64,000 nt of DNA from Octopus vulgaris (lineage: Eukaryota), in NCBI GenBank assembly GCA_951406725.2, contig OX597833.1, positions 45,012,001 through 45,076,000 on the forward strand, read 5' to 3'. Made by a program: the position numbers and the translations under genes. Below are positions 1 to 64,000 of the stretch, piece by piece (positions within the stretch are counted from its first letter, which is position 1; every line of letters starts with the position of its first letter). The notes beneath the pieces are model-generated. The model was not told the origin of the DNA and ran no database searches. It saw only the letters and a list, made by a program, of their open reading frames with translations.

Positions 1-52
<52 letters not shown>

Positions 53-60
53 GTGTATAT

Positions 61-118
<58 letters not shown>

Positions 119-153
119 GTATATATATATATATGTATATATATATATGTATG

Positions 154-202
<49 letters not shown>

Positions 203-223
203 TGTATATATATATATAATATA

Positions 224-272
<49 letters not shown>

Positions 273-327
273 GTATATATATATGTATATATATATGTAT
301 GTATATATATGTATATATATATGTATG

Positions 328-358
<31 letters not shown>

Positions 359-520
359 ATATATATATGTATATATAGTATATATATATGTATATATATA
401 TGTATATATATATGTATGTATATATATATGTATATATATATGTATGTATATATATATGTATATATATATGTATGTATATATATATGTATATATATATGTA
501 TGTATATATATATGTATATA

Positions 521-553
<33 letters not shown>

Positions 554-587
554 TATGTATATATATATGTATATATATATGTATATA

Positions 588-642
<55 letters not shown>

Positions 643-643
643 G

Positions 644-738
<95 letters not shown>

Positions 739-831
739 GTATATATATGTATATATATATGTATATATATGTGTATATATATGTATATATATGTATATAT
801 ATATATATATGTATATATATGTATATATATG

Positions 832-862
<31 letters not shown>

Positions 863-957
863 GTATATATATGTATATATATATATATATATGTGTATAT
901 ATATGTATATATGTATATATATATGTATATATATGTATATATATATGTATATATATG

Positions 958-1053
<96 letters not shown>

Positions 1054-1273
1054 TGTATATATATATGTATATATGCATGTATATATATATGTATATATAT
1101 ATGTATATATATATGTATATATATATATATATGTACATATATATATATGACATATATATGTACATATATATATATGTATGTATATATGTATATATATGTA
1201 TATATATATATGTATATATATATGTATATATATATATATGTATATATATATGTACATATATATATATGTATGT

Positions 1274-1311
<38 letters not shown>

Positions 1312-1414
1312 GTATATATATGTATGTATATATGTATATATATGTACGTATATATGTATATATATGTATGTATATTTGTATATATATGTATGTATATATG
1401 TGTATATATGTATG

Positions 1415-1447
<33 letters not shown>

Positions 1448-1484
1448 GTATGTATATATATATATGTATATATATGTATGTATA
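1..1484. repeat. Compound (TA)n/(TATG)n/(CA)n microsatellite
   Basis: Directly visible low-complexity tract; source of the spurious Y/I-rich ORFs. Confidence 0.97.
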
Positions 1485-1858
1485 TCATCATCATCTCCAT
1501 CATTTAGCGTCCATGCTAGCATGGGTTGGACGGTTCTACTGGGGTCTGTGAAGCCAGAAATCTTCATCAGGCCCAGTCAAATCTGGCAGTGTTTCTACGG
1601 CTGGATGCCCTTCCTAACGCCAACCACTCCGAGAGTGTAGTGGGTTATTTTTACGTGCCACCCGCACAGGTGCCAGACAGAGCTGGCAAACGGCCACGAA
1701 CGGATGGTGCTTTTTATGTGCCACTGTCACGAGGACCAGGCGAGGCTGGCAACGGACACGAAACGTTACAGTGCTGGCAACGGCCGCGAAACGGAAGGTT
1801 CTCTTACATGCCACCGGCACTGGTAACACATCTGCAATTTGCATTGATCGATTTCGAT
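1485..1858 (-). mobile_element. 5'-truncated RTE LINE 3' UTR fragment (SINE-like copy)
   Basis: Reverse complement matches the 3' UTR and (GAT)n tail of the RTE copy at 37780-38260 (catcatc...tagcgtcc...catgctagcatgggttggacggttc). Confidence 0.85.
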
Positions 1859-2006
1859 TATGTATATATATATGTATATATATGTATGTATATATGTATA
1901 TATATGTATATATATATATATATGTATTTATATGTATATATATATATATGTATATGTATGTATATATATATATATATATGTATGTATATATATATGTATA
2001 TGTATG

Positions 2007-2037
<31 letters not shown>

Positions 2038-2068
2038 GTATGTATATATATATATATGTATGTATATA

Positions 2069-2118
<50 letters not shown>

Positions 2119-2140
2119 TATATACACATATATATATACA
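1859..2140. repeat. (TA)n/(TATG)n microsatellite
   Basis: Directly visible. Confidence 0.95.
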
Positions 2141-2390
2141 CGTTGTAGTGGCTACATTTAAGAAATGATAATAGTAATATCACTTCAATATAAATATAGC
2201 CACACTTCGGGTTAAAGATAAAAGCAATAAGATAATTAATTAGATAAATTAATAAATATACATATATAATCTTGTAAAATACGAAATATCTTAAAAATAT
2301 ATTCTTTATATGTTTATATATTCTCTTATATATATTTTTATATATCCTTTTATATATTTCTTATATATTCTTTATATATATATGTGTGTG

Positions 2391-2472
<82 letters not shown>

Positions 2473-2473
<1 letters not shown>

Positions 2474-5400
2474 TGGCATTGTGAGGAAGGTGCAGGCTGC
2501 CATTTTGCACACACACCAAAGACCCTGCCACATAAACATGAAACAGGGCGGAAACCACCTGCCAAAAGGAAAAGAAAAGGACTACGCACCACATTCCCCA
2601 AAACGGAGGTATGCAGATGTAGTGCATGTTACAAACCATGAACATGTTATTGAAAGGGCAGCTGCTGAACAAGAATCTTTTTTGTGCATGGCACAAAAGA
2701 TTGCACAGCAGCTAACCTGGCTCCATCAATCTCAAATTCACAGATGGGACTATACACAATACACAAGACCACCACAGCGAATGGACCCAAGGTGGACACC
2801 ACTGGCAATAACACAGACATCACATTGATGCTCTTACTGAACATCAGAGGACTGCTAACACTCAGTAACTGGACAAAAATCTCTTTCTTGAGAGACCTTG
2901 TTGCATGCAATCAAGCCTTATGCATAGCACTTATAGAAACACACCTGAAACCAGACATAGCAAATGTGGAAATATACATACCATAGTATGTTGTATTACG
3001 GACCAACAGAAAAGAAAGTAGTGACGGTGGAGTTGCTATGTACATCCGCAAGGACCTCACACCCCAAGTCCTTTTGTCATACTCAAATTTGGTGTGTGAC
3101 ACACTAATTGTACATATAAGGCAACTTGGTGTAGTTATATGTGCTACATATCGCCCTCCAGATGCTCCAAGTCATGTCGGCAGGTTTGAAGACTGCCTTA
3201 TAAAAATAGAAGTTCTAGTCACATTAGAACAACACATAAGTGTACTTCTTATGGGAGACTTCAATCTGCCCAATGTCAGCTGGCCCGAGGGCCTTTCTCC
3301 CTCCAGGAATGACATGATGTGAACGAGGGCAGGCGAGGTCCCTCCTGAACTTCATCAACACTCTATACATGGAGCAAATAGTACTCCAACCAACCAGGGC
3401 AGGTAACATACTGGATCTCTGCTTTACAAATAATATGGATTTCAACCATAATGTGAAAGTGACACAGACGCTACACTCGGATCACAACATGGTAGAACTG
3501 ACCATGTACAGGCCAAAGAAAAGCATGGACATGCTGCCTACAAGAAACTCTCAGAATCTTTCCAGCTTGAACTTCCATAAGGCAAACTGGAAACAAATTG
3601 AGAAAGAGATCCTCAAACAAAACTGGCCTAAATGTCTCTCCTCGCCAGACATCGACATGAAACTTCAACAATACATGTCTGTAATGCAAGCCATATGCGA
3701 CAAATGTATCCCAGAGAAAAAGGCCACTGTACACAAGAACAAAATCCCCAGAGAGAGGAAAATTCTAATGAGACGGCTTACAAAAGTTTCAAATCACCTA
3801 AACAAACAAATTAAAAGCAGTGAAAAGTCGCGCCTGAAAATAAAACTGTTGGAAATTGAAAAATGTCTGCAAGTCTCCCATGAAAAAGAAAGAGCCGACA
3901 AAGAAGCCTGGGCGATAGACAATATAAAATCTAACCCCAGAGCTTTCTGCAAGTTTACGAAAGAAACAGCAATTCAAAAGTATTTTCGCTCCACCCCTAG
4001 GGCACTTTCAAGTCAGCAATCCAACTGACTTCTTTACCGCTGCAGATATAAAATCAGAGGCAATGATGATTGATTACATCAATATAAAGGAAGACGATGT
4101 AATAAGGGCTATAGATGAAATGAACCCAAACACAGCTACTGGCCCCGATGGATTCCCAGCAATCCTTCTAAAAGTAAGTGAGTCCTAGCAAGACCACTGC
4201 AGTTCCTCTTTCAGAGCTTCCTTGAAGCTGGCAAACTCCCAAGAAAACTGAAGGAAGGCAAAATATGCCCCATTCATAAAGGAGGTAGCAGAGCGGAGGC
4301 CAAGAACTACAGACCTATCTCTCTGACCTCACACATCAGCACGGTCATGGAATGAATAGTCAGAAGGAAACTAATCGCCTTCCTTGAAGAAAGAAACTTG
4401 CTGCCTGACACCCAACATGGTTTCCGACCAAGAAGAAGCTACCTAACTCAGCTCCTACAACACTATGGCTCTGTGCTGAAACAACTGCTCAACCACTCAA
4501 ATGTGGAAGTCATATATCTTGACTTTGCAAAGGCCTTTGATAAAGTTGATCATGGAATGATATGTCACAAACTGCGTGATCTTGGCATAGTTGGAAAATT
4601 GGGAGAATGGCTTCATGACTTTCTGAAGAATAGAAGTCAGGTGGTAGTAGCCAATGGGGCCATCTCCAATAACACGCAAATAGTGAGCGGTGTTCCACAA
4701 GGCACTGTTTTGGGACCACTACTGTTCATAATGGCCCTCTCAGACATGCCCTCAGCCACGCAGAGAGCCATGATCACAAGCTATGCAGATGATACAAAAG
4801 TTTCACAGGTAATACAAAACCTTGAAAACGCTATGCCCTTTCAATGTGAGCTTGACGAAATATACAAGTGGGCTGAAAAGAATAGCATGCAGTTCAATGC
4901 TGAAAAGTTTCAAGCTTTATGCTATCAGCATGCAAAACTAAATGCAATACACTGGACCTGGAGGGACTGCAATCCCAGAGGCACAATCAGTGCGTGACCT
5001 GGGTATTTACATGAGTAATGATGCCACCATTCATGTGCATGTTGCTAAATTGGCAATGAAATGTAGGCGGCTGACCAGATGGATTCTTAGAGCTTTTAGA
5101 ACAAGAGACCAGGAAACCATGATGGTCCTCTGGAGAACACTTGTCCTAAGCCACTTTGACTATTGCTCTCAGCTATGGTCACCAACCAGTGTCAAATCAA
5201 TCACAGAACTTGAGGCAATCCAATGAAGCTACACGAAGAAGATAGCCTCTATGCAGAATATAAGCTATTGGGAAAGACTCAAGAGATTAAGACTCTATTC
5301 CTTAGAGCGTAGGTGAGAAAGATATGCCATAATATACATCTAGAAGATCCTGAAAGGACTTGTTCCAAACTTTGGCATCGAGAGTTACACAAATACTAGA

Positions 5401-5745
5401 ACTGGGCCCCACTGCATAGTGCCAAGAACTCCAAATTTGCCATCAAGATGTAGGAGAAGATACTGCGATAGCCTGGGCTTCAGAGGTCCACAGCTCTTTA
5501 ATATCCTCCCGAAGGTGGATGCGGATGTCTTTAAAATAAAGCTGGACCTCTTTCTGTCAGGTGTCCCAGATGAACCAACTTCACCGCAGGAGGTGCAGAC
5601 AAGGGCAAAGGTATCAAACTCTCTCATGCACCAGATGTCAATTGCTAAAAAGCATTCGTGAAGTAAAATCATGTAGCAACACCGAATGGCGGTGCCCCAG
5701 CATGGCCACAGCTCGTGAGCTGAAACTAGATGAAAATGAAAAAAA
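2473..5745 (+). mobile_element. Degenerate CR1-like non-LTR retrotransposon (APE endonuclease + RT, many stops and frameshifts)
   Basis: Endonuclease motifs (ETHL, YRPP, GDFNLP, LDLCFTN, SDHNMV) in ORFs 2684-4028. RT motifs QHGFR, YLDFAKAFDKV, GVPQGTVLGPLLF, YADDT in 4398-4997. RDLG and DYCSQLWSP in 4942-5226. A-rich tail near 5740. Confidence 0.92.
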
Positions 5746-5761
5746 TTATATTATATATATA

Positions 5762-6290
5762 TCACTATATATATAAAACTGAGAATGTGTGTCTGTCTGT
5801 CTGTGTGTTTCCCTAAAACTTGAGAACTACTCAACCAATTTCATTCAAATTTTACACATGCCTTACATAGGGTCCAGGGAGTATCATCGACAAAAAAAAA
5901 TGTTCAACTTCTTGCCTAGAGCTAGCCCATAGCAATATCATATCTTCTCCATTATTTCAGAATTACGTGTTAAAAGTGAAACAAAAACATTTCTCTATTT
6001 TATGTCAGATACTTTCACTTTAACAATAAAATGTCCCCCCAGAAGTAGAGGTAGGCTGGATTGTAGCTATACTTCTATACAAGAGGGAGGACAAGATACA
6101 ATTGATCGAAATTGCAAGAGACGGGCCTACAATTCCAGTCTGTTATATATTTTGAGTATTGTTATCACTAGCGATATCAAGATATAACTTTGTATTTTGT
6201 ATTTTATATGTAGATGTATATATATAGATGTACATGTAATATGTACACATATATACATGCACAGGCACTATAACCCGGCCACGATGGGTC
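5762..6290 (+). mobile_element. Non-autonomous Helitron-like element, internally deleted copy
   Basis: 5' TC...tatatataaaactgagaatgtgtgtctgtctg head and subterminal hairpin acccggccacgatgggt; homologous to the complete copy at 38274-39309. Confidence 0.75.
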
Positions 6291-6850
6291 AGAGTTTGAT
6301 ACAGCTACCCTCATTTGCACCTCTTGCCATGAGGTAGGTCCATCTGTGACTCTAAGAAGAAAAGGGAGAGGCTAATAAGGATGGAGAAGATGAAAAAGAA
6401 GCAAGGCTAATAAGGCTAATAAAGAACTTGGCTCGTTTACAGATTTAAGAACTCTCTCTGTTGAACTCTAGATCTGAATTTTTCAGCAGTTGTAAGCATG
6501 TGCCTAAGTTCCTGTTGAAGAATTGGAAAGTGCCTCCCCAACCAGATTAAATAACTATACTATGGGCTCTTAGCCACTTTTCTAGTTTTATAATTTATAG
6601 TCTAAGGAAAATAACTCTTATTTCCCTTTTGTTTCTTTCTGATTATTTTCTCATTTTCCAGTTTTTATATATTCTTCCTTCTCACTTTTTCTCATGTCCC
6701 ATTTTTAGTTTTGTTATGCCTTGTGGACAGTGTATAAGGATCGTGCTGGAATACCAGACATGCTATAACACAATGTTTGGCATGTTCTCAGCACATGAAA
6801 CTAATAAAAGCACATAAAAACATATATTGTGTTTCTTAAATAATAATTAT

Positions 6851-6899
<49 letters not shown>

Positions 6900-7186
6900 T
6901 AAATATTTAAATGTTCAGTATGTTCCTAGTAGTATGCTGATAAAACACATTCACTGCCTATAGTTACCTGACATCATCCATGGTAATTACTCAATTGTAG
7001 CTGGATCTATCTCAGGAAATCCTCAGTGTATGTTGAGTACAAAACAGATGATGGAGACAGAAAATGTAATACATGGGAAACTTTATTGCTCACAGAACAA
7101 CCAATGCACATTGTTAGAAATGGCCATTGTGAGCAATAAAGTTTCCCATGTTTTCCATCTCTGTCATTTGTTTTGTGTGTGCATGC

Positions 7187-7225
<39 letters not shown>

Positions 7226-7605
7226 CACTACCGTCAGAAATTAATTAGCACCCTTGATTTGCTCTTCACTCAAGGTATGTGCTGTCACCTAGTGGCCATA
7301 TCTCGAACTATTGCTTTGTTGCGAGTTCACTGTTGCGCAGAACGATGACGTAACTTTGTTTGCAGAGCAGTTTGAGAGCCTACACCCTTATGATCTTGAC
7401 ATAGCAGTGCAACAACAACTTGGAGTGCGGATGCAGACAAATCTTCCTTTGTTTAATAGATATAGGTAGCGCCTCGCAAGGACCGAAATCACACCATACT
7501 AAGTTTTCTCATCGCGTAAGACGTTTTGAACAGCTCATAGGTTAATTGATTTAACCTATTTAATGTAGAAATTTGAGAAGTGCTAATTAATTTCTGATGC
7601 AAGTG
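7226..7605. mobile_element. Tc1/mariner-type MITE (second copy 51719-52086)
   Basis: TIRs cactaccgtcagaaattaattagcac / gtgctaattaatttctgatgcaagtg, flanked by TA. Confidence 0.75.
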
Positions 7606-7691
7606 TATATATATATATATATATGAATACATACATCTGTATAGGCAAATAATATAAATATATCTTAATATATATATCTATCTTTTTTCAG

Positions 7692-8029
7692 CCCCCTTTA
7701 AAAGATGGTTATGATACAAACCTTCTGGATCTCGCCTGTGATAGTAATAATGTTAACATGGTCGAGTTGTTACTGAAATCTGGTGTGGTAGAGGTGGGTT
7801 ATGACACAGCTCTTCATCTGGCATGTTGTGTTGGGCACATAAACTCAGTAAAGTTGATTTTACAGTCTGAACGAGACAGCAATGTTATCAGGAACAGTGG
7901 TTTCACAGCACTTCACATAGCCTGCGATAAAAGATTTACTGATATAGTAGAGTTGTTAATACAGTCTGGAGCTGACATTAATAAAAAGGATAAATATAAT
8001 GAAACATCCCTACATTGTGCAGTTCTACG
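7692..8029 (+). CDS. Ankyrin-repeat exon of a partial MIB2-like paralog (338 bp, phase 0 to 2)
   Basis: tttttcAG acceptor at 7690-7691 and GTAAGT donor at 8030; open frame with TALHLAC / TALHIAC / TSLHCAV ankyrin motifs; paralogous to exon 51000-51634. No downstream exons seen after the gap. Confidence 0.8.
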
Positions 8030-8463
8030 GTAAGTCAAGAATAATCCAGAATATTTGCATCTGGTTCTCTTTTATTTTTCTGTTTTGCCAAAATTTTAAT
8101 TTTTAACAAATCACTTAATGCCATCATTCCACTATGGGGCCTCACTCTTAAATCTACTTAATTAAGAAATCATCATCATCATCATCACTACCACTTTCAT
8201 CCTTATCATCATCATTGTCACCACCATTACCAATCCCTGGAACAGTCACCTTCAGAATTAAATACTTCAGAGTATTAACTGTTGTCACATTGTTTCAAGT
8301 TAAATTCCTACCAGGAATTGTCAGTTTAAGGGGTCAGTATAATTTATTCCAGTAAAGTTAAGCTGTGCTCTACTTTTTTCCTATTCTTGTGTCTAAGCTA
8401 GAAATTATGATTATTATTGTTCAAAGTTCAAGTTTCACTGAAGTCACTTGCCTTTCATTATTT

Positions 8464-8563
8464 NNNNNNNNNNNNNNNNNNNNNNNNNNNNNNNNNNNNN
8501 NNNNNNNNNNNNNNNNNNNNNNNNNNNNNNNNNNNNNNNNNNNNNNNNNNNNNNNNNNNNNNN
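8464..8563. other. Assembly gap (100 N)
   Basis: Run of N. Confidence 1.
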
Positions 8564-8665
8564 TCACATTCTTCACTGACCCTTAATTCACCTGAATCTG
8601 ACAGGACAATGGGTTTATCCTAAAGTAGGTCATTGGGACATACTACACTAGCTAACCCCGTAACA

Positions 8666-8884
8666 ATACAGAGTAACACTACGATCGTTTCATGGCTGTA
8701 CAATTCATAATAATTCGAGTTACAGTCAATCTTCAGGTGAATTAAATATTTATTCAGCGAGGTTTATCAATGAACTCATTGATAAACCTCGCTGAGATAA
8801 ATATTTAATTCACCTGAAGATTGACTGTAACTCGAATTATTATGAATTGTACAGCCATGAAACGATCGTAGTGTTACTCTGTAT
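8666..8884. repeat. Near-perfect ~108-bp-arm palindrome, each arm carrying a hammerhead motif (Penelope pLTR-like)
   Basis: atacagagtaacactacgatcgtttc...tgaac|tca...gaaacgatcgtagtgttactctgtat. Confidence 0.9.
8811..8873 (+). ncRNA. Minimal type I hammerhead ribozyme motif (mirror copy 8677-8739 on minus)
   Basis: cac-CTGAAGA-stem II (tgactgta...tacagcca)-GAAAC-gatc-GTA-gtg; self-complementary helix III ACGATCGT as in Penelope-type dimeric hammerheads. Confidence 0.75.
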
Positions 8885-9009
8885 CATTTATTAACCTTAC
8901 AATACTTTTGATATTTTAAAATAATATAAATTAATTAATTTTATGTATTGGCTTATGTTTTTCATTGTTTGATTTGCCTAATGGTGGTTTTATCTCTAAT
9001 TTAATATAA

Positions 9010-11617
<2,608 letters not shown>

Positions 11618-11618
<1 letters not shown>

Positions 11619-12033
11619 CAGGAGTGGCTGTGTGGTAAGTAGCTTGCTAACCAACCACATGGTTCCGGGTTCAGTCCCACTGCGTGGCATCTTGGGCAAG
11701 TGTCTTCTGCTATAGCCCCAGGCCGACCAATGCCTTGTGAGTGGATTTGGTAGACGGAAACTGAAAGAAGCCTGTCGTATATATGTATATGTATACATAT
11801 GTATGTGTGTGTGTGTGTTTGTGTGTTTGTGTTTGTCCCCCTAGCATTGCTTGACAGCCGATGCTGGTGTGTTTACGTCCCCGTCACTTAGCGGTTCGGC
11901 AAAAGAGACCGATAGAATAAGTACTGGGCTTACAAAGAATAAGTCCCGGGGTCGATTTGCTCGACTAAAGGCGGTGCTCCAGCATGGCCGCAGTCAAAAC
12001 TACTGAAACAAGTAAAAAGAGAAAAAAGAGAAA
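11618..12033 (+). mobile_element. tRNA-derived SINE, family A (full-length)
   Basis: A box (tggctgtgtggt) and B box (ggttcagtccc) head, internal (TA)/(TG) tract, tail ggcggtgctccagcatggcc...gaaacaagtaaaaagag; other copies in the window. Confidence 0.88.
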
Positions 12034-12034
12034 G

Positions 12035-13518
<1,484 letters not shown>

Positions 13519-13519
13519 A

Positions 13520-15819
13520 AATTGAGATAGGAGTTGTAAATTCAACCCTCCATGGGATAACATATATTCAATATACTGCTAGTGAAGTACCCAACAAAGT
13601 TAATACATAAATGTTAAGAATTGCGATGCAATTAATTCATTTACCTTATTATATGTGTGAAGGTAAAAAATTTTTTTACCACAAATTAATAATACAAAAT
13701 AAGAAAATGGAGAAATACATCTAAATCAATTATCAACTATCAGATAATACCAAATCACATACTTTATTAAACCACTACATAAGAACATTAAGGTCAAACA
13801 TAAAAATATATAACAAAACAGTGTACACGAAGGAGTAATACAATACAATAAGTACAATACTTATAAGAGGATATAAATGAATAAATATAAATATACACTA
13901 CATCTTACAGCTGTTTCGGTCATGCAGATAAGTATGTCACATTGTACCTATATTAGCCATGTGTAGTAGGTCAATATGAAGTTATAAATGAGACATTTAC
14001 AAAAATATCCTAAGGCCTCTTCGGAGATTCTGAAGTACAAACCAAATTACATATATACTCATATAAGTGTGAGTACATACCCATAATAAATCATATACAT
14101 ATGAGTGCATATACTCATACTCTTATACATACACATATACATATACATAATAATACAATTGTCTTTTTTACGGTTGGTTTGTTGAGAAACATCCACACGC
14201 GCACACTTGCAAATGTGCCCACATACGCACATACACAGCTAAATCACAACATAATATAAGAGATACCAGCCCACACATACACACACACACATGCTTACAT
14301 ACAGATCCACTCACATATATCCATAAATTCGTATATGCAATCATATATACATTTATACCCAGACGACGAATGTAATTATCATATGATGCATAATTAAAAT
14401 AACACCGTATATTTCGTAAACAAATTATCTTACCACTAAAACTTCTATATCGTTACATTTCCACTATGTTTCTATTCAAATATTTACTAAATTACAAACT
14501 ACATGTTTGCCCATCAAAGGACGTATAAATACATACACAATAAGTTAACAGAAATTACTATTAATTAAGATATAAGTAAATTAATTATAAATAGTCAAAA
14601 TACGTTATTATCCTAAGATGCATAATCAAAACAACACCGTACATTTCGTAAACAAACCATCCTACCACTGAAACTTCTATATCACTGTATGTAAGCATGT
14701 GTGTGTGTATGTGTGGGCTGGTATATCTTATGTTATGTTGTGATTTGGCTGTGTATGTGCATATGTGTGCATGTTTGCAAGTGTGCGCATGTGGATGTTT
14801 CTCAACAAACCAACCGTAAAAAAGACAATTGTAATTTAAATTTAAAAGTATAAGCCAATCAAATTCTAGCGCTCGTTTCGTAACTATTTCGGAACTTAAT
14901 ACTATATTGGTGTCACAATTGAAATTATTAATTTACAATCGTATGTACATCTATGCATTTGTGGAAATTAATATCATGTAAACCGAATGACTTGACTGCT
15001 TATTTTGTATGTGCAGATATTTAATGCTTTGCATAGTACTGTAGTATTATGTTGGTCCTTAGTTTTGCTACTATATTGCTAATAATGTGATATATATATT
15101 GTTTTATTAGTATTGGTATTATTAGTAATAAGAATAATGATATTGGTAGCATTAGTGATATTGATAACAGTATTGATGTTAACATTAATGACTTTTTCTA
15201 AATTAATATAAATTAATATAATGTACTATTGACTCTGTATATCTGAATTTAAGTATGAATATGTCTATGTTCTCTACGTTGTAATATCTTAATATTAAGT
15301 TGAAAAATTGTAACATTGAATATGGAACATATATATGTTTATTGATTTATATTATTATGTATATGTATATGTGTATGTATAAGAGTATGAGTATATGCAC
15401 TCATATGTATATGTATATGATTTATTATGGGTATGTACCCACACTTATATGAGTATATATGTAATTTGGTTTGTACTTCAGAATCTCCGAAGAGGCCTTA
15501 GGATATTTTTGTAAATGTCTCATTTATAACTTCATATTGACCTACTACACATGGCTAATATAGGTAAAATGTGACATACTTATCTGCATGGCCGAAACAG
15601 CTGTAAGATGTAGTGTATATTTATATTTATTCATTTATATCCTCTTATAAGTATTGTACTTATTGTATTGTATTACTCCTTCATGTACACTGTTTTGTTA
15701 TATATTTTTATGTTTGACCTTAATGTTCTTATGTAGTGGTTTAATAAAGTATGTGATTGGGTATTATCTTGTAGTTGATAATTGATTTAGATGTATTTCT
15801 CCATTTTCTTATCTTGTAT
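13520..15819. mobile_element. Non-coding foldback element A: ~460-bp inverted arms (13692-14152 / 15350-15819), each with a hammerhead motif; probable non-autonomous Penelope-like derivative
   Basis: Arms are near-perfect reverse complements; nested IR 14155-14300 / 14690-14832; tail 13520-13690 homologous to 21580-21745 and 61500-61640. Confidence 0.78.
15483..15609 (+). ncRNA. Hammerhead-like motif with CCGAAGA core variant and ~90-nt stem-II insert (mirror copy 13902-14028 on minus)
   Basis: atct-CCGAAGA-ggcc...ggcc-GAAAC-agct-GTA-agat. Confidence 0.65.
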
Positions 15820-15835
15820 AAATATATATAGCTGG

Positions 15836-18817
15836 CTTTAGACATACTTTCTGTGCCCTTGAAGTATTTGCAAAGGGAGGCCGTGCCTTCCTCGCAAGCC
15901 TGAGTGATACGCACGGACCGGTTTCGAGATTATTGTCTCTTATCAACGGGCGGTAACCACCAGGTCACGATGTTATTCTTTATTACCCATTAAGGGCTAC
16001 ACAGAGGGGACATTACAATACAGGACATGGGGTACATATTGTTACAGAACTCCCAGAAAGCTTGCTACGGAATCCCACCTGCCGTCGCTCGAACTCGTAC
16101 TCGGGATCCCAACAAGTCGAGCGACGACGATTGACCAGGCTCGAATCGATCGGCGAGTGTTCGCCACGGAACTCGGAGAAGAGAGAGATAACAACAACAA
16201 CAACAACAACAACAGCAGGAAGAGACACAGAGATACAGCGGAAGGCAATTGGCTACGTTTAACAACTAGTTTATATGACTATTACAACATCAAATACATT
16301 TAAAGATACATCAGGTAAATACAAGCAAGTAACAACACATCAAATGCAATAACAACAGCATTTCAAGAGTACACGTCGAATTAAACAACAAGTCAATACA
16401 TCATACAGTCCGGAGACAACAGTTCTGTTTCAAATCACATTAACATTACAGTTCAAAGGACATTAAAGGCATATACAGTTCAATGTTCATTACACAGTTC
16501 TCTTTTGCCTTAACAGTTCTGTAACACATATCAGCACAGTTCACATTGTTCTTTTTTTACTGTCTCATTTCTTTTACATTTCAATACATCGATTCTTTTT
16601 CCTTCTTTCTCTTCACATATCAATACAACAATTCACGTACCGTTTAGTTCCTACTATAATAGCCAATGCCTCATATTGTACCCCATCTCTCTTAGCACCG
16701 CTAAATCCAACTGCTAAACTGCTTGCCTTGAATACCAAATCCTCACTGCTAAATCCAACCGCTCGTCTTGACTCCCAAATACCGACTGCTAAAACCTCAC
16801 TTGCTCTGTCCTCCTGCTTTCTCACTACTCCAATCTCTCTCTGCTGGAACTCCCTCAGTTCCTTAATCTGTCCTCCTCAGCCCTCAACATTTCTCTCACT
16901 GTCTCTCACAAACTGAACTCTAATTCAACTGAAAGGGCCAAAGGTCCCCTAAAGGCCATCATTCTTCCGTGAACAAAGGACTATAACTTTGTATTCTAGA
17001 CTTTCAGTCGCCAAGTCAAGCAAAGTAGGTCGCCAGATCTGTCCTTAAGTTGAACCACAACAATATAATAAAAAAATCGAAAAGTATGGTATGACAATGA
17101 ATTATTTATAATGAATTAATGAAATGTCTTACGAGTTCCCCAAGCTCGCAGTTTCATTTAAATTACCATTGTGTTATTCAGGGCATTCATCTGTTATGTA
17201 TTCAAGTATTTCCTCCTGTTCTATAATCCCTGGCAAACTCTCGTACCGAACGTATTGCATTATGCATATACCTGTATACACTTTGCTCAGTTTCATCACT
17301 GTCTCTCTTTCCACAATCGCCGCCTTCACCTGGACATCAAACATTTCCGGATTTAATTTCACTCTGGTTAAATTTTTTATGTTTGCCAACTTCTCAATTT
17401 CCTTGTCCTTCTGGTACAACATTACCGCTTTCAGATTTCTTCCTTTTGGTCTACTTCCTTCCCTACATACTCTCAGCCAATCATCCACTTTACTTTCCCA
17501 TTTTTTTCCCTCCTCCTGCCGCCTTGAAACTTCACTCGCTTTCGTTTCAGTATCTTTCTCTTCGTGCGTTCGAACCTCTATCTCGTCAGTAGTCTTCTTT
17601 TTCGTTTTTTTCCCTTTTTTTTGTTGTACTTTAGGTGGTGATTCCACCCGCGTTCTCTTTCTATCTTCTTTTCCTTCTGTTCTTTCCTTTTCTTCCTCCT
17701 TCACCAACTCGTTACCACTTTCCACATTATCTGTAGTCACGATTTCCTCTTCCACATACGCATTTTGTAACTCCTCCGTCGAAGCCTCCAGTGTTATCGT
17801 TTTCTCCTGTACTTTCTTAGCGGACACATATCCTTCATGTGGCCTCTAATTTTGCATTTGTAACACACTGGGGGTCTCCCCTCCACCACGACTCTAAGAC
17901 GTGTCTCGTCGGGTAACACCAACTCCTCTGGGATGTTATACAGGTCTGGCATGGTTATGTGAATCAAAACCTGCACCGCATAACCCCACCACTTTACTTC
18001 TTTAGACTTATCTACTTTCAATGTATCACGCTCTCTTTGCAGTTGAATACCACTGCCGCTAAAATTCTTTCCATGTTCAGCTCCGGTGAAATTTTACTGA
18101 TTCGTATTCTTACTGCCCTTTTTCCACAATCGCTAGGTAGTAACACCCATTTTTCAGTTTTCAATATTTTCGTGGCATTCCTCTTCGCTTCGTCTTCGTT
18201 TTTAAAATGAACGACTACTGTTGCGTATTTTCTACCTCTATTGTAGAAGGTAGTTTCTCCTTCAATTCCCTGTAGACACCTCTCGATTTCCTCCGCCTCT
18301 GTCACTTCTATTTTCTTCGAAGCCACGCTCCACATTCTGTATGTTATAATACGCTTCTCTGCTTCTTTCGCTTCGTCTTCAGTTGGTGTGACCCTCACAC
18401 AATCACCTTCCTTCTTGAAGCTGTTGAAGTATCTCTTCAAATTCTCTTTCTCGACGACCACTTCTTCCAACTGCAGTTCGCTCGCAGCCAGACCCTTGCC
18501 TGCTGCTCCTGCATATGTTTGGGCTTGCATACTCGAAAAAAACCTCCAACAACTCTCCACGCCGTAACAGCTTCCAATAACGAAATCGAACTCACAACCG
18601 CGATACACAATAAACGTAATCCAAAATATCCGACACAAACAAAAAAACCTCCAGGTCGTGATGAAAGACAAGGCCTGCTTTGCAAATATATAAGAGTTTT
18701 TTCTAGTGACGTCTGCCACTGATTTCGAGAAACTGACTGTAAGCATTATTAAATCTCAGAGCGAGATGTAAACAGTAACCGCTCAACAATGTAAAGTATA
18801 AAAGCCATCTCAATATG
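15836..18817 (-). mobile_element. Gag/ORF1-only retroelement (Tx1/L1-like ORF1 with CCHC knuckle, frameshifted); no RT; 3' AATAAA plus hammerhead-like motif
   Basis: ORF pieces 18018-18746, 17794-18021 (RVVVEGRPPVCYKCKIRGHMKDMCP) and 17174-17827 (K/E-rich) join through frameshifts. No EN/RT motifs in 15836-17170. GCTGG direct repeat at 15831-15835 and 18818-18822. Confidence 0.7.
15910..15952 (-). ncRNA. Degenerate minimal hammerhead motif
   Basis: Minus strand cgcccg-TTGATAA-gaga caataa tctc-GAAAC-cg-GTC-cgtgcg; stems I and II pair; core differs from CTGATGA by two transitions. Confidence 0.6.
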
Positions 18818-18978
18818 GCTGGAGCACCGCCTTTAGTCGAGCAAATCGACCCCGGGACTTATTCTTTGTAAGCCCAGGACTTATTCTATCGGTCTCTTTT
18901 TGCCGAACCACTAAGTTACGGGGACGTAAACACACCAGCATCGGTTGTCAAGCTAGGGGGACAAACACAGACACAAAA

Positions 18979-19020
<42 letters not shown>
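18818..19020 (-). mobile_element. 3' half of a family A SINE (split copy)
   Basis: Reverse complement matches 11810-11983; the head half is at 21770-21951. Confidence 0.85.
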
Positions 19021-19039
<19 letters not shown>

Positions 19040-19041
<2 letters not shown>

Positions 19042-20832
19042 CTACAAAATTAGAGAATGGAGAAACATACTTAAATCAGTAAAACATCAACTATCCGATG
19101 ATACTCAATCCATACTTTAGTACACCATTACATATGAGTAAAGGCAATATATAAAATGAAATGAGATACACAGTAATAGTAAAAGTAAAAAGATAAAGAG
19201 ATATAAGTAAAAAATTTCAAATATAATATGCAAATAAATCAAAACTGACAGCTGTTTCGGCAGTGAGGACAGTCATACCTCATTTAACCTATAAGCCATA
19301 AAGGCAGGTATAAATGAGGCATTAACAAGGATGCCCCACGGCCTCTTCAGAGAATTAAATTAAATTTGATATAATAGTGAAAAATATTATATAATCATAT
19401 ACATATAAATATAAATATAAAAATAAAAAAATACTAGCTCTAGATAATGTAATGATATTGTATAATATGTAATATATGAGAGCCTTTTGTGAGTTTGGTG
19501 GGTTTAGGTTGAGATTATAGGTTTTTTGTATGTGTTTATTTGGAAGGTTTTTATTATATATTTGGTCTTTTTGTACTCACCTTAATTTGTATCTTATGCT
19601 ATTCACTGATAAACCTTTTTCATTTTTTTTCATTTTCTCATTTACATGCATTTTGCTTTATAATTATTACCAGCCTCATATATTTAGTTTATATCTATAG
19701 TCCTCTGGATCTGTACTTTAAACTATCCTTCCATACATATTTACTTTCAACAATATAAAATATATATATTCACTTTATTTATTTTTATTTATTTCCCATT
19801 TTATTGTAATATTATCAATCTTTGCATCTAGTCTTCTATTCATTTATTTATTTGCCTATTTAAGTGTAGATGTTTACATACATATCAAGTCATCTAATTT
19901 GTTACCTATTTATTTTTTACTTATTTACTTATACTGGTGTAGTTTTATACATACATATCTATCATTTATTTTTATTTAATTTTAATAATATATGAATACA
20001 TATATACTAGTTTGTACTTATAATTATGTGTATAACCGTATTTATTCCTTCGTATTTATTCCTTTTTATTTATTTTATCTCTTTTCATCTTAAGTCTTTA
20101 TAATATAAAATTTATTTAAAATTTCTGTGATGTTCTCATAAGCGTTTACATTAATACTTCCCTTCTATTCTTTAATGCCTAAACTGGTATATTATGGCAC
20201 TATATTTATTAAGTTAATAAGTGACTTATTTATAATATTTAAATTAATATATATTTTATATTTTATATTTTATAATTTAGCGTACTTAAAATCATAACAA
20301 ACTTACGATAAACCTAACAACCGTATGTTTACTCTGTAACAAACCGGTGTTATAAATTTTAAGTTACCCATGAAATAATTATCTGAATTAGTAACATACT
20401 GATATTTAAAAATATATTTATATCTAAATTAAATATTTTATAGAATGCATGGATGGTTCTTTTTTTGTTATTGAGGCTCAGTTATAATTTTGAAGGACTA
20501 AATGTTAGCATAGTTGCTTCCCTTTTTTGTTTATCTAAGTGCTAGTTGTTGCTTGTGATTGTGTATGTGTATAAGTCTATGTATATACATATAACTATGT
20601 GTGTATGTGCGTTTGATCTGTAGATGCGTGTGTGAATATTGGCGTTCCTTGACTAACCAACCGTATAATTTTCTTTTGTGATTTAAATTTCAAACCAATA
20701 GCCAATCGAATTAATCTAAATTTTCTTTACCTAGTGGTCAGCATTTCTTAACTCATAGTTATTTCGATCTTGAAAGGATGGACTTGGTGCTAACTTAACT
20801 GTATCTATTTTTAGTATTTTTTATTATTATTA

Positions 20833-20882
<50 letters not shown>

Positions 20883-20968
20883 AGTAATTTTTATTAACTT
20901 TTATAGCTTTAGAATTTTATGAACTGTACCACGGATTTAATTATTATTTTTCATCTCCATATGTGTTA

Positions 20969-21011
<43 letters not shown>

Positions 21012-21745
21012 AAAACTATTAGCCAAATATGTATAATATCGGTACTTATTAATATTAATATATACACTGTTATATATTTTGTTTTATTTTGTTCTGTTTA
21101 CCTTCCTTTTTGTACAAATGTGTATTATATTATATAAGTGTAGCATTATGATGTATAAGTTTTTATATTTTACATATTTTATATTTTACATTTTTATATT
21201 TTTATATTTATATGTATATGATTATATAATATTTTTCACTATTATATCAAATTTAATTTAATTCTCTGAAGAGGCCGTGGGGCATCCTTGTTAATGCCTC
21301 ATTTATACCTGCCTTTATGGCTTATAGGTTAAATGAGGTATGACTGTCCTCACTGCCGAAACAGCTGTCAGTTTTGATTTATTTGCATATTATATTTGAA
21401 ATTTTTTACTTATATCTCTTTATCTTTTTACTTTTACTATTACTGTGTATCTCATTTCATTTTATATATTGCCTTTACTCATATGTAATGGTGTACTAAA
21501 GTATGGATTGAGTATCATCGGATAGTTGATGTTTTACTGATTTAAGTATGTTTCTCCATTCTCTAATTTTGTAGTATTAATTTACGGTAATATTATTACC
21601 TTTACCCATTTAATACAATAGATGAACTGATTGCTTGACAATTTTTAACATCTATGTATTAATTTTGTTGGGTACCTATCTAGCAGTATATTGGATATAT
21701 ATTATCCCATGGTGGGTTGAATTTTCAACCCCTATCTCATTTTAT
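19040..21745. mobile_element. Non-coding foldback element B: ~385-bp inverted arms (19040-19425 / 21190-21576), each with a hammerhead motif; same family as element A
   Basis: Arms essentially identical in reverse complement; shares internal motif aaccaaccgta...tagccaatc and terminal tail with element A; sits inside the TA tract of a SINE. Confidence 0.8.
21262..21373 (+). ncRNA. Hammerhead motif with long stem-II insert (mirror copy 19243-19354 on minus)
   Basis: ct-CTGAAGA-ggc...gcc-GAAAC-agct-GTC-ag; core intact, stem I short. Confidence 0.68.
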
Positions 21746-21769
21746 AACCTATATATATATATATACATA

Positions 21770-21951
21770 TATACGACAGGCTTCTTTCAGTTTCCGTCTA
21801 CCAAATCCACTCACAAGGCATTGGTCGGCCTGGGGCTATAGCAGAAGACACTTGCCCAAGATGTCACGCAGTGGGACTGAACCCGGAACCATGTGGTTGG
21901 TTAGCAACCCGGAACCATGTGGTTGTACTTACCACACAGCCACTCCTGCAC
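21770..21951 (-). mobile_element. 5' (tRNA head) half of the split family A SINE
   Basis: Reverse complement matches 11618-11780, with a small internal duplication (aacccggaaccatgtggttg twice). Confidence 0.87.
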
Positions 21952-23914
21952 CTAAATAAGGAAAAAAATAGGAAAAATTACATTAAAATTTTGGAATTGA
22001 AATCAGTGAAACCAGATCCAGTTCTGTGTAATACGACTTTTCTTCCTATACTACAAAAAAAAAAAACCGTTTGAAAAAGTATATGCTGAAACTATTTTCT
22101 ATACAAAAGATGGGAAATAATGTGTGACTCTTTAGTTTTTGGTGTTCCCATATGCTTACGTAAATTATATATGCCAAAGTCACCATAAGAATATGTATAT
22201 TAATATTATTTCAGTTGAACTATATTACAAAAACATTTATTCTGTAAAAAAAAATTATCATGTTTTTATTTTTCATACATATAAACACAGAATAAAACTA
22301 TTCTTGACTTGTTTTAATTGCACAAAGTATATATTCCAGTTGTGTATCCTGTTGCTGCTGAGTAATTTTCACACTAGAATGCCTTGGCAGATTTTCAGAA
22401 CAGCACAACTACATTAGTTGGATTTTCTTATGGGGATTTTCAATTTTTATTTTTTCACACCTTCGCAAATGATGGGGATGGGGAGTACTTTCCACGAAGA
22501 GAATTTTTTGAAAATTTATGATTCCCCACTCCTTCTGGATTGATTTTGTTCAAATTCTTTTTTTGGATCAATCACTTAAAAAGATTTGGAGATGCCTTTG
22601 CAGATTAAAAAAGAAAAGGGAAATTTTTTTCAGTTTTTTTCAAACCCCTTTCCCCCACTTAGTACCCATTTTGGCCAATGTTTCCCCCACTCAGAACCAA
22701 TTTTGGCCAACACACTTAAAACGATGGGAAAAACCTTGAAGGTACAAAACATAAAATTTGGGAAATCAGTGATCACCATCACAATTCTCACATTATTTTC
22801 AAAGAGAAAATGAAACATAATTTAAAAACAATAAAGAAATTTTTTCCTAACTCTGCCCCTCCATATATCCTAACATTTTGGCTTTTTTTAATCACTAGAC
22901 TACCAATGACCTTTTGGGACACTGATGGTTTAGGTTATAAAACATTGAAGCTGATATCAACATTGCATTGAAATGAAAGTTAATTTTATGATGATTCAGT
23001 TAAATATTTCAATTCGTTCGTGTCATCATAGGACTGGTTCACAAGTTCATGCTTTAAAGCGTCAGATTCATGAACTCTCCTGCCTCTGTCTCCTTCCCTC
23101 TGTTCCACCAGATGCTCAGCTCTCCAAGCACCTGATTAATGATCTCTCCTGCTTCTGACCCTTTCCTTCTGTTCCAGCAGATCCTCAGCCCTTCCTTTTT
23201 CAGTCTCATTGATCCTTCTATTCGCATACCTGTCCTGATCCTGTTGTTGGCATTCACCACTATACTGCTCACGTTCTTTGGTTCTCTTTAGCCATGCTCT
23301 CTTCCCACTATCTACAGACCAACCAGATGTTTTCTTTCTTCTTCATCAAGACATAATCTAAGAATACAAGATTGTATTTACCATACAAAAAAAAATTCCT
23401 ACTACCTCAAAAAATATCTTTTTTAAATCATTACTTAATAATGTTCCTAAATAATTAAAATAGTGTCTGTTTAAAGAGGGATAAATATAAATATTTACTC
23501 TATAAACAACTTGTATTTTTCAAATCATATTCACTCAGAAGTACTTTTTAATAAGCTGTACAAGCAATTTGTATTTTTTAGGGTTATGTTACTTTTGGAG
23601 TATTTTCCCATTATGGGCTGTTTTGGCTATTTATGAAGATGCCCCAAAAAACCATATATTTCGGGAATCCATGGTCTGATTTAAGCAAAACGTGTTTTAT
23701 TCCATTTCTATTCACATTTCAGAGGTACCTTACTTTCAGAGTATTTTCCCATTATGCACTGGTTTGGCTGTACTAAATTACAGACAAGCATGCATGGAAA
23801 CAATCACAGAGTTTAAGTAGTATATAGATAGTTTCAAAATATGGACAATCCAAATCTACAATTTGTTTCTATTTATAATTTCAAAATAATTTTCTAACAA
23901 AAAGGTGATTTATT

Positions 23915-24126
23915 GCTTTAGCATTCAGATTCCTGTCATACTCATTCACAATGATTTGAACTATTCATGCATTATCTTGTAACTTATAGATTTCAATGAT
24001 GTGATTGTTTATGTCTTTAATGACATTGTTAGATAGTTGTGAGTGGCCAGATTAGCAAGTTTCAACATAAAATAAGAAGAAAATTTTGGGCCGGATATGA
24101 CTGGTTTAAATGCTATAAAGGGTTAA
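23915..24126. mobile_element. piggyBac-like MITE (~210 bp; copies at 39450-39660 and 41620-41833)
   Basis: Three diverged copies; composite termini TTAA-CCCTTTAGCATT ... AATGCTAAAGGG-TTAA. Confidence 0.55.
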
Positions 24127-24244
24127 GGGAGATTTAGTTAGTGTTTCTAGCACATCTCACGACCGCCTGATACCATCCACATATCTTTGTCATTCTAACA
24201 TGTATTGATGCTTTTCAATATTTTTCTTTCTGCAGATACATTTT

Positions 24245-25080
24245 TGTTGTGAGAATAATAGTAATAATGGTACACCCGTCCCATAAGATGAGTGGTATGT
24301 GGTAGTCACTATAAATAAGTGACATTGGTTAGTGTAGAGGGAGAGTACGCAGTTGAGGGTTTAGATAGTTGTGGTCTTTACTTGTCTTACTAACTATACT
24401 GCTACACCAGAGTGGGCATTATAACAATCTGAAATTAAGGATTACAACAGTGGCAACGAGGGTTAGAAGGAATTAACAAACTCAAGTTTTTTTGTGTGAA
24501 TTTTATGGAAGGAAAATAAGTAAAATTATGGAAAATTTGTTGGCCAGATTGCTTGAGTTGAAAAGACAGTAACAACTGAAAGAACAAAACAGCAGCAGCT
24601 ACAACTTCAAGAACAACAGCAGAAGCAAAAACAATTACTATTACAGCAACAAATGCTGCAATTAATGAAGAGTAAGTCGTCAGGAAATTCTGAGAAAATG
24701 TTCTTGCTAGATTATATTGCAAACTCAATAACAGAGTTGAAGTATGAACCAGACAAAGGGGTTACCTTTGAGGCGTACTATAGAAGATACAAACAAATCT
24801 TCAATAAAAAGAGCAAAGATTGGGATGATGATATGAAAAGGCATTTAATCTTGAGAAAACTGGCAGCAGGAGAACATGAACATTACAGCAATTATGTACT
24901 CCCGAGAAAACCTTCTGACATAAACTTTAAAGATACAAAAGACATATTGTATAAAATTTTTAGTGAGGAAAGCTTATTGTTCAATATACATTGGAAATGT
25001 TTGAGCCTAGAAAAGAACAACAAGGATGGCTACATCACATATTCTTGAAGAGTTAACAGGGAATGTGAAAAGTTCACATG
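24245..25080 (+). mobile_element. Gypsy-like LTR retrotransposon 5' fragment: LTR 24245-24449, PBS, gag remnant
   Basis: LTR bounded by TGTTGT...ACAACA and followed by gTGGCAACGAGG (PBS-like); ORF 24653-25048 ITELKYEPDKGVTFEAYYRRY...LILRKL...YVLPRKP is gag-like; cut off by a Helitron at 25081. Confidence 0.75.
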
Positions 25081-25804
25081 TCTCTGTATATATAAAAGGC
25101 AGGATGTGTGTGTGTGTATGTGAATATAATTTATCCACGTCCACAAATTAGCACGCATGTTGCTTCAATTTTAGGAGGACATTCATCATGACCCTAGCTG
25201 TATTTTCGTCAACTTATTTTGCCCAGAGGCACCAGCAAATAGCAGTAAAAATAAAATTTCAACCAAAACTTTTAACAATTTTCAAGTCAGAGAAATCGCC
25301 ATTGTTTGCAAACAGGAGTTAAGTCCCCTTCTAGCGATGAGTAAGTTTTTGTTCAGACTCTTGTTTTGTTTTTTTTTTCCATTGAAGAAAAATGTTTGAT
25401 TGAGTGACAGGCAACACACACACACACACACACACAAACATGTATGCATACAAAAAATATGTATGCTATAGGTGTATGTATGTGTGTGTGTGAGTGTTGC
25501 CCATATATATATATGACTGTGGATTTCCACCTCGGCATCCAAAACTCAGAGTTTTATCTTGGCTACTGAATAATTGTTACATATTCATTTACAGATAAAT
25601 TCCTCTATTTACATAATATTGAGGTCTCTTTCTTTCTTTTGTTATCTTACCATTTTTACAAATATATATATATATAAATAAATCAATTTCAACGGATTTT
25701 GCCAAAATTTGACGTTGATGTTACTTAGTTTGGTTTGAAATAAAGAACTTGATGAGCTTAATAATCCTAACTTAATCCCGGGCAAAGCCAGATTATACTG
25801 CTAG
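25081..25804 (+). mobile_element. Non-autonomous Helitron-like element (second family)
   Basis: 5' TC...tatatataaaaggcaggatgtgtgtg; 3' GC-rich subterminal hairpin (cccgggcaaagccag) then CTAG|T. Confidence 0.6.
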
Positions 25805-25806
25805 TA

Positions 25807-26254
25807 AATATATCAATTTCTACCAGATCAGTTACCCAGGCAGAGTCAGTCAATCCCATTGTTGTGTGGAACATGTCCAGCCTATCCTTTCTCAGTCACT
25901 ACTTTGCTTCAAATTTAATAACTGACTTTCTAGCAGCTAATACTAGATCTACTTCTTGAAGTAGCTCAGAGTTTTCATTGCGTATATAAGTGCTTTGTTG
26001 AGGAGGATGGAGTTAATAGAGGCATAGAAGCTGGATATATCCAACTGTGCAAATTTAATTTTCTTTGCTATAATTCTATCAAACCAATTGATTGCCTCAT
26101 ATGAACTGTACCAGAGATTTAGTTTTGTCATGTTCCTAAGTGTAGGTATACATTTATCAATAATGTGTTTGCTTATTCTACCTAAGTCAGACTTCGAAGG
26201 GTATATTAGCCTAATAGATATGTTAGTGTTAACTAACAAAAATACTAACTCCAC
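25807..26254 (-). pseudogene. Penelope-like (Naiad-type) RT N-terminal fragment
   Basis: IRLIYPSKSDLGRISKHIID...W...AINWF...LDISSFYASI...LLNKAL, continuing with stops into MFHTTMGLTDSA. Confidence 0.78.
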
Positions 26255-26286
26255 TCAGTTCTTTGAGACTGGCCAAAGCTTCTTGA

Positions 26287-26370
26287 GACCCTGAAGAAGC
26301 TGAACTGATAATCGTGACAGGTTGCATCTGCAAATGTTAGTAGTCCATGCAGTGGAAACATGTGTAGGTT
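26287..26370 (+). ncRNA. Hammerhead motif (inverted pLTR upstream of the RT fragment)
   Basis: gacc-CTGAAGA-agctg...cagtg-GAAAC-atgt-GTA-ggtt. Confidence 0.6.
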
Positions 26371-26499
26371 ATTGTAATATGCTGTATAAAATTGTAAAAT
26401 AAAAGAAAATAAATTTTGAGGATGAACAAGTCTCCATACTCTTTATAATTATTACTAATATATATATATATATATATAACAAAGTGAAGTTGTAAGGTA

Positions 26500-26850
26500 C
26501 TGCCCGAGTGGAAATATATATAAGAAAGAAGGTTTGAAAATGCAATTTTAAAGATGTTTATTCACTTGACTGGTTTCACTTTTTTAGAAAAAAATTGTCA
26601 AAAGTAAAATGTAAAGCTTTGTATAAGCTTTGTTGCGTTAAGTATTAGTTGTCACAAAAGTATTAAAATACATACATATATTCTTTGATAATAGTAAGAA
26701 AATGTTATAAACAGTTACAAGAAAGTATTTAAGATAAGATTCAGAAAAAAGTACTAGGAGTTCAATAAAAATCATGTTTGTTTGGTAGTATACACAGGAG
26801 ATATATTTAAGAGTTTACAAAGAATTTGAGAGGAACCAACCTGTCTTCCT
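26500..26850 (-). repeat. Dispersed pLTR-like repeat homologous to 56390-56715
   Basis: Reverse-complement match (gaaggtttgaaaatgcaatttt...cacttgactggtttc versus gaaaccggtcaagtg...caaaaccttc). Confidence 0.6.
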
Positions 26851-26989
26851 AGCATTTTTTATTTTGTATGTAGCTAAGGATTGTTTGCTATTTTAAGGGA
26901 CAGTGTGGGAGGTTAGTTGGGGTGGGGGGAAGGAAGAGCAATGTGGAATTAAAAGGATTTTTTTGTTTCTGGGCTAGTCTATCATGGTT

Positions 26990-28370
26990 CAGTGGTTTTT
27001 GGGACTGGTCTGAGAGATCAGAATGGTGTGACTGTGTGTCTCTGTGCACGTCTCTATGTGTGTGTATATAAACATGTGTTTGTGTGTTTGATTGGTCCCA
27101 GAGTTTATTGTGGTGTGTGTAAATGGGTCTGTGTGTGTTTTATATTTGGTAGGATGGTGTGTGTATATGTGTGCACGTTTGTGTGTGTATGAGTGTCATT
27201 AATATTTGTTAGGGTGTTGTGTGTGTGTATGTGTTGTTCCCATGTGTGTATGTGTGTGTCTGTGGATGTGTGTACATGTGTGTGTGTGTTTGTGTGTGTA
27301 CATGAGTGTGAGTGTTTGTGTGTGTCTGTCTGAATATGCTTGTCTTGTTATAATTGTCCTGGTGTTGTGTGTGCGCATATGTGTGTATATGTGTTAGTTC
27401 GTGTGTATGTATGTGTGCATCTGTGTGTGTGCACGTGTATGTTTATGTGTTGTTTTGTGTTGGTGGGGATGTTATGTGTGTGCATGTGTGTGTGTGTGTG
27501 AGTGAGTATGTGTGTGTCTCTGTCTGAGTATGTTTATGTTGTTTTAATTGTCCTTGTGGTGTGTGTGTGTGAGGGTGCATATGTATGTGTGTGTATGCAT
27601 GGGTGTGTATGTGTGTGTAAGTGTGTTGTATTTATCAGGGGTTCTGTGTGTATGCATGTGTGTTTTGTGTATGTTGGTGCTGAGTATGCATTTGTGTGTG
27701 TGTATATATGTGGGTATGGTTTATGTAGTTTCCGTGTGTGTGTGTGTGTGCTGCATTTGTGAGTGATTTGTTTTGTTTGTATTGTTAGTGCAGTATATGT
27801 GTATACGTGTGGGTGTGTTTGTGTGAGTGTGTCTATGTGTCTTGTATTTGTCGGGGAGGTGTGCATGCTTGTGTGTATGTGTGTTTGTGAGTATTGTGGT
27901 TGTTAGGATTGTATTGTGTCTATATGTGTGTGTTTTTTCTTTTGAGTGTGTGTGTGTGATTTTTTTACTGGGGAATGGACATATTGTGTGTGTGGGTTGT
28001 GTTGTATTTGAATGTTTGTGTGTGTATCTGTGTGTGTGTGTGGATGTGTTTGTGTGAATGTTGTTTGTAATTGTCGGGGTGGTGTGTGTAGGTGTGTGCA
28101 TGTACATGTTTACATATGTGTGTATGTGTGTGTGAGTGTTGGTTATGGTTGCTAGAATCGTATTGCAAGTGTATATATGTATGTGTTTTTTCATGGCGTG
28201 TGTGTCGGTTTGTGCTCTAGTGTGGGGATATTGTGTTTGTGCATGTGTGTATATGTATGTGTGCGCGTTTGGGTCGGAGGTTTGCATTGTTTTTGTGTGT
28301 GTGTGATTTTGTATATCTATATGTGTTTCTGTGTGTGTTTGTTTTGGATGTTTACCTGGGGGTATGTTAG
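26990..28370. repeat. Degenerate TG-rich low-complexity tract
   Basis: Interrupted (TG)n with strong G/T strand skew. Confidence 0.9.
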
Positions 28371-28379
28371 AGTGTGTTG

Positions 28380-30241
28380 ATAAGGACCTTAGAGAATTTC
28401 TTAAGGACTTTTATAATTTGAGCATCTTTTTTGAGAATAATCCTAAAGTGGCAAATTTCCTGGATGTCACTCTCGACCTGAATACCAGCTTGCACTACCC
28501 CTTCCGAAAACCAAACCAAACTTTCCAATATATCAATGTTTCCTCAAATCATCCCAAATCAACCATCAATAGCATCGTAACTGCAATTTCTATCAGAATC
28601 TCAAACCTATCGGCGAATGAAAACATCTTTAATCAACACGCTCCAATATACAACAATGCCTTGAAATTGAGTGGGTTCACAAATAACATTGAATACATAC
28701 CTGATACCAAATTAAAAATTAAATTGGCCAGCATGGTCAGTGACGATATGAAACGGATTTCGGATGGCAGAGGCTCCCCACATAGTTCCCAAGGAGCTAG
28801 CAACAAGCTAATAATGACCAATATTTGTGCTGATAAAAGAAGCTTTGGAAATAGGAAAAATGAATGCGATGTGGTTGGTCTTGTAAATGGTAACCACGTT
28901 AATAAGGCTAATAATGAGATTTGTAAGGATGAAAATACCATGGACGATAACGGTAATGGGAGGGAAGGGGTTACAAAAAATATGAATCATAAATGTGAAC
29001 TAAGGTGTAAAGTTAGGTTTAGGTCTAATGAAGGTGGTAATAGAAATAAGAATAATACTAGTAGTAATAGAGATATGAATATTAGTAATAGATACAGGAG
29101 TGCCCTTACATTTAGTACATCAAGCCGAGCAACATATTGTAATCCCACTATTAATACTAAGCCTAGGATTCATCAAGTTACTTGGTTTGCCCCTCCCTTT
29201 TCATTAAGGGTGAAAGGTTTACCAAAGCTATTTTTTAAGTTATTGAAGGAAAATTTCCGAAAACACCATAAGTATTATTCAATATGTAACAAGTCAACAA
29301 TCAAGCTGGCCTACTCAGTCACTCCCAATGTCGGATCTATTATTGCTTCGTTGAACAGAAGTAAAATAAGGCGCTATAATGATAGAAATGATGACAGAAG
29401 CTTTAATGGAAAATTCATTAAAGACATAGAAGAGGGTATTAATATTAATAGTACGTCTTCTGAAATCGATTGTGAAGGGCGTGTTGGGGTGACAAATAAT
29501 GTAAATAGTAGAGATAATCATAATACTGATGTCGGTGATGATATTAGTGTTTATAATGATTATCAGGGTGGTAATGATGGTGTTAATAGTAGTGGAAATG
29601 GTAATAAAAATATTAGTAAAAATAAAAATGAAAATAAGAAGAATGGTAATAGTAGGAATAATAATAGAATAATTATACCAGAAAATAGTACGAACGATGG
29701 TGTAGATGATATGGTGGACCCTAGTACTGGGAGTGCGCACGGTTTTGGAGTTATCAATAATACAAGACCCCATAGCAGGTTGAAGAAATCTAATTTTAGG
29801 GACCCAACTGAATGTCTGATTAGCGGAAATTGTCACCAGGAAAATGTGGTTTATAAATGTAGTGTTGAGGCTCAAGGAGGCCAGAGAAAAATATATATCA
29901 GAAGCACAGTAGACTTTAAGCAGAGGTATCGATCCCACCTGGGCTCCTTCAACAATCCTAAATATAGGACCTCTACAACACTGGCATTACATATTAACGA
30001 CCTCAAGAAAAGGAATGTTGAATTTAAAATATCATGGGCTATCCTTGCGCATGCCTACCCTTATAGAATTGGGTCCACTAGATGCAGTTTATGCATAAGG
30101 GAGGCATACACTATATTGAAAAATTACAACAACGCAGTATTAAATAAGTTCACTGATGCAATACCGGCGTGTATGCATAAGATCCACTCAACGTTCTATA
30201 GGAAATTTAGAAATAGGAAAAGCAATAAAAGTTTGAGCTAA
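28380..30241 (+). mobile_element. 5'-truncated Penelope-like (Naiad-type) ORF: RT thumb/CTE plus C-terminal GIY-YIG endonuclease, frame still open
   Basis: NFLDVTLDL...SSNHP...YNNALKLSGF; WFAPPFS; CLISGNCHQENVVYKC...IYIRST..FKQRY..H..SF...CSLCIRE...LNK...CMH. Confidence 0.88.
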
Positions 30242-30454
30242 GCAATAACAAATGAATTAAGTTTAGTAAATATAGTGAGTGGTAAACGAGATTTAACTAA
30301 AGTAATGTAATTATTAAAAAATAGCTAGGAAATTTAGAAGTAGAAATAGCAATAAAAGTTAGAGCTAACCAATAACAAGTGAATTAAGTTTAGTAAGTAT
30401 AGTGAGTGGAAAACGAGATAAAACTAAAGTAATGTGATTATATGAAAAATAGCT
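30199..30454 (+). repeat. Two-copy ~127-bp tandem repeat spanning the PLE stop codon
   Basis: taggaaatttagaa...agcaataaaagtt..agcta...aaaatagct at 30199 and again at 30326. Confidence 0.8.
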
Positions 30455-30744
30455 GTTAGTCGAGGATTCGAACCTGAGTATGTGGCTTTGCATGTATGGG
30501 AGAATTTATAAAATTGGAATAAAATAAAATAAAATTAATTAAGTGCTGAAGTGAAATGGGCCAGACGGCGCTGCATGCATACAATTTCCTATGGCAACTG
30601 TATCGAATGGTTTGCGTATAAAGTTCCATTCAGGATCGACATAAAAAATTTTCTGGGAGTACGTAAGTATGGTGTCCTGAGAATGGCCGGTATGTGACTA
30701 TGTATTTGTGTGTTTGTTCATGTTTTATATGTGTTGTATAGGAC

Positions 30745-30835
30745 ATCCTGACGAGGGGAGTGCCAATTTTAAGTACTATTTTAAGTACTGATATGTCAAG
30801 TATTGATTGGCACATCCCCGAAACTGCTTGTAGAT
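30745..30835 (+). ncRNA. Hammerhead ribozyme motif in the PLE 3' pLTR
   Basis: atc-CTGACGA-gggga gtgccaat...attggcac atcccc-GAAAC-tgctt-GTA-gat; intact core and well-paired extended stem II. Confidence 0.8.
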
Positions 30836-31414
30836 AATGGACTTCTGTATATCTTATATTTTTGTAAGCTTGTATGTGTATTATATTTTGTGTACTATTC
30901 GCCGGAATTTTACTCGTGTCTTGATATGCTATATTTTTATATTATCACTATATTTATTCCTCTTATTCTAACAGTTTTAAGCGTGTTATATGCAAAATTT
31001 ATATTTATATTTATTTGTATATTTATATTTGTATTTATATTTGTATTTATATTTGTATTTATATTTTTATTTGTATATGATACTTATATATTACTGAATT
31101 TTTAAATTTCTAATATGTCGGACTGTATAGATATAAACTAGTATATAAGATTTGCATGTGTTTGGTCTATCTTTGAATTTTATGGTGTTCCTGTGGGTGT
31201 TGCTCCTATTGCCTCCCCTTGGATAAAAAAGTGTATATATATATATATATATATATACAGATATAAACACGCACACACATATATACTCACATATATATGC
31301 ATATGTAGATACTTATACAAAAACATGTTTGTTAATTCTGTTAATTGACAAGGTAGAAAGTGGGTGGGAAAGCTGAGAGATGGAGCAAAGACAAAAGTAG
31401 AAGAAAGGAGCTAA

Positions 31415-31620
31415 TCAATGTATCATAATCTTTTTCTTAATATGTTGCCTACACATATGACATTTATCAAGTACTTCACCACATTTTTTACAAGTGGTAT
31501 GGCCACAATCAAAGACCATATCCCAACGATGCTCCATACATATTGTACATATCAGTTCATCACTGAGTTGTTTGTTTTTGAACTCCTGAGGTGGATTTAC
31601 TGTTTTAAATTCAGACCCAT
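31415..31620 (-). CDS. MIB2-like E3 ligase, last exon (C-terminal RING, stop TGA at 31417-31415)
   Basis: tttcAG acceptor; DGSEFKTVNPPQEFKNKQLSDELICTICMEHRWDMVFDCGHTTCKKCGEVLDKCHMCRQHIKKKIMIH*; phase 1 matches the previous exon. Confidence 0.88.
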
Positions 31621-31824
31621 CTGAAATGATAAATATACAAATTTTACATTATGATATTAATCAGAGGCACATCTAAAGCAATAAATATTCAATTATAACA
31701 CACTATAATATTAATCTGTAACCCATCTGAATTGATAAATAAACAATTTTATGCCAGAATATTTAGTTAAAAAATTAAGAAAATGTGTAATTTGAGAGAA
31801 AATTGCAGTTAAGAAATCCTCATC

Positions 31825-34025
31825 ATTATCATCACCATTTAACATCCACTTTCCATGCTGGCATGGGTTGGACGGTTTGACATGGAGCTGGCTAGCAGGG
31901 AGCTGTCCTGATTCCAACTCTGTTGTGGCATGGTTTCTATGGCTGGAATCACTTCCTCATACCAACCACTTAAAAGAGTGTGCTGGGTGCCTTTTACGTG
32001 CCACCAGCATGGGTGCAATTACACAGCACTGGCACAGGGGCATTAACACTGCACCAGGCACAGGTGCTTTTAAGTGACACTGGTAACTAAAACGACAAGC
32101 CTGTATGTGTGGGAGATAGCAATTTTACTTAGCTTGACATATCTCATCAAGTACAGCAAATCACCACATCTCCCAGTCCCTTGTCATTTTCTCAGTGAGG
32201 TCCAACATCTGAACATCCTTTCTCAACACTTTGTCCCACGTCTTCCTGGGTCCACTCCTTCCACAGGTACCCTCCACAATTAGAGCTTGGCACTTCTTTA
32301 TGCAGCTATCCTCATCCATATGCATCACATGACCAAACCAGCACAGTCTTCTCTCTTGCACACAACATCTGATGCCTCTTAGACCCAATTTTCCTCTTAA
32401 ATCATTTACACTCTGTCATGCATGTACACTAATATTATCTTTCCAGCAGAACATGCTAGCTTCATTTCTTTCAAACCTTTGCAAGTCCCCTGTAGTCAAA
32501 TCCCATGTAATATAGCTGTATGTACACAGGCAATATGTCTTTCACTCTGAGAGAACAGTCTTTAGTTAACAACAAAGGTAGAAGCTCTCTGAGCTTTGCC
32601 CAGCCCATTCTTATAGCAACTACTCTTTCAGAACTTCCTCCACCTCTCCTAACTTGGTCTCCTAGGTTACAGAAGCTATCTACTACTTCTAAGGATCCCA
32701 CCAATCATTTGAGAAAGTCTATTGTCTGCACATTTTTCGTGCTTATTGTACCTGCACATTTGCCACACACAAAAACTATAATCTCCATTAATCTTCCTGT
32801 GATACTGCTACAACTTTTATGTGTCCAAAGCTTGCACTGGGTACAATGTATGGAGTTTCAATCAACACCCATCTTATATATTGGCAGGGCCATCTCCCAA
32901 AAGGGATTTGTGATTTGTCTGTTTACTTACTTAGTAGGACATTGATTTTTGCTAAATTAACCCTAAGGCCCTTAGATTCCATATCTTGTTTTCACATCTG
33001 AAATTTCTTCTCTAGGTCAGGTAGTGATTCAGCTACAAGAACAAGGTCATCAGTATAGAGGAGCTCCCAGATAAATAGGATGGGGCTGAGGACTGAGCAT
33101 TGGTGAACTCCTACTTGTGCTCTAAATTCATCCCTGTACATGGCTTGTACCACTCTTACTAACCACTCATCTATTCCTAGCTTCTGCATTGACCACCAGA
33201 TAAGGGAGCAGGGGACTCTGTCAAAGGCTTTCTCCATACTGACAAAAGCCAGATACAGAGGTTTATTTTTGGCAAAGTACTTCTCCTGCAGTTGCCTAAC
33301 CAGGAATACAGCATCAGTCATGCTCCTGCCTGACACAAATCCAAACTGCATCTCATCTACACTTTCTTCCTAATTAATTGAGCTATGACCCTTTCTGTGT
33401 CTTTCATCACCTGGTCCAGCAATTTGATATGTCTGTAATTATTACTGTCTAAGGCATCACTTTTGCCTTTAAATAGCATGACTCCTTCATGGGCCATTAA
33501 CTATACAGATAACTTGGCTATATCCTACTCTGGCAGATGGTGATACCTGATGGGCCAGGTACCCTACTTGTTTTCATATCATTAATTGCTTTATCTACCA
33601 AGCTACTGTCAATTCGATAACTGAACACCTCAGTTGGGTCTACAGTTAGCAAACTCTCCTCCTATTCATTTTCTCCATTTAGCAGCCTTTCATAATGGCA
33701 TTTCCAAGCCTCTTTCTTCGCAGAATCATTAAATTGCAAGTGAACCATTATCCATGCAGACACATTTCTCTCCTATGACATCATGATTTTCTCTCACACA
33801 CAGTCTTGCAATTCGAAACATTTCAAGTCTCTTCTCCTCATGTCACAGATCATTAGCAAACTTTTTCTTTTCTGCTTCTCCCCTGGCTAAATATACTTGT
33901 CTCCTAGCTTCCCTTCTAGCTATCAGATACAGTTCCCTGCTACCACCACATTTCCAGTCCTTCCAGGTCTGTTTCTTTTCTCTAATGGCCCTGATAACTA
34001 CACTGTTCTACCACCATGTTGCCTT
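31825..34025 (-). mobile_element. Older degenerate RTE LINE (RT fragments plus 3' UTR)
   Basis: QFGFVSGR...LQEKY...EKAFDRV, YTDDL, RRLCWFGHV...RKTW fragments; homologous to 36445-38260. Confidence 0.9.
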
Positions 34026-34236
34026 CTATAGTAAAGTTAGATATATCAATGTATTAGTATTTTAAGACATTTTTCATAATTAGATTGGTGTTACAAAAGG
34101 CACAAACCATGCCAAATCAGATTGGAACCTTATTATAACCTTATATATAACCTTATTAGTTTTTTGATTACGTCAAATTATATCCATAATACTTGAGATG
34201 TAAACTATGGACTAACATCCAAGATGTTTATATATA

Positions 34237-35177
34237 TATGAGGCCATTAAGAATGAAATGTTTGATTTCGAACTGAAAGTTTATTTTACTTTATCTCAAC
34301 AAAAAGCAATGCAGCTAATCAAAGTATGCACGTAAATTATTAACACAATTTTGCCATTTTATCGGCAGCTTATTTATGCTGGCAGTGAAGAATTCTGGAG
34401 AGCAAGAGGTGATGAAACATGAAAGGCTGTTTTTGCGTCTTCTTCAGATTTAAAAAGTTTTCTTTGCAAGAAGTTGTCTAATGCCTGGAAAACATAATAG
34501 TCAGTTGGTGCAAGGTCTGGTAAATATCACATGTAACAATACATTACAAAAATGGTTCACTTTTATGTCATGACAGCAAAGAGCATCAAGTTTCAAGACA
34601 ATGTATAATTCGATGCTCTTTCAGTTTGTGTGGTACTCACTTGTCCAGTTCCTTTGCCTTGCTGATTTGTTTCAGATGGTCCAATACAGTTGGAATCAAA
34701 AAATCAAATCTTGCTTCTAACTCAGGCATAGTTTGAGATGTATCCACTTCTACTACAGTTTCCAGCTCATCATTATCCACCTTGGTGTCAGGTCTACCAA
34801 GGGGCTGATTTTCAAGAGTAAATTCACCAGACTGGAACATCTCAAACCATCGACGTACAGTGCGCTCATTCACCACATCTTCACCAAATACCTCATTGAT
34901 GTTTCAAGCTGCCTGGAATGTATTGGTTCCATTTGGATGCATTGGAACTCATAAACAACATGAACTTTTGATCTATCCATGGGTTCACAAAAATTGATTT
35001 ACAAGAGAAAACTCACAATATAATCAGACACCATTTCAGAAAGTGATGATGTAACTCTTTTCAAGTTACATCATCAATGTTATAAAACAAAGAATTGTTA
35101 GGATAAAACATTAGAGTTAATGACTGTTAAACTCAGTGCATAAGAGAATCAGACATTTCATTCTTAATGACCTGATA
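34237..35177 (-). mobile_element. Internally deleted mariner element
   Basis: TIRs tatgaggccattaagaatgaaatgt / acatttcattcttaatgacctgata; transposase HTH fragment VNERTVRRWF...F.LENQPLGRP. Confidence 0.82.
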
Positions 35178-35190
35178 GTATGTTTGTAAG

Positions 35191-35572
35191 TGGAGGCACA
35201 ATGGCCCAGTGGTTAGGGCCATGGACTCGCAGTCTTAGGATCGCAGTTTCGATTCCCAAACCAGGTATTGTGAGTGTTTATTGAGCAAAAACACCTAAAG
35301 CTCCACAAGGCTCCAGTAGGGGGTGGTGGTGAACCCTGCTGTACTCTTTCACCACAACATTCTCTCACTCTTTCTTCTTGTTTCTGTTGTACCTGTATTT
35401 CAAAGGGCCAGCCTTGTCACATTCTGTGTCACGCTAAATCTCCCCAAGAACTACGTTAAGGGTACACATGTCTGTGGAGTGCTCAGCCACTTGCACGTTA
35501 ATTTCACGAGCAGGCTGTTCTGTGGATTGGATCAACTGGAACACTCGTCGTCATAACCGATGGAGTGCCAAC
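35191..35572 (+). mobile_element. tRNA-derived SINE, family B
   Basis: Head tggcccagtggttaggg...gtttcgattcc; related copies at 49985-50349 (minus) and 54077-54260. Confidence 0.8.
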
Positions 35573-35864
35573 CATGTTTGTAAACATTAAATGGTTACAT
35601 TCACTTAATAAATAATTAATTTTAATGGATACTATATCAGTTTTGATAATTAGTATACCAGTTCAATCAACTGCATTGAATTATAGTATTAAGCAGCTGC
35701 ATATTGCAAAAGCACTAGTATCCTTAATGTAATCCTTAGGGAGACTCAGTATGATAATATATGTAAGTGCATGAGTCTTCCAGAGTCACTTGCATCATTA
35801 ATAAAATCTTCAGGCAGAATTAGTGTGGTGCAGTGTAATATGTATCAAAGCTAATTCTCTGAAT

Positions 35865-36040
35865 TACAGTCCTTCTGATGGACTTCTATCCAATTTTCTG
35901 TCAACAAAATTCTATTCACAAGGATTGAGTTAATCGAAGGCTCTGACTGAAGATATCTGTCCAAGGAACTGCACAGTCGGACTGGATTTGGGACCTCATG
36001 ATTGGGAAGTAAATTTCATAACCATTTAGCCATGTCAGCA
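35865..36040 (-). mobile_element. Old family A SINE head remnant
   Basis: Diverged match to 21780-21950. Confidence 0.55.
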
Positions 36041-36339
36041 CTTACACACACACAACATTGATAACAACAGCAGCAGCAATTTAGGTTTCATTAGAAGGTT
36101 GGGGAAGGAACAAGGTTTCTGAACGTTGTGATTGCTGACTTTTCAAATATAAATGATGTGGTTCAACTCCAGGTCAATGGATAAGGTTTGAATACTCAAC
36201 AGTTTTGAACATATAGTTGTTTAGGGACAATGGCAATAGATTTTTAAATTCTTCCTTCTTTACAAATTTGGTTTTAATATCTAATTTTTGACTTCACCAA
36301 CACTATTTCAAATGTATCTATAGTAGAAGATACATACAG

Positions 36340-36420
36340 CGGCACATTGGGCAAATGACTTCTACTATAGCCTTGTGAGTGAATTTGGTAGACAGAAACT
36401 TGAAAGAAGCCCATCATATG
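36340..36420 (+). mobile_element. Family A SINE 5' piece (continues at 39320-39450 and 39665-39763)
   Basis: ttgggcaaatgacttctactatagcc...ttggtagacagaaacttgaaagaagcc matches 11690-11775. Confidence 0.7.
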
Positions 36421-36444
36421 TATATATATATATATATATATATA

Positions 36445-38260
36445 TCCCGATCCCTCATCTGGTGGTCAATGAGGAAACTAGGGATAGATGAATGGCTGGT
36501 GAGGGCTGTGCAAGCCATGTACAGAGATGCCGTAAGTAAGGTTAGAGTTGGCAGCATGTACACAGAAGAATTCAAGGTAGAGGTTGGGGTCCACCAGGGT
36601 TCAGTACTCAGCCCCTCCTATTTATCATAGTCCTCCAGGCAATTGTGGAGGAATTCAAGACAGGTTGCCCCTGGGAGCTCCTCTATGCTGATGACCTCGC
36701 TCTAATCGCTGAGTCACTATCAGAACTGGAGGAGAAGTTCCAGGTGTGGAAGGAGGGTTTAGAATCGAGGGGCCTTAGAGTCAACCTAGCTAAAACCAAA
36801 GTACTAATAAGTAGAAAGTTAGAAAATCCACAAATATCCTCAGGAAGATGGCCCTGCTCGATCTGTAGAAAAGGTGTAGGTAGAAACTCTATAAGATGTA
36901 CCCAGTGTAAGCTATGGACACATAAGAGGTGCAGCAATGTCAAAGGTAGGCTAACTGGGAAGATAGTTTTTGTATGTGGCAGATGCTCTGGAGCATTGAC
37001 CTCCGAAAATCTGCAGAAAACAACTTCCGTCACTTTCCGGGGGAAAAACTAGAAGTAGTTGATAGCTTTCGCTATCTAGGTGACCAAGTCAGTAGTGGGG
37101 GCGGGTGCGCTGAAAGTGTAACTGCTAGAATAAGAATAGCCTGGGCAAAGTTTAGGGAGCTCTTACCTCTGCTGGTGACTAAAGGCCTCTCGCTCAGAGT
37201 AAAAGGCAGACTGTATGATGCATGTGTACGAACAGCTATGCTACATGGCAGTGAAACATGGGCCGTGACTGCTGAGGACATGCGTAAGCTTGTGAGGAAC
37301 GAAGCCAGTATGCTCCGATGGATGTGTAATGTCAGTGTACTTACTCGACAGAGCGTTAGTACCTTGAGAGAAATGTTGTACCTAAGAAGCATCAGTTGTT
37401 GTGTGCAAGAGAGACGATTGCGCTGGTATGGTCATGTGGCGAGAATGGATGAAGATAGGTGTGTGAGAAAGTGCCAATCCCTAGCAGTTGAGGGAACCCG
37501 TGGAAGAGGTAGACCCAGGAAAACCTGGGACGAAGTGGTGAAGCACGACCTTCGGACGTTAGGTCTCACCATGGAAATGACTAGAGACCGAGACCTATGG
37601 AAGTATGCTGTGCGTGAGAAGACCCGGCAAGACTAGTGAAGCCATAATCCGTGGCCCCTACCTGGGACGTAGTCAGTCCACCTGTGCATACCTTCCTTCT
37701 TGTGACACTTGTGAAGACCTGTTGAGGCAAGTGAGAATCGAATCGAATCAAATCAAATCAAATCGAACCAAATCAAAATAGATGAACATCAATGGAATTT
37801 GTATCCTTGTGGTACCAGTGCCGGTGGCACATAAGAAAACCATCCGAACGTGATCGTAGCCAGTACCGCAACGACTGGCCTCCGTGCTGAGGGCACGTAA
37901 CAAACACCATCCGAGCGTGGCCGTCCGCCAGCCCCGTCTGGCACCTGTGTCGGTGACACATAAGAAAACACCATCCGAGCGTGGCCGTCAGCCAGCCTCG
38001 TCTGGCACCTGTGTCGGTGGCACATAAAAAACACCATCCGAGCGTGGCCGTCTGCCAGCCTCGTCTGGCACCTGTGTCGGTGGCACATAAAATCACCCCC
38101 TACACTCTCGGAGTGGTTGGCGTTAGGAAGGGCATCCAGCTGTAGAAACACTGCCAGATCTGACTGGCCTGGTGCAGCCTTCGGGCTTGCCAGACCCCAG
38201 TTGAACCGTCCAACCCATGCTAGCATGGAAAGCGGACGTTAAACGATGATGATGATGATG
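36445..38260 (+). mobile_element. Younger 5'-truncated RTE LINE (RT C-terminal half, 3' UTR with ~58-bp tandem repeats, (GAT)n tail)
   Basis: GVHQGSVLSP, ELLYADDLALIA, FRYLG, RLRWYGHVARM...RGRGRPRKTW; two frameshifts; tail gatgatgatgatg. Confidence 0.93.
37850..38095 (+). repeat. About four copies of a ~58-bp minisatellite in the RTE 3' UTR
   Basis: Unit acaccatccgagcgtggccgtc.gccagcc.cgtctggcacctgtgtcggtg.cacataa. Confidence 0.85.
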
Positions 38261-38273
38261 ATATATATATATA

Positions 38274-39309
38274 CTAGCATTAAAGACCCATCGTTGCCGG
38301 GTCATAGTGCTAGTGCATGTATATATGTGTATATATATGTGTACATATTACATGTACATCTATATATATACATCTACACATAAAATACAAAATACAAAGT
38401 TATATCTTGATATCGCTAGTGATAACAATACTCAAAATATATAACAGACTGGAATTGTTAGCCCGTCACTTGTAATTTCGATCAATTGTATCTTGTCCTC
38501 CCTCTTGTATAGAAGTGTGGCTACAATCCAGCCTACCTCTACTTCTGGGGGGACATTTTTAATTTTTATCCGGGATATCCTATGTCCCAGATATAAAGGT
38601 AAAAATAAAATATTTCCACTTTACAAGTTCGAGTCGAGTACTCCCTTGCACGCTCTGTTGACTCGAACCTTGCTTCTATTGTGGCGAATTTACCGCCTCT
38701 GATTAGATACCTTTCATAGTCGCACCAAGACACTTTTCGAAGGTGCTTTCCTCCATGTATTCAAATCTTTTTTCTCTACATTGTATACTTTATAGACAAT
38801 AGTCTTTTCTTTAATTTAATTTTTTATTATCCATCTGGACTATTCCATTTCTGCACGCTAATTTTATTTTTAATTTATTCTCATTCATGTGAAACCACTT
38901 ATTCAAGTTCAAATCACTGATGCAAATTTATACCAATTGCTATTTTTACTTTTGTTATGTTACGATTATATTATACGTTAGTTTGATTTTAATTATTACT
39001 TACTACATATAATTCAATTATTATTATTATTTTTATTATTTAAGTGAAAGCATCTGACATAAAATAGAGAAATGTTTTTGTTTCACTTTTAACACGTAAT
39101 ACTGAAATAGTGGAGAAGATATGATATTGCTATGGGCTCGCTCTAGGCAAGAACTTGAACATTTGTTTTGCCCATGAAAGTACATGGACCCTAAGTAAGG
39201 CATGTGTAAAATTTGAATGGAATTGGTTGTGTAGTTCTCAAGTTTTAGGGAAACACACAGACAGACAGAGAGACAGACAGACACATTCTCAGTTTTATAT
39301 ATATAAAGA
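38274..39309 (-). mobile_element. Complete non-autonomous Helitron-like element
   Basis: Minus strand 5'-TCTTTATATATATAAAACTGAG...GACCCGGCAACGATGGGTC...CTAG-3', inserted between A and T; fragments at 5762-6290, 57008-57190 and 61930-62175. Confidence 0.82.
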
Positions 39310-39319
39310 TAGATATATA

Positions 39320-39763
39320 TGTGTGGGTGTGTGTGAGTTCTTTGTGTCTGTGTTTGTCCCCTTCCACTGCTTGACGACCAGTTTGGGTTTGTTTACAACC
39401 CTGTAACTTAGTGATTCAGCAAAAAAGGCTGATAGAATAAGTATTAGGTTTAACCCTTTGGGATTTACATGATTCTGTCAAATGTAATGCTTTTCATTCA
39501 CATTGCTTTGAATAAAGCTGCTTTATTTTGTAGCTTAGAGATTTTGATAATGTGATTGTATATTTTTAGAAGAATTGTGAGAGGCAGGATCTAGCCAGTT
39601 TGAACATAAAACAGGTAGAATATTTGGGCCTGATATATCCAATTTAAATGCTAAAACGTAAAAAAAAAGTACTGGGGTTGTTACATTTGACTAAAATTCT
39701 TCAAGGTGGTGCCCTAGCATGGCCACAGTCTAATGACAGAAACAAGTAAAAGATAAAAGATAA
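39320..39763 (+). mobile_element. Family A SINE 3' part, interrupted by piggyBac-like MITE (39450-39660)
   Basis: tgtgtttgtccc...gatagaataagta | MITE | gtactgggg...ggtggtgccctagcatggccacagtc...aagtaaaagataaaagata. Confidence 0.72.
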
Positions 39764-39974
39764 AATTTTTGATTTTACCAACACTATTTCAAATGTACCT
39801 TTGTGCAGGCTTTGGGAAATTATGTTTTTAGTTTCTATGTTATATAAAACCTTGTCTTACAGTTCATTAACACTTTTGATAATAATCTGCATGTGACTGC
39901 TTCTGGTTCAATAACTGCCAACTTTCAGATTTTAAGTAGTCTACATTAAAGCTTTCTTCCATCAAAGTTTCATC

Positions 39975-40227
39975 TTATCATCATCTTCATTTAGCGTCCG
40001 CTTTCCATGCTAGCATGGGTTGGACGGTTCAACTGGGGTCTGGGAGGCCAGAAGGCTGCACCAGGCCCAATCTGATCTGGCAGTGTTTCTACGGCTGGAT
40101 GCCCTTCCTAATGCCAACCACTCCGTGAGTGTAGTGGGTGCATTTTACGTACCAGACGGGGTTGGCAAACAGCAACGGTCGGATGGTGCTTTTTACGTGC
40201 CGCCGGCATGGGCACCAGGCGAGGCTG
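39975..40227 (-). mobile_element. RTE 3' UTR fragment
   Basis: Same sequence family as 1485-1858 and 62175-62475. Confidence 0.82.
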
Positions 40228-40729
40228 ATATAATTGATAACACTTACTACTACAGGAACAAGGCCTGAAATTTTGAGGGACAGGGCTAGTTGCTGAAGTG
40301 GTAAATATTTTATCAATCCTGAAAGGACGAAAGACAAAATTGACCTCAATGGAATTTGAACTCAGAACATAAAGACAGAAGAAATGCCACTAAGCATTTT
40401 GTCCAGTGTGCTAAAGATTTTGCCAGCTTGCTGCCTTAAACATCAGCTTAATAATGACAAAGTGATTTTACTAAATCCTTCATTACTTTCAAAATTTACT
40501 GAAACAGAGGCAGCGCATTTCAACAGAAGTGTTGTAACAAAACGATTAAAAATAACATACATTTTACATGTGAAATTCTGATAAGAACGTAATCAAGTAA
40601 GTTTATTACTCTTCCTGTTAGCAAAATCCAGAGAAATGATTGGATATAAAATATCCCATTTTGAATCAAAACAAACACATCAATCAACATCATCTAATGA
40701 GACAGATAAACCTTCAAATATCTACTTAC

Positions 40730-40878
40730 CAAACCTAGTTTTGCGAATCACAGTCTGTTTGCATTGACTACATTTTTTTATCTTTATATTAGAGCAACAT
40801 TCTTCACATATTATCCTATGTCGGCAGGGGTGGAATTTTATAGAAACTTGATTATCTCCACATACATAACACTCATAC
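40730..40878 (-). CDS. MIB2-like E3 ligase exon (first RING; 149 bp, phase 2 to 1)
   Basis: ttttacAG / GTAAGT; YECYVCGDNQVSIKFHPCRHRIICEECCSNIKIKKCSQCKQTVIRKTRF. Confidence 0.88.
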
Positions 40879-42088
40879 CTGTAAAAGAAACACACACAGA
40901 CTCACCAATAAAATCATCTGATAACAAATATTTCATTGAATATAAATGTAGAAAGAATATTTTTTATAATGTTACCATAAAATATCATTTGAAGAGAAAA
41001 TTTTAAAATATTATTAACCCTTTGGAGATGTAGCTAACTGATGCACATTTTAAAACAAGACAGAATTATAAGATACAAAAACAATATCTGAATCTAATAA
41101 ACACAGAAAAATGTATATATTTTCTTTACAGTGCAAAACAACAGATTGACAGATCAGCCTAGTAATGGTGTTAAGAAATATTTTCTTTCAAAACACACAC
41201 ACACACATGTTCGCACAGAGTTAATTATCCATGTGCAACTAAAAATAAAACATGGAGATTATATGAATATGAAGAGATTCTACAGTAATAATCCATTAAA
41301 ATAATGGATTATAATGACTGACTGTGAGCAAGCTTGATAATTATTTGAGGTGTTGTGATTATGTGTAGAGCTAATTGAAATGTTTTAGGCAATGAATGAA
41401 TGGGTGAATCATTGGTTAAAGGTTAAGCTACTATGTTTTTTCCATCACTGAAACGTCAATCAAAACCTGTTTTGGCAGCAAGCAGATGTCTTCAACTTTG
41501 ATATAATCATGAGCAATGACTTATGTCTTTGAAAATGCCTTTATAGTTCATTCTATTTGACTTTATCAGTCCATCAGTTTTAGCTATTACCCTCTGTTGT
41601 ATCTTTTATGGATGGATGTTTAACTCTTTAGCATTTAGATTACTCTGTCAAATGTAGTGCTTATTTATTGATATTGTTTTGAATTAATCATAGCTTTGAG
41701 ATTTTGATGATGTGGTTGTATACATTTAGAATGACAATATAGAGTAGATGTGAGAGGTTAGATCTAGCCAGTTTAAATATAAAACAAGCAGTACATTTTG
41801 ACCAGATATGGCTGGTTTAAATGGGAAAGGGTTGAATACTCAAACTTTCATCACTGTTTCATTGTTGTCAGGTAAGAAAGGTATAAAGGCATACAGATAG
41901 CGAGCTACATACTGACTACTGTTTAGAGAAGAGACCAACATAGCAATATACAGCAGAGGCAAAGTTATAGTATTAGCAGTAACAATCCACTGTATTTGTG
42001 GAAGTAAAAATCAACACATAATTATGCATAAAATATAAAATACAAAGCAACTTGCTGGTGTATTTAGCAATCATTAGGGAATACTTAC

Positions 42089-42255
42089 ACTTTTACAAGA
42101 TATAGTTCCAGTCTGCTTTTCAAATCTGAATTCTTGATGATGTCAAGTGGTGTGGTGTTGTTTTTGTTTTTATGATAGAAGTTTGCTCCTTGTTTTGCCA
42201 GATATCCAGCTACAACTACACTGGACAATCTGTCTTCTTTGAGCTGACAGGAAAT
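42089..42255 (-). CDS. MIB2-like E3 ligase exon (last ankyrin repeat; 167 bp, phase 0 to 2)
   Basis: tttatAG / GTAAGT; ISCQLKEDRLSSVVVAGYLAKQGANFYHKNKNNTTPLDIIKNSDLKSRLELYLVKV. Confidence 0.87.
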
Positions 42256-42682
42256 CTATAAATGATGAAATATATATTTATATATACAATAAGACTATTG
42301 TTCAATATTCTTTTTCTTCGCCCAACACATTTTAACGTCAACAAATTTTAGTTTTATTCAAGAAAATTCCAGTTATATTCTGAAGTGTCAAAGTAATATC
42401 AACTAGTCTGCCATTGGTTGTTACAGTCTTAATCTATAGCTCTCATTAGGCTGGTTCTGGGATTTAAAACTAACAAGGGTTGTGATGAAGTTTGAGAGAA
42501 CCAGCTTATATCTAATTTACTTCCATAATCTAAGAACAAAGTATTTGCATACGAATCAAGCAAACTATGAAGCCAAATATTGATGAAGATATCAGAGATA
42601 ACCAATTGATATGTTTATGTATGATAAACACTAGCAAATTTGAGAAGTAGAACTTGTTCTTTGAATGCTTTACAGTATGCAT

Positions 42683-43450
42683 GAGGGGTACCCAAAAGTA
42701 ACTGGAAACATTCTCTATGGGCTAAGCCCATTGCAGTTCAGGCTTCTGCTACTAGATGCCACTTGATGCCACCTTCAGAAATCAGTCTGCCAACCAGTGG
42801 TGTCATGTGAATTTATACCTCCATGTGGTGTGCCTTTGTTTTGCAGTGATTCTCTTCTGTTCATCAATTTTTGCAATGGCTGAAACAAAGGAACAGCATG
42901 CTACCATGAAATTCTGTTTCCTGCTGGGGAAAACAGCAGCTGAAACAGTTGTCGTGCTTCAAACAGCTTACAAGGATGCTACCTTGAGCAAAACACAAGT
43001 TTATGAGTGGTTTTCACATTTTAGGACCAACCTCGTTCAGGGTGACCACAGAACTCTGGAATGAATGAAAACATCACAAAAATTTATGAACTGATCTTGG
43101 AGGACCATTACTGAACAATTTATGAACTTGATATGACTGGTGTATCCTGGAGCTCCTGCCAACAAATTTTGACCAAGCAATTGTGAATGAAATGAGTTAC
43201 ATCAAAATTTGTGACTCGCTTGTTCACTGAATATCAAAAAGCAGTCATGACTGAATGGATGTCATGAACATTAAGAACAGTTGGATGTTGATCCAAATCT
43301 TTTTCTGAAGGTCAATATTGGTGACAAAATTGGAAGAAGTGAAAAAAAAAAAAATACAACGGAGGCATTAAAAGGCATCACTTTGCAAGAGTTCATGGAC
43401 TGCTTCAAACAGTGGAAAAAGAGGTAAGACATTAGTGTTACAGTGATGCA
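42683..43450 (+). mobile_element. Degenerate mariner fragment
   Basis: EQHATMKFCFLLGKTAAETVVVLQTAYKDATLSKTQVYEWFSHF HTH motif; later frames broken. Confidence 0.78.
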
Positions 43451-44248
43451 CATCAACAAGTTTCACTTGAGAAATTTTTAAACTGTTACTCTGATAGATA
43501 ATTCTAGTAGCGCTATATAGGTGGTTGTTAAGATAGCTTACAAAATAGACATAGCAACAGCAGCCACTACCATCACAGCAGCAGCCACAGTCTGATTTGA
43601 CTTGGTTTCTAAGGCTGGATGCCCTTCTTAATGCCAATCACTTTATAGTGTGTACTGTGTGCTTTTAACATGCCACTGACACAGGACTGTTACAGGCCAA
43701 TCCTTTTCACCAGGGGATGCAGCAGCAGCCGCTGCCTCCTCCTCCCCCTCCTCTTCTTCATATTCCTCCTCTCTATCCTCCCCACAATTACTCATCCCCT
43801 AACTGCACTTTTATTTACTTTTTGTTTCCTCCTGATATAAGCTAAAAGATGATGTCTGGAAGACACACAATGTCACAGCACACCTTTGATGCAAGTCTGA
43901 TAAAGTGCTACTCTAATGTCTAAAACTACAAACATTACATAAATTTTGACTTTGAATTTTTGCATAAACTGGCATTGCAAGTAGAATTGGTACAGAAACA
44001 ATTATAATGAATCATTAAAGATGTGTTAAAGAATTTCTTTGTCTTCTTATTACTTTGATTATAGTTTACTCTTCGCAAAACCGACACAAGGGTGCAACCA
44101 TCGTGGAACCAGGATTTTCTACACTTGAAGAATTTCAGCATTGGTTTGGAACCTGACAGTGTTGATAGCCCAGAATTTGGGGTACTTCTCTGGAAAAATC
44201 CTATCTTTATACCCTACCAGGACCTAAGATATATATATATGTATATAT

Positions 44249-44731
44249 CAGGGTGTGTCAATTTTAATAACTTACTAAAAATCTAATTTGGCAGTGAAAT
44301 TATTGAGTCTTTTTACTCCCTGACTTGAGATATATATATACCAAAATGGATTAACACAACTCTAACTTACATCAATCTTATCCTAAATTTTCAATATGGT
44401 GTTGTTTTGAAACAATAACTTAAAATTTACATGAAAAACTGATTAGACTCAAAATATCACACTTATATTATCTTTTAATTGGTTAAATAAATCATATCAT
44501 CTTTTAATTGGTTAAATGAATTTTTACTCTTTCAGATATTCACAAGATGTCAACACTGAAGACTAGAGGCTAGATGTCATCCCACTTGAGCCTGTTAATT
44601 TGTACATGGAAAGAGCTTCTTGTATCAGAGCTTCCAATAGTGAGAGATATTTTAAAACTTGGGTTACTACTTTGGGAACAAAATTCCAAGGATGAATTTT
44701 CCTATTTACTCCCAAAAATTGACACACCCTA

Positions 44732-44732
<1 letters not shown>
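44249..44732. mobile_element. Tc1/mariner-type MITE
   Basis: TIRs cagggtgtgtcaatttt / aaaattgacacaccct in TA context. Confidence 0.65.
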
Positions 44733-44768
<36 letters not shown>

Positions 44769-44819
44769 AATTGACTTGCATCAATCTTATTGAAGACACT
44801 ATACAAATTCAATTTAGGA

Positions 44820-45060
44820 CAGATTTTTACCATAAAAAATCATTTGATATGTTCTTCAAAGAATTTAATATATGCTATTAAATGTGAAGGATGTAATGAA
44901 GATTACATAGGTCAAAGTTTACTCTCAGAAATAGACTGACCATTCACCACAAAAAATACGAGACCCCAGTACTAGACAGATTCCACTGAGTGGACACAGA
45001 CATATGTGCAAAAAATAACTCCCCCAAATTCCAAGTCTTCCCACTCTACCTTTGTTCAGT
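44820..45060 (+). pseudogene. Penelope-type GIY-YIG endonuclease remnant
   Basis: Translates FTIKNHLICSSKNLIYAIKCEGCNEDYIGQ, then frameshifts. Confidence 0.65.
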
Positions 45061-45360
45061 GAAGTTGTTTAGATCTAAACTTGATTGGTGGCATTACTTA
45101 CTCTCCTACAATGTTGCTACAAATTTTGATGTAACATTTTTCTACTGGATCAAATCTCAATATTTTTATGCCAAAATATAGCTAGGGACCAGTCCTCTTC
45201 AAAAATGTTAACAGTTTTCAATTTGGTTAAGAACTGAATTAGCGACAAGCTCTGAAAGATGCTGCATGTGAGTAAATTGCGGCCTTAAGAATATTATTCA
45301 ACTACTACTGTAGTTGAAAGGTATCTGTCTCACATAAAAAAAAAAAATTCTGAAACTTAC

Positions 45361-45570
45361 CTCATCTAAAATTTCAAGATGTTTACTTTCAGAGTGAAAC
45401 ATTTTCTCCCTCAATGCAATATGCAAGCAATTGTCACCATCTTTATTTATAGCGTCAAGATCTGCTCCTTTTAATACTAACATCTGCATGATCTCAAGGT
45501 TACCCTTAGAAACAGCCTGGAGGAATGGTGTCTGATCATGAGTGTTACGAATATCAAATTCCACTTCAGC
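45361..45570 (-). CDS. MIB2-like E3 ligase exon (ankyrin repeats; 210 bp, phase 0 to 0)
   Basis: acaaAG / GTAAGT; AEVEFDIRNTHDQTPFLQAVSKGNLEIMQMLVLKGADLDAINKDGDNCLHIAL...ILDE. Confidence 0.9.
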
Positions 45571-46027
45571 CTTTGTGGAAATGAAAATAAAAAGTAAAAA
45601 TATCATTGTAAAATGAGTGTTTTTACTGGATATTTGATCAGACTGTTACTGTGGATTTGATGTGGTCAATAAAACAAACCATTCATAGGTTGCACTGTAA
45701 GATGGTATGGATGTACATTAGAGACATGATAAATTTATGAAAATGACAAAAACAGGTTGTTTCAGGACAGTCTACTTTTATCCCTAGCTATATACCTAAC
45801 TCACAGTAAGTTATAGACTATTTGAGCTAGAAAGAACAATTAATTAGCAAATGAAATCCATTGAAGAAGAATCATTTGTCCAATGTATACTTTTGATGTT
45901 GCTATATCATTAAATGATCCATAAAATTGCTTTGTTGGTTAGAGTCAATGTTAAAATGATACCTACTTAGATGTTATATATTTGTGTGTTTCATACATTC
46001 AATATATAAATTTGTGTGTTTAATATA

Positions 46028-47528
46028 CATTGAACTGCAAAAGATTTGCGAGACATGTGTAACTGTGAAATATGCTTGAATTTCATTATGTCAGAGATAA
46101 ATTTTGATAAATCTGATAAAGTCAATTTCTTGGATACACTTTGACCACAGTCTATGGGTTGTTATCATGTGTTCTGGTAGTGGGCGGATCCAGTACATCA
46201 AGATTGTAGGGTGTGACATGTTCAATACTGTATATGCTCGCCCTGGGTATTCAAAATGGCCATACACCATTGGTACATGGAGTACATGAGGCAGTTCACA
46301 AAACGCATTGGCATCTGTGCCCACTCCCTGAGGGAAGCTGCCTCCAGTTCCACATGAGTTGTCGGCCTTGGGAACACCTGGTTCAGCCATCTCTGGATTT
46401 CATCCCACAGGTGTTCAACTGGGTTCAAATCCGAGCTGAGAGCTGACCATTACATGGTTCAGATGTTGTATTGATGCAGGAAGTCCATGGTGACCCTGAC
46501 TATGTGAGAGGGAGCATTGTCCTGCTGGAACACGTGGTTATGGTGACGTACAAAGAAGGGCATGATGTTAGGTCTTAGGATGTGGTCAACGTAGTGCTGC
46601 GCTGTGATGCCATTCCCTCTGCTTGCACCAACATTTTGGAACTCATGGGGCCCAATTCTCTGATTTAGGCCTATAGTATCCCAAACCATGATGTTATGGC
46701 CACCCCACGTCTCCCTCCATGGCACATGCATCTCTGTAGCATTCACTCCTCCTACACCACACCCTCACTCTGCCATCTGAGGTGGAAATGCAGTACCAGC
46801 TCTTGTCAGAGAAGACTATCAACCTCCATTGTTGATGCTACAAATGTTGGTGCTGTGTAGCCCACTGTAATAGTGCCTGATGGTGGCAGGTGGTGAGGAC
46901 AGGCCCTAGAGCAGGATGATGGCAACACAGGTTGTTGGTAACCAGCCAATGTCATACCGTGTCATGGCTGATGGGTTGCTGTCTGGTGCTGTCATGCTGG
47001 CTAGTCTGAAGAGATCATGGAGATGTTGCAGGTGGATGAAGCAGTCCTGCCTGGGTGTGGTCACCTGGGGGTGCCCTCTGCAGGCACAGTCTGCAGTACT
47101 ATTGGTGTTTTATTGCTGTTGCAAGCAATAGATGGTACTGACATGAACAGTGTAAGCTTTCGCAACAACTAGGGCATGCTACCCTGCTTGCAATCAGCTG
47201 ATAGCTTGTTCTCTCTGTGCTGCTAACTGGGTCATCCCTGATGTGTCCAAATTACGAATGCCAAGAACATGGTTCAAGTTGAGTTTTATACCCATAACCT
47301 TCACAAGGTGCACATGCATTTCGGTTTTCGTGACAATTATTTGCGACTGCCACCCATGGCATTCGGCGTCTCATTTCAGAGAAAATTGAAAGATTACCTG
47401 CAATTTGGGTCTCAGCCATAAAGGAGCATGTCTTGGAATATTTACACTTACATCCCCAAAATAAATTTTAAGAATCTACCAAATAAAAATGACATTTGAA
47501 AAAATTGCATTTCTTTTGCAGTTCAATG
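46028..47528 (-). mobile_element. Full-span degenerate Tc1 transposon
   Basis: TA-flanked TIRs cattgaactgcaaaaga / tcttttgcagttcaatg; GGHNIMVW, FQQDNAPSH and NPVEHLWD fragments. Confidence 0.9.
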
Positions 47529-47949
47529 TATAGGAGTGTTAATATATTTGATATATATTGGTGTGTTAATACATTTAAAAAAAGTGTGATTAATGTTTCT
47601 GATATATACTAACACAAAATAATGTAATACATTTTCATTAATTTGAAAGTGATCTTGTATATGTGTTGCATAATGAGACTATTAAAGATGGAACAGTTGA
47701 CATAAGTACTTTGACTGGCTATTATTGCCACTGCCAACACACTCAACATCACTGCTATCATCATCATCATCACTATCATGATCATCATATTCCTCTAAAG
47801 ACACAAGACTTGGCATTTTAGTAGGTGGTGTATAGTGAATGAAATCAACCCCAGTATTTCACTGGTACTCTGATGATGATGATGAGAATATTGAACAGAA
47901 TGATGAGATCAATAAAATACTACACTGTGAATAATATATGTTAACTAAC

Positions 47950-47986
47950 CTGGGATAGTATCAGTTTCACTATATCTTGGTGTTGC
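47950..47986 (-). CDS. MIB2-like E3 ligase 37-bp micro-exon (phase 2 to 0)
   Basis: atttcAG / GTTAGT; completes R then QHQDIVKLILSQ, finishing the ankyrin repeat begun by SLHCAVL; phases match both neighbours. Confidence 0.85.
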
Positions 47987-49984
47987 CTGAAATTATAAAA
48001 GGGAAAATAAAAATAATACAAACATCACAAAGATTGAATTAATCAATAATTAGATCTTCAATTAAAGAAAACAAATGTAAATACAGGTGTAATGAGACCC
48101 TGACTGAGATTTGAACCATAGATCTGATTTTCCCTGTCAAGAACTATGAACTGATATATTTTCATAAAAGGAAAAGTGCTGCTGTAAAAGTTAATAATGC
48201 CCATGTAAATATGGCTTGACCAATCAGCACTGGCTGACTTTTTATAGCTGAGGTGACAATTTTCAAAAGAAGTATGCAAGTTTTTTCTGCAAAACTGAAG
48301 ATTCTAGAGCTGCTAAACCTTCCAGGGAAATTTACATTGCTTGTCTAACAAAACTGTTTTGTCTCTCCTCTTTCATTTCTAAGTAACATGCTTACACCAT
48401 AGTTGATGAAAGCTAACCTTTACTTGTAGTGTCAGTAATACATACTAATTATATGCCGTGATTAATTTCCTTGTATTATCTTCATTACATCATCCTGCAG
48501 GTTATATATAGAAGATTCCTAACTGTTATGTTCACTGAACATTGATCCAGTAATTTATTGACTGTACGTGAGTAAATATAATAATGTTCATTAATAAAAT
48601 ATTTTAAAAAATTTTAATTTTAGTAAGATCATTGTCTATACCCTTTTTAACTTGTGAATGGCCAACAAAGAATATATGGCAAATTGCCACACTAAGCAGG
48701 TATTCCTAGCATAAAGGTGAAAACCTTGCAGTGATGTGAAGTTCCATAAAACAAAACTAATTTTTCCTATTTACTTGCCTGTTACACAGAAGTCAATGGA
48801 CATGCAACCAATGGGAAAATAAGTTTTGTGTCATGGAACTGTACATTACAGATAAATTTTCAAGAGGAAGTGCAGCATATTTGCATGTGTGTGTATGTCT
48901 GTATGTGTGTGTTTATATCGCTTACATTATATATGTGCATATGGGGGTGGAGGCAGTTATATTAAGTTGTCTCCTTTGTTGCATATATATACATATATAT
49001 GTATAAATGACATCCTCACCAGGTATGAATGTTTCTTTCAAAAAAAAAACTCAAAAAAACTATAGCAACATAGAATTGTTTTTCCAGGTGTTCAATCATT
49101 CTGCTTGTTAATATATCAGAAGAAAATGAAATGCTAGCACATACCACGTATACTCACATAGCTCATGAATGCATCAAAGACATCCTCAAAAAGATATCTG
49201 AAGTTATGTCAATGTTATACTAGCTGTGAAATCTCAACTAGAGTCTAATAGAGGGAAAAGGCATAAATAATTTGAGAGAGAGAGAGAAAAGTAACAGTCA
49301 ATATTATCACAGTAACAGCCTGAACCTTACAGACAGGGAGATGGTAAGATCATGAAATATTTCAAGTTAAACCTATTAAATGTTTTACCAGAGACAGTAA
49401 TATCATGTTAATATATTTGTGGAGTCTGATTAGTTATTTATTACACTCTGAAGCAATCTATGAAGATATTCTGATCTATAACTGATAAACAGATGGTTAC
49501 TCCTGTGGAAAAAAACCTTGGTACATTAAATGGTAAAAATAAAGCCTTAGTTAGGATTAGTAAATCTGATGAACATTGCTTCAATGGTAACAGGAGAAGC
49601 AATTGAGTTTAGTAAAATTGTCAATTTTCTAGTAAAGATAGGTGTCAGAGCTCATACTGAAGCTGATATTGTGGAAACTAATTGACTTCTTTTATAAGTA
49701 GTAGATCTATGAAAAATGGTGTTGGGCTTTAAAAATAGTTATTTTTGGATTTTGAATACAGACTGAAAACTACATCATCTGGTCACTGTTGTGTTACTTC
49801 AATTAACACGTAAGATTACAATATTACAAAAATTGTAAAAAAATTTTAATTAAAGCTCCAGAGCAGAGAACAGAAATAAGGCTGCAAAATTCAAGGACAG
49901 GAAGAAATGTTATAAAATATTTTGTCCAGTAAGGGTACAATTCTGTTGGCTTACTACTACTACTGCTGCTGTTGCTGTTGAGCA

Positions 49985-50349
49985 AACGGTCTTTGTCCCA
50001 GGGCTCACAAGATGGGAAAAGTCCAAAACGTGGTCCTTTGCTATTCGTAAGACTCGCAAAAGAGAAAGCAGGTCAACCCCCGACACCGAGAGCATCGATG
50101 GATGGATGAATGCGCATCCAGGCTCAGCGGCTGCGAAGGAAATTGGGGGACAAGAAACAGGAAGAAAGAGTGAGAGAAAGTTGGGGTGAAAGAGTACAAC
50201 AGGGGTCGCCACCACCCCCTGCCAGAGCCTTCGTGGAACTTTAGGTGTTTTCACTCAATAAACACACACAATGCCCAGTCTAGGAATCGAAACCCCGATC
50301 CTCTGACTGTGAGTCAGCTGCCCTAACCACTGAGCCATTGCGCCTCCAC
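49985..50349 (-). mobile_element. tRNA-derived SINE, family B-related
   Basis: Head matches 35191-35380 in reverse complement; 3' part differs. Confidence 0.75.
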
Positions 50350-50999
50350 TGCTGCTGCTGCTGCTGCTACTACTACTACAGAAAATCTGCTTGCCCTTCC
50401 CACCCAAAGGAAAGTTGAAGGCTAATCTTCAAAAACAACAACAACAATGGCTTCCAATTTTGACACAAGGCCAGCAATTTTAGAGGGAAGGAGTTAGTTG
50501 ATTACATCAATTCCAGTACTTGACTGGTACTTTATTTTACTGACCTAGAAATAATGAAAGGCAAGTGACTTCAGTGAAACTTGAACTTTGAACAATAATA
50601 ATCATAATTTCTAGCTTAGACACAAGAATAGGAAAAAAGTAGAGCACAGCTTTCTGAATTAACCCCTTAACTTTACTGGAATAAATTTCTATTGACCCCT
50701 TAAAATGACAATTCCTGGTAGGAATTTAACTTGAAACAATGTGACAACAGTTAATACTCTTAAGTATATAATTCTGAAGGTGACTGTTCCAGGGATTGGT
50801 AATGGTGGTGACAATGATGATGATAAGGATGAAAGTGGTAGTGATGATGATGATGATGATTTCTTAATGAAGTAGATTTAAGAGTGAGACCCCATAGTGG
50901 AATGATGGCATTAAGTGAGTTGTTAAAAATTAAAATTTTGGCAAAATAGAAAAATAAAAGAGAACCAGATGCAAATATTCTGGATTATTCTTGACTTAC

Positions 51000-51634
51000 C
51001 GTAGAACTGCACAATGTAGGGATGATTCATTGTATTTATCCTTTTTATTAATGTCAGCTCCAGACTGTATTAACAAGTCTACTATATCAGTAAATCCTTT
51101 ATTGCAGGCAATGTGGAGTGCTGTATAACCACTGGCACTGACCATATTAATGTCAGATTTGGACTGTATTAAAAAGTTTGCTATATCAGTACATTCTTTA
51201 TCGCAGGCTATGTGAAGTGCCGTGTAACCATGGCTGTTGACAATATTGACATCAGCATCAAACTTTACTAACAACTTTACTACATCAACAAATTTTTTAC
51301 TGCAAGCTATGTGAAGAGCTGTGTCACCACTGGTACTGACCATATTAATGTCAGATTTGTATCGTATTAACAAGTCTGCTATATCAGTAAATCCTTTATC
51401 GCAGGCTATGTGGAGTGCTGTGAAACCATTGTTCCTTACAACATTGCTGTCTTGTTCAGACTGTAAAATCAACTTTACTGACTTAATGTGCCCAACACAA
51501 CATGCCAGATGAAGAGCTGTGTCATAACCCATCTTTACCACACAAAATTTCAGTAACAACTTAACCATGTCAACATTATTACTATCACAGGCGAGATCCA
51601 GAAGGTTTGTATTATTACCATCTTTTAAAGGGGT
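51000..51634 (-). CDS. MIB2-like E3 ligase large ankyrin exon (635 bp, phase 0 to 2)
   Basis: tttcAG / GTAAGT; five TALH(L/I)AC repeats plus SSLHCAVL; splices in frame to five downstream exons ending in two RINGs. Confidence 0.92.
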
Positions 51635-52083
51635 CTGAAAAAAGATAGATATATATATTAAGATATATTTATATTATTTGCCTATACAGATGTATGTATT
51701 CATATATATATATATATACACTTGCGTCAGAAATTAATTAGCACTTCTCAAATTTCTACATTAAATAGGTTAAATCAATTAACCTATGAGCTGTTCAAAA
51801 CGTCTTACGCGATGAGAAAACTTAGTATGGTGTGATTTCGGTCCTTGCGAGGCGCTACCTATATCTATTAAACAAAGGAAGATTTGTCTGCATCCACACT
51901 CCAAGTTGTTGTTGCACTGCTATGTCAACATCATAAGGGTGTAGGCTCTCAAACTGCTCTGCAAACAAAGTTACGTCATCAGTGAACTCGCAACAAAGCA
52001 ATAGTTCGAGATATGGCCACTAGGTGACAGCACATACCTTGAGTGAAGAGCAAATCAAGGGTGCTAATTAATTTCTGACGGTA

Positions 52084-52131
<48 letters not shown>

Positions 52132-52327
52132 GCATGCACACACAAAACAAATGACAGAGTTGGAAACCATGGGAAACTTTATTGCTCACAATGGCCGTTT
52201 CTACACATTGTGCATTGGTTGTTCTGTGAGCAATAAAGTTTCCCATGTATTGCATTTTCTGTCTCCATCATTTGTTTTGTATTCAACATATTCCTGAGAT
52301 AGATCCAGCTACAATTGAGTTAATTAC

Positions 52328-52346
52328 CATGGATGATGTCAGGTAA
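52328..52346 (-). CDS. Putative 19-bp upstream exon ending in ATG (possible start-codon exon; paralog 6964-6982)
   Basis: ctatAG-TTACCTGACATCATCCATG-GTAATT; phase 0 fits the next exon; identical in both duplicates. Speculative. Confidence 0.3.
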
Positions 52347-53059
52347 CTATAGACAGTGAATGTGCTTTATCAGCGTACTACTAGGAACATACTGAACATT
52401 TAAATATTTACTTATATATATATACATACATATATATAATTATTATTTAAGAAACACAATATATGTTTTTATGTGCTTTTATTAGTTTCATGTGCTGAGA
52501 ACATGCCAAACATTGTTTTATAGCATGTCTGGTATCCCAGCATGATCCTTATACACTGTCCACAAGGCATAACAAAACTAAAAATGGGACATGAGAAAAG
52601 GTGAGAAGGAAGAATATATAAAAACCAGAAAATGAGAAAATAATCAGAAAGAAACAAAAGGGTAATAAGAGTTATTTTCCTTAGACCATAAATTATAAAG
52701 CTAGAAAAGTGGCTAAGAGCCTATGGTACAGTTATTCAATCTGGTTGAGGAGGCACTTTCCAATTCTTCAACAGGAACTTAGGTATATGCTTACAACTGC
52801 TGAAAAATTCAGATCTAGAGTTCAGCAGAGAGAGTTCTTAGATCTGTAAAGGAGCCGAGTTCTTTCAGCTGAAAGAGGGGCACAGGCTGAGATAATTTTT
52901 GCAGTAAGCTTCAATCACATACTCTATCTCAATTATATATCAACCCATTTCTCAGCAAGAAGAATGCCCACACCACCAATCCCATCACTGTTCCCTACCA
53001 CTCAGATTTGGCCATCGCATTGTTCATGAAATTTCAGCTAAGTTTTATCTTATTTTATT

Positions 53060-54720
53060 CAAATGTGACACAATAAGGCTTAAAATTTCTCTCCAGAAGT
53101 AACAGGGGGTATATATAGGGATGACGCCTTATTTTCTTCTATACAGAAGTAGTAAAGTACAGTTAGAAAGGCACAGGAAAAATTTCTTTGGACCTTTCAA
53201 AAATTTAGGACTAAACATTATTATTGGTAAAGATTATCGTAGAGTGAATTTTCTTGATGCTACCTTCTGTCTTGATACTGGATTATTGAACCATTTCATA
53301 AGCTGAATGATCATATTAAGTACATTAACGTAGCATCCAACCATCCACCCTCGATTATATGGGGGCTAATTAAGAATATTTCTACAAGAATCTTTAGATT
53401 ATCTGCTAACAGTAAAATTTTCAAATCTCATGCATCTTATTATAATGATGCTCTAGCTAAGGCTGGGTACCATGATAAAATTCATTATATACAAGATACT
53501 GGCATAAGCTACATTGGTAATTCCTGCAACTGCGATGCACATCATATAACACCACAACGTTACCATTTGAGAAACCACTCGGATAAAGAATACAGGCCAG
53601 AAAGAATTGGTCTTGTCAATGAACTCCCAAAGAAAACTCATAGACACATGCAACATAGTAATTCAACTGCTTGTTCCAATCCTGTACAACACACTCAATC
53701 AAATAAATTTAACAACAGATATAGGATTAAGGATGTCCTCTGGTTCAACCCAATTTTTGGTTTGCATGTTTCAACCAGGATCGCTGGAAAATTTCTTGCT
53801 GCTTTGGACAAGTGTTTTCCTAAATCTAATTGGTATCATGCTATTTTTAATTGATACACTATGAAGGTATCCTATGCCAACTCTGCTAATTTAGCAAAAT
53901 GCAGCAAAGGTTCAATAACCAACCTACTGGATCTAGTAAGTATTTGCATCTAAATACCAACCAAGGAGATGTAAACCACATTGATAATCATCAACTTCAA
54001 CCAATTTGTAGTAGTAGAAATACTCATGGTACAGCTAGTACGATAACAACGTATAAGCATTACCTTATATACAAATGTGAGGGTGCGTGGCTTAGTGGTT
54101 AGGGCATTCGGCTCATGATCGTAAGGTTGTGAGTTCGATTCCCGGCGACGCGTTGTGTACGTGTCTGTGGAATGCTCAGCCATTTGCACGTTAATTTCAC
54201 GAGCAAGCTGTTCCGTTGATCGTATCAGCTGGGACCCTCGTCGTCGTAACCGGCGGAGTCTTTTATATACAAATAAATATGATAAATGCTCATGCAGAGA
54301 TAAATCAAAATGTCCTTTGATGAATCTCTGTATGAGTACAAATCTTGTATATGAATGTACTTGCACACAAGGGGAGGGCCCTATGTTTACATTGGGCAAA
54401 TGGCTGATTCATTTAAGAATCGTTATCATAACCATGTCACCAGCTTTAAGTCAATCAATAAGAGACATTCGACATCTTTGACAGATTTTATATGGTGACT
54501 TAAGGAGGGTAAAACAAAGTACAACATTAATTGCTCCATAGTTAGACATGAAAAACTATACAGTATAATTTCCAGGAGATTCTGTCTCTGCTCTGAGGAA
54601 TCCCTTCTATTCTGTGGACTAATGAGAAGATACTTAATAGAATTTCTGAACAACTATCGAGATGCCTACATGCATATAAATGTACTTTCACACAATGCAG
54701 TGAGAATGAATTTTGAGTAA
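53060..54720 (+). mobile_element. Degenerate Penelope-like (Naiad-type) element, RT C-half plus GIY-YIG, interrupted by SINE 54077-54260
   Basis: YRDD at about 53114-53125, VNFLDATF, SNHPPS, YNDALAKAGY, WFNPIF, CSCRDKSKCPLMNLCMSTNLVYEC. Confidence 0.85.
54077..54260 (+). mobile_element. Short tRNA-derived SINE (family B-related)
   Basis: tggcttagtggttagggcattcggctcatgatcgtaaggttgtgagttcgattccc head; 3' part matches 35468-35570. Confidence 0.82.
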
Positions 54721-55454
54721 CCGTTAATTTAATGTAATTTAATTTAAGGTATGGATGACTTAAGTTTACTTTTAACCTCCCCGTTCTTCTAAACACCTAG
54801 TAAATAACTAACTTGCTTTGTGATCAGGAGTGCAGCAAACCTCACGTGTGCATATGCTCACATTTTTGCTGATGCTTGTATGAGTGTGTGTACTCATGCC
54901 ATGTAACTTGCCTGAGGGCGTTTATATATCCATATCTGTTAACAGTTATTTTCAATACTTTTCTCACTGGATTACGGGTTTGTTTCTCTTTTTGTCTCCT
55001 GCAATTTTATATATATATATATATATATTCAAAGTAAGCAACAAGAATATCTTCAGTAATTTGGTAGGATCGTTTCACGCTACATCATTTTATTAAACAT
55101 TGTGAGTGTTACATCAGTTTTAAAATGTTGAGCGATCATCAACCATCCATAGAGGTTTTCCATCAATACATATGTTTATTTTCATGTCCATTGCTAATAT
55201 TATAATGAGGGTAGATATACAGACAGAGAGGTTTCATTGATTGTTAAGAACATGTTAATGTTGGAATTTATCTACTGACTGTAGATACTTCTTTTAATTA
55301 TTTGGATTTGCTAGTGAGGAGGAAGGGATATATGGTTGAATGGAGACAAAGAGATTTTCTATTTATAGATATAGGAAGGGCTAAAATAAAAGTCAAAAGT
55401 TATTCATGTTGAAATTCAAAGGTAGTGGGATCATAGACTAATAATGTCTTAGAG

Positions 55455-55661
55455 CAGTGGTTTTCAACCAGGGTTCCGCGGAACCTTAGGGTTCTGCCAG
55501 TACAGTTCAGGGGTTCCGCAAGAAGTTACAAAACTGCTAAAATCGGCAGTAATTTTTAATTCTCCTGGGCAGAAGACTATTAAATTATTGCACTGGGGTT
55601 CCTCGAGCCAGTGGAATATTTCCTTGGGGTTCTGCTCCAGCAAAAAGGTTGAAAAGCACTG
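55455..55661. mobile_element. hAT-family MITE with perfect 8-bp TSD
   Basis: TIRs cagtggttttcaacc / ggttgaaaagcactg; TCTTAGAG at 55447-55454 and 55662-55669. Confidence 0.9.
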
Positions 55662-56167
55662 TCTTAGAGAATACCTACTACTACTTATCAATCTAATGAA
55701 GTATCAAGAAAACTAGGCCAATACACCTTATACAATTAACTAGATAATCTCAATAAACATTTGTAACTTATATAGTAATAGAAACTTCAGAAACTCCTTT
55801 ACATTTGCATAAATATATATCTATATGCATTGCATTAATATATATAATCATAATTGACTAGTAAGTGGTGATTATTTTAATAAGTTGGATTACAAGAGAA
55901 TGCTAGAGAAAAAAAACAAACTATTATTTGTTTAGTATATATATTATGAGTAGGCATAATACTTAATAAGCGTGGACAAAGCCTTATTTATTATGTACAT
56001 ATATTAGGAAGTTCCTAATATAAAAAAAAAGCGAAAATTTAATTCTAATCATGCAATGAAGTTTCCTATTAATCTATGCAAGTTGGATAAAAGCTAGTAT
56101 GGTATATTCATTTTTATTTGGTTATAAAGCGTTATGATTTGAAAATTTAGGGGTGGTCAGAATATAA

Positions 56168-56377
56168 TTATTTAAAATATCTAAACGTATAGGCTGCACG
56201 ACGTATGCAACATGCTCCTAGTTCAGAACGATTATTTAACAAGTTTGCATTACTCCTATGCTTTAAACTTTCATATGTTTCCATGGAACAAAGTTCACAA
56301 CCATCTATGCTATTTTTATACAGCTGTACCTTTCTTATTATAAATTTCATTGCAAATGAACTGACCTGTTTCACCAT
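56168..56377 (-). pseudogene. Naiad-type GIY-YIG C-terminal fragment joined head-to-head to an inverted pLTR piece
   Basis: CELCSMETYESL...LLNNRSELGACCIRR; perfect hairpin 56357-56410 at the inversion junction. Confidence 0.65.
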
Positions 56378-56715
56378 ATTATCGTAATATAGTGAAACAG
56401 GTCAGTTCATCAAAAATTCTTAGAAAACTGAATATATCTCCTTCGTTATACATATATATACTACCAAAATATGACCTCTTTGAACTTATAATTTTCTGTG
56501 TATATATATATATATATATATATAGATACAATACCAAATTCTTTATGAACTTTTTAATAATTTTTTCTGTAAAACGTACAATATTTTGTGACAACCAGTA
56601 CCAAACACAACAAAGCTTTTACATGTTACTTTTGAAAATCTTTTTTCTAAAAAAGGGAAACCGGTCAAGTGAATAAACATCTTTCAAAATTGTATTTTCA
56701 AAACCTTCTTTCATA

Positions 56716-56831
<116 letters not shown>

Positions 56832-57007
56832 CATATATACACACACATATATATATATATATACATACATATATACATATATATACATATATATATACAT
56901 ATATATATATACATATATAAACACACACACACATATGTATATATATATACATATATAAACACACACATATTTCTGTATATATATATATATATTTCTGTTT
57001 ATATATA

Positions 57008-57190
57008 TCTATATATATAAAACTGAGAATGTGTGTCTGTCTGTGTGAATCTTTAAAACTTGAGAACTACACAACCAATTTCATTCAAATATCACACATG
57101 CCTTACTTAGGGTCCATGTAGTGTCATGGGCAAAAAGAATTTTTATCTTCTTGCCTAGGGCGAGCCCACAGCAATATCATATCTTCTCCA
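57008..57190 (+). mobile_element. Helitron-like 5' fragment
   Basis: Matches the head of 5762-5950 and 39110-39309. Confidence 0.78.
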
Positions 57191-57639
57191 CATACACCTC
57201 ACTCAACAAGAATTCCCTACTTGAATGGACCATAGTAAACACAAAACTTGACTTTAAAAGGATTTAGATAACCCTATCAGGTGGTGCTATTAAGTTAGAC
57301 ATGGCTTGGACCAATCTTTGGTCGAAACATATCTAAGTTTTATGTATATATATGTGTGCGTATATATGTATGTATATATACATATGTGTGTGCATATATA
57401 TATGTGTATGTATGTATATATATGTGTATGTGTATAAATGTATATATATACACACACATATATATATATATATACCTACTGCATATGTGGTAAATTCTGT
57501 TTGTGGAGTTGTTAGCTAACTCCTCCTTCACTATTTTATTGATTTTGAGGAAACTTGACATATAAGTAGAACTCGTGTCTGGAAACCTCATGGCATACTC
57601 AGATTGTTGAAAAATCGATAATAGAGCCCCTGGAAGGGA

Positions 57640-58384
57640 TCTTTATATATATATCTGATACATTTTATTTTAAAAACCAAGGGAAATACCCATTCACCCC
57701 TAGACGGGATCCTTGTATATAGCCAAGGGAAATAACCCATTCATTTTCCTAAATTATTTGGGAAAAATGAAATCGAGTATGCTTATTTCTTAGTATTTGA
57801 ACTGTTAGAGTTATTTTCGCAATTTATCCAGTACAACCCTTAAACTAGTAAATAGTATTTTCCTAAACAATAGATCCACTTATCTCAGTTAGTGACTTAT
57901 TCATCAATATACCAACATTAAAGCCCCTGAGTGTAATATTCTCTGGGAATGCACAAATGCCCTTTTCAGAGTTATTTAATTTGAATTGTTATTATCTCAT
58001 ATCTGATTAGCCTGTTATTATGTAACATGCTTCACGATTTTAGTATACATACGTTATGAGTATTTCCTTCTATGTATACTCTATACACTCTGGGAACACA
58101 TAAAAGCCCTTTTTGGGGCTACTTTATTTGAATTCTTACTATTGGGTAACTAATTTCATGTTATTGCATAATGAATTCACAATCTGGGTATTCATAACTT
58201 ATTTGGAATTTCTAAAAACAACATCCTGTGTAAGACAGTTCGGTATTCTCTGTAGATGCACAAAAAAACTGCTTTAAGGGCTACATTCTTTGAATTGTTG
58301 TTATTAGATTAGCAAAACAATTATGAGAACGGAACCAAGGGATAAGCCCCGCTTTCCCAGGAATTACTGGGTACATCAACTAGT
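57640..58384 (+). mobile_element. Possible Helitron-like element with ~155-bp diverged tandem units
   Basis: Units ctctgggaa..caca.a..ccc.tttt near 57941, 58088 and 58248; ends with hairpin cccaggaattactggg then CTAG|T. Confidence 0.45.
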
Positions 58385-58461
58385 GTATACATATATATAT
58401 ATATATATATACATACACACTAGTTGATGTACCCAGTAATTCCTGGGTGTGTATGTGTATG

Positions 58462-58513
<52 letters not shown>

Positions 58514-58516
<3 letters not shown>

Positions 58517-60143
58517 TGGCGGCCAAAATGTTCAGAACGACATTGTTTTCGTCAGAAAAGTAGATATAATTTTTTATCAAAGTTGTTTTATATTCTATAA
58601 TTTTCACAGACAATAAGTACGATATTATTTGTTATTGCCTGAGATTTTGGTGTAATTTGAGAGGATAATACAAAAGTTATGGATGGTTTAGTGATTTACT
58701 GCAAAACCCATGGCAGCCAAAATGATCAGAACAGTTGCTTTTACTCCGCGGTTTAGTATATTTAACCGGCGAACTCTAATGTTTTGAATTTGTTTACGTG
58801 ACGCTTCGTTTATTAAACATTAGTAAGAATATTTGCAATGTACTTTGTTAATATAATGCCACTTACTCCGTTACCAATTCGTCAGCAGATTATTAAGCTT
58901 CGAAGGAAGGATAATTTAAGTATTGGATCTATTGCAAACATTGTTAACAAGTCAAAAAGTGTTGTACACAGTATTCTTAAGGTCTACGATGATTCTGGTT
59001 CGTGTGAAGCAAGAAAGTTTACAGGTAGGCCAAGAAAAACGACCAAGAGAGAAGATCGTGCTATGGTAAAGTTGGTTAAAAAGGACAGATTTAAAACTGC
59101 TGCTGCTGTTTCTCGGAAAATGAGCATTGTATTTAAGAAAACTTTATCTCGAAAAAACTGTGTCTCGTCATTTAGTTGAACATGACCTACAAGCAAGAGC
59201 ACCTGCAGTGAAGCCACTGATCAGCTCCAAGAATAAAAAGTGTCGTCTTACCTTTGCAACCGAACACGTGTTGTGGTCTCAAGAAAAATGGCAAACGGTG
59301 CATTTCAGTGATGAATCTAAGTTTATGTTATTTGGCTCAGATGGGAAAAGGTACGTTCGTCGAAAAGTAGGTAAAAAATTGTCGCCTAAATGCCTTAAGA
59401 CTAGTGTTAAATTCGGTGGAGGAAGTGTCATGGTTTGGGGGATGATATCTCGAGATGGTGTGGGCCCTTTTGTGTGATTACATGGAAATGTAAATGCAGG
59501 AGTTTATAAACAACTTGTAAAAGATCATGTCTTGCCTGTGCTGAGAAATTCAACTAAGCGACCACCCATATTCATGCAGGACAATGCCCCATGTCACAAG
59601 GCTAAGGTGGTCATGAACTTCCTCAAGGCTGAAAAGGTTATTGTTATGGATTGGCCTGCTCAAAGCCCAGATCTCAATCCTATTGAAAATGTATGGAATA
59701 TTCTAGGAGAACGTTCGAAAGGCAGAAATCCTAAAACAACTGAGCAATTATGGAATGCCCTTCAGGAAGAATGGAATGAGATCACCCAGCAAGAAATTGA
59801 AAATTTAATTTCCTCATGCAGTCGAAGATATCAGAGTGTGATTGAAGCTAAAGGGCTTCACACTAAATATTAAATAATTCTAGTATTCTCTGTCATTTTT
59901 GATTATTTTGTTATTTTTTCAACCGTTCTGATCATTTTGGCCGCCATGGGTTTTGCAGTAAATCACTAAATCATCCATAACTTTTGTATTATCCTCTCAA
60001 ATTACACCGAAATCTCAGACAATAACAATTAATATTGTATTTATTGTCTATAAAAATTATAGAATATAAAACTACTTTGATAAAAACTTATACTTACTTT
60101 TCTGACGAAAACAATGCCGTTCTGAACATTTTGGCCGCAACAG
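58514..60143 (+). mobile_element. Near-intact Tc1 (DD34E) transposon with ~220-bp IR/DR termini
   Basis: TA-flanked IRs 58514-58735 / 59920-60143, each with ggccaaaatg.tcagaac at both ends. Transposase 58857-59873 (GRPRKT, FSDES, QDNAPCH-SPDLNPIE, 34 residues between D and E) with one frameshift near 59150 and one stop at 59475-59477. Confidence 0.95.
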
Positions 60144-60419
60144 TATATATAAATCTGTGGCTTAACTTCAGCTTTGATGAAAAGATAAAAGTTGTTATTT
60201 TGGATATTACAATTGAATTTGAGGATGTATACAATGATAACCATATTCTAACTGTATGTTATATGTTTATATGCATGTATATTTGTATACATGTATATAT
60301 GTATGAATATATATATATTTAGTCTTGTATCGTAATTTTCTGATATGTTAGAATCTATTATATGTATGGTCTAGTGAAGATTACTATAAATATAATTATA
60401 TTGTTACATTTATATATTT

Positions 60420-60775
60420 GTTGTGCAAGATTTTTTAAGTGAAATCGTGTGATGAAACAGATATTGTTGTATTTCAGAATGGTCATTTTGCCAGTTTAGC
60501 CAATAAAAACACATGCACTATATATTTGGTGTTACTTTGCTTCAGTGTTCTTTATTTTTTACGTTGATCTTAATCTTATTTCGGCCAGAGTTCTTTCGTC
60601 ACACTCCTGTGACCGCATCAGTGGTCCTTTGCTTTCTTCTTTCTTATTTGTGTGTCTCTCCTTACTAACCATCAGCCATTTTGTATTTCTATATTTCAAA
60701 TATATAGTGTGTGTGTTTTTATTGGCTAAACTGACAAAATGGCCATTCCGAAATACAATAATTATATTGTTATTA
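60420..60775. mobile_element. Small foldback element (~65-bp arms) with hammerhead-like motif 60576-60628 on minus; related to 63180-63655
   Basis: Arms gtatttcagaatggtcattttgccagtttagccaataaaaacac / gtgtttttattggctaaactgacaaaatggccattccgaaatac; ggacca-CTGATGCG-gtcac aggagt gtgac-GAAA-gaac-TC-tggcc. Confidence 0.6.
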
Positions 60776-61023
60776 TTGATAAACATAATAATAATAATAA
60801 TAATAATATCAATATTGATAATAATAACAGTATTTTTATTAATAATTGATTGTTATTTATCTGTCCATAAGCATAGACGTGTTTATATGTTCCAATGTAT
60901 TTATATATGTATATGACATATGGTATATCTACTTGAACCTATTGTTTAATTGTGTTTATTTATGTATTTTACGCATGTAAAGAGTATATACACTTTGCTT
61001 ATGTATGTATATATGTGTGTGTG

Positions 61024-61077
<54 letters not shown>

Positions 61078-61173
61078 GGCAATATGGTTATTTGTTTATT
61101 TTTTCTATGTATATTAAGTAATACATGTATCATGTTTAATGTATTAATATTAATATATCTAAAGTTCCTTATA

Positions 61174-61307
61174 ACCTCTGACGAGGCCTATGGTTATATA
61201 TATAAGTACCTTATTTTGAAATGCCTACAACCTCAGTATGTTGACACATATAGGCAATGAAAATAAAATTATCTACTTTTAGCCATAGGCTGAAACAGCT
61301 GTAAGAG
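61174..61307 (+). ncRNA. Hammerhead motif with long stem-II insert, in a third member (about 61080-61640) of the A/B family
   Basis: ct-CTGACGA-ggcctatggtta...tagccataggct-GAAAC-agct-GTA-ag; downstream tail tttctccattttcttatttgtatta...cagtatattggata matches elements A and B. Confidence 0.72.
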
Positions 61308-61677
61308 ATGATTTTAACGATTTCATTAATTTATATTATGACTTATAATCTGAATTCTTATCTTATAATTTATATGTATTGAATTATAAGATATATATGT
61401 ATGCTATTAATGTTGTCATTTTGTTAAATGAATAAATAATCTAACATTATAATATTTGTAAGTTGATGAACAAACTAATTTTGTTTCTCCATTTTCTTAT
61501 TTGTATTATAAATTTATGGTAAAAATATTTCTTTACCTTCACCCGTTTAATACAATAAATGAGTTAATTGCATTGCAATTAAAAAACATTTATGTATTAA
61601 GAATCTGGGTACTGTACCAACAGTATATTGGATATAAAACCCTATATTACATTGTACTATATATATATATATATATG

Positions 61678-61740
<63 letters not shown>

Positions 61741-61771
61741 ATATGTATACATCTATACATCAATATATACA

Positions 61772-61809
<38 letters not shown>

Positions 61810-61929
61810 AATTTAAATTTAAAATGATAAGGGTGAAAAATTGAATATTAATGTGATTACTATGAATCTAGCAGAATGGATGTCCAGTTACAGTTCATCC
61901 CTGTTATATAATAGTTTCCTTTTAATAGT

Positions 61930-62175
61930 TTCAGTATTAAAGTGAAAGTATCTGACATTACAATAAAAGAGATGTTTTTCTTTCACTTTTGACACGTAAT
62001 ACTGAAATAGTGGAGAAGATATGATATTGCTGTGGGCTCGCCCTAGGAAAGAAGTTAAAATTTTTTTTATGCCCATGACACTACATGGACCCTAAGTAAG
62101 GCTTGTATAAAATTTGAATGAAATTGGTTGTGTAGTTCTCAAGTTTTAGGGATTCACACAGACAGACAGACATTC
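61930..62175 (-). mobile_element. Helitron-like 5' fragment
   Basis: Matches 39040-39290. Confidence 0.78.
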
Positions 62176-62475
62176 ATCATCATCATCATCATCATTTAGC
62201 GTCCGTTTTCCATGCTAGCATGGGTTGGACGGTTCAACTGGGGTCTGTGAAGCTGGAAGGCTTCATCAGGCCCAGTCAGATCTGGCAGTGTTTCTACGGC
62301 TGGATGCCCTTCCTAACGCCAACCACTCCGTGAGTGTAGTGGGTGCTTTTTATGTGCCACCCGCACAGGTGCCAGACAGAGCTGGCAAACAGCTACGAAT
62401 GGATGGTGCTTTTATGTGTCACCGGCACGGGGGCCAGGCGAGGCTGGCAACGGACACGAACGGATGGTGCTTTTA
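62175..62475 (-). mobile_element. RTE 3' UTR fragment
   Basis: Nearly the same as 1485-1760. Confidence 0.85.
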
Positions 62476-63179
62476 TCTCAGTTTTAAATATATAGATACA
62501 TAAATACATAAGTATATATATATATATATATATGGTGCATATCCATATATATAAATAAATATATACACATACATAGAAACTTGCACACATGTATGTGTGG
62601 GTGAGCGTACATACGTATAGGCTACATGTATATCAGCCAGTATTCTTTCTCATTCTATAACGTTTTCACGATAAATATGCTGATTAAAACATACTTGTGT
62701 ATTAGTATGGCATATAAAATTGCAGACTTGTGTAATCATAGATATATATAAATAACCAAGTTTGTATGTGTGTGTGTAAATGTTTTAAATATTTTTTCTA
62801 AGTGAAAACAATGCAATTTATAAATATTGATAACACAGGTTGATGGTTACTTATGGGTGATGGTGGTGGCATTCAACGTACATATGGAGAAAAAGAGATG
62901 AGATACATGTGTATAGTGCATATACAGATAAATATATTCTCATACATAGAGACATGTGCACATATGAGTGTGTTTGTACATTCATATGTATAGGCCACAT
63001 GTATATCAGCCAGTATCTTATTTCATCAACAAAGATTAAAATATACGTGTTTATTAGTATCAGCCAGTATCTTTTCTCTTTGTATAATGTTTAAAAAGAA
63101 ATATGCTGATGAAAATATACGTGTGTATTAATATGGCATTAATAATTAATTAGAATAATAATTTCTACATTTATGAATT

Positions 63180-63655
63180 TGTGTTGCAAGATTCCTTGTG
63201 TGAAACTGTGTTGAAAGATATTGCTGCATATGGTGATGGTCATATTTTTTTGCTTTTTGCCAAATAGATATGTGCACTATATATTCGTTCTTCCCCCATT
63301 TATTACTGTTCTTACTCTAACTCATGTCCATCATCCAGACACCTTTTGTCACACATCTGTGACCTCTTCAGTGACACTTTCCGTATTCATGTTTGCTCTT
63401 GCTCTGCTTATTCCATTCTGTTCTTCTATGATGTGTCACATCATAAAAAAAAACAGAATGGAATGAGCAGAAGAAGAGCACACACGAATGTAGAAAGTGT
63501 GGCTGAAGAGGTCAGAGATGTGTGACAAAAGGTATCCAGACAATGGACTTAAGTTAGAATAAGAAGAGTAATAAACAAGTGAAGATCAGATATGTAGTGC
63601 ATGTGTCTATTTGGCCAAAAAAGGAAAATAATGAGCATCCCAAATGACAACAATA
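63180..63655. mobile_element. Older foldback element with two degenerate hammerhead-like motifs (63340-63378 minus, 63500-63540 plus)
   Basis: Arms about 63220-63415 / 63455-63655; CTGAAGA-g-gtcac agatgt gtgac-AAAA (GAAA mutated). Confidence 0.55.
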
Positions 63656-64000
63656 TAATCATAATAATTAAACATTATGAATTCTTCTTGTAAGCTTGTT
63701 TCACTATGTGGCCTGCATACATTATCCATATCTTATTTATTATTGTACTTAAATTCATCATACTTTTATCTAAGAGTCTACCACAAAAAGCAATGAATGA
63801 GAAGAAAAATCATATCTTTAGCAGCCATTTATGGAAAATCTGTCTGTGATAGGCGGAAACTAAAAATACATTTGAAATCAGCATAAAAAATAGTTCTGAA
63901 TCACTGAATAACCTATAAACAAACAATCAGCACTTATTTCATCTAAAAGTGCAGTTGTGTAATTATAGATATATAAAATTAATCATGTGTGTGAGTATGT

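Follow-up and report, generated by a model that had tools for sequence, protein, structure and literature searches.

Hammerhead-bearing foldbacks in the genome of Octopus vulgaris are very probably 5'-truncated ends of coding Penelope-like elements

Among Penelope-like elements (PLEs) with a C-terminal endonuclease (EN+), the Hydra clade as set out by Craig et al. 2021 (PMC8557442) is marked by DKT in place of DKG, by RWK and by CxCx5C, CxxC and CxH, and only one octopus member, Hydra-1_Obim of 2.5 kb, is listed there. The same paper calls open both the way in which the tandem and inverted insertions of PLEs are made and the way in which microsatellites are targeted. For another PLE, studied in vitro, it has been reported that both strands of the target are cut and extended, that two internal RT start sites bound the tail, that a dimer is predicted for the protein and that the hammerhead cuts only with the protein and is dispensable for insertion (PMC11167929). 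The minimal hammerheads of PLEs are described as having a helix II of 6-8 bp, and the dimer is their expected active form (PMC4209133). PLE repeats that move cargo in trans (PMC3846280) and Terminon-like ORF arrays (PMC6431247) have also been described, and the non-LTR retrozymes (PMC7229834; bioRxiv 10.64898/2026.07.22.740005) consist of short units arranged head to tail, each with a ribozyme and none with an ORF.

The window considered here is a stretch of 64,000 nucleotides of Octopus vulgaris (GCA_951406725.2, contig OX597833.1, positions 45,012,001 to 45,076,000 of the forward strand). A sequence-only reading of it had reported two foldbacks and a one-armed third copy, with arms that are near-identical within an element and diverged between elements, and self-BLAST of the masked window bore this out, the foldbacks A and B and a third related end, C, all being present. 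The arms of A (13692-14089 and 15422-15819) are 98.0% identical, and by global alignment are longer, extending to about 14158 and 15352; those of B (19047-19383 and 21233-21569) are 100% identical over 337 nt, compared with 64% identity between the arms of A and B. The tails of A and B are 79% identical and that of C, which carries a small internal deletion, is 75-79% identical to both, the length being about 170 nt in all three types. The copies in the window had been described as lacking an ORF, and the longest ATG ORF within A, B or C is indeed 56-58 aa. The proposed layout of arm, hammerhead and tail also stands, but the separate internal region does not in A, where this stretch consists of A's own 3' region in both orientations with deletions and holds no separate sequence, and family similarity in C begins near 60755 and not at the proposed 61080.

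A abuts a (TA)n tract (12035..13519), the target site at its tailed end. The tail itself lies on the left arm on the minus strand (13520..13691, 172 nt, between two fixed outer end sites) and is followed by the tailed arm (13692..14158, minus strand), the putative 3' end of an A-family PLE, with the left hammerhead at 13906..14024 (minus strand), which has a CCGAAGA core, a 100-nt helix II domain and one substitution at the base of helix II. Three more pieces of A-type 3' non-coding region, joined across deletions, occupy 14154..14683 on the minus strand (matching L210 at 7960-7630, 7368-7255 and 7758-7670), and the inverted arm without a tail, 5'-truncated and ending at the short site, runs from 14686 to 15819 on the plus strand with the right hammerhead at 15487..15605 (plus strand). 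In B the tailless inverted arm comes first (19040..19433, minus strand), with its outer end joined to (TA)n and the left hammerhead at 19247..19350 (minus strand). Then, all on the plus strand, come a stretch identified as the 3' non-coding region of a 5.6-kb coding PLE (19431..21265, 97% identical to L031-L034), which begins about 330 nt past the ORF stop and overlaps the inverted arm by 3 nt; the right hammerhead (21266..21369) with an 85-nt helix II rod, a palindromic helix III and predicted cleavage after 21369; the region between the ribozyme and the short end site (21370..21577); and the tail (21578..21745), which ends in (TA)n in the window and in tandem copies continues into a 5' UTR and ORF. 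C (60755..61660, plus strand) is a lone 5'-truncated end that appears to belong to a third related family, with its hammerhead at 61178..61303 (plus strand).

The parent of B was sought by a genome-wide BLAST of arm plus tail, which gave 40 loci at 99-100%. Same-strand pairs among the B-matching loci are spaced 5,575-5,604 nt and, among 20 fetched loci, window positions 19434-21745 map at ~97% directly behind an ORF for RT and a C-terminal endonuclease (in L031-L034, L042, L043 and L048), which upholds the suggested link to Penelope-like elements. The coding unit has 5,575 nt and a likely intact ORF. It consists of a 142-nt 5' UTR, the ORF (about 947 codons), a non-coding stretch of about 2.1 kb and the hammerhead, followed by 200 nt, the short end site, the tail of about 170 nt and the next 5' UTR, and elements of the family stand in partial tandems elsewhere in the genome.

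The single ORF of the B family has RT and after it, at the C terminus, a GIY-YIG endonuclease, with RWR, DKT (HSDKTN), YRDD, a CxCx5C linker, CxxC and CxH and without CCHH, the linker and endonuclease motifs having been read by eye. Because searches of the RT against Pfam and PDB sequences gave no RT or GIY-YIG match, the clade is assigned by motif, the reference Hydra sequences having been compared by eye, and on that footing the parent of B is a PLE with the marks of the Hydra clade. The order of RT and GIY-YIG, DKT, CxCx5C, CxxC and CxH are as described for that clade, as are (TA)n targets, a hammerhead near the 3' end, the ACAG/CTGT-type helix III of several members and the inverted 5'-truncated copy noted for Penelope-13_HM (PMC8557442). 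The Naiad clade was rejected, having an N-terminal endonuclease and DKA. The unit differs from the Hydra-clade elements of PMC8557442 in its length (5.6 kb against 1.1-3.0 kb in the table of that paper), in its 2.1-kb 3' non-coding region and in having RWR at the aligned place of RWK, as do its two closest homologues. The protein has 125 homologues, mostly of about 700 aa, whereas it has itself, with an Asn-rich linker, about 947 aa; a search for longer homologues found none, and among named proteins the closest match, from Octopus sinensis, is 100% identical and covers 38% of the query. In rotifer PLEs, too, Asn-rich inserts have been described, as have long spacers ahead of the 3' pLTR (PMC3846280).

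None of 30 assembly loci of the B family has an unbroken ORF. The frame breaks common to most assembly copies of this young PLE (L032, L081-L110) sit in homopolymer runs, and both are absent from the contigs of all four short-read runs, one contig covering 2,902 nt of the ORF region. They are therefore read as long-read errors, and the family is likely autonomous with a protein of about 947 aa, the short-read contigs being the evidence for intactness. On this reading the shared breaks are a systematic assembly error of a kind that would hide intact elements.

A matches other A-type loci piecewise, as a minus-strand tailed arm and three deleted pieces followed by a plus-strand region. An endonuclease 63-78% identical to that of B lies upstream of A-type sequence in L114 and L124, and an A-type tail (94% identical to A in L111) runs into the start of an RT in L111 and L131. 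In L209 a C-type arm has RT (53%) and endonuclease (34%) after it, both of which are also given for L160. To judge from these matches, related coding PLE families are the source of the ends A and C, and with 85-91% identity between copies these are the older families and B the younger. No intact ORF was seen among the A- and C-type loci examined, and none of 26 A tails reads through into an ORF, against 7/30 for B, so that the A or C families may include non-autonomous sub-lineages.

The outer ends of these elements are fixed: there are two sites, separated by about 170 nt, and (TA)n adjoins both. Of 30 loci with a B tail, 23 end in (TA)n and the other seven read on into the ORF; (TA)n is found at every terminal B tail (23/23) and every matched A tail (26/26), and the inverted partners of B end at the short site, likewise in (TA)n. 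Independent short-read contigs also show loose ends in (TA)n at each of the two fixed sites. Among 20 loci selected by their tail, 12 are paired with an inverted arm whose end lies at the short site. A sample unbiased with respect to the tail came from the first 100 motif matches, in which 13 pairs lay on opposite strands no more than 10 kb apart and were all taken, and here exactly one tail was present in each of the 12 readable pairs, in keeping with the one-sided tail of ~170 nt first described in the window; the tailless arm stopped at the fixed short site in ten and was shorter in two. If each arm chose its end independently, a hand calculation gives the chance of 12 one-tailed pairs out of 12 as 0.5^12 = 2e-4.

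The inner breakpoints vary widely, from unit position 1 to 5356 and with many inside the ORF, the two arms of a foldback usually differ in this respect and small overlaps are often present at the inner junctions. The distribution is not uniform: 12/27 tailless and 9/21 tailed arms stop within unit positions 4600-4730, a hot spot that adjoins a (TTA)n run, in a list that was compiled by hand and leaves out complex loci. Many insertions have a single arm, and no remnant of a second cDNA was seen at such insertions in any of eight junction stretches (five junctions). The arms of A differ at 8/459 sites, compared with 28/458 for the nearest other sampled copy, and share 22 non-majority variants; in B all three non-majority sites of one arm are common to the other. 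These figures agree with the earlier proposal that both arms derive from one source at each insertion, and variants common to both arms fit later gene conversion between them equally well. Informative sites are absent in several young B loci, and at 2/8 other A loci the arms are less alike than an arm and its nearest other copy.

The explanation that accounts best for these observations, and that is held to be highly probable as a whole, is that A, B and C are 5'-truncated 3' non-coding ends of coding PLEs, with foldbacks likely arising from nicking of both strands and priming at two sites. Its first part, the identity of A, B and C as ends of coding PLEs, is very probable; its second part, the twin-priming route, is favoured with distinctly less assurance. 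By that route the RT-endonuclease of the element would nick both strands of a (TA)n tract, each nick priming one cDNA at one of two fixed internal sites of the RNA. Both cDNAs would go toward the 5' end of the RNA, copying one and the same region of a single template, or of two transcripts from the same locus, and would stop early, often at the (TTA)n run, before joining head to head. Most would stop before the ORF and therefore leave non-coding stubs. The pairing of one long and one short arm agrees with the layout published for PLEs and with priming at two internal sites. Partial tandems forming pLTRs, a head-to-head inverted truncated copy, a tail on one of the inverted arms and two RT start sites bounding the tail are all features of Penelope/Poseidon insertions as described in PMC3846280 and PMC11167929. 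The tail of about 170 nt, however, compares with 30-40 in Penelope/Poseidon, and each start site is upstream of the ORF and not inside it as in Poseidon_Ac (same sources). Twin priming is not obligatory for insertion, because single-armed insertions exist and the eight junction stretches showed no second-cDNA remnant.

The strongest rival keeps the same parents and derives the inverted arm from self-priming on an antisense template, as put forward for rotifer PLEs (PMC3846280), or from template switching by a single cDNA. It accounts for the variants common to both arms and for the small junction overlaps. By itself, however, this rival leaves unexplained why the end of the second arm is a fixed point, 170 nt before the end of the tail, that is joined to (TA)n, and the arms usually differ in their inner breakpoints and form no perfect hairpin; the rival is considered rather unlikely, though a real possibility.

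A much poorer fit is the reading first offered for these copies, a distinct non-autonomous retrozyme-like family with a fixed foldback of 2-3 kb that uses the enzymes of PLEs. The absence of an ORF from the window copies, the excess of stubs over ORF-bearing copies and the rarity with which A tails run into an ORF speak in its favour, and type I hammerheads, non-coding copies and PLE ancestry are shared with non-LTR retrozymes as presented in PMC7229834 and bioRxiv 10.64898/2026.07.22.740005. Against it, A and B can be placed in their entirety on the 3' region of coding elements, no two foldbacks have a common fixed structure apart from the (TTA)n hot spot, and the breakpoints range over almost the whole unit and into the ORF. 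In contrast to the head-to-tail units of retrozymes, the foldbacks are head-to-head truncation products of a coding unit, and the tandem period of about 5.6 kb holds the ORF. The claim of a non-autonomous family has thus been abandoned as very improbable: the parents code for RT and endonuclease, no fixed ORF-less structure was found, and the copies are ends of coding PLEs cut short at varying inner breakpoints, the result that had been named beforehand as refuting it. As a family claim, truncated PLE ends are ordinary. A foldback-type DNA transposon or a MITE, in either case with long inverted repeats at its termini, or a palindromic assembly artefact, would suit the long, near-identical, AT-rich and TA-flanked arms, but is ruled out for practical purposes by the direct tandems that the family forms around the RT ORF, by arms that end at different points and differ by substitutions (8/459 in A) and by the recovery of both end junctions in independent short-read contigs.

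A hammerhead in each inverted arm had been claimed, and five cores, CYGANGA-GGCC...GAAACAGCTGTH, lie where they were placed, at the coordinates given above. The predicted order is a helix I of 2-4 bp, CYGANGA, helix II, GAAA, the palindrome ACAGCUGU and the cleavage base. Core nucleotides and helices I-III of a type I hammerhead are present, self-cleavage being a prediction. Helix II opens with GGCC and closes after 85-107 nt in the window copies, the domain having 100 nt in A, 85 in B and 107 in C and 85-122 nt across the family members; compared with 200 shuffles each, the rods score z = -2.3 (A), -5.5 (B) and -3.7 (C). Genome-wide the motif has 2,685 exact matches compared with 0 for the reversed control. 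An Rfam scan gave no match on any of the five long hammerheads, and its miRNA matches were discarded as (TA)n artefacts.

Among 13 A/B-type sequences 90.7% of cells are paired and seven pairs show two-sided changes, against 26-47% in slid controls; the pairs were counted on a named structure taken from single-sequence folds of these related sequences, which is thereby favoured. When five C types are added the figures are 79.5% and 12 pairs, the lower pairing arising because the C-type inserts fail to align with those of A/B types, which is also why RNAalifold did not recover the rod from the mixed 18-sequence alignment. Invariance of the core is partly by construction in the 12 of 18 alignment rows that came from the motif search. 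In copies found by BLAST both halves of the core are intact at 29/29 B, 20/29 A and 15/29 C loci, and single old copies therefore decay. The compensatory changes in the rod support, without proving, a selected fold, and the earlier suggestion of selection on the ribozyme is to that extent sustained between families.

The helix II domain of 85-122 nt contrasts with the stems of 3-7 bp and loops of 3-9 nt given for the Hydra clade (PMC8557442), and the long interrupted rod with the 6-8 bp of PLE minimal hammerheads (PMC4209133). In common with the latter, as described in that paper, are a helix I of 2-4 bp and a palindromic helix III suiting dimer folding, a G10.1-C11.1 pair (but G-U in C) and the occurrence of motif pairs on opposite strands; the A-type families are unlike them in having C at core position 4. 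Cleavage would act on long tandem transcripts, with the hammerhead working either as a dimer through the palindromic helix III or with the help of the element's protein. Foldback transcripts may also, as was first suggested, form dsRNA of ~400 bp.

The interval between A and B holds a gag-like repeat family (15830..18820, minus strand). Its CCHC ORF (17063-18820, minus strand) is broken in the window; the family ORF, of about 450 aa, has an RRM-like part, a CCHC knuckle and a coiled coil, the best 150 of 12,821 candidate protein matches having been scored. A 1-kb stretch (16040-17062, minus strand) is missing from most other copies, and the 3' module has a minimal U3-A8 hammerhead (15916-15946, minus strand) whose U3-A8 core recurs in 41/42 exact matches. 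Relatives (L225, L229, L269-L280) form tandem arrays with a period near 1.8 kb as well as partial tandems. In 12 fetched stretches there was no match to an RT, and a hammerhead stood only after the last unit of the arrays, in two of them; the 3' module also occurs in inverted pairs. The family resembles the trans-moved cargo of PLE repeats or the Terminon-like ORF arrays, as these are described in PMC3846280 and PMC6431247 respectively, and is possibly a protein-coding non-autonomous PLE satellite. It may be more novel than the foldbacks.

Several other features of the window were recorded. A 220-bp foldback (8666-8884, 98%) adjoins a 100-N gap, has a shorter hammerhead-like motif, CTGAAGA...GAAACGATCGTA, in each arm and is probably the end of another PLE family. 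Fragments of other PLE families, 30-50% identical to the protein of B, lie at 25821-26224 (minus strand), 28307-30241 (plus strand) and 53084-54651 (plus strand), the first two in inverted arrangement. Ankyrin-repeat exons, recognised by eye in translation, are found in an inverted duplication (6421-8463 on the plus strand and 50549-52865 on the minus strand, 90-94%) and at 45298-45645 (minus strand), and A and B may lie in or between ankyrin-repeat genes. An old palindrome (63254-63620) has 77% identity between its arms, and a Tc1/mariner-like element (58516-60141), judged by eye, has 222-bp inverted repeats and a broken transposase.

The elements belong to a known clade, within which they form new families whose ribozyme is a variant and whose tail is long. 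The literature search found no matching octopus hammerhead, extended stem II in a retrotransposon, Penelope twin priming or zinc-knuckle retrozyme, most subscription papers and bioRxiv supplements lying outside it. Within that scope the covarying helix II rod of 85-122 nt and the roughly five-fold longer tail look new. The young B family is well suited to testing how PLEs insert and target microsatellites, as its ORF is likely intact, its (TA)n target is defined and its two priming sites are far enough from each other to be told apart easily. It is also conceivable, as a tentative proposal that is doubtful in its full form, that the rod is a selected docking module through which the protein of the element gates cleavage, that the pairing of ends records two primings on one RNA by an RT dimer and that the same machinery spreads gag-only units with hammerhead tails; if this were true, the rod would mark out a class of PLE hammerheads that current descriptors do not see. 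Descriptors with a short-spacer limit, as in PMC8557442, would miss hammerheads with a long helix II, and the ribozymes of PLEs may therefore be undercounted.
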